The translations under genes were made by a program, and so were the position numbers. A stretch of 64,000 nucleotides of DNA, from assembly GCA_964357635.1 (NCBI GenBank), contig CAYHLZ010000001.1:198674-262673 (forward strand), read 5' to 3'. Shown here one piece after another: positions 1 to 64,000 of this stretch. The notes beneath the pieces were generated by a model, which was given only the letters and a program-made list of their open reading frames with translations, ran no database searches and was not told the origin of the DNA. Positions within the stretch are counted from its first letter, which is position 1, and each line of letters opens with the position of its first letter. Source of the stretch: an uncultured Candidatus Saccharibacteria bacterium. GTDB lineage: Bacteria > Patescibacteriota > Minisyncoccia > Phycocordibacterales > Zambryskibacteraceae.

Positions 1-742
1 TCCCAAGGAGTTAATAGTTGAAAAAGTGCTAAATGGATACGGTACGCCAATAGATGGACCTCTTCCGGCCGGAGTTTATCCTTGGACTAGTGGCAGAGAT
101 ACAAAGGCACCTCTTGAAGAAAGAATTGAAAGCGCCAAAACACTTTTAGCGGAAGCTGACTGGAAATTTAACGAAGAAACAGGTGTACTTGAAAAAAAAT
201 CTAAGTCGGGTACAATAAGTCTGTCGTTTTCAATCTCTACTGGTGACGCTCTAGAACTCCAAGCCGTAGCAGAAGAACTTGTTACTAGTTGGCAGAAACT
301 AGGTGCTAAGGTAACCGTTCAAGTCTTTGAGACAGGAGATCTGAATCAAAATGTCATCCGTTCGAGAAACTTTGACACCCTTCTTTTCGGTAAAGTCGTT
401 GGTAGAGATGCTGACTTGTATCCATTCTGGCACTCATCTCAAAAGGCTGATCCAGGATTAAACATTGCTCTTTATACCAATAGTCGTGCCGACAAATTGC
501 TAGAGGCAGCTCGAAGTGCTGACAAACCAGAAGAGGTTGAAGAGAATTACAAAGCGTTTGCTGAAGAGTTAAGAGTTGATATGCCAGCAATCTTTCTCTA
601 TACACCAAGTTTTCTTTATGTGGTACCTGAGAAGATAAAGGCAATTTCCCTCAACTCTCTAACTGTTTCTCAAGATAGATTCTTGGGTTTGAGAGATTGG
701 TATATAGAGACAAGTATGGTCTGGAAAATATTCGTTGATTAA
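1..742 (+). CDS. C-terminal fragment of an ABC transporter solute-binding protein (family 5, OppA/DppA-like); the 5' end lies outside the window
   Basis: The reading frame is open back to base 2 with no upstream stop. The C-terminal motifs (DLYPFWHSSQ..., GLNIALYTN, PAIFLYTP) are typical of peptide/nickel SBP_bac_5 proteins. Confidence 0.6.
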   Translation, partial: PKELIVEKVLNGYGTPIDGPLPAGVYPWTSGRDTKAPLEERIESAKTLLAEADWKFNEETGVLEKKSKSGTISLSFSISTGDALELQAVAEELVTSWQKLGAKVTVQVFETGDLNQNVIRSRNFDTLLFGKVVGRDADLYPFWHSSQKADPGLNIALYTNSRADKLLEAARSADKPEEVEENYKAFAEELRVDMPAIFLYTPSFLYVVPEKIKAISLNSLTVSQDRFLGLRDWYIETSMVWKIFVD

Positions 743-755
743 AATCTATTAAAAC

Positions 756-2531
756 ATGAACAACTCATTTAGTAGTGGTATGCGCCACAAAAACATTCGT
801 AGGAGGTCAAATGCTCCTGTGGCAGCAAAAAAGCCTCATGATATTATTCCCCCACTTGCGGAAGGAAATATAAGAATTATTCCACTGGGTGGAGTAGAAG
901 AAGTTGGTAGAAACATGACGGTAGTTGAATATGGTGACGATATTATCGTCATGGATGCCGGTATCAAATTTAGCGACCACGAAACACCGGGTATTGACTA
1001 TATTTTGCCCAACATTAAATATCTTGAAGAGCACAAAGACAAGATAAGAGCTGTTATCATCACCCACGGTCACCTAGACCACATTGGCTCTATCCCTTAT
1101 GTGCTAAATCGTTTCGGCAATCCACCTATCTACACTAGAGAATTCGGCTCTCTTCTTATCCAGAAGCGTCAAGCTGAATTTCCTCAACTTCCTCCTCTTG
1201 ATATAAAAATCGTTGAGGCCAATGATAAATTTATCCCCATAGGAAAACATTTTAAAGTTTGCTTCTTTGGCGTTACTCACTCTATCCCTGATTCTACCGG
1301 AGTTATCATTGAGACTCCTCACGGCGATATCGTCAACACCGGTGACGTTCGTATAGAAAACGAAGATGGTGTACCAGACGAGACGGAGATAGAACATTAT
1401 AAAAAGTTTAAGGATAGAAAAATTCTTCTTTTCTTGATGGACTCAACTGGTATAGAAAAGCCGGGGTTCTCCCCTTCCGAGAAAGTGATTGTAAAGAATA
1501 TTGATGGCATCGTGGCAACTTCACCCGGTCGTATTATCTTGGCAACCTTTGCTTCACAAGTTGAACGAGTTATTGAGTTTATAAAAATAGCGAAACATCA
1601 CTCAAGAAAAGTCTTTATTGAAGGCAGGGCCATGAAGACCAATGTTGAAATCATCAAACATTTAAATCTTGTTGATGTTGCTCACCTTTGTCCAATTGAA
1701 GACATTACGAAATACCCAAAGAATAAGGTCATGATTATCACCACAGGTGCTCAGGGTGAGGAGTATGCAGCTCTCATGCGTATGTCAAACAGAACGCACA
1801 AACAGATTCGTCTTGAGTCAACCGACACCATAGTCCTTTCTTCTTCTGTAATTCCAGGCAACGAACGCGCTATTTCAAAGCTTAAAGACAATCTTTATAG
1901 GAATGACTCTAAAATCATTACTTACCTAGATTCCGACGTTCACACCTCTGGTCACGGTAAGCGTGGAGAAATTGAGTGGCTACACAAGCAAATTCCTTAT
2001 AAATTCTTTATGCCAGTACACGGTAACCACTATATGCTCAAAATGCATGCGGAACTTGCGACAAGAATCGGTTGTCCACGAGAAAATATTATTGTGCCAG
2101 ACAACGGCAGTATTATTGAGCTTCAAGATGGAGGTAGCAAATATGTCAGACTTGCGGAGAAAGCTCCGTCGGAAGATATGGTTGTTGAAGGACTCTCTAT
2201 TGGTGACATTTCTGAAGTAGTTATTAGGGATAGAAAAATGCTTGCTGAAGATGGAATCTTTGTGGTTATTGCACTGGTTAATACCCGCACAGGACACCTC
2301 AAGAAGTCTCCAGATATAATCGCGCGTGGCTTTGTTTACTTGCGGGAATCTCAAGAACTACTTTCCGAGGCCAGACACTTAATCAAACGCTCTATTGAAA
2401 GCACGACCGTCGGCGCTAATCCTATTAACTTTGATTTTGCAAAGAATGCTGTTGTTGAAGACGTATCACGTTTTCTCTTCCAACGTACAGCCAAGGCTCC
2501 AATAGTTATCCCAGTTATTTTAGGCGCATAG
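756..2531 (+). CDS. rnj: Ribonuclease J (metallo-beta-lactamase / beta-CASP family)
   Basis: HGHLDHIG metallo-beta-lactamase motif, a beta-CASP region, a length of 591 aa, and the IPLGGVEEVGRNMTVVEYGDDIIVMDAG N-terminus typical of RNase J. Confidence 0.85.
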   Translation: MNNSFSSGMRHKNIRRRSNAPVAAKKPHDIIPPLAEGNIRIIPLGGVEEVGRNMTVVEYGDDIIVMDAGIKFSDHETPGIDYILPNIKYLEEHKDKIRAVIITHGHLDHIGSIPYVLNRFGNPPIYTREFGSLLIQKRQAEFPQLPPLDIKIVEANDKFIPIGKHFKVCFFGVTHSIPDSTGVIIETPHGDIVNTGDVRIENEDGVPDETEIEHYKKFKDRKILLFLMDSTGIEKPGFSPSEKVIVKNIDGIVATSPGRIILATFASQVERVIEFIKIAKHHSRKVFIEGRAMKTNVEIIKHLNLVDVAHLCPIEDITKYPKNKVMIITTGAQGEEYAALMRMSNRTHKQIRLESTDTIVLSSSVIPGNERAISKLKDNLYRNDSKIITYLDSDVHTSGHGKRGEIEWLHKQIPYKFFMPVHGNHYMLKMHAELATRIGCPRENIIVPDNGSIIELQDGGSKYVRLAEKAPSEDMVVEGLSIGDISEVVIRDRKMLAEDGIFVVIALVNTRTGHLKKSPDIIARGFVYLRESQELLSEARHLIKRSIESTTVGANPINFDFAKNAVVEDVSRFLFQRTAKAPIVIPVILGA

Positions 2532-2557
2532 GTTAAAATTTGGGCTATAATTAGTTC

Positions 2558-3706
2558 ATGAAAAGGTTTGTACCGGTCTTTGTCATCACTGTTTTTCTAT
2601 CGTTTCACTATGGCGCAATTCTTTATGTAAACTCGTCTCTTTTGGGTAAGTTTTTTAACCAAAACACTGTTAGCCTGCTTTTCATATTGGGTGCCGTGGC
2701 AAGCTGTATTTTGTTTCTTTTTACCGCACAGTTGATTGAATGGTTTGGTAAGCGCCTGCTTCTCCTAATCCTTCTTTCTGTTTCCACTCTTACAACTCTT
2801 GGCTTAGCTTTTGCCCAAACCGGCGCTAACGCAGCAGTCTATTTCTTGGCTCACGAATGCGTATTACTTACAATCTATTACTGTCTAGACATTTTTCTTG
2901 AAGAAGTCTCTCTAGATGGTAATACTGGTGAAGTTAGAGGCATTTATCTGACCCTTATTAATCTTGGAATAGCCGCTGGACCAATAATACTTTTAATCTT
3001 TGGCGATGATGAGACATTTAAACCTATTTATATACTTGCCACTGTTTTACTAATAGTTCCACTTGTTATGACTATTTTTACTTTAAAATCTCGTATGCCA
3101 AAGTGGCACGGGATAACCCACAGACACATTTTCCTACCTTTTAGAGCTTGGTGGAGACACGGGGCACTAAGACGTATAACTATTGCCAGACTTATACTTG
3201 AATCCTTTTTTGCTTTTATGATTATTTATACACCGGTTTACCTTCATAATAATCTTGGTTTTGAATGGTCGGAGCTTGGTATTATTTTTACCGTAATGCT
3301 TCTACCTTTTGTACTTTTTCAGTGGCCTGCTGGTGAACTTGCTGATCGCTACTATGGCGAGAAAGAAATTTTATGCATTGGATTTTTAATAACTGCCTTA
3401 TCTCTAGCGGTTATGCCGTTTCTAGGAAAGATATTTATGGCATGGCTTTTCATCCTTTTTGTTTCAAGAGTTGGCGCAAGTTTTGTTGAGATAATGACTG
3501 AAAGCTACTTTTTCAAACACGTTGGACCAAGAGACACTGGGCTTATAAGCATTTTTCGTCTCACCCGCCCCGTAAGCATCATTTTGGGCGCGGGAGCTGG
3601 GGTTCTAGCACTAAGTTTCCTCACCTTTGAACAAGTATTTTTTGTCTTGGCGGCAATTGTATTATTGGGCCTTAAGGTAAGTTTGGCTCTTAGAGATACG
3701 AAATAA
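2558..3706 (+). CDS. Polytopic membrane transporter, MFS-like
   Basis: About 12 hydrophobic segments over 382 aa, with two 6-TM halves separated by a basic loop. Confidence 0.45.
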   Translation: MKRFVPVFVITVFLSFHYGAILYVNSSLLGKFFNQNTVSLLFILGAVASCILFLFTAQLIEWFGKRLLLLILLSVSTLTTLGLAFAQTGANAAVYFLAHECVLLTIYYCLDIFLEEVSLDGNTGEVRGIYLTLINLGIAAGPIILLIFGDDETFKPIYILATVLLIVPLVMTIFTLKSRMPKWHGITHRHIFLPFRAWWRHGALRRITIARLILESFFAFMIIYTPVYLHNNLGFEWSELGIIFTVMLLPFVLFQWPAGELADRYYGEKEILCIGFLITALSLAVMPFLGKIFMAWLFILFVSRVGASFVEIMTESYFFKHVGPRDTGLISIFRLTRPVSIILGAGAGVLALSFLTFEQVFFVLAAIVLLGLKVSLALRDTK

Positions 3707-3710
3707 ATAT

Positions 3711-5351
3711 TTATTTTTTCTTTGCCTTCGCTACCTTTATAAACATAGAAAAAAGTGGGTGGGGAGAGAGTGGTCGAGCCTTAAATTCTGGATGAAACTG
3801 GGTCGCTAGGAAAAATGGATGAGCTTTTTGTGGCAACTCCACTATTTCACAAAGCTCGCCATTGGGAGATATTCCAGAGAAGGTCATTCCGGCTTTAGTT
3901 AGTCTTTCAACAAACTTTGGATTTACCTCAAAACGATGCCTATGTCTTTCTGAGATTTTAGTTGTTCCGTAAGCCTTAAACGCAAGGGTCTTTGGCTTTA
4001 TCACTGCTGGATAAGCACCAAGACGCATGCTGCCACCCAGTTTCTTATCTTTAATCTTATCTTTCTGATCCTCCATCACATCTATAACAGGATGTTTAGT
4101 AAATCTGTCTATTTCCGTTGTATTGGCATCTTTCAATTTAAGAACATTTCTTGCATATTCAACTATTGCCAACTGCATGCCATAACAAAGCCCAAAGTAA
4201 GGAATCTTTTTCTCCCGAGCAAATTTTATTGCACTTATAATTCCTTCTACCCCCCTAGCACCGAAACCTCCAGGAACTATTATGCCGTCATAGTTTTTAA
4301 GTTCTGAAACTTTACGCTTCCCTGTTTCATAATCTTTTGCATTTATCCACACTAATTCTGGTTTTACGCCTTGGTAAGCTGAAGAAATTCTCATTGCCTC
4401 TATAACCGACACATAAGCGTCAGAGAGTACAAAATCTCCTGTGTCAAAGTACTTACCAACCATGGCTATTTTTAATCCCCTCTTGGCTCTCTTGGTATAA
4501 GAGACAAATTTTCTCCAAGCCAAGAGGTCCTTTTTCTTAGATTTTAGACCAAATTGTCTTAATATTTTCTGACCCAACTCTTCTTTCTCAAAATTTATAG
4601 GCGCATCATAAATACTGTCAATGTCTGGTGCTGGAATAATATTTTCACTTAGAACGCCTGTTGCTAAGGCAATTTTTTCCTTCCGTTTCTCATCAATGGG
4701 CATTTCGCTTCTTGCGATAATCATATCTGGTTGAATACCATAAGAATTTAGTTGACGAATAGCATTTTGTGTAAGTTTGGTCTTCATTTCTCCAAGTTTT
4801 CTTGGTATGGGTAGATATGAGACCATAACAAACATTACATTCTCGGGTTCTCTTATTTTGAGTAACCTTGCCGCCTCAAGAAAGATAGCATTCTGATACT
4901 CTCCGACCGTACCCCCGATCTCCGTTATTGTGATGCCTGCTTTAGTTTTCTTTACAGAATTGTTGATACGAAGAAGGATTTCTTCCGTGACGTGATAAAC
5001 AGGTTCAACGCACTTGCCGTTGTATCCAAGGGCACGTTCTTTATCAATAATATGTTTTAAAACCATGCCATTGGTTAAGTAATTTTCCGAAGGCATGTCT
5101 ACATTCAAGAAACGTTCGTAATTGCCCATATCTTGGTCAGTTTCAAGACCAGAATCAAGCACAAAGACTTCTCCATGTTCAACAGGATTCATGGTGCCTG
5201 CATCAACATTTAGATATGGGTCTGCTTTTATCAGACTGATTGAGAAACCCTTTGATTGAAGAATAGCTCCGATTGAAGAAGTAGCGACACCTTTGCCAAC
5301 TCCCGACATTACCCCACCTACGACAAAGATGTATTTATGCCGTTTCTTCAT
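3711..5351 (-). CDS. pyrG: CTP synthase (start corrected to MKKRHKYIFVVGG)
   Basis: N-terminal P-loop-like GVMSGVGKG, the ADPYLNVDAGTMNP motif, and a C-terminal GATase segment with the catalytic GLCYGMQ cysteine motif. Confidence 0.9.
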   Translation of the reverse strand: MKKRHKYIFVVGGVMSGVGKGVATSSIGAILQSKGFSISLIKADPYLNVDAGTMNPVEHGEVFVLDSGLETDQDMGNYERFLNVDMPSENYLTNGMVLKHIIDKERALGYNGKCVEPVYHVTEEILLRINNSVKKTKAGITITEIGGTVGEYQNAIFLEAARLLKIREPENVMFVMVSYLPIPRKLGEMKTKLTQNAIRQLNSYGIQPDMIIARSEMPIDEKRKEKIALATGVLSENIIPAPDIDSIYDAPINFEKEELGQKILRQFGLKSKKKDLLAWRKFVSYTKRAKRGLKIAMVGKYFDTGDFVLSDAYVSVIEAMRISSAYQGVKPELVWINAKDYETGKRKVSELKNYDGIIVPGGFGARGVEGIISAIKFAREKKIPYFGLCYGMQLAIVEYARNVLKLKDANTTEIDRFTKHPVIDVMEDQKDKIKDKKLGGSMRLGAYPAVIKPKTLAFKAYGTTKISERHRHRFEVNPKFVERLTKAGMTFSGISPNGELCEIVELPQKAHPFFLATQFHPEFKARPLSPHPLFSMFIKVAKAKKK

Positions 5352-5423
5352 CTTGTTTCCATTGCAAAACATTATATAGGAAGCGTTGAAAATCATCCAA
5401 CTTTCGGATAGTGTGTAGTCTAT

Positions 5424-5494
5424 TGCGGGATCGTCTAATGGTAGGACATATGCCTCTGGAGCATATTATCTTGGTTCGAGTCCAAGTCCCGCAG
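5424..5494 (+). tRNA. tRNA-Gln (anticodon CUG)
   Basis: Manual fold: acceptor TGCGGGA/TCCCGCA, U8, D stem GTCT/GGAC, anticodon stem TATGC/GCATA with loop CTCTGGA (U33, CTG), T stem CTTGG/CCAAG with TTCGAGT loop, discriminator G. No CCA is encoded. Confidence 0.85.
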
Positions 5495-5529
5495 CAAGGT
5501 GTTTGTTTTGTGATGTATAATATGAACAT

Positions 5530-6912
5530 ATGAGAAGCATCGGTGAGAAGTGCGGAGTTTTTGGTGTCTATGGAAAAGGTTTAGATGCAAGTCGTCTAAC
5601 CTTTTTTGGTTTGTACGCTCTCCAACACAGAGGACAAGAAAGTTCTGGTATTGCCTCTGGAGATGGTAATAAGATTCGCTGTTTTAAAGATACAGGGCTC
5701 GTGGCACAAGTATTCAACGAAGAGGCTATATCTAGTCTTACGGGCCATATTGCTATAGGACACAACCGCTACTCAACCTCTTCTGGTACGGGTATTAAGC
5801 ACGCCCAGCCCATAGAAACAGAAGGTGGAAGCATGGTGCTTGCTCACAACGGCAATCTTCCCAACCTAGACAAACTTCAAGATTTTTTAAAGAAAAAAGG
5901 AGTTGTTGTCGCTGAAGTTTCTGATTCAAAGATTGTTTGCGAAGCAATTCATGCCCTAACCAAAGAAGGTAGGGAGATAGAAAAAGCTGTTGAAGAAGTC
6001 TTCCAGCTTATTGATGGCGCTTTTTCTATCCTCATAATGACAAAGGATAAACTCATCGCTATTCGCGACCACTTTGGAATCCGACCATTCTCTATTGGCA
6101 AATTAAATGGCGGGTTTATCTTCTCATCCGAAACATGCGCTTTTCACCCCATTGGAGCTACATTTCTAAGAGACGTTTTGCCGGGAGAGATGGTCATAGT
6201 GGATGAAAAAGGTTTAAGAAGTAAACAAGTTCTTCAGAGTAATCAGAAGCTAGACATTTTTGAATTCGTCTATTTTTCTAGACCCGATAGCGTTCTGCTT
6301 GGTAAATCTGTCTATGAAGTCCGAAAAAAATTTGGTGTTAAGTTGGCCAAAGAATATCCCATAGAAGCTGACGTTATTATCCCTGTGCCAGAGACAGCCA
6401 TACCTGTTGCTATCGGGTATGCCAACTCTTCTGGTATTCCTTTTGAAGCTGGACTTATAAAGAGTCGTTATATCCACAGAACATTTATTGAGCCAGAGCA
6501 ACATATCCGAGAACAGGGTGTTAAGTTGAAACTTGCTCCACTTAGAGAAGTTATTGAGAATAAGCGAGTTATTGTGGTGGATGACTCAATAGTGCGAGGC
6601 ACAACTTCAAAACAGATTGTAAAAATGCTTTTTGATACTGGGGCCAAAGAAGTTCACTTCCTTGTCTCTTCCCCGCCAGTAAAGTTCCCTGACTTTTACG
6701 GGATAGATCTTCCTCGTAGAGAGGATTTATTAGCATCAAAAAAGTCTATAGAAGAGATGAACAAGTATCTCGGTTCTACTTCACTTAACTTCCTTTCTTA
6801 TAAGAGCATGATAGAAGCAACTGGTGTGGATGAATCTTCTTTTTGTACCTCGTGCTTTACGGGAGTTTATCCGATTGATGTAAAAAATGCTATAATCAGA
6901 GAGAAAATTTGA
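5530..6912 (+). CDS. purF: Amidophosphoribosyltransferase (glutamine PRPP amidotransferase)
   Basis: Class-II GATase N-terminus with a Cys after a short propeptide (MRSIGEK-CGVFGVYG), a PRTase motif (VIVVDDSIVRGTT), and a length of 460 aa. Confidence 0.9.
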   Translation: MRSIGEKCGVFGVYGKGLDASRLTFFGLYALQHRGQESSGIASGDGNKIRCFKDTGLVAQVFNEEAISSLTGHIAIGHNRYSTSSGTGIKHAQPIETEGGSMVLAHNGNLPNLDKLQDFLKKKGVVVAEVSDSKIVCEAIHALTKEGREIEKAVEEVFQLIDGAFSILIMTKDKLIAIRDHFGIRPFSIGKLNGGFIFSSETCAFHPIGATFLRDVLPGEMVIVDEKGLRSKQVLQSNQKLDIFEFVYFSRPDSVLLGKSVYEVRKKFGVKLAKEYPIEADVIIPVPETAIPVAIGYANSSGIPFEAGLIKSRYIHRTFIEPEQHIREQGVKLKLAPLREVIENKRVIVVDDSIVRGTTSKQIVKMLFDTGAKEVHFLVSSPPVKFPDFYGIDLPRREDLLASKKSIEEMNKYLGSTSLNFLSYKSMIEATGVDESSFCTSCFTGVYPIDVKNAIIREKI

Positions 6913-7490
6913 TGCAAAACTATTACGCAAGTAGAGACCACGAGAAGATGAAAGAGGTTCTAATGTCCCCAGATAGAGAGGGTCCAGCTATTCACTACTA
7001 CATGATTCGCGGAGGAAGTGAAAAAACCAATATCACTGTCTGGGAAATGGGTTTAATTGGTCGAGAATATATTAAAACCTATGGACATTATCATGTTGGT
7101 GATGTAAATGAAAAATACACTGTTCTTCAAGGAAAAGGCATCATTATTATCCAAGAAAGGTCTTTGGACGTTAACGGTATTCCTATTGATGATGAAATAA
7201 GTAATTTTAGTGCCAAATTTGTGAAGAGTGGAGACGAGATAAATATACCTAAAAATGCTGGACACTTAATGGTAAATGTTGGTAAAGTTTGGCTCGTAAT
7301 GTCTGACAACTCCCCAGTCAGTTTTGAAGAAAAAGATCCTGTGAGCCTACCAGGACATGCCGATTACGAACCCTTTCGCAAACTTAGAGGAGCTGCTTAC
7401 TATGTGGTAGAAAAAGACGGTAAACCCACTCTAGTGAAGAATCCTAATTATAAAAAAGTTCCAAGTGCCAGTATTTCTAATCACCCATAA
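6912..7490 (+). CDS. pgiA: Cupin-type (archaeal-type) glucose-6-phosphate isomerase
   Basis: Motifs align with Pyrococcus cPGI: TYGHYH (TKGHFH), EKYTVLQGKG (EVYVALKGKG), IPKNAGHLMVNVG (VPPYWAHRTVNIG) and the C-terminal VKNPNYKK (VDNPRWKK). Metal ligands H, H, E, H are conserved. Confidence 0.75.
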   Translation: MQNYYASRDHEKMKEVLMSPDREGPAIHYYMIRGGSEKTNITVWEMGLIGREYIKTYGHYHVGDVNEKYTVLQGKGIIIIQERSLDVNGIPIDDEISNFSAKFVKSGDEINIPKNAGHLMVNVGKVWLVMSDNSPVSFEEKDPVSLPGHADYEPFRKLRGAAYYVVEKDGKPTLVKNPNYKKVPSASISNHP

Positions 7491-10400
7491 TTACCTCCAC
7501 ATTGTAGATTTTGCCGTCTGATGACAGGATAATCTCTTTTGAGTCCAACATTTTACCATTTACCGCTATAGACTTAACTCCGCGACTCAATCCTAAAGGA
7601 TTTTTGACAGTTATTTTATAGCTGGTTGATTTGAAGAAATAAGAAACCTTAAACTCTTTCCAGTCTTTGGGGATGCATGGATTTATAATTAATTTTGACT
7701 TAGAGATTTTAATACCCAAAATAAACTCTAAAGTTGTTCGGTACATTAGCCCCGCAGCACCGGTGTACCATGTCCAACCGCCTCGCCCTTCATATGACGG
7801 TTTTGAATAAATATCTGATGCAACTACATATGGTTCAACTCTATATTGAGTCACCCCTTCTGGACTTCTTGAACGATTAATCGGATTTATAAGGTCAATG
7901 ATGTTTTTTGCCTTGTCCCCTTCTCCTAAGGTAGCAAAAGCCTGTGCCACCCATAGAGCCGCATGGTTATATTGAGAACCATTTTCTCTCACTCCAGGCG
8001 GGTAATCTCCTGTATAACCCACACGCATAGATGACTTTGCTATAGGGGGCGCCAATAACTTCAAAAGTTTTTTGTCTGGCATCAGATATTTTTCTACTGC
8101 GTCCATGGCCTCTCTTGCCCTTTCTTCTGTGCCAGCCCTACTTAAAACTGCCCACGACTGAGTAATTGAGTCAATTTTTATTTCTTCGTTTAAGTGGGAC
8201 CCTAGTGGCGCGCCATCATCAAAGTAAGCTCTTCTGTACCAAGACCCGTCCCAGCCGTGAATCTCAAGCGCATTTTTAATTGATTCGGCAATATTTCTAT
8301 ATTTATCAAGATGTTCAACATCATTTAATTTGGTACAAACTTCAGAAAATCTAGTCAAAATTGAATACAAGAAAAACCCAGACCAAACACTCTCTCCTTT
8401 ACCATTAATTCCAACTTCATTAAATCCGTCGTTCCAGTCCCCTTTACCAATAAGAGGTAGTCCGTGTTCGCCGAAGAATAACGACTTATCAATAGCACGC
8501 GTACAGTGCTCAAATAGCGAATACTTACCTTTTGTTATTTCTGGAACACCCACCCACTCTTTTTTGTTTTTAAAGTCTAGAGCTGGTCCTTCTAGAAACG
8601 GCATTCGCTCGTCAAAAATACTGAAATCACCGGTGATTTCAACATAAGAACATACTATATGTGGTAACCACAACTGATGATCTGACATAACAGAACGCAT
8701 GCCGAAATTATTATGTTCATGCCACCAAGTCTGCACATCACCTTCCACAAATTGATGCTCGGCAGCATCAAGAATCACTTTTCGCACTAAATCAGGATTA
8801 GAATAGATAAATGCGGTTATATCTTGCAGTTGGTCTCTAAAGCCAAAGGCGCCAGATGGCTGTGAATATCCGGCTTTTGTAAATATTCTTGATGATAGGA
8901 TTTGATAAAGAATCCAGTCATTAAACATGATGTCTAGAGACTCGTCGGGTGTAGAGATTGTAATGCTTCTAGAAATTTGGTCCCAATATCGTTCAACTTG
9001 GGCTAGCGCCTCTGTTATCTTTGGTAACTTACGATAAGTGGTTACTAGTTTGCGTATTTCCTCAATGTTTTCCCCTTCTCCGAGAAGAATAAGAACGCTC
9101 TTTTCTTCGCCAGACTTAAGATTGACTACTGTCTGAAGGCTCACGCTGTGGTCAGGTTCATATTTAATCTCATTAGAAAGTTTTTCTTTCTTTAGCGCCT
9201 CTGGAGATTTCACACTACCGCCTCGCCCAAAAAATTCTTCTCTACTTGTTGAGATAGCGTAATTCCCCTTGTTCATGTCAAGAAAAACTAAATTCCCTTG
9301 AAAATGGTTTCTGACAATGTTTTGTGTTATGACTGCCTTTGTCTTGTTGTCTGTACTCGTTATGAGAGAGCGTTTAGTTTGTTCGTAATTTACACCTAGT
9401 ACCAACTCAAAAAATCCTGTCACAGAAAGATTTCTTGTTTCAGTTCCAGTATTTTTTATTGTGAGTTTAAAAATCTTTATTTTCTCCGTTGTGGGAACAA
9501 ACATAAGCAGTTTGTGCTCCAGAGAACCGCGCTTATGCTCAAAAGTAGAGTACCCTCGCCCATGTTTTACAGTGTATGAGCGATCTTCTCCCAAGGGATA
9601 AGGAGTTGGAGACCACAGTTCTCCAGTTTTTTCGTCTCTAATGTAGAGAATCTCACCAGAAGCATCTAATAAACTATCCGCGGCCCAACTTGTCAGCCTG
9701 TTGTCGTAACTGTCAACAGACCAAGTATGGCTCGATCCCCCCTCGGACACCATAAATCCAAACTGAGGGTTAGAAATAACATTAACCCAAGAAGCGGGAG
9801 TTTTAAGGTCTTGAGAGAGATGCATTACATATTCTTTTTTAGTCTCATCAAACCCACCTAAACCATTGTAAAAAGATAAAGAATTTGATGGCTTTAGTGC
9901 CACTTCTTTTTCTGGCAACTCTTTACTTGATTTGAAAATGTTTGGCAATGGTTTGATATTCGGCTTTCTATTTCTTGTTTTTATTTGATATTCAAGGTTA
10001 CCTTCCTCACTATCAAAAATTGCCGAGGCGTTAAAGAGTATAGAGTGTCTGTCTTCTACTGACATGAAATTTGTTTTCAAGTGAAAAACCTTACCGTTAC
10101 TGTGATTATTTTCAACTAGTTTGTTGTAGCGAATGATGAAATCAATCTCGTCATGTAGTGTTTTTATATACCCACCAGGATGTTCGTTGTAGATAACTAT
10201 GTCAATATTTAGACCTTTGTATGTTAAATATCGGTAGCAGAGTAAAACGTTTTTAATAAAATTAATATCTTCTATATCCTTAATTTTAACTACTATGATG
10301 GGCGTATCTCCAGAAATTCCATATTTCCACAGCGAATGAATCATTGGGAAAGCTGGGCTAACGTTGGTAGGCTTATCGCGCAGGTAACCACCAGCCAAGA

Positions 10401-13400
10401 TTCGAGAAGCCAGTTCTTGAAAAATCAGTGCCTGTTCAGAAGAAATACCAAATCTTTTAAGAGCATGTACGCTTTCTTGATTTGCTTTATCAATAATACT
10501 TACTGGGTTTTTTAAATTGCGATACTTTTTAATTACGCTGGTAAGATCCTCTAGGTTTGTTGAATAAGCATTAATAAAAATTATTTTTGTAGACTCATTT
10601 GGTTTTAGGTTTATTTTTTTCTGTAGGCTGAAGATGGAGTCTAGGGTGTAGTCCTTATCGTGACTCACACTTTCTTCGTGGTTAAAAATGTATGGAGAAA
10701 CAGTTGAACCTCTTCTTCCTAAAAACGATTCGCGAGAAGTATTGTATTTTATAACCTCATTTTTAACCTTATTATCAGCCATAAAATGAGCAAAATAGAA
10801 CTTTTTTGTTTTGTCAGGTAAATTATTTCTAGTGAAAACTAAAGATTTGTGTTCTTTGAGGAATTCTGATTTGATGAAAAGTCTTTGATATGCGGGATGT
10901 CCGATATCTTCTCCTTGTGAAGCCAGCACTACCTCTCCGTAACTAGAAACTTCAAAAGACTGTTGAAACTCATTTTGATTTGTTATTGTTAATTCTCTAA
11001 TCTCAACATTATCTTCTGGTGGTACAGAGATTTTAAGGATAGTGTCAATACCTTTGTTTGTTTGGTAAAACTCTGCTTTGTTCTCAGAAAAGATAACTTT
11101 ATAATTCTTCCCCAGAACTTTGGTTGGATGAAAAGTTGGTGACCACAAGCTGTTATCGTCAAGGTTACGAACATAAAGAAATGTGCCGGAACCCTCAAGA
11201 ACCGCGTCTTCTTTAAACCGTGTAAGTAGCAGATTATTGTACTTACTGTAACCACATCCAGTATTGCTTATTGACACTGAATAATTTCCATTAGAAAGAA
11301 AGGCAAACCTCGGCGTTTGGGTTCTCAGTGGAATATATTGTTTTACTAAGTGTCCAGAGTCAGTCGTATTTGAATAATCAATTAACAATCTTGATGTAAT
11401 TTTTGTCGGTTTGACTGGAGTTATGGCCCTAACCTTTTCTTCAAGCAATACTTCAACCGACGCTACTAGCGGATCTTCGTTAAAGAGTTTTCTTATTCGT
11501 TTGTCGTTTAGGGCGTTATTAAGATTACTCATAATAAATCCTTGGTGGTGTGCATAGTAAACCTTAGTAGCTACCCCACCCCTCTTTCTTTCCTTACTGG
11601 GCGTGTAATCAATAGCATCATAAAAACCGTAGCTACTGACCCCGCCTTGAAACATAAGTTTCTCTAAATTTTTTATTGAATTCTTAGGTTCAAATAAAAG
11701 TGACAGTACTGTTGTATATGGTGCTACCACTAGATAGTCGCCCAGACTTCTTTTAAGCCCGATATTTGGAACACCAAATGTTTGATACTCGTAATTCTTG
11801 TTTGCATTTAAGAGGTTATAAGCAGACTCGCCCATCCCCCAAGGGATGCCATATTTTTTAGCGTAACTAATATGAGCTTTTACGGCGGCCCTAGCATTTT
11901 TCCCCAAAAGACTTTCGTTGGTAACATCTAGGAAAATTAAAGAAGTTACATGTTCAAACAGTGATCCGCCCCACGAATAAAGAACCGGATTACTTCCAGA
12001 TTTAACAAACTTTCTGTTCAAGTGGAACCAGTGCTTCTTGGGTGCTTGATTTTTTAGTACCGCAATAAAACTTATGATATTGGTTTCTGAAGCAAGGAAA
12101 TCATAATAAGAACTGTCAATCTTATTAAATGTTGCATTGTAACCTATGTGGAAGAGTCCTCTTTCTTTGTTATATAGAAATCTAAAATCTGTTTCTTCAA
12201 AGATTTTATCGCACTGAACCACTAGTTTGTTGTAACTGTCAAAAAGTTTTGATGCGTTTTGTTCAGAAATCTCTACAATTTCAAGGATTCCCAAAAACCA
12301 AGTACGCACACTTTCTTTGTCTGTTTCTTCCAGAGAATAGCTTTCAATTTCAACTTCAATATCTAAATCCCGCACTGCCAAACTTAGTCTGGATTCTTTT
12401 AAGTCTAGTAGTGTGGGACACTGATTGAGTAAATGGAGAAGCTTCTCATATTTAATAGAAAAGTTTTTATAGCGTTTTAATTTATGAATAGCCGGAAAAT
12501 CGGAAACAATCTTAGAAAACGAAAATAAGTCTCTTGTTTCTTTCCTATATAGACTAATCAGGTTCTCAAGATTCTGAATCCAATAGTAAATATCCTGCAT
12601 GTTTTCTTTGCTATCTACGGCAACCATTTCGGTAATCAGCTTTTTTAACTCATGACTAGAATCTGATAATGAGAATAAAATTTCTTCAAATCCGGAGAGG
12701 GTTAGTTCAATATTGTGTTGCTTAAGACTATTTAAGGCTTTGCTGGAACTATTAATGATTTTGTTTAATTGTTCAACTTTTTCATTGTCATGTTTTTTTG
12801 TCTTGTCTCGCCTTATATTCTCTATAACAACGCTTGATTCTTTTGCAATAGAGACAAGAATATCGCTTAATCCTTGAACAACATTCTCTCCGATAGTCGG
12901 CTTTTTTAGAATATCTAAAATTCCCTGCTTCAAAGTAATAATTGACGCTAAAAAGTTGGCGCTATCAACACTGGAAACATATTGAGGGATAAGGGGTTTT
13001 AATAGTTTAATGTCATACCAGTTATAAAAATGACCTTGATAACGCTCAAGTTTGTTCAAGCTGTTGAATGTGTTGGTAAGTCTAGTTTTCAACTCGCTAA
13101 TTCCTATGTAACCAAAATCGTAAGCAGAAAGTAGAGAGAGAAGACCCATACCAATATTGGTTGGGGAGGTGGTGTTGTTTGAAGCTATAAGTGTTTTTTC
13201 TTCTTGAAAATGATCTGGTATTAACCAGTTATTTTCTGCGTTTGTAAATTCTAAGAAGTAACGGGAGCTTTTACATGCGATATGACGAAGAAGTTCCCTT
13301 TCCTTGGGCATAAAACTAATTGTGTCGGGTCTAGGACGACCCAGCCCATAGGCAATAAGAGGAGAGAGAATCCAAAGTACGCTCCAAATATATATGGGAA

Positions 13401-16260
13401 ATGCAGACGCATTAATGTTAATAAAAATTGAAATAAGCAATAATGACCCGGCTTGCGTAAACCACATAGTTGAATAAATCTCAAGTAAGGTACCTTTCAG
13501 TTTTTTTGCCACTTCCCCAGAACTTTGCCATCTAAGCATGTGCTTTCTGGTCAAATATTTATGGATAAAAGTGCTTACAATGGCACTAATGGCAACTCCA
13601 GCGTTATAAAAAAGAAACACACCACTTACCAGCACCTGCACCACAGCAAATACTGATTCGTTGATAAACGAACTAATTTTATTTTTCAAAGTGGAACTTC
13701 TTTCCCATTTAAGCAGTCCAATACAAACAGAAAATATAAATGGAGAACTCAAGATTATGATTATATAAACACTCCCCCAATACATGTTTGGACTAGATAA
13801 GCCCCATGACAGTAAGAGAAAAGCTAGTGAAACTATCGGAATAGAGCTTCTTCTTAGGTTATCGAAAATTTTCCACCTTGAAACAAAAGAAAATTCATTT
13901 TTTATTAAAGTGCCGTTACCGAGCCGGACTCTTGGAAAAAGCCAGTCAATAATTTGCCAATCGCCACGTGTCCACCGATGTAGACGTGAGACATATTCAT
14001 GATATTGAGAAGGAAAATCATCAGATAATTGGATGTCTGTAGCTAGTCCTGCTCGAGCATACAATCCCTCTAAGAGGTCATGACTAAGAACCGTATTGTC
14101 AGGAATCTTCCCTGCCATCGTTTTTTCAAAAATGTCTATATCATAGATACCCTTACCGAAAAATATTCCACTTTTAAACAAATCTTGATACACATCAGCC
14201 ACCACACTAGAATACGAGTCTATGCCAGAGGCGGAGGAAAAAAATTTAGAAAATAATGATTTGTTAGATGTTTTTAGTGACGTGGATACGCGAGGCTGGA
14301 TTATGCCATAACCACCACGTACAACATTTGTTTTCTCATCAAGGATAGCTCTATTGAGAGGATGTGCGATGCACCCAATGAGCTGACTTGCCGACTCTTT
14401 GGGCATTCGCGTGTCTTCATCTAGAGTTATTACATACTTAATGTTTCTAGGTAATTGAGAGAATTTATTGTTATCAATTATGTATGTGGTGTTTTGAGAC
14501 CCACGAATTAGCTGGTTAAACTCTCTTAATTTGCCTCTCTTTCTTTCCCAACCCATAAAGACGTTTTCTTTTGGGTTCCACAGGCGTTTCCTGTAAAATA
14601 GAAAAAACTTTCTTTCTCCGTTAGAGTATTTTTTATTTAGTTTATTAATCTCATCAGATACATAGATGGTTAGCCCTCTATCTTTCGGCATACTTTCCTC
14701 TAGTGCATCGGTAAAGTCCATCAATAATCCGAAAAAGATATTTTTGTCCTTATTACTTAGGTAATTTACTTCAAGTCGCCTTAATAGTTCGTTAATAGAA
14801 CTTATGTTTCTAAACATCCCCGACGTAACCACAAAGGTTCTAAATTCATCAGGTACTCCATTTTTAAAATCAAACTTAGGTAATGATTTTATCGGCAAAA
14901 AACTTACGATTAAAGAATTTAATAAGTTGGTACCCACTTCACTACTCAAAATAAAGATGAGGACAGCTGTTAGAGCCAAATACAGTCCGCTGGTATATTG
15001 AGCAACATAAAAGGAGACAAGTGCTGATATGCTAAGACAAACCAAAGAGATGCTAGTAAAATAAAATAAACTGGGATTATTGAGCAGTAAACGCCCATAT
15101 TTTTCAAAAAAAGTAGGTTTATAGCTAAACTTTTTTTCAAGTTCATCTCTGCCTTGCCCAATAAGATAGTGGCCGATATGTGCTTTTATAGAACCGTCAT
15201 CTTCAATCTGCCCACTTTCTGTTTTTTTACTGTGAGTAAGTTTAAGAGCATGTTTGGCAATTTCTGCTTCGTGTATACCAGTTACGTCAGCAACCCGAAC
15301 AACCGCATCTTTGTATAGGTTCTTGGTGCGATCATCAAGTGCCGTATAAACTCCAGCGGGATCATTGTGAAATATTTTATCAACCACGTTTACGTTACCC
15401 ACAAAGTCGCCCCACTGCACTTGGTTTAACCATCGCAAGCTCTCAAAAATATTTGATATCAAAACTCTTCTCTTATCTCGCTCATCACCTTCAATCTTGG
15501 CTAAATCCTTTATATCAATCCCCTGCTTTAATAGGTTTGACTTCAACCATTTGGTAACAGGGCGCGCTACGGGTTCGTAATGGGACAGTCTCTGCAGAAG
15601 ATAGAAGCCGAAATTTACAGGGATAATGTTGTATTTTGAAGTAAGTTCGTGAATAATCTCGGAGAATTGAGAGATGCGTTTTTGTTTAGTTTTTTTTATT
15701 ATTTGTTTAAACCAGAACTCTGCTTCATTAAACTCTATGGAAGAAAGAAGAATTCGTTCTATTAGATATTGAATGTTCTCCACCAGAATTATCTTTAAAA
15801 TAGTGGGAGTGGCATAGAGCTCTCGGAGAGTTAGTGGGGTGTGTTTCTGATAGGAGTTTATGAACTTCTCCATTACTTGTTTATCAATTTCGTTCTTGTT
15901 TGCCTTCAGTAATTCAGAAAAAATGAAGTAGGTTCTGGGAACAAAGTTTTGTCCACTCTTAGAAATCTGTGGTAATTTCAGAAATTCTTTTTTTACAATT
16001 CCATTTTCAATGTCAGAAATCGCATTTTCTATAATATAAAAATTATCAACCAACTCTGCCTCTTGAGTCAGGTAACTAGAACTGGTAATACTTTTTATAA
16101 AATTATTGTAGAGTTTGTAGGTACTGCGAACCTTTTTTTGTAAGTTATTAAAAAATGATTCAGCGGGTTTCGGTTTGGAAAAAAGAATGCCTCTTTTACT
16201 TAAATCTGAAGCAAGTTTATCAATTTTCTTAAGATTAACTGCTTCTAATAAATCGCTCAT
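7477..16260 (-). CDS. Giant membrane glycosyltransferase/glycoside phosphorylase, cyclic beta-1,2-glucan synthetase (NdvB/Cgs)-like, GT84 plus GH94
   Basis: At 2927 aa it has an N-terminal region with multiple TM helices flanking a GT domain carrying the ITLDEDTRMP DxD motif, then a large C-terminal GH94-like (cellobiose-phosphorylase-like) beta-sandwich plus (alpha/alpha)6 region. One uninterrupted ORF. Confidence 0.7.
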   Translation of the reverse strand: MSDLLEAVNLKKIDKLASDLSKRGILFSKPKPAESFFNNLQKKVRSTYKLYNNFIKSITSSSYLTQEAELVDNFYIIENAISDIENGIVKKEFLKLPQISKSGQNFVPRTYFIFSELLKANKNEIDKQVMEKFINSYQKHTPLTLRELYATPTILKIILVENIQYLIERILLSSIEFNEAEFWFKQIIKKTKQKRISQFSEIIHELTSKYNIIPVNFGFYLLQRLSHYEPVARPVTKWLKSNLLKQGIDIKDLAKIEGDERDKRRVLISNIFESLRWLNQVQWGDFVGNVNVVDKIFHNDPAGVYTALDDRTKNLYKDAVVRVADVTGIHEAEIAKHALKLTHSKKTESGQIEDDGSIKAHIGHYLIGQGRDELEKKFSYKPTFFEKYGRLLLNNPSLFYFTSISLVCLSISALVSFYVAQYTSGLYLALTAVLIFILSSEVGTNLLNSLIVSFLPIKSLPKFDFKNGVPDEFRTFVVTSGMFRNISSINELLRRLEVNYLSNKDKNIFFGLLMDFTDALEESMPKDRGLTIYVSDEINKLNKKYSNGERKFFLFYRKRLWNPKENVFMGWERKRGKLREFNQLIRGSQNTTYIIDNNKFSQLPRNIKYVITLDEDTRMPKESASQLIGCIAHPLNRAILDEKTNVVRGGYGIIQPRVSTSLKTSNKSLFSKFFSSASGIDSYSSVVADVYQDLFKSGIFFGKGIYDIDIFEKTMAGKIPDNTVLSHDLLEGLYARAGLATDIQLSDDFPSQYHEYVSRLHRWTRGDWQIIDWLFPRVRLGNGTLIKNEFSFVSRWKIFDNLRRSSIPIVSLAFLLLSWGLSSPNMYWGSVYIIIILSSPFIFSVCIGLLKWERSSTLKNKISSFINESVFAVVQVLVSGVFLFYNAGVAISAIVSTFIHKYLTRKHMLRWQSSGEVAKKLKGTLLEIYSTMWFTQAGSLLLISIFININASAFPIYIWSVLWILSPLIAYGLGRPRPDTISFMPKERELLRHIACKSSRYFLEFTNAENNWLIPDHFQEEKTLIASNNTTSPTNIGMGLLSLLSAYDFGYIGISELKTRLTNTFNSLNKLERYQGHFYNWYDIKLLKPLIPQYVSSVDSANFLASIITLKQGILDILKKPTIGENVVQGLSDILVSIAKESSVVIENIRRDKTKKHDNEKVEQLNKIINSSSKALNSLKQHNIELTLSGFEEILFSLSDSSHELKKLITEMVAVDSKENMQDIYYWIQNLENLISLYRKETRDLFSFSKIVSDFPAIHKLKRYKNFSIKYEKLLHLLNQCPTLLDLKESRLSLAVRDLDIEVEIESYSLEETDKESVRTWFLGILEIVEISEQNASKLFDSYNKLVVQCDKIFEETDFRFLYNKERGLFHIGYNATFNKIDSSYYDFLASETNIISFIAVLKNQAPKKHWFHLNRKFVKSGSNPVLYSWGGSLFEHVTSLIFLDVTNESLLGKNARAAVKAHISYAKKYGIPWGMGESAYNLLNANKNYEYQTFGVPNIGLKRSLGDYLVVAPYTTVLSLLFEPKNSIKNLEKLMFQGGVSSYGFYDAIDYTPSKERKRGGVATKVYYAHHQGFIMSNLNNALNDKRIRKLFNEDPLVASVEVLLEEKVRAITPVKPTKITSRLLIDYSNTTDSGHLVKQYIPLRTQTPRFAFLSNGNYSVSISNTGCGYSKYNNLLLTRFKEDAVLEGSGTFLYVRNLDDNSLWSPTFHPTKVLGKNYKVIFSENKAEFYQTNKGIDTILKISVPPEDNVEIRELTITNQNEFQQSFEVSSYGEVVLASQGEDIGHPAYQRLFIKSEFLKEHKSLVFTRNNLPDKTKKFYFAHFMADNKVKNEVIKYNTSRESFLGRRGSTVSPYIFNHEESVSHDKDYTLDSIFSLQKKINLKPNESTKIIFINAYSTNLEDLTSVIKKYRNLKNPVSIIDKANQESVHALKRFGISSEQALIFQELASRILAGGYLRDKPTNVSPAFPMIHSLWKYGISGDTPIIVVKIKDIEDINFIKNVLLCYRYLTYKGLNIDIVIYNEHPGGYIKTLHDEIDFIIRYNKLVENNHSNGKVFHLKTNFMSVEDRHSILFNASAIFDSEEGNLEYQIKTRNRKPNIKPLPNIFKSSKELPEKEVALKPSNSLSFYNGLGGFDETKKEYVMHLSQDLKTPASWVNVISNPQFGFMVSEGGSSHTWSVDSYDNRLTSWAADSLLDASGEILYIRDEKTGELWSPTPYPLGEDRSYTVKHGRGYSTFEHKRGSLEHKLLMFVPTTEKIKIFKLTIKNTGTETRNLSVTGFFELVLGVNYEQTKRSLITSTDNKTKAVITQNIVRNHFQGNLVFLDMNKGNYAISTSREEFFGRGGSVKSPEALKKEKLSNEIKYEPDHSVSLQTVVNLKSGEEKSVLILLGEGENIEEIRKLVTTYRKLPKITEALAQVERYWDQISRSITISTPDESLDIMFNDWILYQILSSRIFTKAGYSQPSGAFGFRDQLQDITAFIYSNPDLVRKVILDAAEHQFVEGDVQTWWHEHNNFGMRSVMSDHQLWLPHIVCSYVEITGDFSIFDERMPFLEGPALDFKNKKEWVGVPEITKGKYSLFEHCTRAIDKSLFFGEHGLPLIGKGDWNDGFNEVGINGKGESVWSGFFLYSILTRFSEVCTKLNDVEHLDKYRNIAESIKNALEIHGWDGSWYRRAYFDDGAPLGSHLNEEIKIDSITQSWAVLSRAGTEERAREAMDAVEKYLMPDKKLLKLLAPPIAKSSMRVGYTGDYPPGVRENGSQYNHAALWVAQAFATLGEGDKAKNIIDLINPINRSRSPEGVTQYRVEPYVVASDIYSKPSYEGRGGWTWYTGAAGLMYRTTLEFILGIKISKSKLIINPCIPKDWKEFKVSYFFKSTSYKITVKNPLGLSRGVKSIAVNGKMLDSKEIILSSDGKIYNVEVIMGD

Positions 16261-16316
16261 TCTATATGTTTGTGCTAAGGAGCAGGTTTAAACATCTTTA
16301 TTTTTAAAAAACTAAA

Positions 16317-16829
16317 CTAACGAACCGTTAAAGTACCCCACATCCCTTGTGCCCTATGGTTACCGACTGAACAGTAGTACTCAAAGCTTCCTGCCTTGTC
16401 TGCTACGAAGGTTATGGTTTGTTGTTCTCCCGTGCTGAGTAACCGAGTGGCAGCCTTAAATTCATCTATCTTGAGGTCGTGAGTACCACCGGTGTTTCTG
16501 AATGTAATTTTTACTGTATCCCCTTTGTTAACCGTTAAACTAGACGGCTTGAAAGAGAACATTTCATTATCAACAGTAAATTCCTTAACTGCAGGGGTAA
16601 GAGATGTCGCAGAAGGAGCGGGGCTCGGAACTGGTGCTGACTCGTTCCCGACAATCATTTCATCAACTTCGCTCCCCGGAACTGGCATCGTATTTTCCAC
16701 CTCTATTTCTGTTGGGGCTACGCTCTTGTTTTTGAATAAAAGAAATCCACCAGTAAGCACAAGAAGTATTAATAAGGCGACAATCAATTTATTGCTCATG
16801 TTGCTCAAATTACGTTTGTATAGACCCAA
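16317..16829 (-). CDS. Type-1 blue copper protein (cupredoxin, plastocyanin/azurin-like) with an N-terminal signal anchor
   Basis: C-terminal copper-site pattern H...YYCSVGNHRAQGMWG (Cys-His-Met ligands), plus an N-terminal TM/signal segment. Confidence 0.7.
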   Translation of the reverse strand: MGLYKRNLSNMSNKLIVALLILLVLTGGFLLFKNKSVAPTEIEVENTMPVPGSEVDEMIVGNESAPVPSPAPSATSLTPAVKEFTVDNEMFSFKPSSLTVNKGDTVKITFRNTGGTHDLKIDEFKAATRLLSTGEQQTITFVADKAGSFEYYCSVGNHRAQGMWGTLTVR

Positions 16830-17777
16830 TTATACCTTGAGATATTTGCGTATAGCAAGAGCGCTAGAAAGTGCGCCGATAAATATTCCTGATGCCATAA
16901 TGATAAAAGCGATTTCCAAGAAATGACGGAGGTAATAAGAGAAAATATTGAAACCGATAAAGAAACTCTCGGTTGTCCCTCCAAGCCAATATGTGAGTGG
17001 TAAAAGTAAAATTAGTGTTGAGATGCCGGCCACCACTCCGTAGATAACACCGAGCACTACAAAAGGTCCTTGAATATAGGTCATTGAGGCACCTACTAAG
17101 CGCATCACGCTTATTTCATCTCGAGCCAAGTAGATTGTCAGACGGATAGTGTTGAAAGCAATCAAGATAGAGATAGTGGCGAGAAAAATAGTTAGGGCAA
17201 AGCCTAATTTGTCGGCAGAAGAGATAACTCTAGTGAGTTTATCTATGGCGGCTTTGTTTTGGAAATAATTCACACGGTCAATGATATTGACCGTATCTGG
17301 GGAAAGAGCATTACCGCCTTCTAGAAACTCTGCAACAGAAGCATACTGGGCTGGGTCTCTTGCCTTAATATTGAGAACTGCACCAAGAGGATTTTCTCCG
17401 AGTTCATCAAGGGCAGAGAGGATGGACTGGTCGGATGCGTGTCTTTCTTTGAAAAGAGTCAAGGCTTCTTCACGAGACACGTAGGTGACTAGAGATACTT
17501 CTGGCAGAGATTCAATCGTATGTTTAAGCTCCAAAATAGCCTCTTCCTCGGCGCTCGTTACAAAGGTAACGTTAATATCAATCTTATTTTTTAGCTCAAC
17601 GAGAGTGGTATTTAGAATAGCTCCAGAGAAAGAGATAAGTCCTATAACTAAAAGAGTTACCATCATCACCAAGACAGAGGCAAGAGAAACAGTTGAGTCT
17701 CTCCAGAAATTAAAAAACCCCGTGCGGATAATCCTTTTAACTTTGGTCCAAAACATTTTCTTGTTGGTTTCCGTCAT
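16830..17777 (-). CDS. ftsX: Cell-division ABC transporter permease FtsX
   Basis: 4-TM FtsX topology with a large extracytoplasmic loop after TM1. It lies immediately downstream of ftsE. Confidence 0.75.
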   Translation of the reverse strand: MTETNKKMFWTKVKRIIRTGFFNFWRDSTVSLASVLVMMVTLLVIGLISFSGAILNTTLVELKNKIDINVTFVTSAEEEAILELKHTIESLPEVSLVTYVSREEALTLFKERHASDQSILSALDELGENPLGAVLNIKARDPAQYASVAEFLEGGNALSPDTVNIIDRVNYFQNKAAIDKLTRVISSADKLGFALTIFLATISILIAFNTIRLTIYLARDEISVMRLVGASMTYIQGPFVVLGVIYGVVAGISTLILLLPLTYWLGGTTESFFIGFNIFSYYLRHFLEIAFIIMASGIFIGALSSALAIRKYLKV

Positions 17778-17779
17778 GT

Positions 17780-18460
17780 TTATACAAAATATTTACCACT
17801 CTTGTCGTCGCGGACAACCCTGCCGTGCTCTATGGCGACAACGCGACGTTTGAGCAAATCAATTATACCCTTATTGTGCGTTGCCAATATCACAGTGGTG
17901 CCGAGATCATTAATCTTCTTAAGTATCTGGACGATGTCGTAAGTGTTGGCAGGATCCAGATTTCCAGTGGGTTCGTCGGCAATGATAATGTCGGGTTCGT
18001 TAACAAGAGCTCGGGCAATGGCAACTCTCTGTTTTTCTCCACCAGAGAGTTCGTGTGGAAAGTTCCAAACCTTGGGTGTTAGGTCAACAAGTTCTAGGAC
18101 GTGTGGTACATCGGACTCTATCTCCTCGTCTGTCCTCCCTGCCGCTTCCATGGTGAAGGCAATATTTTCGTAAACAGTTTTGTTTGGCAGAAGGCGAAAG
18201 TCTTGGAAAACCATACCCACTTTCCTACGGAAGATGTCCATTTCCTTTTTAGTTAGAGAGTGGATGTTGGCTGACTCGTAGTAAACAGCCCCTTCGGTCG
18301 GCTTCTCTTCTGCTAGAAAAAGCTTTAAGAGCGTGGTTTTCCCCGCACCAGAGGGGCCCACAATAGAGACAAATTCTTTGGGCTCTATAGAAAGCGTCAC
18401 CTCTTCAAGAGCTACAGAACTGTCTGGATATACTTTAGAAACACGGTCAAAGACTATCAT
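17780..18460 (-). CDS. ftsE: Cell-division ABC transporter ATP-binding protein FtsE (start placed at [11 protein letters not shown]; the ORF extends to 18496)
   Basis: Walker [13 protein letters not shown] signature [15 protein letters not shown], Walker [13 protein letters not shown], 226-238 aa. Operon with ftsX. Confidence 0.85.
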
Positions 18461-18519
18461 TTGCTTAATTCTACCATGTGTGGATTCTTGCAACAAGAAA
18501 TATGCTATATTAAGAGTTA

Positions 18520-19107
18520 ATGAAGAAAGAAATTGTCGTCATTATTGCCTTAGTTGCCGCTGGGTTTATCCTTTTTACCGGAACAAAGAGTTTTCAATTA
18601 AATAATCCGGAAGCCAGTTCTCCTTCCCCTATTTCTCTCCCGGCGTTTTTGTTTCCTACTCTAGAAGCACCCACGGCAGACAGAGCAACGGTTGGGAGCG
18701 AAGCTTGGCAAACACTTCAAAATTACCTAACCTTCGCCAAAAATCATGATCTTTCGGGCGTTAAAAGCCTTTCACATCAAATTTCTCCAACATGTGCTGA
18801 CCCGCTAAGAGAAAAAGAGTGCTTCGCCCTCATGGATAGCATTTATTCCCTAGCAGGTGAACTTGACCCAAGGATTTTCAAGTTTATACAGAATGACAAT
18901 AAACAAGTGGTGATGTACACAGATGGACCTGTAGTATTAATTATCTACTTCACTCGCTCGGAAAATAGAATTTTAAAAGTACTTGGCTTAAGAGCTTGTG
19001 TTGAAATGCAGGGTGGAGATCCTTGTGTAGAACCAGACACACTCAAAAATGATGAGGATAAAGATGGTTGGTGGGATACGGTAGAAACTCTTTTCTACAA
19101 CAACTAA
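18520..19107 (+). CDS. Hypothetical secreted/membrane-anchored protein
   Basis: N-terminal signal anchor; no recognisable motifs. Confidence 0.4.
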   Translation: MKKEIVVIIALVAAGFILFTGTKSFQLNNPEASSPSPISLPAFLFPTLEAPTADRATVGSEAWQTLQNYLTFAKNHDLSGVKSLSHQISPTCADPLREKECFALMDSIYSLAGELDPRIFKFIQNDNKQVVMYTDGPVVLIIYFTRSENRILKVLGLRACVEMQGGDPCVEPDTLKNDEDKDGWWDTVETLFYNN

Positions 19108-19109
19108 AA

Positions 19110-20132
19110 CTATTCAATAATGATTTTCGGGAAGAGATAATTCTTTGAGAAATAAAGGAGTATTAAAACAAGGACAAGGAGAAGAATAGCATAAATAATA
19201 TTTTTGGGATGCTGACGTTTTGGCTCAATTAATACGAGGATAAGAAGTGAAATAAAGATTATACCACCTATAACCATATACACGGTTTCTAGGGCTGTTT
19301 TGGGCGCAGTCAAGGCCCTATCTAGAGCAGATACCTCGGAGGTGGGCACATTTGTGGGCAGGACTTCTCTCGTGGCGGTGCTGACATAATCATTGTTTTG
19401 AACTGCGATAAACATCTCCGTTTCAGCAAGGACTTCTGTGTTTTCAGAAAGTACTTCTATCTCGCTTTCTGAAGTAGCAACTTCGCTAGAAACAGAAACT
19501 TCTTCTGCCAAAATAGTTACTTCTGGAGTTTCTTTTACAACTGGAGTCTCTACAACTACAACCGATTGTGGAACGGGTTGTGCGAAGAGTTGCACAACAT
19601 AAATAGTCTCGCGACCATTATAAACTCCAGGCGCCATGGCAATACCTATCTCGGTAAATTTATCATTCAAAATATTGGCACGGTGACCTTCCGAATTCAT
19701 CCAAGCTTGGACAACATCAGAAGATTCTGTGAAGTTAACAGCTAGATTTTCTCCAGCATAAAGAAACTTATATCCTCCTTCGCTAAACCAATACCAAGGA
19801 GTTTTACCGTCTGGACTGTTGTGGGCAAAATAACTTTTCTCTGCCATGTCATTGGCCTTGAGCTGGGCTGCATAAGCAAGAGTTGGATTCTCTGAAAGCA
19901 CTCCGAGATTCTGTGCCAAACGATTTGTGTTGGTAATATCAACCAAAACTCCTGTAATAACTGCCGAGAGGAGATCAGGGTGCCTCGTCATAAAGGAGTT
20001 TAAGAAGAACGCCATATTGAAAATAGCTACGGCGATAAGCGCAATAGAGATAACGCTTTTCTCTCGGACAAAGTGGGGTCTGTAATCGTTCCCTTCGTGA
20101 GGGACGAAGTGGTTTTTCAACCTCTTTCTCAT
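19110..20132 (-). CDS. CAP/SCP (PR-1-like) domain extracellular protein with an N-terminal and a C-terminal TM
   Basis: CAP motifs YFAHNSPDG...GENLA...NSEGHRANIL, followed by a Thr/Glu/Val-rich linker and a C-terminal membrane anchor. Confidence 0.65.
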   Translation of the reverse strand: MRKRLKNHFVPHEGNDYRPHFVREKSVISIALIAVAIFNMAFFLNSFMTRHPDLLSAVITGVLVDITNTNRLAQNLGVLSENPTLAYAAQLKANDMAEKSYFAHNSPDGKTPWYWFSEGGYKFLYAGENLAVNFTESSDVVQAWMNSEGHRANILNDKFTEIGIAMAPGVYNGRETIYVVQLFAQPVPQSVVVVETPVVKETPEVTILAEEVSVSSEVATSESEIEVLSENTEVLAETEMFIAVQNNDYVSTATREVLPTNVPTSEVSALDRALTAPKTALETVYMVIGGIIFISLLILVLIEPKRQHPKNIIYAILLLVLVLILLYFSKNYLFPKIIIE

Positions 20133-20213
20133 TGCCCTTAATTATGTCACATCTTGAGACAAAAAACCAGCCCCACTTAGTGAAGCTGGTTTTTTGTTTC
20201 TTTTAAGAAAATT

Positions 20214-23200
20214 TTAACCCCCGAAAAGATTTTTCAGGAAGTTTATAAGTCCTCCTCCACTCTCGCTTTCCCCTACTGCTGCAGGCAAACGATCAAGATC
20301 AATATCTTCTTCGCCTTCCTCGTCAACATTTTCCTCTTCGTTGTTGGTGGTTGGAGTATTAGAGTTTGATTCTGGCAGAGCAGACGCTAGAGGTTCGTGC
20401 GGAACATTCGGATTCTTTGACCACTCAATAAGTTCAGGCAGTTGTATTGCTAGGTCTGGACACTCGAGCATGTTGATCCATCGCAGTGTCGTCTGATAGA
20501 CAAGACCTGTTGGACCGTTGAGATTCCACGGGGTGAGAACTTCGCCGGCAAACTTCTCTTGGAATGCTCTAAGCACTTCAAGAGTTTGCGGACCATAGAC
20601 ACCGGTAATCGGGAGGTTGGAATGCATCCACTTGTTCAGGAACGTTTGAAGAAGTTTGACTTGCTCCACGTCATTGTTGGCAGAACCGAAGCGGATGAAT
20701 CTGTCCATGTAGAGTAAACAGCTCTCGCGAAATGTGGAAGCTCCCAAAACCTGGCCGTTACCACTTCTGAAGTCTCTACTGGTACTTGATGGATTAGATG
20801 GCTCGTCAGCAAGTGTTGGAGGGTTAGGATCAGACTCGTCGTCGTCATTTGGGTCGTAAGAAGACGAATTGGAAGCATCACTGTCAGTATGACACCCAGG
20901 ATCCTCTGAATCGGTTGCTTGGTCTCCATCGTTGTCATCGTCGTCGGAACACTGAGGAAGTTCTTGTTGTGATGGACAATCCTCTGTGCTGCTTTGATTA
21001 CCTTCAACATACGGGCACACGTCAACTACAACGGGGGCATTGAATCCGACACAATAGTAAGTCTGTCCAGCGACCACAGGGTCAATTAAGTCATAGTTGT
21101 CGTAATTCAGAACATCGTCACTGCAGTAGAATTCGGCTGAAACATCCTGGTCTTGGGGTTCTGTGGTATCTCCGGAAAACGCAATATAATTGGAGTCAAA
21201 TTGTTCGCGTAGCCAGACCAGAGAACCTGCTGGAACAGAGACGCTCGTGGTAAATGGAGTCCAGGCTTCGCCACCTGCTTCTACGCTGTCTCCGGGGTTT
21301 GAAGTGCCGTTAGGAGCCCACTCAAAGGTCCATTCTTCAATATGACAATCTTGGGTTTCGTCTTCAAGATCATCTGCTAGGAAGTTAGGAACAGTGGTAG
21401 AAGTGATATCGGCACTACCCTCTCCCCAGTTCGGAAGGTCATCTTCAGAATCGCAGACAATTTTGGAGGCGTATATAGTTGCAGTGTCTGGATCTGGGTA
21501 ATTCGGAACACATTCGTTTTCTACCTCATGGTAACCTTCTTCGCATTCTTCTGGAGGTGGAGGCACACAGGCATTTTCATTAAGTGAGAGTTTGTAGAGA
21601 AGTCCTGCTGGGTTACTTGCTGGGTCGGCACTTTGCTCGGCTGACTCCCAGTTAGTTACCGTGATTTCTAGCGTGTTTAATCCGCTGATAAGAAGCGAGC
21701 TTACATCGTAAGAATCTTGAGTAGCGAGTTGGAAATTATTCTGGTCAAATACAACGGGCAGAGAATTTCCATTTAATTTGACACTGTAGTTGTTATCAGC
21801 TGCGACATCAAGAGTTCCACCAGTCGGTGTTCCAACGATGGCAAATGTCTTGGTAAATACTTTTGTCAGGTCGCCGTCATTCGTCGGGGCTTCAACCGGA
21901 TCGGTTGCCCAGATCCAAGTGGCGTCGGGAATAGATGCAGTCCAAGCTGGATGAATAAAGGTGAGTTCGGATGCGTATCCATCTCCGTCACTAGTAGTAT
22001 CGTCAGAAACTAAAGTCTGAGAACTTACTACATCTTCACAAGGGGTTTGTTTCGGCACACAGACCAGACTTGCGTTATCAAGGTATCCACCAAAGCTGGT
22101 GTCGGTGCCGTTGTCAGAGAATTCAATTTTAGTCGTTGGATTAGTGGCTGTAAATGTGCGGCTGATGCTTTCCCAAACTGTATTGCCATTTAGGGTTCCG
22201 TCTGTCGCAACATTTGCGCCAAGTACCGAGCCATCAACTTTTACCTGCAAACTATTGTCTGCCAAATTGCGTCCAGGTCTTGGAGAATAATTGAAGTTAA
22301 GAGCGTATTCTTCCCCTACGATAGTAGGAATGTTCTGCCAAATTGTAACTGGATGGTCTCCGTCTAGTTCAGCATGTTGTGCTCCTGATGCTGGTGATCC
22401 AGCAACATTATTCTGAATCTCAAGACCAAGAGTTCCACCCTCTTGTGGGGTTACCCAAGCGACGAACCATTCAAGAAGAGGGTTTGAATCAGGAATGATG
22501 CTCCATGTCCCGTTACCTAAAACTGGCGTCTCAAAACCTCCGTTTTCTAGAAGGTTAAGTTCTGGCACACAAGCCTGAGGTGGCTCAACGTCATCATTGG
22601 TGACTGTGCATGTTTTCTCATCACCTAGCGCCATATTGCCAGAACAGTCTTCAGAAAATGTCGGAACACCGTAGCCCGGAGCAATTGACTCCGCAACACC
22701 ATAGGGACCTACACCAAGAATTACAAGAGTACCCTCTTCAGAGCCGGGAAATTGTCCTGCAGGGTTTGCGTTAACACCGTTTACAATAAGTGAAAAATCG
22801 TCGGCTTCTGCCGTACCGTTGTCATCATTAACCACGTGTTTGATAACTGTAAGAGTCGGGAGTTTTGAATTGGTTATGGTGCAGGTGTATGGTCCATTGC
22901 CATTATCTACAGGAATGTTGTTGCAATGATTAGCATTCTCTCCTGGTCGATCACTTGAGTAAGTGGCTGTGTAGCCGGATTCTGAATCCTCTACAACATC
23001 GTAAACGCCGTTAGCAAGTCCTGTAATTAGATTTGTACCGTCCGCCTCAAACTGATATCCGATTGGAGGAACTTCTCCTTGCTTATCAACAGTGAAACTG
23101 AAATCGTCTGCGCCTGCTTCCTCGTCACCGACAAAGACTTTCTTTACAATCAGTTGGATCGGCTCGTTTGTGAAGGTGCAAGTAATATCTTCATAGAGCG

Positions 23201-24059
23201 AAACGTTAACAGTGGCGGTACCTGTCTCTAGATCAATCTCGGCAGTTTCATCATCACAGTAAATACCTGTTAAGACGTAGCCATCTTTTTGGCTTTCCGT
23301 AACGGTGTAAATCCCTTCAACTAGATTGCCCAGCTTATGTTTTTCACCACCACCCAGAGAGAAGTTATCAGAGCCTTCTACGTTTGAAGAAAAGTCAAAC
23401 TTATCCTTAGTTGGTGAAGTTACGACCTTTCTTACTGCAATGTTGCCGAGCCTATCACCCTTAACGAGGACCCCATCTACACGGAAATATTCACTGGAAT
23501 CACTGGAAGATTGTCTAAAGCGTAGTATAAACGAGGAGTTATTTAGAGAGTCAGACAAATCAACAGACTGCATCGTACTCCAGCTTTCGTGCACATTGTT
23601 GTTTCCGTCGTCCAATTCGTGGGTTGCAAGCGATGTCCAGCCGGACGCTGAAGTGCAACTACCTGAAGCCCTGTATTCTACCGTGCCACTTTCGCTATCT
23701 TCGGCATCTGCGTCACCTCGCCAGAAATAATGTAAAAAGAGATTGGTATGTCCTGAAGTATCTATCGTTCTACAAATCCAGTCATCTTCGCCGATCTTTG
23801 CAAAAAGATCACCCTGTGGACTTACCTGATCTTCACCGCTTATAGCACCGGGTTGAGGAATGGTAGAAGAATCGTTGTCTGTCCCTTCTTCATTCCACCC
23901 ACTGATATCATCTGGATCAGAACCTGCAGTAAAACCATCACTAAAAACAGTTGCTGCGGAAACTGTTTTTGGAACCAAGAAGGCTAAGGAAACAAAAAGC
24001 CCGAACACGAGAAAAGTGTCTAGAATAAAACTTATTTTCTTCATATTTTTTGGTATCAA
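20214..24059 (-). CDS. Very large secreted cell-surface protein with repeated Ig-like/prealbumin-like (DUF11/SdrD-B-like) modules, a peptidoglycan-binding domain and an acidic C-terminal tail
   Basis: Signal peptide; recurrent T-C-T-(F/V/I)-TN modules (ITCTFTNEP, TCTITNSK, TCTVTNDD); PG_binding_1-like segment (LLQTFLNKWMHSNLPITGVYGPQTLEVLRAFQ); Asp/Glu/Ser-rich stretches. 1281 aa. Confidence 0.6.
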   Translation of the reverse strand: MIPKNMKKISFILDTFLVFGLFVSLAFLVPKTVSAATVFSDGFTAGSDPDDISGWNEEGTDNDSSTIPQPGAISGEDQVSPQGDLFAKIGEDDWICRTIDTSGHTNLFLHYFWRGDADAEDSESGTVEYRASGSCTSASGWTSLATHELDDGNNNVHESWSTMQSVDLSDSLNNSSFILRFRQSSSDSSEYFRVDGVLVKGDRLGNIAVRKVVTSPTKDKFDFSSNVEGSDNFSLGGGEKHKLGNLVEGIYTVTESQKDGYVLTGIYCDDETAEIDLETGTATVNVSLYEDITCTFTNEPIQLIVKKVFVGDEEAGADDFSFTVDKQGEVPPIGYQFEADGTNLITGLANGVYDVVEDSESGYTATYSSDRPGENANHCNNIPVDNGNGPYTCTITNSKLPTLTVIKHVVNDDNGTAEADDFSLIVNGVNANPAGQFPGSEEGTLVILGVGPYGVAESIAPGYGVPTFSEDCSGNMALGDEKTCTVTNDDVEPPQACVPELNLLENGGFETPVLGNGTWSIIPDSNPLLEWFVAWVTPQEGGTLGLEIQNNVAGSPASGAQHAELDGDHPVTIWQNIPTIVGEEYALNFNYSPRPGRNLADNSLQVKVDGSVLGANVATDGTLNGNTVWESISRTFTATNPTTKIEFSDNGTDTSFGGYLDNASLVCVPKQTPCEDVVSSQTLVSDDTTSDGDGYASELTFIHPAWTASIPDATWIWATDPVEAPTNDGDLTKVFTKTFAIVGTPTGGTLDVAADNNYSVKLNGNSLPVVFDQNNFQLATQDSYDVSSLLISGLNTLEITVTNWESAEQSADPASNPAGLLYKLSLNENACVPPPPEECEEGYHEVENECVPNYPDPDTATIYASKIVCDSEDDLPNWGEGSADITSTTVPNFLADDLEDETQDCHIEEWTFEWAPNGTSNPGDSVEAGGEAWTPFTTSVSVPAGSLVWLREQFDSNYIAFSGDTTEPQDQDVSAEFYCSDDVLNYDNYDLIDPVVAGQTYYCVGFNAPVVVDVCPYVEGNQSSTEDCPSQQELPQCSDDDDNDGDQATDSEDPGCHTDSDASNSSSYDPNDDDESDPNPPTLADEPSNPSSTSRDFRSGNGQVLGASTFRESCLLYMDRFIRFGSANNDVEQVKLLQTFLNKWMHSNLPITGVYGPQTLEVLRAFQEKFAGEVLTPWNLNGPTGLVYQTTLRWINMLECPDLAIQLPELIEWSKNPNVPHEPLASALPESNSNTPTTNNEEENVDEEGEEDIDLDRLPAAVGESESGGGLINFLKNLFGG

Positions 24060-24213
24060 GCTTATTAATTAAATAGGAATGGGAGCTCTCTAAAAGAGAG
24101 GATACTCCTATATGCCTTTGGGTGTCAAATGAGGATTTGACAATTGACAAGACTGGTTATTTTTTATATGGTCAAGGCGGTTTAGCGCCATTCCGGCGCT
24201 TATGGAGACTGCG

Positions 24214-24867
24214 ATGAAAAATGTGTTCTTTTCAATCGTTCTCTTGTTCGCGTCGGTATCGGCGTTCGCTGGGGGGACAACTTCCTCCGGAGGCACGGTG
24301 TACACCTCAATCTCGAACGAATCGTTTGGTTATGCCGACCTTCGCGGTGGGGACGGTGGGTGCATCGAGACCGAGACAATCATGTATGCGACGAGGTCCG
24401 CCAACCGGATCAACTTTGAGAAATGGATCATCACTACAGAGGTCAAGATCGACTCTATGGTCCGGCGCAACACCTGTACCGGTGTGCTCGAGTTCAGTGC
24501 TTCCGGAATCGGTCCAGTCGAGAGCTTCCAGCACATTGCCAGTACGTCCAAGGACGGAGTGGTAACCGATGCCATGGCGTCGGTCGTGGCAACCGTTCTC
24601 GTTAACGACACTGTGTCCGGCTCACGAGTTCCGGTGAGAGTCAGTCTCATCTGGACCGCCTTCGGAGTAAAGACGCTGCTCAACCACGAAACGAAACACA
24701 TATACCCGGGGGGATACTGGGATCTCTCAGCTCTTCTCCGCGGTAGTATGTACATCGAGTCGTCAGTTGCGGGTTCGCTCTCCGACGGTGTCTACGAGTA
24801 CGCCCAGACCTACGCATCTGCAACTTGGGCGCAAACGAACAACCTGTACATGGAGAACTCTCCGTAA
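24214..24867 (+). CDS. Hypothetical secreted protein encoded on a GC-rich island (start at MKNVFF)
   Basis: Signal peptide MKNVFFSIVLLFASVSAFA. GC is about 55% with GC3-biased codons, against about 40% in the flanks. Followed by an intrinsic terminator. Confidence 0.55.
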   Translation: MKNVFFSIVLLFASVSAFAGGTTSSGGTVYTSISNESFGYADLRGGDGGCIETETIMYATRSANRINFEKWIITTEVKIDSMVRRNTCTGVLEFSASGIGPVESFQHIASTSKDGVVTDAMASVVATVLVNDTVSGSRVPVRVSLIWTAFGVKTLLNHETKHIYPGGYWDLSALLRGSMYIESSVAGSLSDGVYEYAQTYASATWAQTNNLYMENSP

Positions 24868-24891
24868 TGATTCGGCGCAAGTCGCCACAAG

Positions 24892-24924
24892 GTGCTCCGG
24901 TGTCTAACATCGGAGCACTTTTTT
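24892..24924 (+). terminator. Intrinsic terminator after the GC-island gene
   Basis: GTGCTCCG-gtgtctaacat-CGGAGCAC hairpin followed by TTTTTT. Confidence 0.7.
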
Positions 24925-26248
24925 AATTAATCATTTTTATCTTGGCACCTATTTTATTAAGCCTACCAACGATATTTTCATACCCACGGTTTATGGCATA
25001 GACATTTCTAAGCGTCGACTTGCCCCGAGCGCCAAGCATCGCGACAAGAAGCATGACAGAAGGTCGGAGCGCTGGTGGACAGACTATCTGTGTCCCCCGA
25101 AGTTTCGTCGGTCCTTCTACAAAAACTCTGTGAGAGTCTGCAAGTTTTATAGAAGCTCCCAAGCGGTTAAGCTCGGTAAAGAAAACTGCCCTGTCTTCCC
25201 ACATCCAGTCGTGTATGAGAGTGCTCCCTGTCGCCTGTGTCGCAATGGGTACAAAAAATGGCAGGTTGTCTGTATTGATACCGGGGTAAGGCAGAGCGTG
25301 AATCTTGTCGTGAAGTGCGGTGAGCTTGGAAGGTTTTATAGTGATGTCCACCAGTTTCGTTTTTCTGTTCTTAGATAAATAAGTTTTTGAGAGTAAGAAC
25401 TTCTGACCCATCTTCTCAAGTTTGAGAAGTTCTACTTTTAAGAAATCTATTGGTGCCCGCTTCACTGTAAGTTTGGAGCGAGTTAAGATGGCAGCGGTGA
25501 CAAAAAACATTGCTTCAATAGGATCCTCGCTGTTGTAGTACTCAATATCTTTTTCTATATTTGGACTGCCTACTATGGTGAGAGTCTTCGTGCCGATGCC
25601 ATCTATTTTTATTCCTAGTTGAGCCAAGAAATAACACACTTCAAGAGTCATGTAGTTCTGCTGGGCGAAGTCAATAACCGTTTTCTGTGACAACACAGCT
25701 GCTCGCAGTATCGCATTAGTCGTGCCGGTATCCGATGCCTCGTACATCACCACTTCTTTGCGTGGAGGTTTGGCACTGGAAATCTGGTAGTGATTTTCTT
25801 TAGTTATAATTTTTAACCCCAAGTCTTCTAGAGCAAAGCGGTGCGCAGCAATGGTTCTCTCCCCCATCTTACAGCCACCGATATGCGGTAGTTTAAAGGA
25901 TTTAAAGCGTCCCGAGAGTGGGCCAATAAGCATTAGGGTAGAACGGATCCTGCCGGCGGCACGGGCGTTGATTTTATTTATTGAAAAGTTTTTAGGTGGA
26001 GAGATGGTGATTGTATGTTTGTCAGTCCATAAGACTTTTATGCCAAGACTTTTAAAAACTTCTATCAGGCGGTTAACTTCCTCTATGCGAGGGATGTTGT
26101 GGAGCGTAGTTTTGCCTCTGTTCACTAAAGCGGCGGCAAAGAGATGTGTTGCGCCGTTTTTAGACGAGTTGGTGGTAATAGTGCCCGAAAGTTTGCGTCC
26201 TCCCTCTATCTCAAAGTTGTCGCCATCTGACTGTTGGTTTTTTGCCAT
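24923..26248 (-). CDS. murA: UDP-N-acetylglucosamine 1-carboxyvinyltransferase
   Basis: EPSP-synthase fold with the MurA-typical N-terminus KLSGTITTNSSKNGATHLFAAALV...; about 440 aa. The start was placed at MAKNQQ to avoid overlapping the upstream gene. Confidence 0.85.
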   Translation of the reverse strand: MAKNQQSDGDNFEIEGGRKLSGTITTNSSKNGATHLFAAALVNRGKTTLHNIPRIEEVNRLIEVFKSLGIKVLWTDKHTITISPPKNFSINKINARAAGRIRSTLMLIGPLSGRFKSFKLPHIGGCKMGERTIAAHRFALEDLGLKIITKENHYQISSAKPPRKEVVMYEASDTGTTNAILRAAVLSQKTVIDFAQQNYMTLEVCYFLAQLGIKIDGIGTKTLTIVGSPNIEKDIEYYNSEDPIEAMFFVTAAILTRSKLTVKRAPIDFLKVELLKLEKMGQKFLLSKTYLSKNRKTKLVDITIKPSKLTALHDKIHALPYPGINTDNLPFFVPIATQATGSTLIHDWMWEDRAVFFTELNRLGASIKLADSHRVFVEGPTKLRGTQIVCPPALRPSVMLLVAMLGARGKSTLRNVYAINRGYENIVGRLNKIGAKIKMIN

Positions 26249-26252
26249 ATTT

Positions 26253-26810
26253 TTATTCAAACCTGACTGGGATCTCAAGCGCATCATCGTGCTCTGGCAG
26301 ACCAGAGGGGTTGTCCTTCTTTAAGATAAGTGTGCCACGTTTGCTATAAACTTCTGGGTTTACAGTAAAGTTTAGTGTCGTCTCAAATGGCACAAAGTCT
26401 TCTGTCATCCAGCCTGCCCCGCCATCGGCGGGGTCACTTTTCGCAGTCGCAATACCTTCAGCGATGATGAGTCCGTCCCAGTCTGTAAGATAAACTGGAA
26501 AACTAGCTTCAAAGAACCAGTATCCTCTCGCCTCTCCCTTGACTACGAGTGGGCTCTTTATAACCTGATTCGGTCTTGGGTTATTAAGCACTATAAGATC
26601 CATCTTTAAAAGTTCATTACCAATATCTTCTGTATAAGTTTTATCGCCGTCTCTACATTGCCTGGGGTAGCTCTCCATCACTGGATTTCCCTTCGCCACA
26701 CATTCTTCAAAACTAAGAGCAAGCTCTGTCTTACGACTATCTAAATGAAACCATGTGCCAAGACCTAAAACAATTAAGGCAAAAATAAAGATAAGGAATG
26801 TTTTTCTCAT
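26253..26810 (-). CDS. Secreted Gmad2 (GerM-associated) Ig-like domain protein
   Basis: Signal peptide plus a C-terminal region resembling the Gmad2 Ig-like domain (FEASFPVYLTDWDGLIIAEGIATA...FVPFETTLNF). Confidence 0.45.
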   Translation of the reverse strand: MRKTFLIFIFALIVLGLGTWFHLDSRKTELALSFEECVAKGNPVMESYPRQCRDGDKTYTEDIGNELLKMDLIVLNNPRPNQVIKSPLVVKGEARGYWFFEASFPVYLTDWDGLIIAEGIATAKSDPADGGAGWMTEDFVPFETTLNFTVNPEVYSKRGTLILKKDNPSGLPEHDDALEIPVRFE

Positions 26811-27190
26811 ACTATGTAGGGTAGAAATATGGTGAGACCGATAACGAGAGCGGTGATGGCAGAGATAAGAACTGCTCCAGCGGCGACGTCCTTGGTGTCT
26901 CTGGCGTATGGATGGGTTCCTGGTGAAGTTAGATTTATATCTATCTCAATGGCTGTATTAAAGGCTTCAGAAGCGAGCACAAATCCGAAAGCCAAGGTAA
27001 GTACTGCCCATTCTAAAGATGGGATGTCAAAGTAAATACCGAGTAGAATTGCACCGAGAAATACTACTATCTGTATCCAGGCATTGTGGGTTGTCTTAAT
27101 AAAGAGTTTAAGTCCCCTGCCCGCATGCACAAAACTCTTGGCGCGTTTAACGAGAGAAAACTCTTCTTTGGTATCAATTTTCTCGTCCAT
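26807..27190 (-). CDS. dgkA: Diacylglycerol/undecaprenol kinase (DgkA family); the start is corrected to the internal Met, while the ORF runs to 27388
   Basis: Prokaryotic DAGK signature with 3 TM segments (HNAWIQIVVFLGAILLG...ASEAFNTAIEIDINL). 127 aa from the internal start. Confidence 0.65.
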   Translation of the reverse strand: MDEKIDTKEEFSLVKRAKSFVHAGRGLKLFIKTTHNAWIQIVVFLGAILLGIYFDIPSLEWAVLTLAFGFVLASEAFNTAIEIDINLTSPGTHPYARDTKDVAAGAVLISAITALVIGLTIFLPYIV

Positions 27191-27262
27191 GTGCACAAAT
27201 TGTATCAGAAAATGGGTTATAATATAAGGTATTACTGAATTAGATAATAATGAATAAACGAT

Positions 27263-27709
27263 ATGAATAAATTTCTTGGATGTAATTGTTTCGGTAAGTG
27301 TAGAGACTGGGCGCCACTTGTCTTGCGTCTTGCTCTCGGTACGGTCTTTGCTTGGCACGGTTATGACAAAATCTTTACTATCGGACACGAGGGCGTCACA
27401 GGATTTTTGGGAAGCCTTGGTCTTCCGCTCCCATCTCTTATGGCCTACATCCTAGCCTACGGTGAATTTATCGGCGGTCTCTTGTTAATCGTCGGTCTCT
27501 TTACTCACTGGGCCGCTAAGTTTGGTCTAATCGTGGCTCTGGTTGCCTTCTTTACCGTTCATGTATCCAATGGCTTCTCTATTGCGAACGGTGGTTACGA
27601 GTTCATTATGCTTATCGGCGCAGCCTCTCTATCGCTTCTTATAACTGGTGCAGGTAAGTACTCACTTGACGCAAGGTGGCATAAAAATTCTAGTCCCGAA
27701 AGTAACTAA
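27263..27709 (+). CDS. DoxX family membrane protein
   Basis: DoxX-like N-terminus (APLVLRLALGTVFAWHGYDKI), 4 TM segments, 148 aa. Confidence 0.65.
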   Translation: MNKFLGCNCFGKCRDWAPLVLRLALGTVFAWHGYDKIFTIGHEGVTGFLGSLGLPLPSLMAYILAYGEFIGGLLLIVGLFTHWAAKFGLIVALVAFFTVHVSNGFSIANGGYEFIMLIGAASLSLLITGAGKYSLDARWHKNSSPESN

Positions 27710-27735
27710 AAATCTCTTTTATTATTGTTTCCGTA

Positions 27736-28449
27736 CTAGTAACCGGTGAATTCTTCAGTTCTGATATCGTCGTTACTTACCCCGCTCCTGTTTAGCATGT
27801 CTCGCATGGCGGTCACCATGGTTATGGGTCCTGCGATGTAGTAGATGGGAGTAAGTTTTTTGTCTACATGCCTCGCAAGCATCTCCGCATTGATATATCC
27901 CCTCTCGCCAAGCCATTTCTCTTTGGAACTTTCCATGTTGGTCATAGTGCCGACAAATTTAAAGTTTCTATCGTGAAATGGTAAGGAAATAAGGTTTTCT
28001 AGAAATGGTGCATCCTCTGGTCGCCGGTTGGAGTAAAGAAGAATGATTTTGTGCGGAAGAGAGCGGAGAGATGCATTCGTCACCATTGAGTAAAAGGGTG
28101 TGATCCCTATACCACCGGCTAAGAAAATTGCGGGCCTATTTACATTTTCATGTAGAAAGAAGTCACCGTATGGTCCTTCAATACTTAATTCTGTTCCCAC
28201 ACTCATATTTTTCAAAACACGTTTGAAGGATGTGTCTCGCATGCGAGTAGCTATGGCAAGGTGTTCATCTGTGGGAACGCTCGCCAGAGAAAAAGTGCGT
28301 TTGTCCCCCTCGGCATCAGTCTCTGGTGAATTAATAAGGAAAAAGTCGGCGTTTTGCCCTGCCTTATATTCAAAGTCCTTGGGTTTCTCAAACTTAAAGA
28401 GCATCGTTCCTTCGGCTATGGTCTCGGAGCCTAGGAGTTTCGTTTGCAT
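27736..28449 (-). CDS. Ferredoxin-NADP reductase-like FAD/NAD(P)-binding oxidoreductase
   Basis: FAD_binding_6 (RTFSLASVP) plus NAD_binding_1 (LAGGIGITPFYSM) motifs; 237 aa. Confidence 0.65.
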   Translation of the reverse strand: MQTKLLGSETIAEGTMLFKFEKPKDFEYKAGQNADFFLINSPETDAEGDKRTFSLASVPTDEHLAIATRMRDTSFKRVLKNMSVGTELSIEGPYGDFFLHENVNRPAIFLAGGIGITPFYSMVTNASLRSLPHKIILLYSNRRPEDAPFLENLISLPFHDRNFKFVGTMTNMESSKEKWLGERGYINAEMLARHVDKKLTPIYYIAGPITMVTAMRDMLNRSGVSNDDIRTEEFTGY

Positions 28450-28453
28450 ATAT

Positions 28454-29848
28454 TTATTCTATCTCACAGCGTTGGTCGTGTGGGTCAAAGATAGATTGCT
28501 CAACCTTCTCGCCCTTGATAAAACGAGAAATTCTCATACCACCAAAAATAGATGGCAAGATGCCCACGCCGTTACAACCGAGATTATAAAGGAGAGCGGT
28601 GTTACATGGCTCGGGACCCACTCTTCTGATGCCGTTGGGCGTGTAGCCCATAAGTCCGTGCCAAGAGAAAGCGTATTCAAAGTCAGTTTCAGGATATTTG
28701 TTGTAATTGTCACGAAGAAAGTTGTCTATAAGTATGCGCATATCTTCAGAAGAAGCTTCTTCGCGAGAGTAAAGAGCATGGTTGGGTAAAACTTTCTCTG
28801 GTCCACCAGTACAGGTCAGGTTAAACGAGGTGTCACCTTCGTGCTCGTGGGGGCGACGAGTAAGGTAGAAATATTCTTCGCCTGTTGGGTCAATGCTTTC
28901 TCCATAATCTTTCGGGAGATAACTAATAGCTATCGGCGGATGCTTCATGGGTTCAACATATCCAGACATGTAACCGATGCGCCCAGCGATGGAGTGGTGG
29001 AATTTAGTATCAATCTCTCTGCCAGTAGTGTTCAAGATTTTAAAGTTCTGAAACCCGTTGGTGCAGAGAACAATATTTCTCGCATTCACGGTGTAACCCA
29101 AGACGAGAAGTGAGCCCCCACCCTCTTTCAACTGAACAGTTTTTACCGGACTTCCTTCGTAGAAAGAAAATCTGTCTTTATATGTTGCCCCGAGATAACC
29201 GGCAAGTTCTTCCGAAAACATTGCACTGTTCATACAACCTTTCTGATAAGAAAGAGATGCTATGTAGACAGGGTTATTGCTCTCAATCAGATTTAAAACA
29301 TCTTTGTGTGAGGCGAGTTCATAAAGGTCTTTAAACTCTTCTGGAATCTCTGTGTGTTCGCTCCATTCCTCCGACACTATTAACTGCTCTGCAGGTAAAC
29401 CGCCCTGAACCCGAAAACGATTGCACTTAAGTTGCAAGATTACTTGGTCCAATGTTGAAAGACTGGCATAACCAGTAAAGCGATAAAGCGGGGTCTGAAG
29501 TTTCGCCTCTGCCATTATTTGGTCTATAAGTAGCCAGCCAGACTCAACCGACCTCTGACCATCTAGAGCTAGGTCAAAGCCAAATTCTTCTACCAGTTCT
29601 GTCAGTGGTCGCTCAAAGTAGCTTGTAATCTGACCCGCGTTGTGTCCCGTTGCCCCGTGCGCAATCTTATCGGCTTCCAACAGAACAACTTTTTTATCTG
29701 TGTTGCGCAAGATAAAGTAAGCTGTGACAACCCCAGCAATACCGCCACCAACGATAGCAACATCGCTATCTTGGCTTCTATTTATAGGAGAAACACCTCT
29801 CACGCGCTTCAGCTGTTTTATCCACGGCGAGTGATTCGGTATTGGCAT
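28454..29848 (-). CDS. FAD-dependent oxidoreductase (DAO family)
   Basis: N-terminal dinucleotide-binding motif VAIVGGGIAGVVTAYFI; 464 aa. Adjacent to the FNR-like gene with a 4-bp gap, so probably a two-component oxidoreductase. Confidence 0.6.
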   Translation of the reverse strand: MPIPNHSPWIKQLKRVRGVSPINRSQDSDVAIVGGGIAGVVTAYFILRNTDKKVVLLEADKIAHGATGHNAGQITSYFERPLTELVEEFGFDLALDGQRSVESGWLLIDQIMAEAKLQTPLYRFTGYASLSTLDQVILQLKCNRFRVQGGLPAEQLIVSEEWSEHTEIPEEFKDLYELASHKDVLNLIESNNPVYIASLSYQKGCMNSAMFSEELAGYLGATYKDRFSFYEGSPVKTVQLKEGGGSLLVLGYTVNARNIVLCTNGFQNFKILNTTGREIDTKFHHSIAGRIGYMSGYVEPMKHPPIAISYLPKDYGESIDPTGEEYFYLTRRPHEHEGDTSFNLTCTGGPEKVLPNHALYSREEASSEDMRILIDNFLRDNYNKYPETDFEYAFSWHGLMGYTPNGIRRVGPEPCNTALLYNLGCNGVGILPSIFGGMRISRFIKGEKVEQSIFDPHDQRCEIE

Positions 29849-29888
29849 CCTCTAATTATACAACCTTTCGTACTAGACTGGCTTAGGC

Positions 29889-30356
29889 TCAATTATTTCC
29901 GTTCACAATCTCTGCGATTTTTGGATTCCAAAGAATCATGTCCCCCTCTCTTTTACCATCATATTTCCAATCATGTTTTATTGGTACTTTTTTTATAGAA
30001 TCATTGCTTATCGCTAGGTTGTTACCTATATAAAAACCGAGATGTGGATGCCCATCTGTTTCATTTGATGGTTTCCAGACGATAACACTGCCTACAATTG
30101 GTTCGGAAATTTCACTCCAGCCAGACTCCTTCAAATCCCTAACGGTAGAAGAAACCGTGGCGTGAATTTCTTTTATATATTTGCAGATTACTAAAATGGA
30201 TGAAGCATAGAAAGCACATGACAGTCTGCCATTGTCCGTCGCATCAAGTTTCTCTCCATCGGAATTAATATAAAGATTTTGAAACATCTCTGTGCCGACA
30301 CTTTTCTCTATCATAGAAAGATAAGTATCAAACTGGCGAGGAGTTATCTTTGGCAT
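29889..30356 (-). CDS. NlpC/P60-superfamily (papain-like) Cys/His hydrolase, paralog A (AT-rich)
   Basis: Putative catalytic Cys (LSCAFYASSIL) and His (HPHLGFYIGNNLAIS), matching the NlpC/P60 pattern DCSGxV...HVGIYIG. It is a paralog of the next gene. Confidence 0.5.
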   Translation of the reverse strand: MPKITPRQFDTYLSMIEKSVGTEMFQNLYINSDGEKLDATDNGRLSCAFYASSILVICKYIKEIHATVSSTVRDLKESGWSEISEPIVGSVIVWKPSNETDGHPHLGFYIGNNLAISNDSIKKVPIKHDWKYDGKREGDMILWNPKIAEIVNGNN

Positions 30357-30438
30357 GCCAAAAATTCTATCACAAGAGAAAAAGAAAACCCCGCGCCTGC
30401 CAAATGGCTAACGCGGGGCGGAGGTGGGGTCTCGAGGT

Positions 30439-30954
30439 TCAGTGTCTCTGCCGAAGATGCTCATGCCACAGGCAGCGCTTGAGCTCTCGCGTGCCATTGA
30501 AGGTCATGTCGTGCTCAACTGGAACGCCGGTCAAGTAATTCATACTGACAGCGCGCGTGCCGCCAATGGAGAACCCAATGTGCATGTGTGGTTCATTGTC
30601 CTCGGGAAACTGTATTTCTTCCCAGATAAGCACGGCGCCTGGTAAAGGCGGACCCTGAAGATCTTTCCAGCCCGAGCGCTCGAGATCATTCACGGTACTC
30701 TCGACGGTTGGGTGACTGCATCCAATAAGTCGAAATTGAGAAAGGATGCTTGAGAAGTACCATGCGCAGGCATACATCCCGTTGTTGAGCACGTCTTCAC
30801 CGTTGGCAAGGTAGAGAGTCCGGAACTGTCGGCTATCAAGACTGTTCATGATAGCCGCCATAAGCGACCATTGAAGGTTTAGGGACTTGTGTTGACCTTT
30901 TGAGACAAGGAACATGGTGAGTGCCTTGCGAAAGGCGTAGTAAATGTGCCGCAC
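30439..30954 (-). CDS. NlpC/P60-superfamily (papain-like) Cys/His hydrolase, paralog B (GC-rich)
   Basis: Same architecture (YACAWYFSSIL ... HMHIGFSIGGTRAVS), but the coding sequence is about 55% GC. Confidence 0.5.
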   Translation of the reverse strand: MRHIYYAFRKALTMFLVSKGQHKSLNLQWSLMAAIMNSLDSRQFRTLYLANGEDVLNNGMYACAWYFSSILSQFRLIGCSHPTVESTVNDLERSGWKDLQGPPLPGAVLIWEEIQFPEDNEPHMHIGFSIGGTRAVSMNYLTGVPVEHDMTFNGTRELKRCLWHEHLRQRH

Positions 30955-31045
30955 AAGGCACCTCCTTGAGTTATGAAGTCTATAAGCTAATCACCCGACT
31001 AGCTTTCCAACCACAATTGTATCACCTTTATAAAGAAAAGTCAAC

Positions 31046-31387
31046 CTAAAACGTGAAATACTTGGCGAGACCCCCGACTAGTGGCAACTCTTTCTCATTC
31101 TTCTGGACAACGTGCACTATGCCCATAACAGAGAGAACGAAAGTGGCGAGGTTAATAACGTTGACAACCATGTAGAAGGAATACATCACAGAGCCGAAAA
31201 TCCATGCTACGAGAGACAGGCAGAAGACTACCAAACCTTGCTTGATATGAAATTTTACAAAAGAATCGTCTTTGCTCATGAGAAACGGTACGATAACAAG
31301 CGGTCCGAGATAAGAGAGGATACCCATCAAGGTTTTATTTGAACTTCCGCTTGGTTGGGCATTACTTTGATTGTTTTGTGGTGGCAT
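31046..31387 (-). CDS. DUF4870-like small membrane protein
   Basis: Gln/Ser-rich N-terminus, then ILSYLGPLVIVPFL...KFHIKQGLV and 3 TM segments; 113 aa. Confidence 0.5.
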   Translation of the reverse strand: MPPQNNQSNAQPSGSSNKTLMGILSYLGPLVIVPFLMSKDDSFVKFHIKQGLVVFCLSLVAWIFGSVMYSFYMVVNVINLATFVLSVMGIVHVVQKNEKELPLVGGLAKYFTF

Positions 31388-31452
31388 AATTTTGGTTTAT
31401 TTTTATTCCTTATACGGCCTTTATAATACCACATGATTATATTGTTCAAAAT

Positions 31453-32061
31453 GTGGTAGTATATATGTATATGAAAACAAAAGAGATCTATATTACAGTC
31501 GCCATTGTCGTTATTATTTTGGGAATTGTGCTTTGGACCAAAGAAACTGGGCGAGTTGAGAACGAGACCCTCAACACCTCAACAAGTACCCCGACAAACA
31601 CACAAGGAGGAAGTGGTCCCAGTGGTGCGGGTGGTATGCAGAAACCAACCACTTCTGTGGGCAACCAAAATGTTACCAAGTCCTCACAGGCACCAACCCA
31701 AGAGTCGGTACCGAGTATTCCTTCACTGTCCAGTCTTAATGGTTCAACGTTCCGACTGGTCTCATATAACGGTGTACCCGTTTCTTCATATTCGAAATAC
31801 ACTATATCGTTTGAAGAAACCTCTTTAAGTGCGAAATTCTGTAATAGTTTGAGTGGTAGCTTTGTTTTGGACAGAAGTTTGATCAGGGCGGGTAATTTAG
31901 TCGGTACCAAAATATCTTGCGCCTTACCGCCGAATATTATGGAAATTGAAACTGCCTTCGTCTCAATGCTTAATTTCGGGGCAACGATTTATCAAAGCGG
32001 TAACAAGATTATTTTGAGTTACTCTCCCAATAACACAGTAATGGTCTTTACTGGTTTTTAA
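31453..32061 (+). CDS. Secreted META (HslJ-like) domain protein; an alternative start lies at 31471
   Basis: Signal anchor, a Thr/Ser-rich linker, and a C-terminal META pattern (ISFEETSLSAKFCNSLSGSFVLD...GTKISCALP...ETAFVSML). Confidence 0.5.
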   Translation: MVVYMYMKTKEIYITVAIVVIILGIVLWTKETGRVENETLNTSTSTPTNTQGGSGPSGAGGMQKPTTSVGNQNVTKSSQAPTQESVPSIPSLSSLNGSTFRLVSYNGVPVSSYSKYTISFEETSLSAKFCNSLSGSFVLDRSLIRAGNLVGTKISCALPPNIMEIETAFVSMLNFGATIYQSGNKIILSYSPNNTVMVFTGF

Positions 32062-32346
32062 TCGACAGATTAATCCTTTTTGTCTGGTAAGCCCCACATC
32101 CAACGGGGTTTCTCCCTTGTCTCCCGGCAGATAAATATTAAAATAATAAGGAGAACCGCTGTCTCCGGAATGAAGTTTATAAGAGTATCACTGACAGAAT
32201 GTGATTTTGAATCTATCCGAAAAGCATTCAGCGTAATGAGGGCGATAAATACCGCAAGTGTCAGCCATCCCTGCCAGCGAAAAAGAAAATAATAGCCAAA
32301 GGTATAAAACGACCTTTCATGCTCGCACTCTATAACAAGTTAGCTC

Positions 32347-33255
32347 TTACTTAAAGACAACTGAGCCCGAGTCAAACTTAAGTTCCAAGATAAGTTCACC
32401 CTTGGAGGTGAAGTGGTAGTTAGACACATTTGAGAGAAGCTCCGTAAATTCGGATTCTTGAGAGCCCTCACAGTACATCAGAGTAGACATCATGTTGCCG
32501 AAAGTAAGTTTGTCTCCCGAGGCGTTGTAACTCCCGCCGACACCGTTACAGTCTGTCGTTGCAGAGAAATTTCCTTTGCTATCAAACGAGAGAGTAAAAA
32601 TATCTGTCTTCTTCGGCCTCACTTCCCTACCGTCGTTATAGAGTGCGGACTGCCAAACCCACTTTTTCATTCCGAGAGTCATCCTAGAAGGGTCCGCTTC
32701 GCCTTCAAAGTCTGGTTCTACTACCCCCCACTGCATACTTTCTGTGTCTAGCTTCAGATAAGCACTTTTACCCTCGGAAGGCTGTGTCGTCATCGGCTCG
32801 CCAGCCTTGCGGCCGGCATAATTTATAACCACCACATTTTTATGTTGCGGATTCCTGCTTAATTCGGTTGTCTGGGGAGCAATCCTGTCGCCCAAGAGGT
32901 ATCCGTCTGAACCCAAGTATCCTTGTTCGGTATTAAGAGCTGAAACTGCGTAGAAGAAAGTTCCGCTACCGCCAGTCTCTTGTGTGAGTAGGAAAACGAC
33001 ATCATCACGACCGTCATTATTTAAGTCGGTTACGAGTTCGTTGCCGAAATACCGAGTAATTATTTTTGATGCAGAACCGGGGGCAGTTTCTTGTTCTGCG
33101 ATACCGCCATTAAGTTTTACCCTAGCACCGTCAATCATGTATTCTGCATTCTTGTGGTCTGTGGCCAATGTGACTTGTCTATCTTTGTTGAATAGAAAAA
33201 TTCCGCCGATAAGTAAGAGCGCCAAAACAACAATTACAATAAATTTCCTTTGCAT
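32347..33255 (-). CDS. Secreted protein with a C-terminal META domain
   Basis: Signal peptide; C-terminal TTDCNGVGGSYNASGDKLTFGNMMSTLMYCEG...EFTELL matches the META/HslJ pattern. Confidence 0.45.
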   Translation of the reverse strand: MQRKFIVIVVLALLLIGGIFLFNKDRQVTLATDHKNAEYMIDGARVKLNGGIAEQETAPGSASKIITRYFGNELVTDLNNDGRDDVVFLLTQETGGSGTFFYAVSALNTEQGYLGSDGYLLGDRIAPQTTELSRNPQHKNVVVINYAGRKAGEPMTTQPSEGKSAYLKLDTESMQWGVVEPDFEGEADPSRMTLGMKKWVWQSALYNDGREVRPKKTDIFTLSFDSKGNFSATTDCNGVGGSYNASGDKLTFGNMMSTLMYCEGSQESEFTELLSNVSNYHFTSKGELILELKFDSGSVVFK

Positions 33256-33269
33256 ATCTTTATTCTATA

Positions 33270-33833
33270 CTAGACAATTAATTTCAAACATTCAGACAAA
33301 ATCGCTGGCTCGCTTTCTCCTGTGATGTGCTCGGCCTTGTGCAGTACAACGATTTTTGTGCCAAATTCGGCAAACTTTCTTTTGTTTTCTTCAAACGAAC
33401 CGTGCGGGTCGTCGTCAGATATAATCAAAACCGACTTCGGCGAAACTACTTTCACTTTTTCCAAGTTTATTGGTCTCTCAACCCATGGCTTCGCTATCTT
33501 TTCTTCTTCTTCGGTTTCTACATCCAAATCAAACCACCCAGCAACGTGTATTGTTCCTCCAACAGGTTTTTCTAGTGTCTCAAGATATCTCAATACCGCC
33601 TGACAGCCAATACTGTGTCCGACAAAATAAGTGTTCTCGTCAGGGGTACCGACAATGTCTCGGAGATACTTAACCCACTTTTCAATCACCGGGTTTTCGG
33701 TGTCGGGCATGTCGAGCACAAGGACTTCGTGTCCTAATTGCTCAAGCTCATTCTTAAGCCAAGGGAGCCAATTATCTTTTGCGCTACCGCCCCAGCCGTG
33801 GACGATGATTACTCGTTTTTTCATCCTTAACAC
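33270..33833 (-). CDS. Alpha/beta-fold serine hydrolase, YdeN/RBBP9 family
   Basis: VIIVHGWGGS...YFVGHSIGCQAV nucleophile elbow; 187 aa. Confidence 0.65.
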   Translation of the reverse strand: MLRMKKRVIIVHGWGGSAKDNWLPWLKNELEQLGHEVLVLDMPDTENPVIEKWVKYLRDIVGTPDENTYFVGHSIGCQAVLRYLETLEKPVGGTIHVAGWFDLDVETEEEEKIAKPWVERPINLEKVKVVSPKSVLIISDDDPHGSFEENKRKFAEFGTKIVVLHKAEHITGESEPAILSECLKLIV

Positions 33834-33842
33834 TTATTTTAC

Positions 33843-33877
33843 ACCAAAAAGAAAAGTCCGACCCAGGGGGTCAGACT
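33843..33877 (-). terminator. Intrinsic terminator downstream of the Cys-rich small gene
   Basis: On the minus strand, AGTCTGACCC-cct-GGGTCGGACT followed by a T-rich run. Confidence 0.55.
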
Positions 33878-33895
33878 TTCGAAGGTTCTCGGTGT

Positions 33896-34117
33896 TTATG
33901 TGTTGGACACCACCAGTATTAATTGTGGGTTCAGATTTTTCGGACAGTGGGCGAAGGGATTAACCCAGTTCGGTCCACCCGACTTGTCGTCGAGCATCCA
34001 ACAACCGCAATCAAACTTGCAGTAACAGGTCAGCTCGTCGTAGTCATGCCCACCTCTTTTCGGAGAAAGAGGCTTTCGCAGAAGCAACGGAAAATCGAGC
34101 ATGTCTTTGGCTCCCAT
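33896..34117 (-). CDS. Small Cys-rich protein (73 aa; 6 Cys, CYCKFDCGCW...HCP); hypothetical
   Basis: ORF delimited by an upstream 15-bp perfect hairpin and its own downstream terminator; GC about 50%. Confidence 0.35.
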   Translation of the reverse strand: MGAKDMLDFPLLLRKPLSPKRGGHDYDELTCYCKFDCGCWMLDDKSGGPNWVNPFAHCPKNLNPQLILVVSNT

Positions 34118-34178
34118 TATTAAGATCGAATCCTCGAGCTATCTTAGTCGAAAAATGGAAGAAAGCAACTAGTTTAGG

Positions 34179-34216
34179 AAAAACCGCTCGATGAGAATCA
34201 AATTCTCATCGAGCGG
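34179..34216 (-). terminator. Intrinsic terminator: 15-bp perfect stem overlapping the stop of the 89-aa gene
   Basis: CCGCTCGATGAGAAT-caa-ATTCTCATCGAGCGG, followed on the minus strand by TTTTTCC. Confidence 0.7.
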
Positions 34217-34475
34217 CTAGCCAAACTTCTCTTTCGTCTCGTCTCTGTCTTATCCTGTGTATCATTCTCATGTCGAGGCCGAGCAGTTTGTAATCCTTCT
34301 TGGCGGCCTCGTAGGTCATCCGTTTCGAGAACCAGGCTCGGTCCATCGCGCCAAGCAATAGGATTTGTGTGGCGTATACACTTCTTCTTTTTAGAAAGAT
34401 TTTGACAAATATCGGGCCGTTTTCACCCAGATACTTTCTGCCGAGCGAAACAAAGGTCTCCTTCGCGACAGGCAT
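34206..34475 (-). CDS. Hypothetical 89-aa basic protein
   Basis: ORF whose stop lies inside a strong terminator hairpin; no confident family assignment. Confidence 0.35.
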   Translation of the reverse strand: MPVAKETFVSLGRKYLGENGPIFVKIFLKRRSVYATQILLLGAMDRAWFSKRMTYEAAKKDYKLLGLDMRMIHRIRQRRDEREVWLAAR

Positions 34476-34549
34476 GGTTACCTCCTTTGTCTTTTGGCTA
34501 TATTAGTCAAAAACTCAAAAGAAGCAACCAAACAACCTTCATTTGAAAC

Positions 34550-34981
34550 CTACCAATTTTTACAACATTCAATAAGTTTTCTGCCTATCTCCTTCAGACG
34601 GTCATTTTTGTAAAAAAGATAAACGGTAAAAAATACAATCCACACCAAAATAATAATTCCCAAATCTCTTAACCATTCGCCGTTGACCAAAAGGACGAGA
34701 GAAATCGCCCAAAAAAGTGAAATAACAAATGGGAACTTGAAAATCTGCACCATGTCACTCTTACCGGAAAAGAAGTAGTACATTAAACCAACCGCGCTTC
34801 CACCTAAAAGAATGGCTAAAACAAGAGAATCTACTTCGGCGCCCGTAAAACGAAGAATTAGGAGCGTAAGCCAAGTAAGAGTAACGGAGGCGCAGAGAGC
34901 GCAAAAATCTTTCCTTGTTATTGTTCTGGCAATGAGTGAAAGAACGAAAAAACCCACCATTAAGATTAGAGCAAGCGTCAT
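34550..34981 (-). CDS. Integral membrane protein (4 TM)
   Basis: Hydrophobic profile; a 4-bp overlap with the upstream gene suggests an operon with the CxxC membrane protein. Confidence 0.4.
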   Translation of the reverse strand: MTLALILMVGFFVLSLIARTITRKDFCALCASVTLTWLTLLILRFTGAEVDSLVLAILLGGSAVGLMYYFFSGKSDMVQIFKFPFVISLFWAISLVLLVNGEWLRDLGIIILVWIVFFTVYLFYKNDRLKEIGRKLIECCKNW

Positions 34982-35496
34982 GACAAGAGTTCAACCACGA
35001 CTGACGCAACGACAAGAAGGAGGATGGCAATGGAAAGTCCTTGATACGGAAGAGTTTGTTTCCTTGTTCTGGTGATAAATTTGCTTATCGGATGAGCAAG
35101 AAACATGAGCACTGACCCTAAAAGCGTTCCTGCCAAAAACAGATTAACGGTATAGGTGTTGTGGAACAGTGTGCCGTACTCGCCTAAAATTTTTACATAA
35201 AGAGGTCCGTAGTCTCTGATGAGTGGCATTATGGGAATAATCGTTCCGAGAAATATCACTAGCCAGATTATTTGTGGCTGGTAAGGTAGGTACTCTTTCT
35301 TGGGAAGTTTGGAGAGCCAAGACGAGAGCGCCACCGCGAACCCTCCAATGAGAACTCCAACAACGACAGAAGAAATTCCGAGTGAAGTAGCCAGTATCGC
35401 CAGAGCCCCCGCCCCAACAGTACAGAGAGGACAATGTGCCAGTGCAAGCTTCGGGAAAAGGATTGCGACAGGTATCGTTAAGAGAGTTTTTTTCAT
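34978..35496 (-). CDS. Membrane protein with an N-terminal HCPLC (CxxC) motif
   Basis: Signal/TM followed by LALAHCPLCTVGAG, then 4-5 TM segments; it sits downstream of the csoR-DUF305-DUF1573 genes. Confidence 0.4.
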   Translation of the reverse strand: MKKTLLTIPVAILFPKLALAHCPLCTVGAGALAILATSLGISSVVVGVLIGGFAVALSSWLSKLPKKEYLPYQPQIIWLVIFLGTIIPIMPLIRDYGPLYVKILGEYGTLFHNTYTVNLFLAGTLLGSVLMFLAHPISKFITRTRKQTLPYQGLSIAILLLVVASVVVELLS

Positions 35497-35499
35497 CGA

Positions 35500-36018
35500 C
35501 TACAGTATAACCTCGGCCCTGATCTCAAGTTGGAGCGCTCCGCCATTCTCGTCCACAAGGTAAACATATCTTTCAATTACACCCACACCCGCCGGACCGT
35601 GTGCCGCAGGGTCAAAGACCACCTCAATAACTCTTTCTTCACCCACCTTCAGAATCTCATTTGCTTTTGGCACGCTGTTACCGTGTCCCGGCATGCCGAA
35701 AGGACCTCTTTTATTCTCACCGTTTATTATGTAGGCATTGGTACACATACAGGAAGTAACGACGCTGTCTACTCTGACATCTTGGTTACTCGTATTGGAA
35801 ACGGTGAAAGTCTTTTTTACCACACCGTCTTTCATGGCTATGGTACCGAAGTCGTATCTGGTTTCAGTTGCGCTTAATAGATTGTCAGAATTTACTTGAG
35901 CATCCGATGGTAAAACGGCGGTTTGATCGCCCTTGCCGAAGGAGAAAAGTCCGACAAAGAGCAGGGCTACAGCTGCTAGTGTTATAAGTGTCGTTTTCAT
36001 ATTACTTTGACCAAGCAT
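35500..36018 (-). CDS. DUF1573-like secreted protein
   Basis: Signal anchor; TFTVSNTSNQDVRV...VVTSCMCT motif typical of DUF1573 Ig-like proteins. Confidence 0.5.
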   Translation of the reverse strand: MLGQSNMKTTLITLAAVALLFVGLFSFGKGDQTAVLPSDAQVNSDNLLSATETRYDFGTIAMKDGVVKKTFTVSNTSNQDVRVDSVVTSCMCTNAYIINGENKRGPFGMPGHGNSVPKANEILKVGEERVIEVVFDPAAHGPAGVGVIERYVYLVDENGGALQLEIRAEVIL

Positions 36019-36598
36019 CGTACCAACCTCTCATCATCTGAATCTCACTTGACTGAGACGTGATGATGTTATCCGCAAGAGTTTTCATCTCCTCTCTGTC
36101 TGTACTTACTGCAAGCATCCTTGCCATCATAATCGCCATCTCGTGGTGTGGAATCATTTGAGATATGAACTCAAGGTCAAAATCTTCGGCCGCCCTAAGT
36201 TGACCCAAGTCTCCTTCCATACCCATCATACTCATACCCATACTGCCGTGACCCATCATCCCGCCCATGCCTGAAGAGTAGCTTGGTGTCCCGCCAAACC
36301 AATCCGCATACCACCCGCGCATATCTTTATTTTCTCTTTCCTGTGCCTCAATGATTCCCTGAGCGAGAGAAAGAATTTCTTGGCGCTTGGATCGCTCAAG
36401 TGCAAGTTTCGCCATGCTGATAGCTCCCTCGTGATGTGGAATCATTTCCTCTATGAAGTGCCTGTCAATATTTTGGCCCGTTATAATACTCGCCTGTCTC
36501 GTACCCATCATGGGGTAGGTGTTAAACCATGGTGCGATAAGAATACCTAAAATAACGCCCACAATTCCCGCTCCTAAATATTTTATGCTGTTGTCCAT
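36002..36598 (-). CDS. DUF305 family protein with a Met/Gly/His-rich linker (copper-resistance associated)
   Basis: Two DUF305 repeats (EEMIPHHEGAISMA and SQMIPHHEMAIMMA) separated by GMGGMMGHGSMGMSMMGMEG. Confidence 0.7.
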   Translation of the reverse strand: MDNSIKYLGAGIVGVILGILIAPWFNTYPMMGTRQASIITGQNIDRHFIEEMIPHHEGAISMAKLALERSKRQEILSLAQGIIEAQERENKDMRGWYADWFGGTPSYSSGMGGMMGHGSMGMSMMGMEGDLGQLRAAEDFDLEFISQMIPHHEMAIMMARMLAVSTDREEMKTLADNIITSQSSEIQMMRGWYDAWSK

Positions 36599-36599
36599 A

Positions 36600-36872
36600 T
36601 TATTTTTTCTTTTGGGAAACGTTATAAATTTTTAAAATTTCTCTGACCGCTTTGTCACCCTTGCCGTGCTTCATCTGGTGAGCCACGTGAGTCTCCAAGT
36701 GGTTCTGGAGCATCAGCGCCTCAAAGGCTCCCACGGCGCTTTTAATTGCTTGCGCTTGGGTGATGATGTCAACACAGTACTTCTCTTCCTCAACCATTCT
36801 TTTAACACCCCTCACTTGTCCCTCAACGCGGTTCAATCGGCTTTTTAATTTGTTTTTCATATCTGGTTTCAT
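36600..36872 (-). CDS. csoR: CsoR/RcnR-family metal-sensing transcriptional repressor
   Basis: 90 aa; RLNRVEGQVRGVKRMVEEEKYCVDIITQ...H...H pattern carrying the conserved Cys and His metal ligands. Its own promoter contains the operator palindrome. Confidence 0.8.
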   Translation of the reverse strand: MKPDMKNKLKSRLNRVEGQVRGVKRMVEEEKYCVDIITQAQAIKSAVGAFEALMLQNHLETHVAHQMKHGKGDKAVREILKIYNVSQKKK

Positions 36873-36883
36873 ACTTAAATAGT

Positions 36884-36904
36884 ATATACCCCCATCGGGT
36901 ATAT
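36884..36904 (-). promoter_or_regulatory. CsoR-type operator in the csoR promoter spacer (copy 1)
   Basis: Minus-strand sequence TTGCAA-TATACCCGATGGGGGTA-TATACT places the pseudo-palindrome ATATACCCGATGGGGGTATAT between -35 and -10, 12 bp upstream of the csoR ATG. Confidence 0.7.
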
Positions 36905-36948
36905 TGCAAGCAGTCTATAAAGACCTCTGTGTATTACTTTATAATTTC

Positions 36949-39075
36949 TCATGCTTTAACTAAGTCCCTCTCAACACGCTTCAGAAGCACCGCATTTGTA
37001 GCCACAATTATCGAAGAAATACTCATGAGAAGTGCCGCGAATTCCGGGCGGAGCATAATACCGAAGCTTGGATACAAGATTCCACCAGCTACTGGTATAG
37101 CTAGAATATTGTAGATTGAAGCCCAGAAAAGGTTTTGCTTCATCTTCCAAACTGTCGCCTTGCTTAAGGTTATTGCTCGAAGAATGTCTAACGGATCAGA
37201 TTTCATAAGGACAACCTTTGCTGTCTCAATCGCCACATCAGTACCTGCGCCAATTGCTATGCCAACATCGGCTTGAGCAAGCGCAGGAGCATCGTTGACA
37301 CCGTCACCGACCATGGCGGTAAATTTTCCTTCCTGCTGAAGTTTTTTGACGTAGTTGGCTTTATCCTCTGGCATCACTTCGGCAAACACTCTATCTATAC
37401 CGATCTGTTTCGCCACCCTTTCTGCCGTCGTCTTGTTGTCTCCGGTAATCATTACGGTTTCAATCCCAAGGTTCTTTAACTTTCTTACTGCTTCACTCGC
37501 ATTTTGCTTTATCGGATCGGCGGCTCCGATAACCGCTTTTACAGAACCGTCAATAGCCAATACCATGATGGTTTCTCCTCGGTCTAGGAACTCATTAATT
37601 TTTTGTTCCAACCCGCCAAGAACAATTTTATTGTCGCGCATGAGCTTCACTGTCCCGACAAGTATATTTTTATCGAGAACTGTCGCTTTTACTCCAAGTC
37701 CGGAAAGGTTCTCGAACCTTTCAACATTTTGAGGCAGTTCCAACTTTCGAGATTTAAGCTCATCAAGCACAGCTTGAGCTAAAGGATGAGATGATTTCGC
37801 TTCTGCTGCACCGACCAGTCGAAGCGCCTCTTCCTCACTAAAACCTTCCACAGTCGCTATATCCGTCACTTTGGGTTTTCCTAGAGTCAAGGTGCCTGTT
37901 TTGTCTAAGACGATTGCTTGAATTTTTGATACTTGTTCAAGGGTCGGAGCGTCCTTGATAAGAATATTGTGCTTTGCCCCCAAGCCGGTCCCAACTGCAA
38001 CGGCCGTTGGCGTAGCAAGTCCAAGAGCATCAGGACAAGCGATGACAACAGTAGCGATAGCAAAAGAGAGCGCGAGCATTATGGAGGACCCTACTACAAA
38101 AAACCAAATGCCAAAGACCAAAAGACCCGACCCTACCGCCGCAATAACGAGATACTTGGCAAACCTGTCAGCAATTTTTTGTCCTGGTGCCTTTGAGTTC
38201 TGCGCCTCTTCAACCATGCGGACAATTTGGGCGAGGGCGGTATCTTTGCCAATTTTTGTCGCCTTAAACCTTACCGAGCCGGCGGTGTTTATAGAGCCAC
38301 CAATTACCTGATCTCCATACTTTTTAGCGACTGGAAGCGACTCTCCGGTAACTAAAGACTCGTCAATGGCTGTTTCGCCGAGAATGATTTCACCGTCAAC
38401 CGGAACTTTGTCGCCCGGCTTAAGGATGACTATATCGCCAAGTTCTATCTCGGAAGTAGAAACGAGTGTTTCTATGCCATTCTTCAAGATTCTTGCTTGG
38501 GGTGGTACGAGATTAAAAAGTGCCTGCAAGGCGTCTGTTGTTCCGCGCCGAGATTTCATCTCCATCCAGTGACCGAACAGCACGAAAGTAATAAGCATCG
38601 CGGCCGCTTCATAGTATGAATCTGCGCCACCAGTCAAAGTCAAAAGAACGCTGAAACCGTATGCTGCCGTAATACCAACCGCAATAAGGACAGCCATGTT
38701 GAGGGTTTTATTTTTCAGGGCGAAGTAGGTTGAATATAGGAATATCCACCCGGAGTAGAAAAATACCGGCGTTGAGAGGATAAAGAGAAGCCACGGGAGC
38801 GGTATCGGAGACGGGAGATTAAGCTTCAAAAACTCTGTGCCTAAAGGTGAATACAGGATGATTGGAATTGTTAATATAAGCGAGAAGAAAAACTTATTCC
38901 GAATATCTATTTCCATGAGACGCGCCATCTCCCGACCAGCAAGACCGGTGTGATCCATACCCATCGTCATCGACATGCTCATTTTGAACTTCTTCCAAAA
39001 ATTCATTTTAGATACATTGCCCATCACATGTCCCGAGTGAACATGGTGTTTTTCGTTATGGTGATTGTGGTTCAT
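36949..39075 (-). CDS. P1B-type heavy-metal (probably copper) translocating ATPase; start placed at MNHNHH
   Basis: DKTGTLT, GDGVNDAPAL, TGES and a TM6 CPD(ALGLATP) motif. His-rich then Met-rich N-terminus (NHNHHNEKHHVHSGH...MSMSMTMGMDH). About 708 aa. Confidence 0.8.
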   Translation of the reverse strand: MNHNHHNEKHHVHSGHVMGNVSKMNFWKKFKMSMSMTMGMDHTGLAGREMARLMEIDIRNKFFFSLILTIPIILYSPLGTEFLKLNLPSPIPLPWLLFILSTPVFFYSGWIFLYSTYFALKNKTLNMAVLIAVGITAAYGFSVLLTLTGGADSYYEAAAMLITFVLFGHWMEMKSRRGTTDALQALFNLVPPQARILKNGIETLVSTSEIELGDIVILKPGDKVPVDGEIILGETAIDESLVTGESLPVAKKYGDQVIGGSINTAGSVRFKATKIGKDTALAQIVRMVEEAQNSKAPGQKIADRFAKYLVIAAVGSGLLVFGIWFFVVGSSIMLALSFAIATVVIACPDALGLATPTAVAVGTGLGAKHNILIKDAPTLEQVSKIQAIVLDKTGTLTLGKPKVTDIATVEGFSEEEALRLVGAAEAKSSHPLAQAVLDELKSRKLELPQNVERFENLSGLGVKATVLDKNILVGTVKLMRDNKIVLGGLEQKINEFLDRGETIMVLAIDGSVKAVIGAADPIKQNASEAVRKLKNLGIETVMITGDNKTTAERVAKQIGIDRVFAEVMPEDKANYVKKLQQEGKFTAMVGDGVNDAPALAQADVGIAIGAGTDVAIETAKVVLMKSDPLDILRAITLSKATVWKMKQNLFWASIYNILAIPVAGGILYPSFGIMLRPEFAALLMSISSIIVATNAVLLKRVERDLVKA

Positions 39076-39083
39076 GTATTTTT

Positions 39084-39542
39084 TTACTCCAAGTTCCATT
39101 TAAACAAACGCTCGGAGACTCCGCCAATGTTCTTGATTTTTAATTCAAGATAGGATGGCAGAGGATTTGTCGATTTAAATATCAAAACTCCTTCGCGATG
39201 ATGACCTCCTGGCTCTGACCCTTCCCATTTAACAGCCTTATATTCTTTGCCGTTGCCATCAACCAGTACGGCAATTTTTGCCATATCCTGATCCAGTTCA
39301 ACTGAATGTGTATCTAAAACAATATCAAATTTCCATTCTTTTGAATCAACAGATAAAACATATGGGGTAACTGTGACCACTACGTTTGCTTGATTATCGG
39401 TTCTTGATTCCCATTTTTGCTCTGTATCAGAAACCGAAGAATCACTTTGAGCCGGACTGGCGGCTGGCTTGGGATTATAGAAAAATAGCAATCCGACTAT
39501 AAACGCAAGCGCTAAAATGAATATTGATACGGTTTTATACAT
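39084..39542 (-). CDS. Secreted hypothetical protein (possible metal-binding beta-sandwich), upstream of the ATPase
   Basis: Signal anchor; GGHHREG motif; 152 aa. Confidence 0.35.
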   Translation of the reverse strand: MYKTVSIFILALAFIVGLLFFYNPKPAASPAQSDSSVSDTEQKWESRTDNQANVVVTVTPYVLSVDSKEWKFDIVLDTHSVELDQDMAKIAVLVDGNGKEYKAVKWEGSEPGGHHREGVLIFKSTNPLPSYLELKIKNIGGVSERLFKWNLE

Positions 39543-39981
39543 GATATCTTTTAAATTTAATAACTTTACTACCTATAAAAATAATGCCGAATAAGTTAAA
39601 GGCAATACCAATCCAGAAAATTTCAATCTGGTACTGGGCAATGATAACAAGAGCTCCAGCAATACCTAATATAGGCACAATATTGGCAAGATAGTGGGCA
39701 CAGCAAGAGACCATCGAGAGAGTAGAAGTTGTGCCTGTCACCGCTACTGTCTTATCTTTCATGATCATGTTACCCGTCTTCACCAAATACTTCAGGTATG
39801 AGTACAGCCCAATCTGAATGCCGAAGCCGACTGACAAACTCACAATAAAATACCAAAAATTGGAAAACTGGTTTTGAGCGAAGTCCCAACCGGAGACTAG
39901 CGTAAGAACGGTAAAATAGACACCAAGTAAAAGTCCGCTTGCCAGCACTCCGTACACAATTGCTTTGACTGAATTTCCCAT
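39535..39981 (-). CDS. Membrane protein with a CCAHY motif; the real start is probably the internal Met, while the ORF runs to 40206
   Basis: The first 75 codons of the long ORF are low-complexity and overlap the upstream small gene. From MGNSVKAIVYG onward there are 4 TM segments. Confidence 0.4.
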   Translation of the reverse strand: MGNSVKAIVYGVLASGLLLGVYFTVLTLVSGWDFAQNQFSNFWYFIVSLSVGFGIQIGLYSYLKYLVKTGNMIMKDKTVAVTGTTSTLSMVSCCAHYLANIVPILGIAGALVIIAQYQIEIFWIGIAFNLFGIIFIGSKVIKFKRYHV

Positions 39982-40024
39982 AATTATTTTTGGGTATCTC
40001 TCACTATCTCTCTCCCCGAGTTTC

Positions 40025-40240
40025 TTATAACCCCTCGCGCTCCAGTTGGCGACGATAGATAGCGCAGATGCCGGCAGAGATTGATATGAGTGTGAGAATG
40101 ATTGCGTCGTAATAGCAGTGCTGTTGCGTAAATCCAAAAATAGTTCCGTTCTCACCGGCAAGCCACGCTCCAATAAGTGCGAGCGCGCCCCAAATACCGG
40201 TAACAATGGATATCCAGTGAATGAATGATGATTTTTTCAT
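40025..40240 (-). CDS. Small 2-TM membrane protein (71 aa)
   Basis: Two hydrophobic helices and a conserved-looking QQHCYYD. Confidence 0.35.
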   Translation of the reverse strand: MKKSSFIHWISIVTGIWGALALIGAWLAGENGTIFGFTQQHCYYDAIILTLISISAGICAIYRRQLEREGL

Positions 40241-40265
40241 ATTATTTATTTAATTTATGATTATT

Positions 40266-41225
40266 TTATATACCGCACCCGCCTTGTTGCCTCTTCGGTG
40301 TAACTGTTTCTCCCGTGCCAACCCCGCACCCGCCCTCTCCTCTTTGTTGCCCCGATTGGCTCACTTGGGCAACGATTCTTGCGTAACCTTGAGCGCTCGA
40401 ATAATCGGCACCAAGCACCTTTTGAGGACTTATATCTTTCCATTCGATTCCACTCTTTTCCATATAAGACCCAATAGTCACGTAGGTGTCCGGAAACCAA
40501 TAAGAATTAACGATGAGAGCAGCTTTCCACATATCCTCTTCGCTTGCGCCTTGTGAGGCCATAAGTTCAAGAAGTCCGAGCATAGCCATGCCGTGGTTAC
40601 AGTCGGGAAAATGAACAGAATTGGCGCAACAGGGTCTGTATATGCCACGCGAGATTCTCTCTACCAGAGACTGCTGTTCGGGCGTCAGATTAAAAAATGT
40701 ATGTTTGCTGTAGTGGTCCATGGGATCTCCTTTTGCGATAGTCCAGCCCCCCGTTGAAGCAAAATTTCCGGCTCCGCCGTAGGAAGGATTTGTCATCTCA
40801 CCAGTCTCTAGAATTGGATTTGAGTTCGCGAGCCCGAGTACCCAGAATAGATTCAGGAGATACCCGGCATTGTCCTGAGTAATTTTGAGCTGGCCGTTGT
40901 TCTGTCCGAGAAGCAGATTCTTGTATTCTTCGGTGAATGCGCCTCTTTTTTCGTAGATGGCCTTGAATTTGTCGGCATCAATTGCGCCTAGGCTTGCGAG
41001 CTTGGCGCCGAGATCACTCCAAGTAACAGGCAAAACAAATCCTTCAGGTGGTAGAACTTTTTTCTCTAATTCTCTGATTTGTCTTTGCTCTGATGCGCCA
41101 AGAGAGTCGGCTCTTTCTTGATTTATTATTTTTGAATCTGTTGTATAAATTAAGGCACTGGCAAGAATTGTTGCGGAAATGACTATGCTCGCCGGAATCA
41201 AATTGTTTCTCGAATCCAGTTTCAT
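40266..41225 (-). CDS. Membrane-anchored Cys/His-rich protein (candidate copper-binding), first gene of the operator-controlled ATPase operon
   Basis: N-terminal TM; PCCANSVHFPDCNHGMAM and C-terminal GGCGVGTG...GGCGI motifs. The promoter immediately upstream carries the operator palindrome. Confidence 0.4.
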   Translation of the reverse strand: MKLDSRNNLIPASIVISATILASALIYTTDSKIINQERADSLGASEQRQIRELEKKVLPPEGFVLPVTWSDLGAKLASLGAIDADKFKAIYEKRGAFTEEYKNLLLGQNNGQLKITQDNAGYLLNLFWVLGLANSNPILETGEMTNPSYGGAGNFASTGGWTIAKGDPMDHYSKHTFFNLTPEQQSLVERISRGIYRPCCANSVHFPDCNHGMAMLGLLELMASQGASEEDMWKAALIVNSYWFPDTYVTIGSYMEKSGIEWKDISPQKVLGADYSSAQGYARIVAQVSQSGQQRGEGGCGVGTGETVTPKRQQGGCGI

Positions 41226-41236
41226 ATATAAATAAC

Positions 41237-41257
41237 ATATACCCCCCTTAGGTATAT
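41237..41257 (-). promoter_or_regulatory. CsoR-type operator (copy 2) in the promoter of the ATPase operon
   Basis: Minus-strand sequence TTGCAA-TATACCTAAGGGGGGTA-TATGTT. Its 21-nt core ATATACCTAAGGGGGGTATAT matches copy 1. Confidence 0.65.
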
Positions 41258-41303
41258 TGCAAGTCCCCTATTAAAACTGGTGTGGATTACTTCTCCTACT
41301 TAA

Positions 41304-41453
41304 CTAAGATTTTTTAAAATCAGCCCAGAGAAACATTACGCCCAAAGCCAAGAAAAGACCCGCTTCCAACCAATTTTGTTTCTGAAAAGCTTCAATAAGG
41401 GCAAGGCCGAAAAATAAAACAAAGACAGCGAAATTTGCACCCAATTTATTCAT
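41304..41453 (-). CDS. Small hydrophobic protein (49 aa; MNKLGANFAVFVLFFGLALIEAF...); it is below the ORF-track length cutoff
   Basis: ATG to TAG, 150 nt, two hydrophobic segments. Found by manual translation of the minus strand. Confidence 0.3.
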   Translation of the reverse strand: MNKLGANFAVFVLFFGLALIEAFQKQNWLEAGLFLALGVMFLWADFKKS

Positions 41454-41504
41454 ATTTCAATTCTACCACTGAAAAAGAAGTGTCTTAGGTTTATTATTTA
41501 ATAC

Positions 41505-41533
41505 TTGACACTTTGCCTAGTATCTGCTATACT
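41505..41533 (+). promoter_or_regulatory. Sigma70-type promoter P1 (TTGACA-N17-TATACT) driving sRNA-like unit 1
   Basis: TTGACA at 41505-41510 and TATACT at 41528-41533, separated by a 17-nt spacer. Confidence 0.65.
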
Positions 41534-41539
41534 ACTCAT

Positions 41540-41728
41540 GTGGCTCTTTGGATTGCTCCTGGCGCTCGAAACATGTTAGACCTGTGGTTTGCAGACCGAA
41601 CCTTGGTCTGACAGGTTCCTCGATGATGTCGCCTTGAGGGACGACAAAGTCCGAGATAGCGCTTCGTTGAAGCTATACCGAGAACCATACTGGGCCCGGG
41701 GGCGAAAACTCCCGGGCTCTTTTTATTT
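41540..41728 (+). ncRNA. Candidate small non-coding RNA 1 (about 185 nt), family unknown
   Basis: Consensus promoter immediately upstream. An intrinsic terminator (GCCCGGGGG-cgaaaact-CCCGGGC then CTTTTTATTT) at 41692-41728. Several internal hairpins; no credible ORF. Confidence 0.5.
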
Positions 41729-41755
41729 GTTTGAAAAGTGCTTATTATTTGACAC

Positions 41756-41784
41756 TTGACACTTACTCTTGTGTCTGCTATACT
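41756..41784 (+). promoter_or_regulatory. Sigma70-type promoter P2, near-identical to P1
   Basis: TTGACA at 41756-41761 (a second overlapping TTGACA at 41749-41754) and TATACT at 41779-41784. The TCTGCTATACT block is shared with P1. Confidence 0.65.
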
Positions 41785-41790
41785 CCACAG

Positions 41791-42015
41791 TGGACTGGCT
41801 GAAAGGAGAGTGTCTTCAACAACGACCTGAATCGCTCGTCAAATCTTTATTTCAACACCAGGACCTGCATCATCATCACCGGCACTTCGACCGACGGCAT
41901 CACCGGCGGCGCGCCGCGCGACACGGCCGAGGGCACGAAGGAGTACTAGCTCCCGAGTGCACGGCCCCACGGGCCCGGGAAGGACTTCAAACTTCCCGGG
42001 CCTGTTTCATTTTTA
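41791..42015 (+). ncRNA. Candidate small non-coding RNA 2 (about 225 nt), with a GC-rich core, family unknown
   Basis: Promoter P2 upstream. Terminator GGCCCGGGAAG-gacttcaaa-CTTCCCGGGCC then TGTTTCATTTTT at 41972-42015. A convergent gene follows, so it is not a 5' leader. Confidence 0.5.
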
Positions 42016-42486
42016 AGAAATCTTCTCTGCAATCAATAATTCTTTTGTATAGATAGTGTCGGGAACATTTTCATATGGTTTTATCCCCTCTCCGATTGAT
42101 TCGGACACTTTGTGGTAAGTTACTTTTTGAACGAGTTTCCTCTGAAGCAGATAATTATTGAGCGTCGGACCGCTCGTCACTACAATATTGATGTCAGGTT
42201 CTATCGCCTCTTCGGGAGTGTTAACAACCTTGTAACCACTTTTTGGTTTAAAGTTTTTGTCTCTTGTAACTACAAATTTTTCTATCGGAAGCTCGTCAAA
42301 TTGCTTCCTTTCTTTATCATCATAAGTCTGTATCGCATCATAAGTCTTCCTGCCTATTAAGATGCGGTCATATTTCTTGAGGACATTAAGAGTGTGTGGC
42401 CAATAGGAGTCAGGGATAAAGTCTTCGCTCCCGTCTTTACGAGCAATATATCCGTCTTCTGAAATTACGTTATAGAGCGTAACCAT
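42013..42486 (-). CDS. Dihydrofolate reductase-like protein (RibD C-terminal/DHFR family)
   Basis: MVTLYNVISEDGYIARKDGSEDF...ILIGRKTYD...NIVVTSGPTLNNYLL pattern of the DHFR-like fold; 157 aa. Confidence 0.6.
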   Translation of the reverse strand: MVTLYNVISEDGYIARKDGSEDFIPDSYWPHTLNVLKKYDRILIGRKTYDAIQTYDDKERKQFDELPIEKFVVTRDKNFKPKSGYKVVNTPEEAIEPDINIVVTSGPTLNNYLLQRKLVQKVTYHKVSESIGEGIKPYENVPDTIYTKELLIAEKIS

Positions 42487-42492
42487 TATCTT

Positions 42493-43032
42493 TTATTCAT
42501 GAAATAGATGTGCATTTTCTAGATGGATAAGTGCGGTGGTTATGGCTTGTTTAGTATATGTAAGTCTATCTAATCTACCGTGAGTCAAGATACCGATAAG
42601 ACCTTCTGCTGCTCCAACATTCTTGTTTGTTGTTAATCCTGCTTCAGCTGTTGCATCAGACATATTCATTCCTTTTTCGTGTATCAATTTAGCAATGATT
42701 TTGGGTGGCTCAAAGGCAGAAGATAATCCGAGATGAATATTTTTACCATCATATATTGCACACACGCACAGATCCATAACACCAGTTTTTGTATGTGGCA
42801 CAGCCATGAGTCCACTTTCAATTCCAAAACTATAATCCCCATCTCCAATAGATACTTTTGCGCGATTAATTGCTCCTGTAATAGTCTCTTCCAACGACTT
42901 TGGTTGATCGCTTATGCCGTTGGGAACAGATACACCTTCAACCATGCTATTAGCTAGCATCGGATATTGAGTAATGAGTTCTTTAACAGCAGTAATTTTT
43001 TGAGGATTTAGTGAAGCTACAATAATTTTCAT
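42493..43032 (-). CDS. Inosine/xanthosine triphosphatase (YjjX, Maf/Ham1 superfamily)
   Basis: MKIIVASLNPQKITAV...GVSVPNGISDQP...FGIESG pattern typical of YjjX NTPases; 179 aa. Confidence 0.55.
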   Translation of the reverse strand: MKIIVASLNPQKITAVKELITQYPMLANSMVEGVSVPNGISDQPKSLEETITGAINRAKVSIGDGDYSFGIESGLMAVPHTKTGVMDLCVCAIYDGKNIHLGLSSAFEPPKIIAKLIHEKGMNMSDATAEAGLTTNKNVGAAEGLIGILTHGRLDRLTYTKQAITTALIHLENAHLFHE

Positions 43033-43045
43033 TTTCCTAATTTTA

Positions 43046-43567
43046 TCAACGAATACCGGTATCGCAAGAGATAACTATGTTCTCTACCCTATCAGGGCTG
43101 ACGGTAACCGAGACATCACCACAAGTTTTGGATATACCATTGTTAACGGCGTTGACGATGTAATCTCCAGGTGGCAGGTTAATCAAAAACTTTCCGTCCT
43201 TGCCACTTTTCATAGTTGCAAAAGTTTTCTCCGATGAAGCTCGGCGCACGACGACATCCGTCTCATATGGAGCGTCCGGACACTCCTCTCCGACACGCAT
43301 CACAGGACACATCGGTCCGCGCAAGATCGTACCTCCTATTCCAGACTGGTACGGCAAGATACCTGCCCCACCTCCACCAACACTAGGGCACTCCGCAAAT
43401 TCGCACCTAGGACCAGTACGGCCAACGTAGGAGCCGTCAGGGCAAAGTTTCGCTTCTTGGGTACAGAAAACTTGTTCGTCGCTCTTACTCCCTGACAACC
43501 CCACAAGTACGCCAAAAATAGCGAGTGTGAGAAGCGTAATGAGCCCAAAAATAATCTTTTTACTCAT
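43046..43567 (-). CDS. Secreted hypothetical protein with a C-terminal carboxypeptidase-regulatory-like beta-sandwich
   Basis: Signal anchor; Gly-rich linker; PGDYIVNAVNNG...VSVTVS. Confidence 0.35.
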   Translation of the reverse strand: MSKKIIFGLITLLTLAIFGVLVGLSGSKSDEQVFCTQEAKLCPDGSYVGRTGPRCEFAECPSVGGGGAGILPYQSGIGGTILRGPMCPVMRVGEECPDAPYETDVVVRRASSEKTFATMKSGKDGKFLINLPPGDYIVNAVNNGISKTCGDVSVTVSPDRVENIVISCDTGIR

Positions 43568-43573
43568 TTAAAA

Positions 43574-43747
43574 CTAATTTGGCTTGTGGAAGTGTTTGCC
43601 CACGTAGTACGGCCAGATGAAGAGGGCGAGAACCCCTTTCCAGAAAGGAAGATGAAGATAGCCAATGCTGAAAATCCACCCAATCATCCAGATAGCACTG
43701 CACGCCTGATTTATTTCTATTGTTTTTACTGTTTCTGCTATTTCCAT
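43574..43747 (-). CDS. Small membrane protein (57 aa), tandem paralog 1; below the ORF-track cutoff
   Basis: MEIAETVKTIEINQACSAIWMIGWIFSIGYLHLPFWKGVLALFIWPYYVGKHFHKPN; ATG to TAG. Confidence 0.4.
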   Translation of the reverse strand: MEIAETVKTIEINQACSAIWMIGWIFSIGYLHLPFWKGVLALFIWPYYVGKHFHKPN

Positions 43748-43756
43748 GATGAATTT

Positions 43757-43918
43757 TTAATTAATAAGCGCGAACTGGAGACCTAAGTAATACGGCCAGA
43801 GCGCTAGAGCTAAGAGCCCCTTACCGAAACTTAGGTGTAAGAAGCCAATAGTGAAAAGCCACCCTATAAGCCAAATTCCGCCCGTAAACACATGGTTTTC
43901 TATCTTTATCTTTTGCAT
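43757..43918 (-). CDS. Small membrane protein (53 aa), tandem paralog 2
   Basis: MQKIKIENHVFTGGIWLIGWLFTIGFLHLSFGKGLLALALWPYYLGLQFALIN; shares the GWxF(S/T)IGxLHLxFxKGxLALxxWPYY motif with paralog 1. Confidence 0.4.
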   Translation of the reverse strand: MQKIKIENHVFTGGIWLIGWLFTIGFLHLSFGKGLLALALWPYYLGLQFALIN

Positions 43919-43955
43919 ACTCTATATTATACAACAAACTATCAGCTATGTGGGG

Positions 43956-44144
43956 CTAATTTATCTCAACATTTTTCGCAAGAGTTTTAAATCTCTCTCC
44001 GTTTGATTGAACTACGGTAATAGTAATATGACCAGTTTTGCTCGTATTGATATCTTTAACCACACCAGATTTTCCTACATGTGTTCCCCCAATAACCTTG
44101 CACCTCGCGCCATCTTTTAGTTTTTTGTCTGATTTAAGTTTCAT
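43956..44144 (-). CDS. Small KOW-like hypothetical protein (62 aa)
   Basis: ARCKVIGGTHVGKSGVVKDI resembles a KOW motif. Confidence 0.3.
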   Translation of the reverse strand: MKLKSDKKLKDGARCKVIGGTHVGKSGVVKDINTSKTGHITITVVQSNGERFKTLAKNVEIN

Positions 44145-44170
44145 TGCTACGGAACTTGGACTAGGAAAAA

Positions 44171-44917
44171 CTACTTAATAAACTTCAGATTTTTTACTGT
44201 GGCGCCGCGCTCGGTCATCTGGGCCTGCACAGACACTTTTGCTATTTCTTTAAATTCCGCGGGTTTGCATACAGCTTTCACTCCTTCTAGACTCGTACAC
44301 TGACTTGTTGCGTCAAAGAAGAGTGGTACAACGTTACCCTTCACACCATTATCTTCAAACACTAAGTGCCAATTTTTAGGGTCAAATGGTTTTGGTATTG
44401 AACCCTTTAGTAAGTTACCCTCCTTTTCAAAAGCAAATTCCCTTACCGGCGGAATGTCACCCTTAGTACACTCAATTGTGTCTATGTACCAACCGCCATC
44501 CTTGGCAAGAGTTACGATTGCTGCCTCCGATGCGTTTTTCTCTCTAGACATTACAAGTAGTTGTGCCGCGTCAGCCTGCTCGAATACTCGCGAGGTTGTA
44601 ATTTTATCTGGTGTCTTTGTCGTGCACAAAACTGGATCTGGAGATGCGCCAAGAGTACTTTCCTTTGCAAGTCTGTCTCGAAGTTCTTTACTCAAAAGCG
44701 GAGACTTCATCAGTGTCACTCTATTAGGATCTGCGGTGGTCGGCTCTTTAATCGCCTTAAGCCACTGGTCATAGAAATTTCCGACAGTATCCACTGCGTC
44801 AAGAGTTGATACTTGCTGCCCCACAGAACCACCTTCGTCGTTCCTAGAGAAAAACCAAACAAGTCCCCCAATTACTATTAAAACTGCGACTACTATGATT
44901 ATCTTTTTTTTATCCAT
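44171..44917 (-). CDS. Secreted hypothetical protein
   Basis: N-terminal signal anchor; 248 aa; no recognisable motif. Confidence 0.35.
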   Translation of the reverse strand: MDKKKIIIVVAVLIVIGGLVWFFSRNDEGGSVGQQVSTLDAVDTVGNFYDQWLKAIKEPTTADPNRVTLMKSPLLSKELRDRLAKESTLGASPDPVLCTTKTPDKITTSRVFEQADAAQLLVMSREKNASEAAIVTLAKDGGWYIDTIECTKGDIPPVREFAFEKEGNLLKGSIPKPFDPKNWHLVFEDNGVKGNVVPLFFDATSQCTSLEGVKAVCKPAEFKEIAKVSVQAQMTERGATVKNLKFIK

Positions 44918-44984
44918 ATGTTTCTTTTAAGGATAGCATATATTGAACTGTGCTTGCTAGCTACGTGGTATAAAGTTGAAACTT

Positions 44985-45497
44985 TTATAGGAGCTCCAAT
45001 ACTCGGCTCCTCACTTCCTCCACACTAGCAACATCTGTTCGTAGAGTGATGGCGTTAGGGTTTTTGTTGGTTTGGTATAAATCATACATTTCCTTGAATT
45101 TTTCCTTAGAAGTGTTTGCAATTCGACTTTCTGGTTTTGTAAGTGCTGACAACACCCTCTCATCAAATCTGGTAGCACACACATCAAAATCCGCTTCCAG
45201 GTTAATTTCCACAATTTCGTATTTGTGAGCTACAGCTATATCTTTCAATTTCTCTCGCCAAACGCGAGTGAGACCAACATCGGATACAACATCGTACTGA
45301 AGGTCGAAAGCTCTTTCTGCCATAACAAGTAACATTTCAAGAATATCTTCTTTGTATTTACCTGAAACATAGTTTGAGAATTGCCATTTAAGAGAATCGT
45401 ATGAGAGATAGAAAAAATGCTCTTTTTCCTTGAGTACTCTTTTTATTATAGTGCTTTTGCCAGAGCAAGGACTGCCATTAATAATGGTTAGCTTCAT
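44985..45497 (-). CDS. P-loop NTPase/kinase (AAA_33 / zeta-toxin-like small kinase fold)
   Basis: Walker A GSPCSGKST at the N-terminus; 170 aa. Confidence 0.5.
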   Translation of the reverse strand: MKLTIINGSPCSGKSTIIKRVLKEKEHFFYLSYDSLKWQFSNYVSGKYKEDILEMLLVMAERAFDLQYDVVSDVGLTRVWREKLKDIAVAHKYEIVEINLEADFDVCATRFDERVLSALTKPESRIANTSKEKFKEMYDLYQTNKNPNAITLRTDVASVEEVRSRVLELL

Positions 45498-45534
45498 ATC
45501 TTTAGAATATCACGGGTTGCGGGACTTGGAATCT

Positions 45535-46044
45535 TCACTGAACGATTTTTCTCAGGACATCAGCAGTAATCCTGCAGTCCTCCAGAGCATCGTGTAGACC
45601 ACGAGGTTTTGCTCCAAAAGCTTGGAAAATTTCCTCAGAATTTATTTTTCCAGTATAGCCACCTTTTAACAAGTGAACATATGCAAGTGGCCAGATGTCT
45701 AAAATATGATAATCATAAAGTGTTGGGTCAATTCCAGCAGAAGATATTATTGTTTTAAAATGTCTAAAATCTAAATCAGCAACAAAAGACGCGATCAAAA
45801 TATCTGTTCCAAATTTATCAAAAACTATTTTACCAACCTCTGCTTGTGATAGAGCGCCTTCAAGCATTTCTTGTGTAATACCAGATATAAGTTTTTCTAT
45901 TTTATCGACCATGTTTGCATAAATATAAGAAGAAAAACTATCTTTTTCTTCGAGAGTATTTTTATCTAAGAGTATTGCACCAATTTGTTTGGGAACATGA
46001 AGTCCTTCAAAATCAATCAATAAAATATCCTTAGGAAATCTCAT
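45535..46044 (-). CDS. DEDD-family 3'-5' exonuclease (DnaQ/oligoribonuclease-like)
   Basis: Exo I motif LLIDFEG (the N-terminal acidic pair of the DEDD fold); Exo III HDALEDCRITADV near the C-terminus. Confidence 0.55.
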   Translation of the reverse strand: MRFPKDILLIDFEGLHVPKQIGAILLDKNTLEEKDSFSSYIYANMVDKIEKLISGITQEMLEGALSQAEVGKIVFDKFGTDILIASFVADLDFRHFKTIISSAGIDPTLYDYHILDIWPLAYVHLLKGGYTGKINSEEIFQAFGAKPRGLHDALEDCRITADVLRKIVQ

Positions 46045-46113
46045 TGATTAAATTATACCAAACTTGCGGGTTGTGGGACTTGGAGTCTTCACTACTGGGA
46101 AACCCTCGGGTAT

Positions 46114-46386
46114 TTATTTCATTAAATTCAACTTCTTTTCTCTGCGCCAACCTTTAATTTCTGATTCTCTCTTTCGTGCTTCCTTCAATGTATTAAACTC
46201 CTCTTTATATCTAAAAACAACTGGTCTTCTTAGTTTCGTATAATGAGCCCCAGATTTTGAGTTGTTGTGTTGGTCTAACCTTCTATTAAGATCATTTGTA
46301 CATCCAACATAGAAAGATTTATCTCTGCATTCAAGTATATAAACAAAATATGACATAAGAAGTTTCAGCCCCTCGTCACCCTTCAT
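46114..46386 (-). CDS. GIY-YIG nuclease family protein (UPF0213-like)
   Basis: YFVYILECRDKSFYVGCTNDLNRRLDQH matches the GIY-YIG motif; 90 aa. Confidence 0.7.
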   Translation of the reverse strand: MKGDEGLKLLMSYFVYILECRDKSFYVGCTNDLNRRLDQHNNSKSGAHYTKLRRPVVFRYKEEFNTLKEARKRESEIKGWRREKKLNLMK

Positions 46387-46472
46387 GAATCAGGGTTTCT
46401 CGGGGACTTCTTCTCTATATTTAGCTGGCCGTAGGCACTGATGAGCCTTCGTCCAGCGAAGGTGAAGAAGTG

Positions 46473-46543
46473 CTGCGGGACTTGGACTCGAACCAAGATA
46501 CTCGCCTCCAAAGGGCGATGTCCTACCATTAGACGATCCCGCA
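46473..46543 (-). tRNA. tRNA-Gln (anticodon UUG)
   Basis: Reverse complement TGCGGGATCGTCTAATGGTAGGACATCGCCCTTTGGAGGCGAGTATCTTGGTTCGAGTCCAAGTCCCGCAG. Identical to the tRNA at 5424 except in the anticodon arm; loop CTTTGGA. Confidence 0.85.
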
Positions 46544-46589
46544 ATGTAATACAATTTATCAGAAAAACCTCTAATTTTCCACACCCCCT

Positions 46590-46859
46590 CTATTCTAGTG
46601 TTCTCAAGAACTTCAGAACAGACTTTCCATCATTTGTGAGTGTGTGACGAACGCTGTTATTATCATTTCGCTTCATTATAAGACCCGAGATAGTTAGCCG
46701 ACGAATATGGTCCGCCCCTGTTTTATAATTAATCTTCAGGGCATCCGACACCTCAACCACAGATAACTCTGGTGATCTTGCTAATAATTCAAGGATTTCA
46801 ATCCTTCTGTGGTTTGAAAACCCTCTAACTAATCTTTCTAATTGTCTAGGCTTTCTCAT
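46590..46859 (-). CDS. ArsR/SmtB-family HTH transcriptional regulator
   Basis: Winged-helix region RIEILELLARSPELSVVEVSDALKINYKTGADHIRRL; 89 aa. Confidence 0.65.
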   Translation of the reverse strand: MRKPRQLERLVRGFSNHRRIEILELLARSPELSVVEVSDALKINYKTGADHIRRLTISGLIMKRNDNNSVRHTLTNDGKSVLKFLRTLE

Positions 46860-46891
46860 TGTATTCTGGTGTTCTTGAGAACATAAGAATG

Positions 46892-47941
46892 CTACTTGAT
46901 AGATTCAGCTAGCGCAAGCTCTAGAGCAAGCTCAGGGATAGAGGTTCTCCCGCTGTCTTCGTAGGCGGTGATGAAGCGTAAGAGCGTCTCTGCCGTCAGG
47001 TCTTTCTCGGCCTTCTCGGCAAGAGATTTTAGGAATTTAAATTCGTCTTCCCCCACCTCTTCTTCAATGTCTTTCTCCATACCAGCCTTCAGACGAAGAA
47101 GAAAGAGGAGTCGCAGTTTCTCTAAAATAAGTTTGGCAAAGAGTTTTGAATCGGCATTCGCCTCCCCTGCTTTCTTTATCGCCTTCAATCCCTTCTCCAA
47201 GTTTTTCTCCACTACTGCCGAGATAACTTCCCGCATCAGTTCTCCCCTCGGCGCACCCGTCACCGCTTCTACTTCCTCTCTTGTAATCTTTTTATCACTC
47301 GTGGATGAAAGAATTTTCTCCAAGATTCCATGCACATCGCGGAATGAGCCGTCTCCGAGAAGAGCAATGAGTTCTGCCGCTTCTTTTTCAAGCACCACAC
47401 CCTCTTTCTTGGCAACAGAGGAGATAAAGTCTTTGAGTATTGCTTGAGTCGGTTGTCTAAATCTGAATGTCTGACAGCGCGAGATGACTGTCTCCGGCAC
47501 TTTCTCAAGTTCGGTGGTGGCGAAGATAAAGACAACGTGCTTGGGTGGTTCCTCCAGAGTTTTCAAAAAGGCGTTCCACGCTTCTTTGGTGAGCATGTGC
47601 GTTTCGTCAATGATATAGACCTTGTACTTGGACTCAAATGGCAAAGTGTTCACCGACTCCCTGATTTCACGGACATCATCTATGCCCCGGTTAGAAGCAG
47701 CATCCATCTCCACAAGGTCGTTTGCCGATGTGCCAATCTCACGTGCAAGAATTCTTGCCACAGAAGTTTTCCCTGTACCTCTCGGACCAGAAAAGAGATA
47801 GGCGTGCGAGATGTTACCGAGTTTGAGTGCTCCCTCCAAGACTTTCACAATATGGTCTTGCCCGACAACATCACCGAATTTCTCTGGTCTATACCTTCTA
47901 TATAAAACTTGGGGTGACTTCTCCGCTTTTTTCATAGACAT
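46892..47941 (-). CDS. dnaX: DNA polymerase III subunit gamma/tau (short form)
   Basis: YRPEKFGDVVGQDHIV...AYLFSGPRGTGKTS, with a Walker B/sensor pattern (IIDETHMLT). Confidence 0.85.
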   Translation of the reverse strand: MSMKKAEKSPQVLYRRYRPEKFGDVVGQDHIVKVLEGALKLGNISHAYLFSGPRGTGKTSVARILAREIGTSANDLVEMDAASNRGIDDVREIRESVNTLPFESKYKVYIIDETHMLTKEAWNAFLKTLEEPPKHVVFIFATTELEKVPETVISRCQTFRFRQPTQAILKDFISSVAKKEGVVLEKEAAELIALLGDGSFRDVHGILEKILSSTSDKKITREEVEAVTGAPRGELMREVISAVVEKNLEKGLKAIKKAGEANADSKLFAKLILEKLRLLFLLRLKAGMEKDIEEEVGEDEFKFLKSLAEKAEKDLTAETLLRFITAYEDSGRTSIPELALELALAESIK

Positions 47942-47950
47942 TAGTATAAC

Positions 47951-48907
47951 TTATTCGCCAAGAAACTCCGAAATAATCTTTTCCACCTCTTCTCCCCCAT
48001 CTTGCTCCATGAGTCGCGCACGTAAGTCTGCCGCGCCGTCAAAGCCGTTTACATATGCCTTGAAGTGCTTTTTCATAATGGCAAAGCTCTTGACGCTACC
48101 TAGGAGTTTTTCAAAAAGTTTTGTGTGTTCCACAAGTACTTTGAGTTTCTCTTCTGTTGTCGGTAAGTGTTTTGAGAAGAGCCACGGGTTACCAAATATT
48201 CCTCTCCCAATCATGACCCCATCGCAACCTGTCTCTTCACACTTCTTTTTTGCATCGTCAATGTCTACAACGTCACCATTACCAAAGATTAGAGTGTCTA
48301 CTCCTGCCTCATCACGTATCTTTACCGCCTCTTTCACAAGGTCCCACCTCGCAGGCACTTTTGACATTTCTTTTCTCGTGCGAGCATGAATCGTTACCAC
48401 GGCAGGTTCTTCTTTCAAAATTTCTGGAAGCCATTTATCCAGTTCTGGTTTGTTGTAACCGGTTCTTGCTTTGAGTGAGACAGGCAAATCCCCTGCACCC
48501 TCTTTGGCCGCTTTTATAAGAACTCTCGCAAGCTTTGCGTCCTTCATAAGTTTTGCTCCCGCACCCTGTTTTTCTATCGTCCTGTCTGGGCAACCCATAT
48601 TTATATCCACCCCGTCAAAGCCGAGTTTCCGCGCCAACTCCGCCGCCTTTTTCATATGCTCTGGATTTGAAGTGAAGAACTGTGCCACTATCGGGCGTTC
48701 CGCTTCCGAGTATTCCAAGTCTTTCAAAAGTTTTTTTCTCCCCTCCTCTGGCGCAAGAACCAGACCATCGGCTGAAACGAACTCGGTCCACATCACATCA
48801 GGCTTGCCATACTTGGCGATAACGCTTCGGAAGGCAGCATCTGTGACATTGGCCATGGGTGCCAGCGCCATTACAGGCTTTTTCAAACTTTGCCAGAAGT
48901 TACTCAC
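47951..48907 (-). CDS. dus: tRNA-dihydrouridine synthase
   Basis: ALAPMANVTDAAFR N-terminus, a TIM-barrel FMN site (DINMGCP) and the catalytic-Cys region; 318 aa. Confidence 0.8.
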   Translation of the reverse strand: MSNFWQSLKKPVMALAPMANVTDAAFRSVIAKYGKPDVMWTEFVSADGLVLAPEEGRKKLLKDLEYSEAERPIVAQFFTSNPEHMKKAAELARKLGFDGVDINMGCPDRTIEKQGAGAKLMKDAKLARVLIKAAKEGAGDLPVSLKARTGYNKPELDKWLPEILKEEPAVVTIHARTRKEMSKVPARWDLVKEAVKIRDEAGVDTLIFGNGDVVDIDDAKKKCEETGCDGVMIGRGIFGNPWLFSKHLPTTEEKLKVLVEHTKLFEKLLGSVKSFAIMKKHFKAYVNGFDGAADLRARLMEQDGGEEVEKIISEFLGE

Positions 48908-48908
48908 T

Positions 48909-49742
48909 TTATTTAAACTTATAAAAAACTTTGTTCTCGCTACTTAGGTTTAGATAAAGAATCCTGTCCAGAAAATCTTTTTGTGCACGAATAGAGTCGT
49001 CAGAAAGAAAGGCGTTTAAGTTTGCGAATATCTGCGAAAGCTCATTATCTTTCTGCCAGATAATTTTCCCGCCACTAGAGAGAAATATCTGATAGTCGTC
49101 CTCTCCGATCTCTAGAGCTACGGAGTCAACGTTTAAATCCTTGATGTCTTCTCTAAATTTTGAAAATGCTTTAAACTCTTCAACGTTCATTAGCCTCTCA
49201 CCAACCGGTTCCGAGAAAGCTTTCTCGGTGGCATATACAAAGTAACTATTCCCCGAAAACGATGGTGCCGGTGCAAAGATAAGCCCTTCTTCATCAAGGA
49301 AATAGCACTTGCCCGTCTCTTGAGAGATGATAACTTCTCTGCAATACAGAGCGTGAGGCAGACGCTCTTCAACGCTTATATAAAGAGTTCTCTCTTTCAA
49401 ATCAAGCGTAGCGGAAGAAAGTCTCGGAAACTCTGTCACAAGGGCGCGCTCAATAGTACGACGAGGATAGAGTATAAAGTTTGACCTCGGCACCACAAAG
49501 AGGTAGAAACCGGTAAGCAGATTTTCGGCAACAAGAGTAATCTCGTCTCTATCTATAACATTCTCTCCTAGAACAGAAACTTCAGAGACTTGAAACCGTT
49601 CTTCGCGTAGAAAATAAACTAGCCCGTAAGTTATAGAAGAAATCAGAAAAAGAAAAAAGATAAGAAGCGCAATTTTCTTTCTCTTCTTTTTTTTATAAAA
49701 TTTTGATGAATGAAGAACTTTTCCGCTTGAGACAATTTTCAT
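48909..49742 (-). CDS. ftsQ: FtsQ/DivIB-like cell-division protein (TM plus POTRA)
   Basis: Basic N-terminus, a single TM, then a POTRA-like block (FQVSEVSVLGENVIDRDEI). A weak call. Confidence 0.4.
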   Translation of the reverse strand: MKIVSSGKVLHSSKFYKKKKRKKIALLIFFLFLISSITYGLVYFLREERFQVSEVSVLGENVIDRDEITLVAENLLTGFYLFVVPRSNFILYPRRTIERALVTEFPRLSSATLDLKERTLYISVEERLPHALYCREVIISQETGKCYFLDEEGLIFAPAPSFSGNSYFVYATEKAFSEPVGERLMNVEEFKAFSKFREDIKDLNVDSVALEIGEDDYQIFLSSGGKIIWQKDNELSQIFANLNAFLSDDSIRAQKDFLDRILYLNLSSENKVFYKFK

Positions 49743-51004
49743 TTCTTTATCACAGAAAGACCGTTCATATAAGGCACCAGAACTTGAGGAATCTTTATAG
49801 AACCATCTTCTTGTTGGAAATTCTCTACTAGAGAAACAAGGATACGAGGAGTAGGTATGGCGGTGGCATTCAAAGAATGCACGTACTTTATCTTGCCGTC
49901 ACTATCTTTGTAGCGAGTATTGAATCTCCTTGTCTGAAAGTCGTGGTAGTAAGAAGCGCTTGCTATCTCTCTGTATTTCCCCTCCTTCGGCACCCAGAGT
50001 TCTGTGTCATACGACTTCACGTGAGCGCCCTTGAGGTCTCCGGTGCAAATGACCAACTGCTGATATGGAATACCAAGAGATTCTATAAACTCTTCGGTGT
50101 TTCTATTTAACTCTTCATGGAATTTTACAGACTCATCATGACTTGCTTCGCATAAGACGAGTTGTTCAAGTTTGAAAAACTCATGCACTCGGATGAGACC
50201 CTTCACATCCTTAGAGTAACTTCCTGCTTCACGTCTAAAACATGGAGAGAAAGCCAAGTACCTCTTCGGCAAATCTTTTTTCTCGAAAAGTTCTTCAGCG
50301 TGGTATGCCATCATTGGAATCTCAGCAGTTCCCGCCAGGTAGTCCCCGTCTTGGGTCTGGTAAATATCTTCCGCGCCACTCGGCAAGTGTCCTGTGCCGT
50401 ATAAAAAGTTTTTGTGAACGATAACTGGTGGCAAAAATAGGTCAAAACCTTTGCCGAGAAAAAAGTCTCTAGAATAATTCCAAATAGCCCAAGAAAGCAT
50501 TGCACCGGAATTTTTTAAGTAATAGCCCCTAAAGCCGTGAGTCTTGGTCCCCCTTTCAAAGTCAACCATGTTTAACTCGGTCATGAGTTCAATATGGTCT
50601 TTGGGTTCAAAGTTAAACTTCGGTTTCTCGCCCCAAGTCTTTAAAACTTTGTTATCCTCCTCGCCTTTTCCATGTGGTACCGAAGCATCTGGCACATTGG
50701 GTACCTCAAGCATCAAGGCCTGCCATTCTTTCAAAACATTTTTGAGTTCCGCTTCTTCTTTCTCAAGTTCACCTTTGAGCACCTTCATCTTCTCCATGAT
50801 TTGGGAGCGCTCTTCCGAACTTGCTTTAACTATGGCGTTACTGGAAACCTTTTGTTCTGCTCTCTTTTCTTCGGTGCGGGCAAGTAAATTTTTACGCCTA
50901 TCATCTACTAGAAGAAGCCTGTCAATGTCAAAACTTATGCGTTTCAACTTCGCTGCCTCCTCCAAGAGCTTCTTATTCTCTCTAATAAACTTGATGTCGA
51001 GCAT
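49739..51004 (-). CDS. serS: Seryl-tRNA synthetase (start at MLDIKFIREN)
   Basis: N-terminal coiled-coil arm and class-II core motifs (FRREAGSYSKDVKGLIRVHEF, GLPYQQLVICTGDLKGAHVKSYD). Confidence 0.9.
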   Translation of the reverse strand: MLDIKFIRENKKLLEEAAKLKRISFDIDRLLLVDDRRKNLLARTEEKRAEQKVSSNAIVKASSEERSQIMEKMKVLKGELEKEEAELKNVLKEWQALMLEVPNVPDASVPHGKGEEDNKVLKTWGEKPKFNFEPKDHIELMTELNMVDFERGTKTHGFRGYYLKNSGAMLSWAIWNYSRDFFLGKGFDLFLPPVIVHKNFLYGTGHLPSGAEDIYQTQDGDYLAGTAEIPMMAYHAEELFEKKDLPKRYLAFSPCFRREAGSYSKDVKGLIRVHEFFKLEQLVLCEASHDESVKFHEELNRNTEEFIESLGIPYQQLVICTGDLKGAHVKSYDTELWVPKEGKYREIASASYYHDFQTRRFNTRYKDSDGKIKYVHSLNATAIPTPRILVSLVENFQQEDGSIKIPQVLVPYMNGLSVIKK

Positions 51005-51026
51005 ATTACATAGCAATATTAACATA

Positions 51027-51884
51027 ATGATACGCGAACTTCTTCCACACGAGTTTCCAGAACTTCTTAAAGAAATCCCTGACCCTCCAAAACAGTTGCG
51101 CTACGAAGGCGCCTTACCTAAAGATGGTAACAAGCTCTTGGCAGTTGTCGGCTCAAGAAAGTATTCAAGTTATGGTAGGGAAGTTTGCGAAACAATTATT
51201 TCCGGACTCTCCGACTCCCCCATAACCATAGTCTCGGGTCTGGCACTTGGTATAGATTCCATAGCTCATCGTGCCTCTATGCGCGCAGGTCTTCAAACCA
51301 TTGCGATACCCGGCTCTGGCCTTGACCGCAAGGTGCTTCACCCGCATTCGCACGTTAATCTCGCAAACGAAATTATTGAAAATGGTGGGGGACTTATGTC
51401 TGAATACGACGACACGATGCCTTCCGGTGCATGGGCTTTCCCAAGGAGAAACAGAATCATGGCAGGGATGTGTCATGCGGTCCTCGTCATTGAAGCAGAG
51501 AAAAAGTCTGGCACCCTTATCACTTCTCGCCTCGCCACAGAATACAACCGAGAAGTGGGAGCTGTCCCTGGTCCTATAAACTCCCCCACATCTGATGGAC
51601 CGCATATGCTCATTAGACTCGGCGCAGCGCTGGTCCGTGACGCAAACGATTGTTTGGAGCTTCTGGGGCTAAAGAGAAAGGATGAGGCGCCAACTTTGCT
51701 TGATTTGGAAGAGCTTTCGGACGAGGAGAAAATTTTTATAAAAATATTGGAGAATCCGTGCTCCAGAGATGAACTTATAAGGGAAAGTAAACTGGATACT
51801 GGTGGCGCTAGTGCAATACTTTCGCTTCTGGAAATCAAAGGGTTGATTGTGGAGGAACTTGGTGAAGTTCGTAAAACTTTTTAA
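51027..51884 (+). CDS. dprA: DNA processing protein DprA/Smf (start corrected to MIRELLPHEF; the ORF-track N-terminal extension is spurious)
   Basis: Rossmann-like DprA core (AVVGSRKYSSYGREV...IVSGLALGIDSIAHRASMRAGLQTIAIPGSGLD...GTLITSRLATEYNREVGAVPG) and a C-terminal winged-helix domain. Confidence 0.85.
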   Translation: MIRELLPHEFPELLKEIPDPPKQLRYEGALPKDGNKLLAVVGSRKYSSYGREVCETIISGLSDSPITIVSGLALGIDSIAHRASMRAGLQTIAIPGSGLDRKVLHPHSHVNLANEIIENGGGLMSEYDDTMPSGAWAFPRRNRIMAGMCHAVLVIEAEKKSGTLITSRLATEYNREVGAVPGPINSPTSDGPHMLIRLGAALVRDANDCLELLGLKRKDEAPTLLDLEELSDEEKIFIKILENPCSRDELIRESKLDTGGASAILSLLEIKGLIVEELGEVRKTF

Positions 51885-51931
51885 CGAGACAAGTTTGCAA
51901 ATAAAAAGTTTCTGTAGTACTAATTGAGACC

Positions 51932-54121
51932 ATGAAGCTTTTAATAGTAGAGTCACCGTCAAAAGCAAAGACGATTGAAAAATATCTTGGAAAAGATTTT
52001 CGCGTGCTTGCTTCTGTTGGCCATATTCGCGACCTGCCCAAGTCAAACAGGGCAGCTATTGATATAGAAGCAGGCTTTGTCCCCCACTACGAAGTAGTGA
52101 AAGGAAAGGAAAAAATAATTGCCGAAATTAAATCACTTGTAAAAAAGGCAGATGAGGTACTCCTTGCCACAGACCCCGACCGAGAGGGCGAAGCTATTGC
52201 TTGGCACGTTCAAGAGGCTGTGGGACTAAAAAACCTTAAACGCATAGTGTTTTACGAAATAACCAAGGAGGCTATAGAAGAGGCTCTAGAGAAGCCCAGA
52301 GCCATTGATACGGGTCTTAGGGAGGCACAAGAAGCTAGACGAGTCCTTGACCGACTGGTGGGATACGATCTCTCTGGGCTCATTTGGAAAAAGGTGCGTT
52401 ACGGACTCTCTGCCGGCAGAGTGCAATCCCCTGCACTTCGTATCATCATGGAGTGCGAACGTGAGATACGTGCCTTCAAGCCGATTACTTTCTGGAGTAT
52501 TACCGCAAACCTTGAGGATAAACTTAAAAATAATCTTCTATTCTTCTCTTCCAAAGAACCCACAGAGAAAGAAGAAGTAGAAAAAATTCTTTCTCTTGCT
52601 AAAGGTGGTTCTTGGAAAGTAACAGATATTAAGGAGACAGAGATGATGCGCACAGCTCGTGCTCCGTTTATCACCTCAACACTACAACAGACAGCAAGCT
52701 CTAGACTTGGGTTTGCCCCTTCGCAAAGTATGAGTATCGCCCAGAAACTCTATGAATCAGGGCACATTACTTACATGCGCACAGACTCTACAAATCTTGG
52801 TGGAGCTGCGCGCAAAGATATTGAAAATGTGGTGAAGAAGAAATATGGAGAAAACTATTTTGAATCACACGTCTTCGCTAAGAAGTCTAAGAACGCCCAA
52901 GAAGCACACGAAGCCATAAGACCGACACATATGGACGTAGAAAACGCTGGCAATACAGAAGCAGAGAAAAGGTTATACCAACTTATCTGGCAGAGAACTC
53001 TCTCTAGTCAAATGAAGTCAGCTAAAGTTATGCGCACTAAAGTTGTTGCTAACACCCACGCCACGGCGGGGCAAGTTTCCGACAAATCTTTCCCAGACTT
53101 CTGGCTCAATGGTTCACGCATCCTTTTTGACGGCTGGCTTAGAGCAGACAGAGCCTCTGCTGGTGAAGATGTCGTTTTACCGAAACTTGTGGTTGGCGAC
53201 CCGCTAAAACTTCTGGAGATTCATTCGGAAGAGAAACAAACAGAGCCACCAGCGCGATATTCTGAAGCAGGACTTATCAAAGAACTTGAGAAGCGTGGTA
53301 TCGGCCGACCGTCCACCTATGCCTCTATCATAAAAACTCTTACTGACCGCGGTTATGTAGAGAAAATTTCTAAAGCACTCTGTCCAACAGATACCGGTGA
53401 TGTTGTTAGCTCTTTTATTGAGGAACATTTCCCTACTTATATTAGTGACTCATTCACTGCCGAGATGGAAAACGAGTTGGATGACATTGCCAACGGGGAG
53501 CGTACTTACAAAAAAACTTTGAAAGACTTTTATACTCCTTTTCAAAAGGCGGTTAAATCTAAAGACGATATTCAAAAAGTGACCAATTTAGGAAAAGCGC
53601 CAAACGATGAGAAGTGCCCAGTCTGTGGTTCTCAAATGATAATTAAACTTGGTAAGAGTGGCAGATTTCTTTCGTGCGAGAAGTTTCCTCTATGCTCTGG
53701 TGCGCGAACTATAGACGGCAAAGAACTTCAAGGGCCGAAAGATACCGGAGAACTCTGTCCTAAATGTGAGAAAGGAAACTTGGTTACTCGTGAGGGTAAG
53801 TTTGGTATGTTTACCGCCTGCTCGCGCTTCCCTAAATGCAAATTTATAAAGAAAGACGAAGAACAAGAAAGAGCAAACTCAACAGGTGTAGAATGCCCCA
53901 CTTGTAAAAAAGGGTTCTTATCAGAACGAAGAGGTAGATTTGGAGTATTCTATAGTTGTTCTAACTATCCAGATTGTAAATATGCTATAAAAGCTAAGCC
54001 GACGGGCGAGATCTGCAAGACCTGTGGGTCTCTTATGATGGAAGGTACAAAGACCATTCCAGAGCGCTGTTCAGATAAAAAATGCCCCAACCACAACCCT
54101 CACAAACTAGAGAAGAAGTAG
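51932..54121 (+). CDS. topA: DNA topoisomerase I with four C-terminal C4 zinc ribbons
   Basis: Toprim N-terminus (LLIVESPSKAKTIEKYLG); the active-site Tyr region (GHITYMRTDS) lies after aa 280; repeated CPxC...C..C zinc ribbons. Confidence 0.9.
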   Translation: MKLLIVESPSKAKTIEKYLGKDFRVLASVGHIRDLPKSNRAAIDIEAGFVPHYEVVKGKEKIIAEIKSLVKKADEVLLATDPDREGEAIAWHVQEAVGLKNLKRIVFYEITKEAIEEALEKPRAIDTGLREAQEARRVLDRLVGYDLSGLIWKKVRYGLSAGRVQSPALRIIMECEREIRAFKPITFWSITANLEDKLKNNLLFFSSKEPTEKEEVEKILSLAKGGSWKVTDIKETEMMRTARAPFITSTLQQTASSRLGFAPSQSMSIAQKLYESGHITYMRTDSTNLGGAARKDIENVVKKKYGENYFESHVFAKKSKNAQEAHEAIRPTHMDVENAGNTEAEKRLYQLIWQRTLSSQMKSAKVMRTKVVANTHATAGQVSDKSFPDFWLNGSRILFDGWLRADRASAGEDVVLPKLVVGDPLKLLEIHSEEKQTEPPARYSEAGLIKELEKRGIGRPSTYASIIKTLTDRGYVEKISKALCPTDTGDVVSSFIEEHFPTYISDSFTAEMENELDDIANGERTYKKTLKDFYTPFQKAVKSKDDIQKVTNLGKAPNDEKCPVCGSQMIIKLGKSGRFLSCEKFPLCSGARTIDGKELQGPKDTGELCPKCEKGNLVTREGKFGMFTACSRFPKCKFIKKDEEQERANSTGVECPTCKKGFLSERRGRFGVFYSCSNYPDCKYAIKAKPTGEICKTCGSLMMEGTKTIPERCSDKKCPNHNPHKLEKK

Positions 54122-54147
54122 ACTCTCCAGCCAAAATTACAAGGAGC

Positions 54148-55641
54148 ATGGCGAGTCCTTCTCCTGAAGATATTGCGCTCGTCAAGAAAGCTTTTTCACT
54201 TGCTCGTCGCGCCAATGAAGGACGGGTGAGATTTTCTGGCGAGCCAAATTTGAGACACTTAGTAGAGTCTGCAAAAACTCTTGCAGAACTCGGCACTGGC
54301 ACCGCCACCATTGTCGCAGGACTACTTCATGATTCTATAGAAGATGCTGGCGTCCAAAGAGAGGTAATCGTAAAAGAATTCGGGGAAGAAGTTGCCTTCC
54401 TCATTGACGGAGTATCAAAACTTGGACACTTAAAGTACAAAGGGGCCGACAGACATAACGAAAGTCTTCGCAAACTCTTCGTAGCGATGTCAGAGGATAT
54501 TAGAGTTCTTCTCATTAAGCTTGCGTGCCGTTTACACAATATGAGAACTCTCGCCTATGTGCCGAAAGATAAACAAGGGCGTCTCGCCAGAGAGTCACTT
54601 GAGATATATGCGCCCATAGCTTACCGTCTAGGCATCAGAAAGATCAATCGTGAACTTGAAGACCTATCTTTTCCTTATGTTTATCCCAAGGAGTATGAGG
54701 AGATGAGAAAAACGTTGAAAGAAAGACACTTTGATAGAACTGAAAGTTTGGAAAAATTTTCTCGCTCTGTGAAAAAGGCTCTGGCTAAAGAAGGACTGAC
54801 TAAGGTTAAAACAGAGTATAGAGTAAAAGGACTTTATAGTCTTTATAAAAAGTATTTAAGATACGACCGAGATCTTGAAAAGATATATGACCTTAGTGCC
54901 ATGCGTATCTTGGTTGACTCTACGGTGGACTGCTACCGAGTTCTAGGAACAATACATGCACGCTGGAGACCTCTACCCGGTCGTATCAAGGATTACATCT
55001 CTGACCCCAAGGCAAACGGTTATCAAGCACTACACACCACTGTTTTCATTGGTGATGGCAACATTGTGGAAGTCCAGATTAAAACTCAAGATATGCACAA
55101 ATATTCAGAATACGGTATTGCCTCACACCTTTCTTATAAAGGAGGTAAAGAAAACAAAGATGTCTTGGCTTGGGTTCACGCTCTCCTACCAAAATCAACC
55201 CGGCCGAATAATGAAGGAGACCTGTCTGCCGGCAAGGCAGGAAACATGGACGTGCCCGCTTGGATAAAGGAACTTGCCCAGTATGAAGAACCTTCAAAAG
55301 ATTACAAACTTTTTCGAGAAGGTCTCACCAGCGATTTCTTTAGCCACAGGATATTCGTCTTCTCGCCCAAAGGAGATGTGGTGGACCTGCCAAATGACTC
55401 TACACCAATAGATTTTGCCTATTCAATACATTCAGATATTGGAAACCAAATGGCAGGGGCGAAGGTGAACGGTAAACTTGTCTCACTTGATAGCACGCTT
55501 CATAACGGAGATATTGTCATGATTGTGACGAAAGAGAATGCTAAACCAAACCGTAAATGGTTGGAGATGGCAAAGACCTCGCTTGCTCGTCGCCATATCC
55601 GACACAGACTTACTGAACTAAAAGACTTGAACCGCGACTAG
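54148..55641 (+). CDS. RelA/SpoT-homolog (p)ppGpp synthetase/hydrolase, short form (HD plus synthetase plus TGS, no ACT)
   Basis: HD motif (GLLHDSIED), synthetase motif (RILVDSTVDCYRVLGTIH...HTTV), and a TGS-like C-terminus (VNGKLVSLDSTLHNGDIVMIV). An RBS AAGGAG sits 1 nt before the chosen ATG. Confidence 0.8.
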   Translation: MASPSPEDIALVKKAFSLARRANEGRVRFSGEPNLRHLVESAKTLAELGTGTATIVAGLLHDSIEDAGVQREVIVKEFGEEVAFLIDGVSKLGHLKYKGADRHNESLRKLFVAMSEDIRVLLIKLACRLHNMRTLAYVPKDKQGRLARESLEIYAPIAYRLGIRKINRELEDLSFPYVYPKEYEEMRKTLKERHFDRTESLEKFSRSVKKALAKEGLTKVKTEYRVKGLYSLYKKYLRYDRDLEKIYDLSAMRILVDSTVDCYRVLGTIHARWRPLPGRIKDYISDPKANGYQALHTTVFIGDGNIVEVQIKTQDMHKYSEYGIASHLSYKGGKENKDVLAWVHALLPKSTRPNNEGDLSAGKAGNMDVPAWIKELAQYEEPSKDYKLFREGLTSDFFSHRIFVFSPKGDVVDLPNDSTPIDFAYSIHSDIGNQMAGAKVNGKLVSLDSTLHNGDIVMIVTKENAKPNRKWLEMAKTSLARRHIRHRLTELKDLNRD

Positions 55642-56561
55642 ATACTAAACTTACTAACAGAGTAGAGAGAATCGTCATCATCTGCCATGATTCTTTCTTC
55701 TTCGGTTAGTGCTGGAGCATTCTCTACAGACACTTCTGTACCTTCATCAGAAACAATTCTTTCAAGAAGTGCGCGTAAATCATCCTTATCAAAAAAGTCT
55801 ATGGTCACTCGCCCACCCGCCTCTTTCTTCTCAATTCTCACTCGAGTACCCAACTTTTCTTTGAACTGGTCTTCTATCTCTATGAGCTCTTGGTCTATGA
55901 GCTTTCTGGCGCGTTCTACGGCAATGTGGCGAGCGATACTCTCGGCTTCTCGGACATTGAGTTTCTTTGCCACAATTTCTTTGAAAAGAGTTTCCTGTTC
56001 TTGAGGTCTATCAATAAGCATCATTAATGGTCGGGTGTGTCCTTCGGTAATCTGATTCTTTGAAAGCGCTTCAATGATGTATTCCGGCAAAGTAAGAATG
56101 CGAAGGGAGTTTGAGACATATTCGCGACTCTTGCCGACCTTCTTACCAATCTCGTGGTGTTTAAAGTTAAATTCCCTTACTAGGCGGCCAAAGGCACGGG
56201 CTCGGTCAACTGGAGTAAGGTCTTCACGTTGAATGTTTTCTATTATGGCAAGCTCAAGCTTCATCAGGTCCGTCTCCTCACCTGTGCGGATAAGAACCGG
56301 TACCTGTGAGAGTCCTGCAAGACGAGCGGCGCGAAGGCGTCGTTCTCCTGCGACCAGTTCATACTCAACCCCAAGTCCTCCATCTTCTTTTAAAACTTCG
56401 TTACGAGTAACTACAAGCGCTTGGAGTACGCCGTACTGACGAATAGAATCTGCTAGGGCTCTCAACTGTGTTTCATCAAACTCTCGGCGAGGCTGATATG
56501 GGTTTGGTTTTATTTTATCCACCTCAACCCAGAAAACGGCATCGTTATAGAATCGCGACAT
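55638..56561 (-). CDS. parB: ParB/Spo0J-family partition (nucleoid occlusion-like) protein
   Basis: ParB N-terminal motifs (GVLQALVV, VAGERRLRAARLAGL) plus an HTH region. Confidence 0.75.
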   Translation of the reverse strand: MSRFYNDAVFWVEVDKIKPNPYQPRREFDETQLRALADSIRQYGVLQALVVTRNEVLKEDGGLGVEYELVAGERRLRAARLAGLSQVPVLIRTGEETDLMKLELAIIENIQREDLTPVDRARAFGRLVREFNFKHHEIGKKVGKSREYVSNSLRILTLPEYIIEALSKNQITEGHTRPLMMLIDRPQEQETLFKEIVAKKLNVREAESIARHIAVERARKLIDQELIEIEDQFKEKLGTRVRIEKKEAGGRVTIDFFDKDDLRALLERIVSDEGTEVSVENAPALTEEERIMADDDDSLYSVSKFSI

Positions 56562-56609
56562 AACTAGATTTTAACACGATTTTTTTGTAGAGTTAAGTCA
56601 CTTATCCTT

Positions 56610-56693
56610 GCCGGAGTGGCGGAATGGCAGACGCGCACGACTCAAAATCGTGTCTCGCAAGGGGTGTGGGTTCAAGTCCCACCTCCGGCACCA
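56610..56693 (+). tRNA. tRNA-Leu (anticodon CAA), type II with a long variable arm; CCA encoded
   Basis: Acceptor GCCGGAG/CTCCGGC, anticodon stem CACGA/TCGTG with loop CTCAAAA (A36-A37-A38), a long variable arm, T stem GTGGG/CCCAC, discriminator A, CCA. Confidence 0.85.
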
Positions 56694-57557
56694 ATGAAGA
56701 AAAAGATACTGGTAATACTTGGACCCACGGCCTCTGGGAAAAGTGCGTTGGGAGTAAGACTTGCTAAAAAATTTGGCGGAGAAATTATCTCTGCTGATTC
56801 TAGGCAAATTTATCGCGGGCTTGATATCGGGACAGGGAAAATCACTAAAAAAGAAATGAGGGGTGTTAAGCACCATCTTCTTGACGTGGCCAGTCCCAAG
56901 GAGCAGTTCTCCGTAGCTGAGTATAAAAAATTGGCAGAGGAGAAAATAAACAAAATTAAGTTCCCTATTGTTGTGGGCGGTACTGGATTCTATATAGACG
57001 CTCTTGCAGGAAAGGCTAGTTATCCTGATGTGCCCCCAAACAAAAAGTTAAGAAAAAGGCTTGGCCAGGAATCTGCAGATGAGCTCTTTAAGATTCTAAA
57101 GAAAAAAGATTCACGGAGGGCACAAACAATAGACCGACATAATAAGGTTCGTTTAATAAGAGCACTTGAAATCATTGAGGTACTGGGCCAAGTTCCACCT
57201 ATTCTTAAGTTCTCAAGAACATCAGAATACCAATTTATATACATTGGATTGAGGCCAGATGATTTGGAAAGAAGAATTTACAAAAGGCTCGTAAAAAGGA
57301 TTTTGGGAATAATTCGGGAAACAAAGAAATTGCCCTTCAAGCGCGCTTACGAATTGGGGCTTGAATACCGCTATGCTGCTTTATATTTAAAGAAAAAAAT
57401 AAGTAAAAAGGAAATGGTCGAGAGACTTAACAGAGCCATCCGAGAGTACGCCAAGCGACAGATGACCTGGTTCAAACGCAACAAAGAAATTAAATGGTTC
57501 AAACCAGAAGAATATAAAAAGATAGAAAAGTTCGCCAAATCAAGACTTTTGGCTTAA
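56694..57557 (+). CDS. miaA: tRNA dimethylallyltransferase (start corrected to MKKKILVILGPTASGKS; the ORF-track N-terminus is translated tRNA)
   Basis: P-loop GPTASGKS, the ADSRQIYRGLDIGT motif, and a length of 287 aa. The ATG directly abuts the tRNA-Leu CCA. Confidence 0.85.
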   Translation: MKKKILVILGPTASGKSALGVRLAKKFGGEIISADSRQIYRGLDIGTGKITKKEMRGVKHHLLDVASPKEQFSVAEYKKLAEEKINKIKFPIVVGGTGFYIDALAGKASYPDVPPNKKLRKRLGQESADELFKILKKKDSRRAQTIDRHNKVRLIRALEIIEVLGQVPPILKFSRTSEYQFIYIGLRPDDLERRIYKRLVKRILGIIRETKKLPFKRAYELGLEYRYAALYLKKKISKKEMVERLNRAIREYAKRQMTWFKRNKEIKWFKPEEYKKIEKFAKSRLLA

Positions 57558-57569
57558 TGTTAGAGACAA

Positions 57570-58784
57570 ATGAGTATAGACAAGATATTAAAAGAGCTTG
57601 AGAAGTGCGAGTACAAAGTATCCACCGACACCAGGAAAGATATTAGTGGCTCTATTTATTTTGCTCTGAAGGGAGAAACCCATGACGGTAACCACTTTGT
57701 AAAAGATGCTCTGGAAAAAGGTGCGGTAGTGGCTGTTACGGATAAAAAAGAAAACGCTGGTGAGAATGTGTATGTGGTAGAAGACAGTTTAAAAACGCTT
57801 CAAGAAGTAGCGAGAAAATATAGAGAACAATTCAATATTCCTATTATTGCTATAGGTGGCTCAAATGGGAAAACGACAAGTAAAGACTTGGTACGCGATG
57901 TATTGAAAACGAAATATAAAGTTTTTGCCACAGCGGGTAATTTAAATAACGAAATCGGTGTCCCCCTTTCAATACTTTCCATAAAAAAAGATTGTGAGAT
58001 AGCAATAATTGAAGTTGGCGCTAACCGCAGAGGTGATCATAAGTTCTTACTTGATATGGTGAGACCAACACACGTTGCGGTTACAAATAACGGCATGGAT
58101 CACCTTGAAGGATTCGGCTCCCCTGAAGGTGTAAGGATGGCCAATAAAGAAATATATGATTGGGCACTCCAACACTCGGCCACTGCTTTTGTAAATAAGA
58201 AACACCCAGACTTGGTTCTGGATTCAGAAGGAGTTTCGCGTGTTTTGTATCCTGAAAAAGAGCTTGAATATAAAACGAAACTTGCCGGCGATTACAACAG
58301 AGAAAACATTGAACTTGCTTTGGCCGTGGGAAACAGTATGGATGTAAAGACAGAAGATGCCCTTAGAGCTATTGCTTCATATGAACCGTCCGGAAACCGC
58401 TCACAAGTTATAACAAAAAATGGGATAAATTTTGTCGTGGATTGCTACAATGCTAATCCTTCAAGCATGAAGGCTTCTCTTGAAAGTTTCTTGAAAGATT
58501 CCAAGAATCATAAAGGTGTTGTCTTGGGAGACATGCTAGAACTCGGAAAATATTCTCTAGAAGAACATAAGAAAGTGGTTAAATATCTTTCAGAGCAAAA
58601 ATTAGATTTTCTGGTATTTGTCGGAGAGGAGTTTAAAAAAGCGCTTGTTGGTGAGAGTTTAAAACATCTGTGGTTTCCAGATTCAGAAAAAGCGAAAGAC
58701 TGGTTTAGAGGCGAAAAATTTGACGGCTTCACCTTTCTCCTTAAGGGTTCGCGAGGGATGAAAATAGAAAAAATCTTAGAGTAA
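57570..58784 (+). CDS. murF: Mur ligase family protein, MurF-like (UDP-MurNAc-tripeptide--D-Ala-D-Ala ligase)
   Basis: IIAIGGSNGKTTSKD P-loop, GNLNNEIGVP motif and a Mur ligase C-terminal domain; shorter than a typical MurF. Confidence 0.6.
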   Translation: MSIDKILKELEKCEYKVSTDTRKDISGSIYFALKGETHDGNHFVKDALEKGAVVAVTDKKENAGENVYVVEDSLKTLQEVARKYREQFNIPIIAIGGSNGKTTSKDLVRDVLKTKYKVFATAGNLNNEIGVPLSILSIKKDCEIAIIEVGANRRGDHKFLLDMVRPTHVAVTNNGMDHLEGFGSPEGVRMANKEIYDWALQHSATAFVNKKHPDLVLDSEGVSRVLYPEKELEYKTKLAGDYNRENIELALAVGNSMDVKTEDALRAIASYEPSGNRSQVITKNGINFVVDCYNANPSSMKASLESFLKDSKNHKGVVLGDMLELGKYSLEEHKKVVKYLSEQKLDFLVFVGEEFKKALVGESLKHLWFPDSEKAKDWFRGEKFDGFTFLLKGSRGMKIEKILE

Positions 58785-58787
58785 CTT

Positions 58788-58861
58788 TGGCGGGCGATGA
58801 GGGAATCGAACCCCCGACAGCGGATTTGGAGGCCGCAGTTATGCCACTTAACTAATCGCCC
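58788..58861 (-). tRNA. tRNA-Trp (anticodon CCA); CCA end encoded
   Basis: Reverse complement GGGCGATTAGTTAAGTGGCATAACTGCGGCCTCCAAATCCGCTGTCGGGGGTTCGATTCCCTCATCGCCCGCCA; loop CTCCAAA. The anticodon stem has one C-U mismatch. Confidence 0.75.
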
Positions 58862-58884
58862 TAGAATTGCTATTTTAACACAGA

Positions 58885-59058
58885 CTAAGCCTTTTTCTCC
58901 TTATAAACGGTGTGTTTGCGGACAATAGGATTATATTTCTTTAATTCAAGTTTGCGCTCTACAGATTTCCTGTTTTTGCGCGAGTAGTAGGTGTGACCCT
59001 TGCCCTTCCCCTTTTCGTCCCCTACAGAGACTAGTTTTATTAGATGGTCTTGCGACAT
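58885..59058 (-). CDS. rpmG: 50S ribosomal protein L33 (Cys-free form), start at MSQDHLIK
   Basis: GHTYYSRKNRKSVERKLELKKYNPIVRKHTVYKEKK matches the L33 C-terminus. Adjacent to tRNA-Trp, as in many bacteria. Confidence 0.75.
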   Translation of the reverse strand: MSQDHLIKLVSVGDEKGKGKGHTYYSRKNRKSVERKLELKKYNPIVRKHTVYKEKKA

Positions 59059-59074
59059 AGCCAAATAGGATACA

Positions 59075-59902
59075 CTAGGACAAATATTTTGCAAATTTCC
59101 CCATAAGGTCTCTTGTAATCTTACCGACTAAACCATCGGCTATCTTGAAGTTATCAACTTTTACCACGGGCACAATATCTTTAAATGAAGCAGTGATGAA
59201 CACTTCGTCAGCGGACTTAAGTTCTTGAAAACTAACTTCCCTTCTCTCAACCTTATAATCTTGTTCTGCAAGCTTTAAAACAATTTTACGAGTTATACCC
59301 TCAAGAACTTCTTCCTCTGGTGTAATAAGAACATTGTCTTTAATTAAAAAAATATTACTTGTAGCACACTCTAAAACCTTACCCTCGTTAACATATAAGA
59401 TTTCTAATGCACCGTTTTCATTCTTAAAATTTTGCAGACTAGCACCCATGATGTAGTTGGTGGTCTTAAGCTTGGGCATTTCGCGCTTATATTCATGCGT
59501 AATGAGCTTAGCACCTTTTTCATAATTTTCTTTCGGTAGAGCCTTCCACTCTTCAGCGAGCATATAGAAAGTCGGTTCATCAAAATTGTGTTCTATGCCA
59601 TTGATGACCCTTCCGCCTGTAAGCACAATCCTAATACTTGCCCTAGTAGTAAACTCTGACTTTTTAACTATTTCAATTATTATTTCTTCTGCTAGTTTTG
59701 CACTTACTGGTACCTTTATGTTTAAAGCTTCTGCGCCACGAATAAGTCTTTGCCAGTGGTCACTAAAATGAAGTGGTTTAGTGTTTATTACGGCAAGTGC
59801 TTCATACATACCATAACCACGTAATAAGCCGATGTCTAAAATAGAGACCTTTGCATCTCGCAAGGGTAATATTTCTCCATTAAAAAAGCAATACTGGTTC
59901 AT
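59075..59902 (-). CDS. Class IV PLP-dependent aminotransferase (branched-chain/D-amino-acid aminotransferase family)
   Basis: Fold-type IV pattern (FFNGEILPLRDAKVSILDIGLLRGYGMYE...); 275 aa. Confidence 0.7.
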   Translation of the reverse strand: MNQYCFFNGEILPLRDAKVSILDIGLLRGYGMYEALAVINTKPLHFSDHWQRLIRGAEALNIKVPVSAKLAEEIIIEIVKKSEFTTRASIRIVLTGGRVINGIEHNFDEPTFYMLAEEWKALPKENYEKGAKLITHEYKREMPKLKTTNYIMGASLQNFKNENGALEILYVNEGKVLECATSNIFLIKDNVLITPEEEVLEGITRKIVLKLAEQDYKVERREVSFQELKSADEVFITASFKDIVPVVKVDNFKIADGLVGKITRDLMGKFAKYLS

Positions 59903-59920
59903 CTGTGTGTTTTATTATAC

Positions 59921-59946
59921 CCTGCCTGCCTGCCGGCAGGCAGGGC
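59921..59946. repeat. GC-rich perfect palindrome in a divergent intergenic region
   Basis: CCCTGCCTGCC-TGCC-GGCAGGCAGGG, with 11-bp arms, between divergently transcribed genes. Confidence 0.6.
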
Positions 59947-59992
59947 AAAGTTGTCTTTCCACTTTCGCTCTAGTAAAGTAAGAATACTTCAT

Positions 59993-61441
59993 ATGTCTCA
60001 GAAGAAAACAATACTCGTAACGGGTGGAGCGGGATTTATCGGCTCACACCTCTGTAGGCGACTGGAAAAAGATGGGCACAGAGTAATTTCGCTTGATAAT
60101 TATTTTGCAGGCAGACGAGAAAATCATGTCTCTGGGGTGGAATATAGAGAAGGGCACACTAAAGATGTTGAGGCTCTAGTGCCGGAAAAGATTGATATTA
60201 TCTTTCACCTTGGAGAGTATGCTCGAGTAGAACAAAGCGTGCTTGAAAAAGAGGTGGTGCATAACCTCAATGTCATTGGCACAAGGTCTGTCTTGGATTT
60301 CTGGAAAAAACGTGGTTGTAAACTTGTCTATGCTGGTTCGTCCACTAAGTTTGGCGATGATGGAAAAGCAAGAGAAACCACACCCTATGCCTCAACCAAA
60401 GCCAGAAATACAGAAATAGTAAAAGAAATTGGCGATGTCAAAAGACTTCCCTACGCCATAACTTACTTTTACAACGTATATGGTCCTGGTGAGCGGTCAG
60501 GAATTTACGGCACGGTCATAGAAATTTTTAAACAAATGTATTTATCGGGTTCCCCTATCACAGTTGTAAAACCGGGCACACAGACTCGTAACTTTACCCA
60601 CGTTGACGATATTGTGGATGGACTTATTCTGGTGGGAGAAAGAGGGCAAGGAGACGAATATGGTCTTGGTAATGAAAAAATGTATTCCATACTAGAAATA
60701 GCAAAAATGTTTGGTGGCGAAGTCATGCTCCTTCCGGAAAGAACGGGAAACCGCATGATGTCTGGTTTAGACACAAAGAAATCAAGAGGGCTTGGCTGGA
60801 GTCCGCAAAGAAGTGTAGAAGAATATATACGAGAGTTTGTCGCGACAAGTGCTCGTGGCGACAAGAAAGAGAAACGAGTACTTGTCTTTTCAACAACTTT
60901 TCTACCGATTACCGGCCCCGCTGAAGAAGCACTCATTGAACTTATAAATAAAATGCCCGAGGTGAAGTTTGACATCGTGACATCCTGTTTCTCACCATAT
61001 ACAAAAAATCCAGTAGAACAAAAAAATAATATTACTATTCACAGAGTCGGCTTCGGACATAAGACCGACAAATATCTTCTACCTTTTCTTGGTTACCGCA
61101 GAGCCAAGAAGCTCCACGCCGAACATAAATATCTTTTCACTTGGTCTATCATGGCAAGTTATGCGGCTTTGGCGGGAGTCTTCCTCAAGCGCAGGTTAAA
61201 ACTTCCTCTACTCATCACGCTTGCTGATCACGATATCACCGAGATTTCACCATTTTTCATAACTATACTTAAAGCAATTCTTTCCGATGCAGATCAAGTT
61301 TACGGAGAAAGCAGACAAGAAGAACATGTAAAAAAACTTATTGGCAAAAACTTGAGAAAATCAATGGGAGAAGGAGATGCCTTCGCCAACCAAATCCGCT
61401 TTCTTTACAGCAGTATTTTATATCATACGCCAGGTAAGTAA
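59993..61441 (+). CDS. Fusion protein: NAD-dependent sugar epimerase/dehydratase (SDR) plus a C-terminal GT4-type glycosyltransferase N-domain only
   Basis: N-terminus ILVTGGAGFIGSHL plus a YxxxK SDR core. The C-terminal 190 aa are paralogous to the N-terminal Rossmann half of the GT4 enzyme at 62159 (RVLVFSTTFLPITGPAEEALIEL vs RILIFSLAYFPKHVGGAEVAIKEI). There is no EX7E catalytic half. Confidence 0.6.
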   Translation: MSQKKTILVTGGAGFIGSHLCRRLEKDGHRVISLDNYFAGRRENHVSGVEYREGHTKDVEALVPEKIDIIFHLGEYARVEQSVLEKEVVHNLNVIGTRSVLDFWKKRGCKLVYAGSSTKFGDDGKARETTPYASTKARNTEIVKEIGDVKRLPYAITYFYNVYGPGERSGIYGTVIEIFKQMYLSGSPITVVKPGTQTRNFTHVDDIVDGLILVGERGQGDEYGLGNEKMYSILEIAKMFGGEVMLLPERTGNRMMSGLDTKKSRGLGWSPQRSVEEYIREFVATSARGDKKEKRVLVFSTTFLPITGPAEEALIELINKMPEVKFDIVTSCFSPYTKNPVEQKNNITIHRVGFGHKTDKYLLPFLGYRRAKKLHAEHKYLFTWSIMASYAALAGVFLKRRLKLPLLITLADHDITEISPFFITILKAILSDADQVYGESRQEEHVKKLIGKNLRKSMGEGDAFANQIRFLYSSILYHTPGK

Positions 61442-61476
61442 TGATAAAAGCGGGCGCCTCTCGGTAGAGGCGCCCT

Positions 61477-62106
61477 TTACTTTAGGACATCGTGTTCTTG
61501 GAGTTCTTTCTCCAGAGACCCGATATCATGGTGGAAACCGTGATAGACGATTCCGTGTCCGCCAAGGTTTTTCCAGCTGTTGATATTGCTTTCGTAATCG
61601 TCCACGAGGATTGCTTCGTCGGGACGAACACCTGCAAGCTTTAGCGCATATTCGTAGATACGGGGTTCAGGCTTTGAGGCTCCGACTCGGTACGAGAGAA
61701 TGTGGCGCTCTCCTGGAATGTGTTTGAAGAGAAATGGATGCTTCTTGAAGTAGCGTTCGTAGTGAATTTCGTTCGTGTTGGAAAGAAGATACATCACCAC
61801 TTCAGTCCGCACCTTTTCAAGTAAAGTGTCCAAACCTGCAACATCTTCGAAAAAGATATCAGTGTAATACTCCTCGAAGAGTGCCTGTGGGATCTCTATC
61901 TTGGTCCGAGCCATAAACTCGTGGTAATAGTCTTCAGGTGAGATATCACCGCGATCGAAGGCTCGGTACACGTCGTTTTGAATCTGGTTGAGTTCCCGAG
62001 CAGGGAGCGTCGTGTATCCTTCACGGATAAGCCTTCGATAGAAGAACTCCATGTGAAAGGTTGAAAAAACATTTCCGAAATCAAGGAACAGCGCCTTAAT
62101 AGACAT
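61477..62106 (-). CDS. HAD-superfamily hydrolase
   Basis: Motif I FLDFGNV and motif IV (LVDDYESNI); 209 aa. Confidence 0.65.
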   Translation of the reverse strand: MSIKALFLDFGNVFSTFHMEFFYRRLIREGYTTLPARELNQIQNDVYRAFDRGDISPEDYYHEFMARTKIEIPQALFEEYYTDIFFEDVAGLDTLLEKVRTEVVMYLLSNTNEIHYERYFKKHPFLFKHIPGERHILSYRVGASKPEPRIYEYALKLAGVRPDEAILVDDYESNINSWKNLGGHGIVYHGFHHDIGSLEKELQEHDVLK

Positions 62107-62158
62107 ATCTTTAGTCTCCTTTTGAACAGTTTTGACCAGGGACAGCTTAACCTATAGT

Positions 62159-63385
62159 ATGAAAGAGTCAATGCCTAAAAGAATACTTATATTCTCTCTC
62201 GCCTATTTTCCTAAACATGTCGGTGGTGCCGAGGTAGCTATTAAGGAAATTACAGACAGGATTCCCTCTTCTCTCTATGAATTTCACATGGTGACGCTTC
62301 GTTTTGATTCTACTCTCCCTAAAATGGAAAAGGTCGGTAACGTTTTCGTGCATCGCATTGGATTTGTAAAAAGGAATCCAACTATGGCAGATTTGCGTAA
62401 ATTCCCTCTTCACTTTAATAAATTGCTGTTTCAGTTCTGGGCTTTTTTCAAAGCAGCAACACTCCACCGTAAACTTGATTTCTACGCTACCTGGGCAATG
62501 ATGGCGCACTCCTGTGGAGTACCGGCAGCACTTTTCAAATTAAGTCACAAAAAAGTTAAATATGTATTAACCCTGCAGGAAGGCGACCCGCCAGAGTACA
62601 TAGAACGTAAGATGTTGCCTCTTTTCCCATTGTTTAAACGTGCCTTCACTTCTGCAGATATGATACAGAGCATTTCAACTTTCCTCGTAACATGGAGCAA
62701 GAAGATGGGGGCAAACTGTCCGACTGTGGTGATACCAAACGCGGTCAACATAAAACACTTTTCTCAAACCTACCCTACAGAAGAGCTTAATGGAATAAAG
62801 GATAAATTGAAGAAAAAGAAAAATGACGTTTTCCTTATCACTACATCAAGATTGGTGAAAAAGAATGCTTGCGACGACGTTATCAGGTCTCTGACTCATC
62901 TGCCCAAAAATTATCACTTCATCATCTTGGGAACTGGACCAGACGAAGACATGTTGCGCGCACTTGCCAGAGGTCTCAAGGTAGAGTCACGAGTACAATT
63001 TTTGGGTCAAATTGGACACGCAGACCTACCAAAGTATCTTGTGGCAAGTGATATTTTTATCAGACCCTCGCTCTCTGAAGGTATGGGGAACTCGTTTGTG
63101 GAAGCCATGGCGGCCAAACTCCCAGTTATTGCAACACAAGAAGGTGGTATTGCCGATTTCCTCTTTGATCCAGAGCTAAATACTGAAAAAGACCCCACAG
63201 GGCGGGCGGTAAAGGCACGTGACCCAGAAGGCATTGCCCGAGCAGCTAAACTATACATAAGTGATAAGGCAATGACAGAGAAAATTGTGTCCAATGCAGA
63301 GAAAATGGCACGGGAGAAATATGACTGGAATCTTATCGCCAAAGATATGGAAGAGAAGGTCTTTGGTGCTCTGCTTAAGGTCTAG
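62159..63385 (+). CDS. Glycosyltransferase family 4 (GT-B, retaining)
   Basis: N-terminal Glyco_trans_4 domain plus C-terminal SEGMGNSFVEAMAAKLPVIAT (EX7E region). Confidence 0.75.
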   Translation: MKESMPKRILIFSLAYFPKHVGGAEVAIKEITDRIPSSLYEFHMVTLRFDSTLPKMEKVGNVFVHRIGFVKRNPTMADLRKFPLHFNKLLFQFWAFFKAATLHRKLDFYATWAMMAHSCGVPAALFKLSHKKVKYVLTLQEGDPPEYIERKMLPLFPLFKRAFTSADMIQSISTFLVTWSKKMGANCPTVVIPNAVNIKHFSQTYPTEELNGIKDKLKKKKNDVFLITTSRLVKKNACDDVIRSLTHLPKNYHFIILGTGPDEDMLRALARGLKVESRVQFLGQIGHADLPKYLVASDIFIRPSLSEGMGNSFVEAMAAKLPVIATQEGGIADFLFDPELNTEKDPTGRAVKARDPEGIARAAKLYISDKAMTEKIVSNAEKMAREKYDWNLIAKDMEEKVFGALLKV

Positions 63386-63675
63386 AGAAAAAGAACGAAT
63401 ACTAAAAAAATTAGGACGAAACAGGCAAACGTTCCAACAGTTTTAAGAAAGAAACTTACGGCTTCTTGTCTCTGGTTATCAAGATGTAGGCGAAGCGGTT
63501 CATAGACAAAGAGATATCCCATAACTGCGGCAGATAGAACAAAGAGGCTCAACATTAGTATCGGCATAAGGATCGTCTCCTCGCGGCCGTCAGGATCAAT
63601 GCTGAACATAATTGAGACAATAAAAACAATATACAAAGCTGCGAATAACGCGTTTAAGAACGGATTTTTATTCAT
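63382..63675 (-). CDS. Small membrane protein (3 TM)
   Basis: Hydrophobic profile; 97 aa. Confidence 0.35.
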   Translation of the reverse strand: MNKNPFLNALFAALYIVFIVSIMFSIDPDGREETILMPILMLSLFVLSAAVMGYLFVYEPLRLHLDNQRQEAVSFFLKTVGTFACFVLIFLVFVLFL

Positions 63676-63690
63676 ATTTATTTCTGGCGA

Positions 63691-63951
63691 TTAGTCTGCG
63701 GCGTAAACTTCCGTGCCCTCCTTCGCGCTTTGAGATAATTTCACGGCCACCTCATCTCCTTTCTTACCTGACTTAACCGGCTCGTGGTCAAGTTGCATAG
63801 AAGAAATAGTTTCGGAAAATTGCTTATCTCCTCGCTTAAACTTTACCTCGTCTCCAACCTTAAGGGCCTTGTTTAGCTTAATAACCGCTACACTGATTTT
63901 GTCGTACCAGTGGTTTACTTCGCCAAGTTTATTGCTTTTTGCTTTTGGCAT
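63691..63951 (-). CDS. Small hypothetical protein (86 aa), possibly a beta-barrel
   Basis: Well-formed ORF; no confident family. Confidence 0.3.
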   Translation of the reverse strand: MPKAKSNKLGEVNHWYDKISVAVIKLNKALKVGDEVKFKRGDKQFSETISSMQLDHEPVKSGKKGDEVAVKLSQSAKEGTEVYAAD

Positions 63952-64000
63952 ACCCCAAATGCTACACCCCCAATATACTTTTGCAACTATTGAAAAACCG

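Follow-up and report, generated by a model that had tools for sequence, protein, structure and literature searches.

A CPD-type P1B ATPase of the CopB lineage, probably a copper exporter, in a CsoR-associated gene cluster of Patescibacteria

Placement of the pump among described P1B ATPases

The CPx motif in the fourth transmembrane helix (TM4) is the main basis on which P1B pumps are sorted into groups and their substrates predicted. In the 2003 scheme of Arguello, the P1B-3 (CopB) group is said to be marked by CPH in TM4, GYN(X)4P in TM5, MSxST in TM6 and a His-rich N-terminus. A bioinformatic study of Rhizobiales by Cubillas et al. (2017, PMC5552934) later described pumps with CPD in TM4 as subtype VIc, named P1B-3a, within the CopB group, the other features being YN(X)4P, MSGSS, few N-terminal His residues and a length exceeding that of CopB by at least ~80 residues; the maximum-likelihood tree of that study also sets the CPD pumps in the CopB group. 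In a full-text literature search, this was the only publication mentioning the motif, and no biochemical or genetic characterization of any CPD pump was found. According to the passage of Palmgren 2023 (PMC10654040) that cites Purohit 2018, the current view is that P1B-3 pumps transport Cu(I).

In the window analyzed here (the whole 64-kb stretch of DNA), a P1B-type ATPase gene occupies positions 36949..39075 of the minus strand, the plus strand of this interval being packed with stops. The full open reading frame covers 36949..39099 and would encode 716 aa if read from its in-frame ATG at 39099; however, ATG 39075 (708 aa) is the likely start, because close homologs begin with MNHNHH, the upstream 152-aa gene ends at 39084 (its stop lies 9 nt ahead of the pump start) and the public gene call on the contig is 708 aa. 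Residue numbers below follow the 716-aa frame (minus 8 for the 708-aa frame). Pfam detected the E1-E2_ATPase (1.1e-54) and HAD-type Hydrolase (7.3e-36) domains and no others, and the NCBIfam models TIGR01525 and TIGR01511 scored 605 and 588 bits, respectively, with TIGR01525 and the Pfam matches exceeding their cutoffs. LpCopA (3rfu) was matched at 3.5e-157, residues 61-709 of the pump being aligned end to end with LpCopA 76-734, and the nucleotide-binding domain of AfCopB (3sky) was matched at 1.2e-63. A motif search located the DKTGT phosphorylation motif with Asp399 (37891..37905, minus strand), and the other catalytic motifs are intact (TGES 251, SSHPL 436 as the HP motif, TGDN 552 and GDGVNDAP 598). 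Hydropathy and the AF2 model fit eight helices (MA, MB and M1-M6) with the CPx-type motif in M4; the pump combines the DKTGT/TGES/TGDN/GDGxNDxP set and the helix arrangement that define the P1B subclass. As judged by these features, the gene is complete and intact.

Among solved structures, CopA/P1B-1 pumps (LpCopA 3RFU and AfCopA 7R0G) are the best matches in both sequence and fold, AfCopA 7r0g being the top structural match to the AF2 model (Foldseek TM-score 0.71-0.76). The pump shares with them N(X)6YN(X)4P in TM5, here NLFWASIYNILAIP (37093..37134, minus strand), whose Tyr663 and Asn664 align with LpCopA Y688/N689, as well as M(X)2SS(X)5N in TM6, here MSISSIIVATN (36994..37026, minus strand), whose Met692 and Ser696 align with LpCopA M717/S721. 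The entry-site residues M148/E205/D337 of LpCopA are kept as Met135, Glu180 and Asp311, and the equivalent of the exit residue E189 is also kept. Despite these top PDB matches, membership in CopA/P1B-1 is ruled out by the CPx motif (Asp for the second Cys of CPC), the lack of an HMA/CxxC domain and the phylogenetic position outside the CPC clade.

In a tree that was built by neighbor joining only, that has four CPH sequences and no experimentally characterized CopB, and in which feature-matched actinobacterial CPD pumps stand in for the VIc sequences of Xanthobacter, Nitrobacter and Bradyrhizobium, a single clade (87% bootstrap) unites the CPD with the CPH (CopB) pumps, and the 37 CPC pumps fall outside it. 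The pump departs from CPC pumps at 21 clade-diagnostic positions, and about eleven residues are shared by CPD and CPH pumps versus CPC pumps (M62, M181 in GHWxEM, A314, L317, A321, G325, P636, M653, A667, S693 and A703). Like CopB/P1B-3 pumps (e.g., those of Enterococcus hirae and Archaeoglobus fulgidus), the window pump has a His-rich N-terminus without HMA, GHWxEM in TM2 with about ten further lineage residues, and a position in the same tree clade, whereas it differs from them in CPD for CPH, IYN for GYN and MSISS for MSxST. GYN is present in other CPD subclades, and the sequence P0124 has MSAST.

With subtype VIc/P1B-3a, the pump has in common CPD in TM4, YN(X)4P in TM5, MSxSS in TM6 and the grouping with CopB rather than CopA. 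It differs from both VIc and actinobacterial CPD pumps in having IYN/MSISS instead of GYN/MSGSS and in being shorter (708 versus about 810-830 aa). Identity to the actinobacterial pumps, whose ~820 aa agree with the VIc length, is only about 50%, and Rhizobiales VIc pumps are described as His-poor whereas the window pump is His- and Met-rich N-terminally. The best reading of these comparisons is that the pump belongs to the CopB (P1B-3) lineage as a CPD subtype (VIc / P1B-3a) with Asp for the His of CPH. Because Cubillas et al. (2017) had already placed CPD pumps as VIc / P1B-3a, the subgroup is not new, and the sequence features identify the window pump as a further member of the type named in 2017. 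The initial annotation had suggested an atypical subgroup; CPD pumps do form one, but it was already known, and its novelty has to be given up since the pump falls into a subgroup on record as carrying the motif, an outcome named beforehand as one of two that would refute the proposal.

The CPD motif and the N-terminus

The motif Cys355-Pro356-Asp357 (TGT CCT GAT, 38029..38037, minus strand) lies in TM4 (TM6 in older numbering), which reads VIACPDALGLATP, exactly as initially annotated with CPD in place of CPC or CPH, and Cys355 is the sole cysteine of the pump. In the alignment with LpCopA, CPD falls on C382-P383-C384, with Asp357 at the place of the ligand C384. All that favors an artefact, that is, a sequencing or assembly error in the GAT codon or a decaying pseudogene, is how seldom the motif appears in textbook classifications. 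Against it, CPD is kept in all 120 nearest protein clusters (81-91% identity) and in 79 of the 80 species-representative genomes, which are independent samples, the lone exception being a fragmented pseudogene; GAT encodes the Asp in 60 of the 79 and GAC in 19, the Cys and Pro codons likewise vary synonymously, and the frame in the window is uninterrupted with every catalytic motif present. The artefact reading is accordingly rejected, its chance being close to nil, and the specific error that had been considered at the outset (TGT to GAT) is ruled out by the synonymous GAT/GAC variation, which marks the codon as genuine. A change from TGT to GAT takes two base substitutions, and one from CAT (His) to GAT takes a single one. 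These patterns of conservation indicate that the CPD motif is under selection.

The N-terminus carries a His-rich stretch, NHNHHNEKHHVHSGH (residues 10-24, 39028..39072, minus strand), where AF2 pLDDT is below 50, followed by the Met-rich motif MSMSMTMGMDH (residues 40-50, 38950..38982, minus strand) about 20 residues ahead of the first membrane helix. Both had been annotated correctly to the letter. Residues 9-60 contain eight His, nine Met and no Cys. The predicted lack of an HMA CxxC domain was also borne out, as PF00403 was absent and no Cys occurs in the first 60 residues; PF19335 was likewise undetected in the pump by Pfam. A hidden folded N-terminal domain was considered and rejected, there being no Pfam match and only low AF2 confidence in the tail. 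The motif M[ST]M[ST]MxMGM[DE]H was found in 60 of 79 relatives, and a Hodarchaeales CPD pump (P0256) has the related MNMGMTMDMDH. As a subgroup trait, the N-terminus described by the initial annotation is true of the window pump but does not extend to the group: 49 of the 79 close relatives carry a PF19335 domain (CPMH...CPKCGM), and actinobacterial CPD relatives have an HMA match, yet no CxxC within the first 200 residues. Across these sequences, the missing folded domain is evidently not a trait of the CPD clade.

Gene neighborhood, distribution and probable substrate

The pump gene closes a minus-strand run of genes for proteins of 319, 71, 148 and 152 aa and the ATPase, ahead of which lies a promoter with a CsoR-type operator, TTGCAATATACC-TAAG-GGGGGTATAT (41237..41262, minus strand). 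A second promoter (TTGCAA-17-TATACT) and operator, TTGCAATATACC-CGAT-GGGGGTATAT (36884..36909, minus strand), precede another run comprising a csoR-like gene and genes for DUF305/CopM, DUF1573, 172-aa and 143-aa proteins. The operator is a G/C-tract inverted repeat that overlaps the promoter in both copies, and its pattern has exactly two matches in 64 kb versus zero expected from 100 shuffles.

The csoR-like gene (36600..36872, minus strand) encodes a 90-aa metal-sensing repressor of the CsoR/RcnR family (PF02583, 8.8e-26). It is followed by genes for a 198-aa copper-binding protein of the DUF305/CopM family with a hydrophobic N-terminus (36002..36598, minus strand; PF03713, 2.1e-43; NCBIfam CopM 109 bits with a cutoff of 90; PDB CopM 5fej 3.1e-40) and, downstream on the same strand, a 166-aa DUF1573 protein (35500..36000). 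In the first run, the 319-aa protein (40266..41225, minus strand), first past the upstream operator, has a hydrophobic N-terminus, a conserved PCCxN...FPDCNHG motif and a C-terminal GxCG. The 148-aa hydrophobic protein (39535..39981, minus strand) has a conserved Ser-Cys93-Cys94-x-His96, and its gene always adjoins that of the 152-aa protein (39084..39542, minus strand), the pair accompanying the pump, before or after it, at 23-25 of 80 loci. The 152-aa protein, whose gene is present at 25 of the 80 related loci, is predicted to have a helix near its N-terminus (residues 3-21) and an Ig-like beta-sandwich fold; all 25 genome-locus homologs have His79, Trp106 and Gly112-Gly-His114-His115, and in a second set (n=39) strict invariance is confined to H79, H114 and H115. 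Its AF2 model is confident and matches generic Ig-like folds only; a PDB profile search gave chance-level hits, and Pfam only a sub-threshold resemblance to DUF5643. The 319-aa, 148-aa, 172-aa and 143-aa proteins had no Pfam or NCBIfam match. GC content and skew around the cluster gave no compositional sign of recent transfer, no tRNA closely borders it, and candidate small RNAs at 41491-42015 matched no Rfam family.

Outside Patescibacteria, CPD pumps are also present in Actinobacteria (42 plasmids, including pRHL3 of Rhodococcus jostii RHA1), Chloroflexota and an Asgard archaeon, and thousands of CPD proteins stand in databases under generic names only. The pRHL3 locus holds a CPD pump (WP_011600484.1, an unnamed relative), a canonical Cys-His-Cys CsoR with a ATACCCATCATGGGTAT palindrome, DUF305, an HMA protein, a multicopper oxidase and a two-component system; its order of pump, CsoR-family repressor and DUF305/CopM matches that of the window and is common to the window and Rhodococcus. 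On a Rhodococcus chromosome, a multicopper oxidase, CopZ, a CPC pump and the CPD pump are followed by an overlapping DUF305 gene, and a Pseudarthrobacter CPD locus has a multicopper oxidase, an HMA protein and a CsoR fragment. An Aquicultor CPD pump has no metal-related neighbors, an observation that speaks against copper. A copper-induced operon of Myxococcus xanthus contains, side by side, the genes of a DUF305 lipoprotein and a copper P-type ATPase (PMC3707914). On the whole, this gene context argues for copper as the substrate, and the pump retains soft ligands of the kind usual for Cu(I) (Cys355, Met692 and the Met-rich tail). We therefore consider it probable that the gene encodes a functional P1B exporter of the CopB lineage and CPD subtype, with copper as the most likely substrate, in a CsoR-controlled resistance cluster.

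In such an exporter, the two identical operators, which overlap the promoters of both gene runs, would be bound by the repressor and released by metal, as in the CsoR family. Copper might be gathered by the disordered His-/Met-rich cytoplasmic tail and enter past Met135, Glu180 and Asp311, which are conserved and whose role is presumed. The membrane site would consist of Cys355 and Asp357 (TM4), Tyr663 and Asn664 (TM5), and Met692 and Ser696 (TM6), positions taken from the alignment with a ligand role suggested by CopA and CopB. Phosphorylation of Asp399 would drive the E1P to E2P change and subsequent release outside, where the metal may be bound by the CopM-like protein and perhaps by the His-triad Ig-like 152-aa protein. 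Either Cu(I), the ion that CopB is now accepted to carry, or Cu(II) could be exported.

Compared with Cys or His, Asp is the harder ligand, and its presence might change the preference of the pump. The carboxylate after the TM4 proline is at the position of the PEGL Glu in Ca2+ and Na+/K+ pumps. The exchange, exactly at LpCopA ligand C384, is consistent with altered specificity, in which the site would favor an ion that is harder or divalent (e.g., Cu(II), Zn(II), Co(II), Ni(II) or Fe(II)) and the CPD clade would form a distinct specificity class rather than one of Cu(I) pumps. The repressor is also compatible with this proposal: its ligand positions are Cys33-His58-His62 instead of the canonical Cys-His-Cys, the set of the Ni/Co-sensing RcnR, although the N-terminal His of RcnR is absent, and its NCBIfam scores are far under both the RicR and RcnR cutoffs. 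This Cys-His-His set is in itself an observation against copper; at related Patescibacteria CPD loci, CsoR-like genes are equally divided between Cys-His-His (16) and Cys-His-Cys of the Cu(I) type (16). Nevertheless, altered specificity appears unlikely in view of the copper-specific neighbors in three lineages (multicopper oxidase, CopZ-like HMA, CopM/DUF305 and Cys-His-Cys CsoR), the identity of all other site residues with those of Cu(I) pumps (Cys355, Tyr663, Asn664, Met692 and Ser696), the Met-rich tail typical of Cu(I)/Ag(I) binding, and the absence of Zn/Co subgroup signatures (no TM6 Asp, no HEGxT).

A canonical CPC pump is also present at 16-17 of the 80 Patescibacteria CPD loci and at Rhodococcus loci; therefore, the CPD pump is probably not simply redundant with CopA. 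This co-residence has been counted against the copper reading, and the non-redundant roles that it suggests would suit altered specificity as well as a role in metallation. CopA2/CcoI-type pumps supply copper to cbb3 oxidase, the model for such a role. By analogy, the CPD pump might hand copper to the DUF305/CopM, His-triad 152-aa and Cys-rich 319-aa partners, with bulk detoxification left to the CPC CopA. The pump-DUF305 linkage that Patescibacteria and Rhodococcus share, in places with overlapping genes, the 148-aa/152-aa pair beside the pump and the Myxococcus xanthus arrangement are in line with this idea. However, we regard it as rather improbable: CsoR-type control, on under copper excess, is more in keeping with detoxification than with cofactor supply, CopM is presented in a bioRxiv modelling paper (10.1101/013581) as a copper-tolerance protein and proposed "metal sponge", not as a cofactor-needing enzyme, and no second P-type ATPase was found within the 64-kb window.

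Implications for metal handling

Copper export by a CopB-lineage pump being the preferred reading, there is a small chance that the CPD clade stands as a functional class of its own rather than as CopB pumps that tolerate a substitution, a class in which Asp alters the ion or oxidation state (e.g., Cu(II) or another divalent ion) or dedicates the pump to exported partners, which may be the DUF305/CopM, His-triad Ig-like 152-aa, CCxH membrane and PCCxN...FPDCNHG proteins.

For the window itself, the outcome is mostly a correct annotation. CPD pumps are numerous, occurring in many Patescibacteria, dozens of actinobacterial plasmids and several other phyla, and the CPD question can be approached in hosts that grow in culture, Rhodococcus jostii RHA1 among them. 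If Asp shifts the preference for metal or oxidation state, metal-resistance annotations would need revision, including those on mobile elements of soil Actinobacteria; if it does not, Cys, His and Asp are all acceptable at the third CPx position of copper pumps. The conserved arrangement of pump, CsoR and DUF305 also offers a testable tie of a cytoplasmic-membrane exporter to the CopM family. Should the separate-class reading be true, Patescibacteria would possess a module for handling metal in the envelope that has so far gone undescribed and is governed by a Cys-His-His variant of CsoR.

The pump gene and its CPD motif

An ORF scan placed the P1B-type ATPase gene on the minus strand (36949..39099), a strand that the initial annotation had left unstated; on the plus strand of 36949-39075, stops occur throughout. 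Translation likely begins at the ATG at 39075 (708 aa), because close homologues open with MNHNHH, the upstream gene stops at 39084, and a public gene call (NCBI GCA_038057835.1, JBBUCI010000001.1, a Patescibacteria-group MAG) agrees. Residues are numbered here in the 716-aa frame from ATG 39099 (subtract 8 for the 708-aa frame). TM4 reads VIACPDALGLATP, in which the CPD motif reported initially was recovered as Cys355-Pro356-Asp357, encoded by TGT CCT GAT (38029-38037), and Cys355 is the sole cysteine of the entire protein. The N-terminal strings described before, NHNHHNEKHHVHSGH followed by MSMSMTMGMDH, are likewise present in the translation, and the reported lack of an HMA domain holds, as Pfam detected E1-E2 ATPase and HAD hydrolase domains only. 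The Met-rich motif is kept in 60 of 79 close relatives and resembles MNMGMTMDMDH of a partial CPD pump in a Hodarchaeales MAG. A CPMH...CPKCGM domain (PF19335), which the window pump does not have, was found in 49 of the 79, and thus the presence of a folded N-terminal domain varies within the clade.

Judged from its sequence, the protein is an intact copper-type pump; the motifs TGES, DKTGT, SSHPL, TGDN, and GDGVNDAP form a complete set, and hydropathy agrees with the 8-helix P1B topology. Residues 61-709 align to 76-734 of Legionella CopA (LpCopA, 3RFU; E 3.5e-157) with large gaps absent. In this alignment, Asp357 occupies the position of LpCopA C384, Tyr663/Asn664 and Met692/Ser696 correspond to Y688/N689 and M717/S721, Glu164 corresponds to E189, and Met135, Glu180, and Asp311 correspond to the LpCopA entry residues M148, E205, and D337. 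The AF2 model (pLDDT 71, with a low-confidence tail at residues 1-48) was best matched by A. fulgidus CopA 7r0g (TM-score 0.71-0.76).

Whether the GAT codon is real had been raised initially. CPD was present in each of the 120 closest protein clusters (81-91% identity), which come mostly from Parcubacteria, Paceibacterota, and Minisyncoccia MAGs. A genome scan using one genome per species found it encoded in 79 of the best 80 loci (71-89% identity), the remaining copy being fragmented. Of these 79 loci, 60 use GAT for the Asp and 19 use GAC, and synonymous variation is also seen at the Cys and Pro codons, a pattern expected under purifying selection on the amino acid. A sequencing error is rejected by these observations, and the comparative evidence indicates that the CPD motif is real, selected, and conserved.

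Placement among copper pumps

Among 1.84 billion representative proteins, the top four matches were all CPD pumps, from Roseiflexaceae (P0121, 62% identity), an actinobacterial type (P0122, 50%), P0123 (54%), and Candidatus Aquicultor (P0124, 46%); below them came CPC (CopA/P1B-1 type) pumps at ~41-50% and CPH (CopB/P1B-3 type) pumps at 41-44% identity. In a neighbour-joining tree (68 sequences, 649 columns, 100 bootstraps, with SPC-type and ZntA-like pumps as the root), CPD and CPH pumps formed a single clade (87% support) apart from 37 CPC pumps, with the four CPH pumps (98% support) nested inside a CPD grade. A residue comparison independent of the tree revealed positions common to CPD and CPH pumps versus the CPC consensus (M62, M181, A314, L317, A321, G325, P636, M653, A667, S693, and A703), M181 being part of a shared GHWxEM motif. 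The clade and the common residues together place the pump in the CopB lineage. By CPH, GYN, and MSxST it falls outside the textbook CopB/P1B-3 definition, and its TM5 and TM6 signatures fit CopA/P1B-1 patterns.

The atypical subgroup proposed initially stands in that CPD pumps are set apart from CPC pumps, but it is not new: three Rhizobiales CPD pumps (Xanthobacter, Nitrobacter, and Bradyrhizobium) have been described, assigned to the CopB group, and named P1B-3a (Cubillas et al. 2017, PMC5552934), and the CPD subgroup is very common. The family of actinobacterial pumps to which P0122 belongs fits that description: at least 108 of its 119 members carry CPD, and it shows GYN, MSGSS, ~820 aa, a Pfam HMA match, and no CxxC within the first 200 residues. 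Relatives at >=60% identity were located on 42 plasmids, which belong to Rhodococcus, Mycolicibacterium, Nocardia, Streptomyces, Pseudarthrobacter, and Cryobacterium. Full-text searches retrieved no functional work on any CPD pump.

The gene cluster and its operators

The pump is the fifth of ten genes that follow one another on the minus strand. The first (40266-41225) encodes a 319-aa protein without known family, present in 21 of 80 related loci, with a hydrophobic N-terminus, a conserved R-P-C199-C200-x-N...F-P-D-C209-N-H211-G, and a C-terminal G-x-C300-G. Two hydrophobic proteins without Pfam or NCBIfam family follow, a small one of 71 aa (40025-40240) and one of 148 aa (39535-39981) with a conserved S-C93-C94-x-H96-Y-L-x-N; the 148-aa gene invariably adjoins the fourth gene (39084-39542, 152 aa, no family assignment), and its position relative to the CPD pump, before or after it, varies among relatives. 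The 152-aa protein has a predicted N-terminal helix and Ig-like beta-sandwich (AF2 pLDDT 82.6), and Foldseek against PDB returned no match at E <=0.001. Its His79 (DTHS), Trp106, and GGH114H115 show no variation in 25 genome-locus homologues; a second set (n=39) keeps H79, H114, and H115 invariant, with the others of these residues >=90% conserved. Few of its 1360 homologues are named, all as hypothetical protein. It may bind metal outside the cytoplasm as a partner of the pump. A partner-loading role for the pump is considered unlikely. After the pump (36949..39075) come a CsoR-family repressor (36600-36872), a DUF305 protein matching the solved copper-binding CopM 5fej (3.1e-40) and scoring above the NCBIfam CopM cutoff, a DUF1573 protein, and, ending the cluster (34550-35496), two small hydrophobic proteins without family (172 aa, HCPLC near the N-terminus; 143 aa, CALC and, at the C-terminus, CC), whose conservation across related loci is poor.

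A 26-nt promoter/operator site, TTGCAATATACC-N4-GGGGGTATAT, has exactly two copies in the 64 kb versus 0 expected, both on the minus strand: at 41237-41262, preceding the 319-aa gene, and at 36884-36909, preceding the repressor gene, where the promoter scan matched TTGCAA-17-TATACT. The two operators are predicted to mark out two runs of genes regulated together around the pump, and their inverted repeat, which flanks a G/C tract, resembles Firmicute CsoR operators. A similar core, ATACC-N4-GGGGGTAT, is found next to the CsoR-like gene in four related loci (L003, L009, L019, and L075).

Divergent from the cluster, two tandem units 251 nt apart (41491-42015, plus strand) each have a strong promoter (TTGACA-17-TATACT, upstream TG), a 48-nt repeat 81% identical between them, and a GC-rich body of 190-225 nt that is more stably folded than shuffled sequence (z -4.3 and -3.4). 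A terminator-like hairpin and T run close the first unit (41692-41719, terminator scan), and an inverted repeat (41969-42005) before a T-rich stretch closes the second. Neither unit holds a convincing ORF or matches an Rfam family, and both are small-RNA candidates. Elsewhere in the window are two very large minus-strand ORFs, 7480-16287 (2936 aa) and 20217-24068 (1284 aa).

Function and CPD loci in other lineages

The locus thus reads as a CopB-lineage pump in a CsoR-type regulon with a CopM homologue, and the pump probably exports copper. Cu(I) would be the favoured substrate, since Cu(I) transport is the activity now ascribed to CopB pumps (PMC10654040). An altered metal specificity, as suggested initially, would agree with Asp being a harder ligand than Cys or His, and with the ligand positions of the window repressor, Cys33-His58-His62 rather than the Cu(I)-type Cys-His-Cys; CsoR-like genes adjoining CPD pumps in related loci are divided 16 to 16 between Cys-His-His and Cys-His-Cys, and the N-terminal His of RcnR is absent from the window repressor. 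It would also agree with a CPC pump, ~44% identical to the CPD pump, co-occurring in 16-17 of 80 Patescibacteria loci and in Rhodococcus loci, which suggests that the CPD pump is not simply redundant with CopA. Altered specificity is judged unlikely, and copper export is retained.

Pump relatives at 71-91% identity (L001-L080, the best 80 loci) were seen in distantly related classes of Patescibacteria (Paceibacteria, Levybacteria, Woesebacteria, WWE3, and others) and in MAGs titled Nanoarchaeia, Bacteroidota, or Gammaproteobacteria, suggesting that the cluster has spread horizontally, that bins are mislabelled, or both; no compositional anomaly was seen around the pump in the window. The neighbours of the Aquicultor CPD pump include no metal genes. 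At the Pseudarthrobacter CPD locus are a multicopper oxidase, an HMA protein, and a CsoR fragment, and a Rhodococcus chromosome carries a multicopper oxidase, CopZ, a CPC pump, and the CPD pump with an overlapping DUF305 gene. On the mobilizable plasmid pRHL3 of R. jostii RHA1 (L091, NC_008271.1 197926-218409; CPD pump WP_011600484.1), the order pump, CsoR, DUF305 is the same as in the window, with an HMA protein, a two-component system, a multicopper oxidase, and a CPC pump close by; CsoR there has canonical Cys-His-Cys ligands with an upstream ATACCCATCATGGGTAT palindrome. R. jostii RHA1, a cultivable model organism, lends itself readily to experiments on the CPD question.

Follow-up and report, generated by a model that had tools for sequence, protein, structure and literature searches.

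Two predicted back-to-back small RNA genes in a groundwater Patescibacteria genome share promoter and terminator around unrelated bodies

Several described small RNAs offer points of comparison for the locus considered here. OmrA and OmrB are encoded by adjacent genes on the same strand, with their own terminators, related promoters, 5' starts and ends, and different centres; their conserved 5' end serves as an unpaired seed for Hfq-assisted pairing to mRNAs. 6S RNA, which is near-universal, adopts a rod-like fold with a large central bubble mimicking an open promoter; it binds the sigma-70 RNA polymerase holoenzyme and templates product RNAs. A tmRNA (RF00023) combines a tRNA-like domain with a tag reading frame, and 5S rRNA usually belongs to an rRNA operon. 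RNase P RNAs are typically about 330-400 nt long, their conserved regions including the P4 pseudoknot, and the mRNAs of type I toxins typically pair their 5' with their 3' ends. Rfam also holds orphan motifs of the raiA type, which are stand-alone, carry a terminator, and have a covariation-backed structure spread over many genera. Patescibacteria are uncultured organisms with very small genomes in which few regulators can be recognised, and a search of the literature on sRNAs or 6S RNA in Patescibacteria/CPR bacteria gave nothing relevant, with no stand-alone small RNA described.

In the groundwater Patescibacteria genome studied here, two sRNA-like units lie back to back on the same strand, each with its own predicted promoter and terminator. 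Judging from their sequence features, we consider, at a probability of roughly 0.7, that both units are stand-alone non-coding sRNA genes with the starts and ends predicted below, and neither leaders nor known housekeeping RNAs. The window (that is, the whole 64-kb stretch of DNA analysed) contains four tRNAs according to ARAGORN. The locus is bounded on the left by a divergent gene for a small membrane protein of 49 aa (41304-41453, minus strand), which is taken as a real gene because it is 94% identical to its counterpart in L149, one of the related loci (L numbers) compared in this work. Its right bound is a convergent gene for a RibD_C/dihydrofolate reductase (DHFR)-like protein of 157 aa (42013-42486, minus strand). 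Copper-resistance genes adjoin the locus, and the region is identical in three contigs from different samples of the same population. A first-pass annotation of this DNA had described two tandem units, and the promoter and terminator signals it listed were all recovered in place. It had also held that no gene follows on the same strand, and this is so: unit 1 runs into the promoter of unit 2, and unit 2 runs into the convergent gene. As no same-strand gene lies downstream, the units are not riboswitches or leaders. A role as riboswitch, leader or attenuator was discarded for either unit on this absence of a controlled gene, the convergent layout being found also in L004, L149, L150 and L165.

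Each unit would be transcribed from a near-consensus, extended -10 sigma-70 promoter and end at its own intrinsic terminator. The promoter block of unit 1 (41491-41538, plus strand) consists of an AT-rich upstream stretch, a -35 element TTGACA (41505-41510), a 17-nt spacer ending in TG and a -10 element TATACT (41528-41533), and transcription is predicted to start at about 41538-41540. The block of unit 2 (41742-41789, plus strand) has TTGACA at 41756-41761, a 17-nt spacer, TG, and TATACT at 41779-41784, with a duplicated TTGACAC (41749 and 41756) and a predicted start at about 41788-41790. Both promoters match the sigma-70 consensus at 11 of 12 positions, in addition to the TG of the extended -10, and a scan of the whole window returned them as its best promoter matches, with no other 11/12 site. 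The first-pass annotation had given a sequence pattern common to both promoter blocks. The pattern is present in both units, its only two matches in the window (0 in 100 shuffles), except that its G/T position is an A in unit 1, which makes one mismatch. The repeated promoter segment is also longer than had been described, spanning 48 nt at 81% identity (41491-41538 versus 41742-41789). The promoter architecture of unit 1 is kept in L004, L165, L149 and L150, and the string TTGACACTTGACACTTAC in the unit 2 promoter is identical to that of an RNA gene in L149 discussed below.

The intrinsic terminator of unit 1 (41692-41729, plus strand) is formed by GGGCCCGGGGGC and ACTCCCGGGCTC, an 11-bp stem around the loop GAAA, followed by TTTTTATTTG; it is kept in L004 and L165, with one compensatory pair. 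The terminator hairpin of unit 2 (41969-42015, plus strand) is a 14-nt inverted repeat, ACGGGCCCGGGAAG and CTTCCCGGGCCTGT, separated by the 9-nt spacer GACTTCAAA and followed by TTTCATTTTT. It is less canonical, its U-tract being interrupted (CTGTTTCATTTTT), and it is absent from the list of the terminator scanner; it also overlaps the stop codon of the convergent DHFR-like gene, which ends at 42013. A bidirectional terminator shared with that gene was considered and rejected, the opposite strand having no U-tract after the hairpin. The hairpin pattern GGGCCCGGG-N-CCCGGGC occurs in the window only at 41692-41717 and 41971-42001, and in no shuffled sequence. The 3' half of the terminator and its tail form a second direct repeat between the two units (32 nt, 72% identity).

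With a promoter repeat at 81%, a terminator repeat at 72% and bodies at 52% identity, the locus has the sibling layout of OmrA/OmrB: adjacent same-strand genes with their own terminators, related promoters, 5' starts and ends, and different centres. The two systems differ in that the common 5' end of the units is only about 6 nt long, (A)GUGG, and is buried in a closing helix of unit 1, where the consensus fold pairs it. They also differ in the bodies, which in units 1 and 2 are wholly unrelated and not just diverged: the 52% identity, obtained by global alignment, is at the level of unrelated bodies. The earlier description of the RNAs as paralogous therefore has to be restricted to the promoter block and the terminator, as the covariance models of the unit 1 RNA also miss unit 2.

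The RNA of unit 1, denoted here type A, has a predicted length of about 190 nt (41538/41540 to about 41727), made of a body of about 150 nt plus the terminator. The body (41540-41688, plus strand) forms a three-way junction in its minimum-free-energy fold and again in the consensus of three orthologues. Its 5' end, with the GUGG just past the start, would pair with the sequence right before the terminator to give a long closing helix, P1 (41540-41566 with 41658-41688), and this helix would carry a compact junction with two hairpin arms. The arm P2 (41570-41617) bears the invariant loop CAGAC (41592-41596), and in P3 (41619-41655) the apical GAGGG is conserved, while the P3 internal loop is not conserved in L165. 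The body alone folds with a minimum-free-energy z of -3.64. Orthologues with the same promoter and terminator were recovered by nhmmer and blastn (E 1e-23 to 1e-45) in L004, from the Minisyncoccia MAG GCA_049651785.1, and in L165, from ENA ERZ1758447, together with partial copies in L166 and L167. The type A bodies are 79-82% identical among themselves. The covariation that the first-pass annotation had proposed to look for in homologues is present: the consensus three-way junction comprises 65 pairs, in which 94.8% of cells are paired and 6 pairs are compensatory, whereas slid controls show 32-47% pairing and 0-1 compensatory pairs. This covariation is thin though real, as it comes from three distinct and closely related sequences (79-85% identity). 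These values were reached by only 12 of 500 shuffles, a control that is not to be read as a probability.

The elements GCGCUCG, UUGCAGACCGA, GUUCCUCGA and AGUCCGAGAUAGCGCUU are invariant among the type A RNAs, and conservation across the alignments extends to the promoter hexamers, TCTGCTATACT, the GUGG start and the terminator, while the stems vary. Readings of the conserved motifs as hammerhead, k-turn, loop E or CsrA sponge (GGA loops) were tried by eye and none fits. Inspection of the reading frames showed indels that are not multiples of three, as well as a stop at codon 4 in L165, and therefore no plus-strand frame is conserved. On this comparative evidence, unit 1 is a real, conserved and structured RNA, with substitutions that point to a structure kept by purifying selection across at least three related Minisyncoccia-type lineages. 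It also belongs, as far as sequence and covariance searches tell, to no described family, and so makes up a narrow, undescribed one. Type A resembles the raiA-type motifs in its covariation-backed structure, its stand-alone character and its terminator, and differs from them in lying outside all 4227 Rfam families and in being found in three close lineages instead of many genera.

Unit 2, denoted type B, has a predicted length of about 228 nt (41788/41790 to about 42015) and an orphan body (41790-41968, plus strand) whose 5' half is AT-rich and whose 3' half is GC-rich. The first-pass annotation had remarked on this GC-rich core, and its figure is 65-72% GC at 41850-41999, compared with about 35-45% in the flanks. 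The body contains an exact 10-nt direct repeat, CATCACCGGC, at 41874 and 41898. Its folding z of -1.09 is on par with shuffled sequence, and no better on either strand. Homologues of unit 2 were sought as RNA or ORF, and none was found by nhmmer or blastn in any of the loci retrieved, nor by blastn, including a distant setting, in phages and plasmids. That unit 2 might be a type A or type C RNA which has diverged (type C is described below) was rejected, since with filters off the covariance models gave at most 3.5 bits outside the type A body of unit 1; with the type A models, R1 and R3, unit 2 scores no more than 1.3 bits, so it is not a type A member, while unit 1 scores 151-180 bits. The first-pass annotation had proposed a structured RNA in unit 1 and a possible undescribed RNA family. 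The former holds (z -3.64 and covariation), and no excess folding is seen in unit 2 (z -1.09); the latter stands for unit 1, with its two orthologues and their compensatory changes, and is not supported for unit 2, with no homologue found and no excess folding. Unit 2 would be a sibling of the cassette only, with the 48-nt promoter block, a transcript beginning ACAGUGG and the GGGCCCGGG terminator placed around a lineage-specific, GC-rich body.

A third kind of RNA, type C, occupies the same promoter/terminator cassette in L149 and L150. It is conserved between both loci and unrelated to types A and B, and it has an 11/12 promoter, an AGUGG start and the same terminator types as units 1 and 2; the L149 copy carries the promoter string identical to that of unit 2, and the hairpin top GGACTTCAAACT is common to the terminators of unit 2 and of the L150 copy. 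Between RNA types, identity amounts to 57-76% in the promoter, 67-77% in the terminator and 45-55% in the body, and each covariance model (R1 and R3 for type A, R2 for type C) matches its own type only. The lineage therefore holds a small set of sRNA genes with common expression signals; most likely the cassette was duplicated and its body then replaced or left to diverge. A bolder reading, which we regard as a long shot, is that the promoter, the 5' GUGG/3' CCAC clamp and the GGGCCCGGG terminator make up a lineage-specific scaffold in which bodies A, B and C are swapped as interchangeable components, decoys or specificity modules of a ribonucleoprotein or of a defence/anti-defence system. Such a putative system would be peculiar to episymbiotic bacteria with reduced genomes, and the swapping would take place in a fast-rearranging island of metal- or stress-related and small membrane-protein genes. 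The type C RNAs sit in the same rearranging neighbourhood of copper- or stress-related and small membrane-protein genes. Three unrelated bodies on one cassette hint at a way in which sRNAs are born, with copied expression signals coming to flank a new sequence, and unit 2, if functional, would be an example of a very recent birth.

As for function, several features of unit 1 suggest that it may act as a stable RNA binding a protein or other macromolecule: its ends are paired, its promoter is strong and looks constitutive, its loops and junction are invariant, and it has neither a free seed nor a complementary target nearby. This reading is favoured over that of a seed-pairing antisense regulator. 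Complements of the conserved type A blocks were found only on the antisense strand of the gene itself. The duplex predicted by RNAduplex between units 1 and 2 is on par with shuffles, and long duplexes with translation-initiation regions were uninformative. The profile is that of 6S RNA in several respects (a stand-alone, probably abundant RNA of about 150-190 nt with a strong sigma-70 promoter and paired ends, probably acting on a protein), although the range of type A is apparently very narrow and that of 6S near-universal. It also recalls 5S rRNA and the Y-RNAs in its end-paired closing helix, two arms with internal loops and tight junction, with the highest conservation in loops and junction; unlike 5S rRNA, type A has a body of about 150 nt, compared with about 120 nt, and a promoter and terminator of its own. 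No Rfam match to 5S or Y-RNA was obtained within type A, and no Ro/TROVE protein gene is present among the Pfam-called neighbours.

These likenesses lead to the question of whether either unit is a divergent housekeeping RNA (6S, SRP/4.5S, RNase P, 5S or tmRNA) that Rfam misses in Patescibacteria. The strong promoter, the paired ends and the 6S-like size would agree with this, as would the 5S-like topology, the P2 loop GACCGAAC, which may resemble the loop C motif of 5S rRNA, and a 64-kb window that contains none of these RNAs. We nevertheless hold it to be distinctly improbable. The first-pass annotation had recognised no tmRNA, RNase P, SRP or 6S signature in the units, and cmscan bears this out, as Rfam 15 (4227 families) at gathering thresholds over the whole window gave no match to either unit. 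At E<=10, a search of the locus, L165 and L004 gave only noise driven by the terminators (SdsR_RyeB, enterovirus cloverleaf and miRNA models). As a positive control, in the related locus L151 Rfam detects a canonical tmRNA adjacent to smpB, and therefore at least the tmRNA model works on a related genome; in the window, neither ARAGORN nor Rfam reports a tmRNA. The 6S model (ssrS, RF00013) had no match at E<=10 in the three orthologues, whose consensus is a three-way junction with short joining segments, unlike the bubble-bearing rod of 6S RNA. For SRP (4.5S) RNA there was no Rfam match, and no domain IV motif (GNRA loop, GGAA-loop/AGCA type) was seen by eye. RNase P RNA, also without an Rfam match, is typically more than twice as long as type A, and the units, at about 190 and 228 nt, are too short; the stretch AAAGUCCGAG bears only a loose resemblance to conserved region CR-I. 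For 5S rRNA (RF00001), there was no match at E<=10, the body is about 150 nt long and no rRNA is present in the window. The absence of type A beside homologous genes in slightly more distant relatives (L005-L010, L151-L154 and L169) also goes against a housekeeping role, though weakly, given the 3-20 kb seen per genome.

Nor do the units look like coding genes. One or both might encode a small protein, namely a His/Arg-rich, metal-binding product of the 95-aa ORF at 41769-42056, a leaderless hydrophobic peptide of 13 aa from 41538, or a type I toxin, and the copper-resistance genes next to the His-rich ORF, the ATG at the predicted start of unit 1 and the pairing of 5' and 3' ends known from type I toxin mRNAs could be invoked for this. 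However, the 95-aa ORF begins inside the promoter, runs on through the hairpin of the terminator and extends into the convergent gene; the first-pass annotation already regarded it as spurious, and rightly so, as it has no Pfam match and no real homologue (phmmer against 1.84 billion representative proteins gave one weak match, in part of a 1139-aa protein, at E 1.5e-5 and 35% identity). Unit 2 has no ATG, seven of its reading-frame fragments, from five of the six frames, had no Pfam match, and on the phmmer and Pfam results unit 2 was rejected as a coding gene. The 13-aa ORF is missing in L004 and L165, indels and stops break the frames in the three type A copies, so that a small protein or type I toxin mRNA was dismissed, and the alignment of the two type C copies has a 1-nt indel that disrupts the candidate frame, leaving a coding role very improbable indeed. 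It is also quite improbable that the RNAs matter mainly in cis, with convergent promoters controlling the neighbour (here, the DHFR-like gene) by transcriptional interference or antisense read-through and the bodies being secondary. At all five loci the RNA gene converges on a protein gene and runs into its stop codon, which at four of them overlaps the U-tract or is at most about 10 nt away from it, and the unit 2 terminator is imperfect; but the partner is a different one at every locus (DHFR-like, 80-aa, 174-aa, a homologue of the L149 293-aa protein, and 100-aa), the type A terminators are strong and conserved, and interference in cis would not need a body conserved with covariation. Closer to plausibility, yet still on the unlikely side, is that unit 2 alone has no selected function, whether transcribed or not, the promoter-terminator cassette having been duplicated recently, or now decaying, around a captured GC-rich fragment. 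It could be non-functional or a very young duplicate, considering that it has no homologue found, that its body is no more stable than shuffles on both strands, that its GC content of 65-72% is foreign where the genome has about 40%, that its U-tract is interrupted and its site unlisted by the terminator scan, and that L149, the closest relative recovered (88% identity in the neighbouring 174-aa protein), bears another RNA in the corresponding place. Against this, the 11/12 promoter with TG and the hairpin with its 14-nt arms are both intact, the region is the same in all three contigs of the population, 280 nt of useless DNA are seldom kept in a compact genome, and the absence of homologues perhaps reflects sparse sampling of the genus.

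Strongly promoted, conserved in structure and absent from Rfam, type A is a concrete candidate for an RNA function specific to the lineage, and the alignment A11 or the model R3 can be used to search all CPR genomes. Its practical weight is limited for now by the few close relatives in which it is known. So far, the known range of type A is very narrow, a handful of closely related Minisyncoccia-type genomes, as seen by pattern scans that were too strict or badly aimed. Beside the homologous genes of the slightly more distant relatives mentioned above, type A was not found within the 3-20 kb per genome, and when homologues of the DHFR-like gene were traced by synteny, which decays fast, the RNA appeared only in the closest relative, L004. 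Two scans of viral_contigs gave nothing relevant. The pattern used on genome_contigs, GCTCGAAA...CCTCGATGA...TCCGAGA, was too strict, as L165 has CTCGCAAC and CTCGACAA; it retrieved the L004 contig and 18 matches in unrelated taxa, none of them matched by model R3. A relaxed type A pattern reads GCGCTCGMAAC-N(35-50)-GTTCCTCGA-N(25-40)-AGTCCGAGATAGCGC. The scan of metagenome_contigs with the shared promoter pattern returned at least 119 unrelated promoters and no related body, and many of these promoters precede tRNAs or mRNAs of other phyla.

The two tandem units occupy the plus strand of a non-coding stretch (41454-42012) bounded on the left by a divergent gene for a 49-aa membrane protein (41304-41453, minus strand) and on the right by a convergent RibD_C/DHFR-like gene (157 aa; 42013-42486, minus strand). 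The sequence derives from a groundwater Patescibacteria MAG, whose closest named relatives carry the label Minisyncoccia, and the 157-aa flanking protein is encoded on ENA contig Hain_H41_01um_R3_672. On none of the three contigs that carry the region, all 100% identical to the window across it, is a gene called in the gap 41454-42012. Each unit was computed to run independently from promoter to terminator with no gene under its control, and the same convergent layout is found in relatives, in keeping with the first-pass annotation, which had regarded the units as stand-alone and not as leaders.

The two best sites in a promoter scan of the 4-kb region are at 41505-41533 and 41756-41784; each reads TTGACA-17-TATACT with a TG extension and scores 11/12, and scanning all 64 kb yielded no further 11/12 site. 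The shared promoter-block pattern and the hairpin pattern GGGCCCGGG...CCCGGGC each occur exactly twice in the window, with none expected in shuffles. According to the repeats tool, similarity between the units is restricted to two places: the promoter block (48 nt, 81%) and the 3' half of the terminator with its tail (32 nt, 72%). The near-identical promoters and hairpin terminators described earlier were thus confirmed by the scan, the pattern counts and the repeats, with the correction that the degenerate position of the block is A or G, and not G/T. The term paralogous, also applied to the units, fits the promoter block and terminator repeats only, the bodies being unrelated. The unit 1 terminator is canonical in the terminator scan; that of unit 2, a hairpin with 14-nt arms followed by an interrupted U-tract, is absent from the scanner's list. 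Since the promoter matches the consensus, expression would be high and probably constitutive.

For unit 1 (its RNA is denoted type A), two further copies were found. One, in the Minisyncoccia MAG GCA_049651785.1 (locus L004), was reached via synteny with the DHFR-like gene; it is 79% identical, lies on the convergent strand and has the same promoter, GUGG start and terminator. The other, in locus L165, was reached by following a conserved 53-aa membrane protein and represents a third, distinct copy, of which partial copies exist in L166 and L167. The three aligned sequences have a mean column identity of 85-86%, and their RNAalifold consensus pairs the two ends in a long closing helix (P1; 41540-41566 with 41658-41688) and has a tight three-way junction. 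Its P2 arm (41570-41617) bears an invariant CAGAC loop within UUGCAGACCGA, and its P3 arm (41619-41655) a conserved apical GAGGG, after which comes the terminator (41692-41719). Standard pairs fill 94.8% of the cells of this structure, and six pairs change on both sides, a number reached by only 12 of 500 column shuffles; when the 3' partners were slid by 1-3 columns, pairing dropped to 32-47% and double changes to 0-1. Taken by itself, the unit 1 body is 3.6 standard deviations more stable than its shuffles. No reading frame is conserved across the three copies: the frame open in the window meets a stop at codon 4 in L165, and is shifted by a 2-nt indel in L004. Given this covariation, body folding and loss of frame, unit 1 qualifies as a genuine gene for a conserved, structured, non-coding RNA, and we place the probability that it is a functional sRNA at about 0.85. 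A covariance model built on the type A alignment matched, over ~1 Mb of recovered loci, the known type A copies only. In agreement with the earlier suggestion of an undescribed RNA family, the three covarying sequences, the only ones known and unmatched in Rfam, define a new family, apparently narrowly distributed, within a known kind, the bacterial stand-alone structured sRNAs.

Antisense to type A, on the plus strand of L004 (5704-5887) and L165 (4413-4607), runs an open, similar frame (…SRGPVWS.A.QQALSRT…SSRNSV…). The frame lacks a start codon, and in the window copy a stop and a frameshift interrupt it; we interpret it as a side effect of RNA sequence conservation.

That unit 1 might be a divergent housekeeping RNA was weighed against known families. 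The RNA closest to it in size and presumed abundance is 6S RNA, whose defining fold and model match it nevertheless lacks, and the junction topology recalls that of 5S and Y RNAs, with no sequence or model match. At gathering thresholds, Rfam 15 found four tRNAs only in the window, and ARAGORN found no tmRNA there, which upholds the original failure to recognize tmRNA, RNase P, SRP or 6S by eye. At E<=10, the 700-nt locus and the L004 and L165 orthologues gave only low-scoring matches driven by terminator hairpins, and no membership test placed the units in a known RNA family. Poor performance of Rfam on this lineage does not by itself account for these negatives, because in the related locus L151 it detected a canonical tmRNA (16569-16975, plus strand; 95 bits) directly downstream of smpB. 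Considering the unlike fold, the Rfam results and the patchy presence, the housekeeping explanation is disfavoured. So is cis interference with the convergent gene: in all five loci an RNA gene converges on the end of a protein gene, with the U-tract within ~10 nt of the convergent stop codon in four of them, but the partner gene differs in each locus and the body of type A is under constraint. A small-protein product was rejected for both units, no frame being kept across type A and the 95-aa ORF of unit 2 having no Pfam match.

Type A is probably a stable RNA, since its 5' end is predicted to pair as far as the terminator. It would work through a bound macromolecule and not a free seed; we infer this because conservation falls on nucleotides of the junction and hairpin loops and the complements of conserved type A blocks found no target in three neighbourhoods. 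That the bound partner would be a protein is a tentative and rather doubtful proposal.

Unit 2 presents a different picture. Searches of the relatives' loci (blastn, nhmmer) and of phage and plasmid collections turned up no homologue of the unit 2 body, and covariance models for type A and for a third body, type C, run with filters off, gave no match to it. Once the terminator is removed, unit 2 is no more stable than shuffles, whichever strand is folded (z -1.09 and -1.33), the z of -3.3 of the full unit being due to the terminator. The 95-aa His/Arg-rich ORF, already suspected to be spurious, indeed appears so: it starts inside the promoter, passes through the hairpin, overlaps the convergent gene and has one low-scoring match among 1.84 billion representative proteins. 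Therefore, unit 2 is a well-signalled transcription unit whose product so far carries no sign of conservation or specific structure. The odds that it is a functional sRNA are slightly better than even, and a decaying or newborn duplicate is a serious possibility. Its GC-rich core is real (65-72% GC versus ~40% around) and contains an exact 10-nt direct repeat, CATCACCGGC, at 41874-41883 and 41898-41907, 24 nt apart; translated on the minus strand, the core resembles part of a protein from high-GC DNA (…RELVLLRALGRVARRAAGDAVGRSAGDDD…), with no Pfam match.

The closest relative recovered, L149 (neighbouring 174-aa protein 88% identical), and L150 (79%) carry, in the same neighbourhood, a stand-alone RNA gene with the 11/12 promoter, AGUGG start and GGGCCC-type terminator of the window units. 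Its body, type C (L149:2600-2890 and L150:797-1015, both minus strand; ~150-215 nt plus terminator), shows no relationship to type A or unit 2 and gives no match in Rfam at E<=1; it is kept between the two loci (nhmmer E ~5e-8), with common helices and one compensatory pair. The L149 and unit 2 promoters have TTGACACTTGACACTTAC in common, and the L150 and unit 2 terminators the hairpin top GGACTTCAAACT. Between RNA types, identity is 57-76% in promoters, 67-77% in terminators and 45-55% in bodies, the latter being the level of unrelated sequences, versus 79-82% for bodies within type A. Three unrelated bodies thus use one kind of expression cassette. The closest architectural analogue of the tandem pair is a set of sibling sRNAs such as OmrA/OmrB, with common ends and divergent middles; in contrast to these, the 5' nucleotides common to units 1 and 2 are few, and paired.

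The gene set around the RNA genes (window 36900-44000 versus L004, L149, L150 and L165) recurs, but its order and orientation change from locus to locus, and the neighbourhood looks like a rearrangement hot spot. Among its members are genes for a Cu-ATPase, CsoR, a multicopper oxidase, the DHFR-like protein, a secreted protein of 173 aa, membrane proteins of 49 and 53 aa and a protein with a META domain. There are tRNA genes nearby, too: one at 2.6 kb from the L004 RNA and, in the window, a tRNA-Gln at 4.5 kb. Homologues of the 53-aa protein occur widely among Patescibacteria (265 proteins at E<=1e-8), and in L004, L150 and L165 one is encoded ~0.1-1 kb from the RNA genes; in the window (43574-43918, minus strand), tandem paralogous genes encode 57-aa and 53-aa membrane proteins with 54% identity to each other. 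Just upstream of a 319-aa minus-strand gene (40266-41225), the inverted repeat ATATACC-N7-GGTATAT (41237-41257), with a C-rich centre, CCCCCTT, resembles a CsoR-type operator; the minus-strand block to which this gene belongs also holds a gene of the Trns_repr_metal (CsoR) family and one for a P-type ATPase (36949-39099). Elsewhere in the window, a single 2927-aa ORF (7477-16260, minus strand) resembles the giant proteins often found in CPR genomes.

Follow-up and report, generated by a model that had tools for sequence, protein, structure and literature searches.

Co-transcription of tRNA and protein genes in bacteria is known from the thrU-tyrU-glyT-thrT-tufB operon of E. coli, and the thrS operator of the same species is a tRNA mimic through which a tRNA-binding enzyme regulates its own synthesis. 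In mitochondria, where coding sequences butt on tRNA genes, excision of the tRNAs by RNase P and RNase Z releases the mRNAs and sets their ends, and translation is leaderless (PMC3790967). Leaderless mRNAs that are made by transcription initiation have been described in Actinobacteria, Deinococcus and archaea (PMC4633059, PMC3160421). At tRNA 3' ends, bacterial RNase Z is usually inhibited by an encoded CCA, which acts as an anti-determinant (PMC3161902), and the tRNase Z of T. maritima cuts exactly past A76 of CCA-containing precursors (PMC1540738). Here, we analyzed a stretch of 64,000 nucleotides from a Zambryskibacteria-like genome (the window), in which the miaA gene begins directly behind a tRNA-Leu(CAA) gene. 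A reading of the miaA locus as a variant of bacterial tRNA-mRNA co-transcription or of tRNA punctuation is partly supported. The features of the locus are collected in the table.

Table. Features at and around the miaA locus (positions in the window)
Feature	Position	Strand	Evidence
parB	55638..56561	-	Pfam ParB_N, HTH_ParB, ParB_C
Candidate -10 box TAGAGT for tRNA-Leu and miaA promoter	56588..56593	+	Read from the sequence; weak, tentative
tRNA-Leu(CAA), type II, long variable arm	56610..56693	+	ARAGORN; Rfam tRNA 60 bits
miaA, tRNA dimethylallyltransferase, 287 aa	56694..57557	+	Pfam IPPT 7e-58, IPT
Mur ligase family gene (MurF-like, 404 aa)	57570..58784	+	Pfam Mur_ligase_M, Mur_ligase_C, Mur_ligase
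tRNA-Trp(CCA), loop CUCCAAA (A36A37A38), CCA encoded	58788..58861	-	ARAGORN; Rfam 59 bits
rpmG (ribosomal protein L33)	58885..59058	-	Pfam Ribosomal_L33 7e-13; 57-aa form matches relatives

Judged by its fold and score, the tRNA-Leu(CAA) is a bona fide tRNA. The Rfam tRNA model (RF00005) matched 56610-56690 (E=1e-11; gathering threshold 29), and the match stops at the discriminator A (56690), behind which the CCA is encoded at 56691-56693. A 7-bp acceptor stem (GCCGGAG/CTCCGGC) was read from the sequence, and a 5-bp anticodon stem (CACGA/TCGTG) closes a 7-nt loop, CTCAAAA (CUCAAAA in RNA), in which the anticodon occupies 56643-56645 and is followed by A37 (56646) and A38 (56647). When 46 orthologues were aligned and a consensus fold was derived, compensatory changes were seen in 19 of the 23 base pairs, and the loop CUCAAAA and A73 were invariant. 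The cloverleaf, the score above threshold, A73 and CCA are those of a bacterial type II tRNA-Leu, and A73 is an identity element for LeuRS in E. coli. With A36-A37-A38, the 7-nt loop and the 5-bp stem, this tRNA carries the motif of MiaA substrates and is predicted to be one.

The product of miaA is the predicted enzyme for N6 dimethylallyl transfer to A37. It scored 196.6 bits against IPPT (PF01715; cut-off 23.6) and is identical to P0001, a protein annotated by NCBI as MiaA of a Patescibacteria MAG. The hallmarks of the family, namely the IPPT domain, an N-terminal P-loop GPTxxGK[ST] and a DSRQ[VI]Y motif, are all present, and G10, P11, T12, G15, K16 and S17 as well as D35, S36, R37, Q38 and Y40 were invariant among 41 aligned MiaA sequences. 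The ATG of miaA (56694-56696) comprises the next bases after the tRNA CCA, leaving a spacer of 0 nt; the direct abutment of a tRNA-Leu(CAA) with A36A37A38 on this codon, which a preliminary description had reported, is thereby borne out by ARAGORN, the Rfam match and the zero-base junction. The P-loop GPTASGKS starts 9 codons past this ATG, matching the homologues, and no in-frame start lies between the two; when the N-termini were aligned with 40 homologues, all MiaA homologues started 8-12 residues ahead of GPTASGKS. On this alignment, ATG 56694 is the only credible start of miaA. The alignment and the P-loop distance ruled out a downstream or alternative start, including one preceded by a ribosome-binding site, the counter-case named in the preliminary description, and SD sequences are not above background in the window. 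The mechanical ORF at 56616-57557 (GTG start, 313 aa) begins with MAEWQTRTTQNRVSQGVWVQVPPPAPMKKK... (MAEWQTRTT), and that description was right to recognize its N-terminus as the tRNA read as protein. The passage of this ORF from GTG 56616 through the tRNA might suggest an annotation artefact, with the miaA start at another place, or with a pseudogene or tRNA-like leader element instead of a tRNA. We regard such an artefact as extremely improbable and as already rejected by the N-terminal alignment, the P-loop distance without an intervening start, the 60-bit tRNA score with a full cloverleaf, and the covariation among the orthologues. For annotation, the consequence is that gene finders repeatedly place the MiaA N-terminus inside the tRNA: a translated tRNA-Leu forms an N-terminal extension, ending exactly at the Met, in 13 of the 120 closest MiaA protein clusters.

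To describe how genes start in the window, we compared SD and -10 signals with their backgrounds. An SD core was present upstream of 5 of 52 genes against 7.5% in the background, which amounts to the background rate, and a -10 box (at least 5 of 6 matches to TATAAT, ending 3-12 nt before the start) preceded 17 of 60 genes against 4.2% of random positions, typically with a spacing of 6-8 nt ahead of the start codon. Judged by the missing SD excess and by the constant, short spacing between -10 boxes and starts, leaderless initiation is the norm in this genome, and translation would proceed mainly from leaderless mRNAs. In the case of miaA, the 25 nt before the ATG contain no TAnnnT or -10-like hexamer (score 0), no SD lies upstream, and the consensus scan found no terminator-like site between tRNA-Leu and miaA, which lie on the same strand with no promoter between them. 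A promoter inside the tRNA for a leaderless miaA was considered and rejected, as TAnnnT is absent from these 25 nt and the consensus scan was empty on the + strand. Since spacer, -10 box and terminator are all missing between the two, miaA appears to be expressed by co-transcription with tRNA-Leu, in agreement with the preliminary description, and this is probably its only reasonable route of expression.

Upstream of the tRNA, the candidate -10 box was not called on the + strand by the consensus scan, and its motif TTGTAGA is common to the window and the related locus L093. A transcript starting about 7 nt past TAGAGT might give the tRNA a 5' leader of about 10 nt. The divergent parB has its own -10 box, TAAAAT, 6 nt ahead of its start codon, and a minus-strand promoter-like site was found at 56596-56568 by the consensus scan; the order ParB, tRNA-Leu, miaA is common to the window, L091, L092 and L093. 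Downstream, the Mur ligase gene begins 12 nt past the miaA stop with no -10 box ahead of it and is probably the last gene of the transcription unit; it was not at this position in the relatives examined. The tRNA-Trp(CCA) gene of the window is convergent with the Mur ligase gene, 3 nt away from the stop codon of the latter, and rpmG lies 23 nt upstream of this tRNA. A possible regulatory fold was also considered, in that the MFE structure pairs the T-arm (56666-56677) with miaA codons 9-12 (56717-56728) over 12 bp; it was taken as chance because duplex z-scores were not consistently negative in 11 other abutting loci.

By the loci compared, the linkage of tRNA-Leu(CAA) and miaA is conserved across a large Paceibacteria clade and is not universal. 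The search of genome contigs under-sampled close relatives, and the matches listed are a lower bound; a single-protein metagenome search gave 8 loci, and the sampling of close relatives was supplemented by contigs encoding close MiaA proteins and by the N-terminal extensions of protein clusters. The tRNA-Leu(CAA) ends at most 12 nt before miaA in L001, L003, L017, L027, L038, L039, L052, L091, L092 and L093, and abutment of this kind is scattered over at least five subclades of the large MiaA clade that has the linkage. Because the abutment recurs in related loci and in the protein-cluster extensions, it is not an accident of a single genome. While the junction sequences drift among relatives (GGCA+CCA, CA, CC, CACA or CAA, then ATG), their length stays tiny, with 0-4 nt in the family of the window despite indels, and spacers of up to 12 nt are A-rich and without SD. 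In L092 and several protein clusters (...SPGT then M), the would-be CCA overlaps the miaA ATG, so that an intact tRNA and an intact AUG could both be obtained only through a cut past the discriminator and subsequent CCA addition. A CCA is encoded in 19 of 115 tRNA genes of the examined loci and in two of the four in the window, and because few tRNA genes encode it, the lineage must use 3' trimming and a CCA-adding enzyme. In some loci, tRNA-Leu and miaA are separated by gaps of 250-430 nt; a conserved small gene in these gaps was rejected, the inserts being unrelated to one another.

The check on conservation that had been proposed for the linkage gave a divided result: it is found in many related genomes, but the closest relatives, with MiaA 77-79% identical, have no tRNA upstream, and a cation-ATPase gene ends 1 nt before their miaA. 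In a sister group of about 25 loci, no tRNA lies near miaA. Co-transcription is not conserved everywhere either, because miaA has its own -10 box in L007 and L072 and a terminator hairpin follows the tRNA in L072. A non-substrate tRNA-Arg(CCG) abuts miaA in the same position in L042 and L067. In relatives, miaA is usually followed directly by tRNA-Trp(CCA), itself an A36A37A38 tRNA, which overlaps the miaA stop codon in L091, L093, L094 and L097; tRNAs abut miaA on both sides in L091 and L093, and upstream only in the window. Abutting genes were also counted for the tRNAs of the examined loci with miaA left aside, and 6 of these 106 tRNAs had an ATG ORF of at least 150 aa at -1 to +5 nt against 1.1% at random (p=0.0014), from which tRNA-led genes appear to be a recurrent design. 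In the literature, we found no direct report of miaA-tRNA linkage, of tRNA-derived bacterial leaderless mRNAs or of leaderless translation in CPR, and this absence is not proof of novelty.

Considering that the genome initiates mainly on leaderless mRNAs and that miaA is without its own promoter, the most likely reading, and on balance a probable one, is that excision of the tRNA from the shared transcript creates a leaderless miaA mRNA, as a bacterial tRNA punctuation. Building on the observed anatomy, the lack of any other promoter or ribosome-binding site, the leaderless context and the conservation, we propose a site and a type of cleavage and a leaderless translation of the processed RNA. 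The transcription unit would comprise the promoter, a short leader, tRNA-Leu(CAA), miaA and the Mur ligase gene. RNase P would trim the 5' end of the tRNA, and an endonucleolytic cut at its 3' end would free the tRNA and make the miaA mRNA in one step, with a 5' end at the AUG or 2-4 nt ahead of it. This cut would be of the RNase Z type, placed past the discriminator or, as in Thermotoga, past the encoded CCA. The ribosome would load on the processed mRNA in leaderless mode, and MiaA synthesis would be tied to the transcription and processing of a tRNA gene. The preliminary description had credited RNase P with leaving a near-leaderless miaA message, and here the wrong enzyme was named: RNase P makes the tRNA 5' end only, and because it cannot make the miaA 5' end, an RNase Z-type 3' endonuclease or another nuclease is needed. 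The genomic prerequisite for punctuation, direct abutment, is present upstream of miaA in the window, and the mRNA ends themselves are predicted.

Several observations count against the processing of the tRNA as the source of this mRNA. The tRNA-Leu(CAA) has a full encoded CCA, the usual anti-determinant of RNase Z. In model bacteria, CCA-containing precursors are matured by a downstream endonucleolytic cut and 3' exonucleases, and that route would destroy the miaA start here. The search of the 64-kb window turned up RNase J only and no RNase Z gene. RNase J is a 5'-3' exonuclease that prefers RNA with a 5' monophosphate, and a processed miaA mRNA would carry just such an end as its preferred substrate. 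The closest relatives express miaA behind the cation-ATPase gene without any tRNA.

A less likely but possible account takes tRNA-Leu and miaA as neighbours by descent in a compact genome (about 89% coding, with tiny spacers), where ribosomes would initiate internally and independently of an SD on a precursor that is unprocessed or partly degraded, helped by the A-rich unstructured start, and tRNA maturation and miaA translation would compete for one transcript. Internal initiation or re-initiation of this kind must exist, because the Mur ligase gene and other internal genes are without SD and promoter, and the normal block of RNase Z by an encoded CCA (PMC3161902) also agrees with this account. 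Where tRNA-Trp overlaps the miaA stop, complete processing would leave an mRNA without a stop codon, an indication that the unprocessed RNA is the translated form. However, a folded, GC-rich acceptor stem of 7 bp ending at -1 would fill the 30S space upstream of the start codon, a tRNA provides no upstream ORF to supply re-initiating ribosomes, and a spacer kept at 0-4 nt despite indels is a demand of leaderless rather than internal initiation. The far-reaching form of the punctuation reading is doubtful. It holds that in a large Paceibacteria clade two of the enzyme's own substrate tRNAs flank and punctuate miaA, and that the miaA mRNA would arise only as a by-product of tRNA excision. Processing at the tRNA 3' end would give this mRNA its 5' end and thereby make it fit for leaderless translation, and cleavage of tRNA-Trp by RNase P would remove its 3' end or stop codon; the maturation of the substrates would determine how much MiaA is made and might in turn be influenced by MiaA, and tRNA 3' processing would be a regular CPR route to leaderless mRNAs. 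In the array of tRNA-Leu(CAA), miaA and tRNA-Trp(CCA) in L091 and L093, the spacers are zero or below.

That miaA is kept by selection in an operon of its own substrates, with tRNA-Leu(CAA) upstream, tRNA-Trp(CCA) downstream and tRNA-Tyr(GUA) nearby, is decidedly unlikely in our judgement; enzyme output would then track substrate supply, possibly with feedback by MiaA binding to unmodified precursor loops. Across 80 genome loci among the matches listed, Leu(CAA) (40 copies), Trp(CCA) (36), Tyr(GUA) (11) and Ser(GGA) (1) make up 88 of the 97 tRNA genes within 2.5 kb of miaA, where UNN readers are expected to be roughly 20% of tRNA species, and every copy of these four in all loci examined carries A36A37A38. 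The closeness also persists where one or the other tRNA is inverted and where unrelated genes have been inserted, and UUG accounts for 8 of the 29 Leu codons of miaA (28%) against 13% in other genes, a weak signal that is too weak to use. However, the counts are not independent and one ancestral block explains them, with the Trp and Tyr tRNAs travelling together with rpmG; if two neighbours are independent, both would be UNN readers with a probability of about 0.04. Most later arrivals were non-substrates (the abutting Arg(CCG) of L042 and L067, three Pro, Leu(CAG), Val and two Gly against one Ser(GGA)), the sister group lacks tRNAs near miaA, and the closest relatives have lost the upstream tRNA. 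Moreover, the anticodon loop and the acceptor end, with the start codon next to it, are at opposite ends of the L-shaped tRNA, and it is not obvious how a steric feedback would work. The view that the arrangement is owed to the substrate relation has gained no support beyond a coincidence of about 4%, given that Arg(CCG) takes the same place and that other genes abut tRNAs. Selection on the enzyme-substrate pairing is weakly indicated; the substrate relationship seems to have been inherited with an ancestral arrangement and is not demonstrably the result of selection, and on present evidence the pairing may be an inherited coincidence.

Compared with the systems described above, the locus resembles the thrU-tyrU-glyT-thrT-tufB operon in that a tRNA gene lies upstream of a same-strand protein gene, probably under one promoter, and the tRNA would be excised from the common precursor. 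While tufB has a spacer and an SD-led start, miaA has a 0-nt spacer and no SD, so that tRNA 3' processing would need to define a leaderless mRNA, and the adjoining tRNA is a predicted substrate of the protein here, a modification enzyme. As with the thrS operator, the start codon of the enzyme gene is immediately preceded by its tRNA ligand or a mimic of it; at miaA this is a real tRNA rather than a mimic, and there is no sign of MiaA binding or repression. With mitochondria (PMC3790967), it shares a coding sequence that butts on a tRNA, and mRNA ends set by excision and leaderless translation would be further likenesses; the overlap of tRNA-Trp with the stop in L091, L093, L094 and L097 recalls incomplete mitochondrial stop codons. 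Unlike those of mitochondria, this genome is a free-standing bacterial one, where promoters of their own serve most genes and coding sequences abut only a minority of the tRNAs, and there is no sign of stop-codon completion by polyadenylation. With the initiation-made leaderless mRNAs (PMC4633059, PMC3160421), the locus shares a predicted AUG at or near the 5' end and the missing SD, and the window has their typical -10 box 6-8 nt ahead of start codons, whereas the miaA 5' end would come from RNA processing and carry a monophosphate. A tRNase Z of the T. maritima type (PMC1540738; archaeal examples, PMC7479834) would supply a cut past A76 and make the A of the AUG the new 5' end, but most tRNA genes of the lineage are without CCA, pointing to a conventional cut past the discriminator.

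If tRNA excision does make the miaA mRNA, mitochondrial tRNA punctuation would have a bacterial counterpart in CPR/Patescibacteria, a group in which gene-expression signals have hardly been studied. The locus would then show how SD-less bacteria that translate leaderless mRNAs express promoter-less genes behind a tRNA. The layout of an enzyme beside its predicted substrate offers a simple test case for the co-regulation of tRNA supply and modification capacity.

Four tRNA genes were called using ARAGORN in the window, 64 kb of a Patescibacteria (CPR) genome, and one of them is the tRNA-Leu(CAA) gene upstream of miaA. Its acceptor stem is GCCGGAG/CTCCGGC, followed by the discriminator A56690 and an encoded CCA (56691-56693), and the triplet directly after this CCA is the miaA ATG (56694-56696). 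The anticodon loop, CUCAAAA, provides A36, A37 (56646) and A38. A mechanically called ORF from GTG 56616 (MAEWQTRTT...) was rejected as a longer MiaA, as its N-terminal part is translated tRNA. Based on the ARAGORN and Rfam calls, the sequence reading, the anticodon loop, the IPPT ORF and the translated-tRNA ORF, the preliminary description of the tRNA, its A36-A37-A38 motif, the zero-base junction and the spurious ORF was exact to the base. The MiaA sequence is 100% identical to an annotated protein of a "Patescibacteria group bacterium" MAG; the closest relatives that carry a name belong to Minisyncoccia and Zambryskibacteria. Comparing 46 orthologous tRNA-Leu(CAA) genes from related loci, we found a common cloverleaf, compensatory double changes in 19 of 23 pairs and an invariant CUCAAAA; judged by sequence, the tRNA upstream of miaA is functional and no mimic. 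The T-arm is complementary over 12 bp (one G-U) to miaA codons 9-12 in the P-loop coding region, and this pairing dominates the MFE fold of 56600-56760 and is not conserved in relatives. In miaA, 8 of 29 Leu codons (28%) are UUG, which the adjacent tRNA reads, vs 13% in 18 other window genes, a difference that is not robust in so small a sample.

The P-loop GPTASGKS is invariant and lies 8-12 residues after the protein start in all 40 aligned homologues (62-80% identity). In the window, the ATG is 9 codons ahead of the P-loop with no further in-frame start between, so that there is no RBS-preceded downstream start, which the preliminary description had named as a refutation. RBSs do not characterise this genome, since GGAG/GAGG occurs within 20 nt upstream of 5/52 window genes vs 7.5% of random positions. 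A TATAAT match of at least 5/6 ending 3-12 nt before the start was found in 17/60 genes (28%) vs 4.2% of random positions, as exemplified by the junctions CTATAATTAGTTC-ATG and TGTATAATTAGAGG-ATG. Such -10 boxes right before start codons are the signature of leaderless or near-leaderless mRNAs, and with this enrichment and Shine-Dalgarno motifs at background, the genome looks leaderless-dominated; our literature search found no report of leaderless dominance in CPR/Patescibacteria. The miaA gene is an exception to the start-proximal -10 pattern: the 25 nt before its ATG, which consist of the tRNA T-arm and acceptor strand, contain no -10-like hexamer (score 0). The two tRNA-Gln genes of the window abut no CDS, and their downstream genes have their own -10 boxes.

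Considering that there is no spacer, promoter or terminator between tRNA-Leu and miaA, we infer that the tRNA promoter, for which TAGAGT is a tentative candidate -10 box, drives both as one transcript. On this transcript, 30S subunit loading would not be easy at a start codon touching a folded 7-bp GC-rich acceptor stem, and there would be no upstream ORF to deliver ribosomes. As leaderless initiation seems to be the default of the genome, the simplest model is one in which a single endonucleolytic cut would both mature the tRNA 3' end and yield a miaA mRNA with a 0-4-nt leader; all of these steps go beyond the genomic anatomy. The preliminary description wrongly assigned this mRNA 5' end to RNase P, which generates the tRNA 5' end. 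A full CCA is encoded in 19 of 115 tRNA genes from the window and L001-L092 (L numbers denote related loci carrying miaA), and in 2/4 of those in the window; because most tRNA genes are without it, the lineage must trim 3' trailers and add CCA. The classical trimming route, an RNase Z cut after the discriminator, would produce CCA-AUG, CA-AUG and similar 5' ends. In L092, "CCA" and ATG have the A in common, and only a discriminator-proximal cut would preserve both products. Almost all of the 115 genes have a C right after the discriminator, with common trailers such as CAA, CAG and CAT, a bias that may stem from a preference in processing or in CCA addition.

Encoded CCA is normally inhibitory to RNase Z (PMC3161902); exceptions are Thermotoga tRNase Z, with its precise cut after A76 (PMC1540738), and certain archaeal enzymes that can process precursors with CCA (PMC7479834). 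The 64-kb window contains no gene for RNase Z; RNase J is encoded there, and CPR generally keep RNase J, RNase III and PNPase (PMC12641178). As a caveat for the model, a miaA mRNA with a 5' monophosphate would suit RNase J well as a substrate.

The co-transcription proposed for tRNA-Leu and miaA resembles that of tRNA and mRNA in the classical E. coli tufB operon. The leaderless state suggested for miaA by the genomic anatomy resembles that of the classical tRNA-punctuated mRNAs of mitochondria (PMC3790967). In the literature searched, there was no description of bacterial zero-spacer tRNA-CDS junctions that feed leaderless translation, nor of miaA-tRNA linkage.

To follow the linkage, species-representative genomes were scanned with a MiaA alignment, giving at least 80 Paceibacterota/Parcubacteria loci (38-66% identity). 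Within 2.5 kb of miaA, ARAGORN called Leu(CAA) in 40 loci, Trp(CCA) in 36 and Tyr(GUA) in 11, and the remaining tRNAs total 10, one Ser(GGA) among them. A forward-strand tRNA-Leu(CAA) ends at most 12 nt ahead of the miaA start in L001, L003, L017, L027, L038, L039 and L052, and the same gap is seen in the closer relatives L091, L092 and L093. Throughout the window's family the spacer is 2-4 nt past the discriminator and varies in sequence, GGCA being followed by CCA+ATG (window), CA+ATG (L091), CC+ATG (L092) or CACA+ATG (L093). Furthermore, in 13 of the 120 closest MiaA protein clusters, the gene caller's N-terminal extension is translated tRNA-Leu ending exactly at Met (...DSKSCG...SSILSPGT/MKK, ...LPAP/M and ...SSAQ/M). 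When MiaA was placed on a rough NJ tree, loci with the linkage made up one large clade (~60 loci) and a sister group (~25) lacked it, with direct abutment dispersed across at least 5 subclades. At gaps of 250-430 nt, the intervening ORFs are mutually unrelated, a pattern pointing to insertions into a junction that was tight in the ancestor. Not every relative has the linkage: in L089 and L090 (77-79% identity; the closest found) and in L095-L098, a cation-ATPase gene lies upstream of miaA and there is no tRNA-Leu within 2.5 kb. The called ATPase gene stops 1 nt before the miaA ATG in L089, L090 and L095, and the two calls overlap by 61 nt in L096-L098. An own -10 box precedes miaA in L007 and L072, and in L072 a terminator hairpin follows the tRNA. 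The record titles of L078 (Patiriisocius sp.), L043 (Humimicrobiaceae), L066 (Bdellovibrionales) and many loci titled 'uncultured Candidatus Saccharibacteria' conflict with their Paceibacteria-like MiaA and tRNA-Leu/tRNA-Trp synteny; these contigs are probably mis-binned or mislabelled.

Coordinates of features in the window and in related loci (prefixed L)
Feature	Position	Strand	Remarks
RNase J	756-2531		
Start-proximal -10 sites (examples)	2538-2557, 5510-5529, 29849-29868, 46045-46064, 59903-59922		
Giant ORF	7477-16260	-	2927 aa
Dus to tRNA-Gln(UUG) row	46472-48907	-	
Candidate -10 box	56588-56593		TAGAGT
tRNA-Leu(CAA)	56610-56693	+	ARAGORN; Rfam tRNA model 60 bits over 56610-56690
T-arm/P-loop complementarity	56666-56677 with 56717-56728		
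miaA	56694-57557	+	287 aa; IPPT/MiaA protein, Pfam 7e-58
Terminator-like hairpin	57534-57553		6 bp, T-poor tail
Mur-ligase gene	57570-58784		after miaA
tRNA-Trp	58788-58861	-	behind rpmG
tRNA-Trp/miaA overlap	L091:3421-3430, L093:3364-3373, L094:3373-3382, L097:3388-3397, L012 (about 3465-3475)	same strand	
tRNA-Arg(CCG) abutting miaA	L042:317-391, L067:2426-2501		2-3 nt spacer
Other tRNAs with protein gene 1-5 nt past 3' end	L036:3414-3490, L080:4856-4927(-), L010:3907-3978(-), L001:3869-3940(-), L052:4800-4886, L092:3948-4020(-)		

Directly after miaA, relatives usually carry tRNA-Trp(CCA), whose loop CUCCAAA also provides A36A37A38. On the same strand, it begins 6-9 nt past the miaA stop in L082, L086, L089, L090 and L095, and overlaps the final 10-11 nt of miaA in L012, L091, L093, L094 and L097, where the stop TAG is U8-A9-G10 of the tRNA. 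Since the stop codon lies inside tRNA-Trp, cleavage by RNase P in these overlap loci would release a miaA mRNA without a stop codon. L091 and L093 are fully "punctuated", with tRNA-Leu, miaA and tRNA-Trp in series on one strand. In the window, the Mur-ligase gene has been inserted after miaA, and a weak terminator-like hairpin lies over the last miaA codons just 5' of it. Only 3 nt separate the Mur-ligase stop from the CCA at the 3' end of tRNA-Trp, which converges on it (region 58782-58861), so that neither strand has space for a terminator. Elsewhere in the window, a giant ORF with GH94 supersandwich, catalytic and glucoamylase-like domains recalls a cyclic beta-1,2-glucan synthase or a glycan phosphorylase. 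A one-strand row consists of dihydrouridine synthase (Dus), a gene resembling DNA polymerase III delta', a small ORF and tRNA-Gln(UUG), a second case of a tRNA-modifying enzyme close to a tRNA gene.

The preliminary description pointed out that MiaA is paired with one of its own substrates. Selection for substrate identity is possible, as the recurrent neighbours Leu-CAA, Trp-CCA and Tyr-GUA are all A36A37A38 tRNAs, but it is not demonstrated, given that the neighbour counts are phylogenetically dependent and are explained by a single ancestral block. Genes for tRNA-Trp and tRNA-Tyr are common companions of rpmG and secE, and rpmG is adjacent to tRNA-Trp here. The effective coincidence is then about two draws at ~20% each, ~0.04. 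Moreover, later arrivals near miaA are mostly non-substrates (Arg(CCG), Pro x3, Leu(CAG), Val and Gly x2 vs Ser(GGA) x1), and in L042 and L067 the slot held elsewhere by tRNA-Leu(CAA) is taken by tRNA-Arg(CCG), which is no MiaA substrate (G36). Nor is abutment specific to miaA: with miaA excluded, an ATG ORF of at least 150 aa starts within -1 to +5 nt after 6 of 106 tRNAs of the loci examined vs 1.1% at random (p=0.0014). A TsaD-like gene follows tRNA-Trp in L036, and in L092 the gene called after the tRNA (3443-3943, -) encodes a product matching Acetyltransf_1. Taking the dependent counts, the non-substrate arrivals and the abutment beyond miaA together, what is conserved is an expression architecture, in which a tRNA leads a promoter-less gene, along with inherited synteny.
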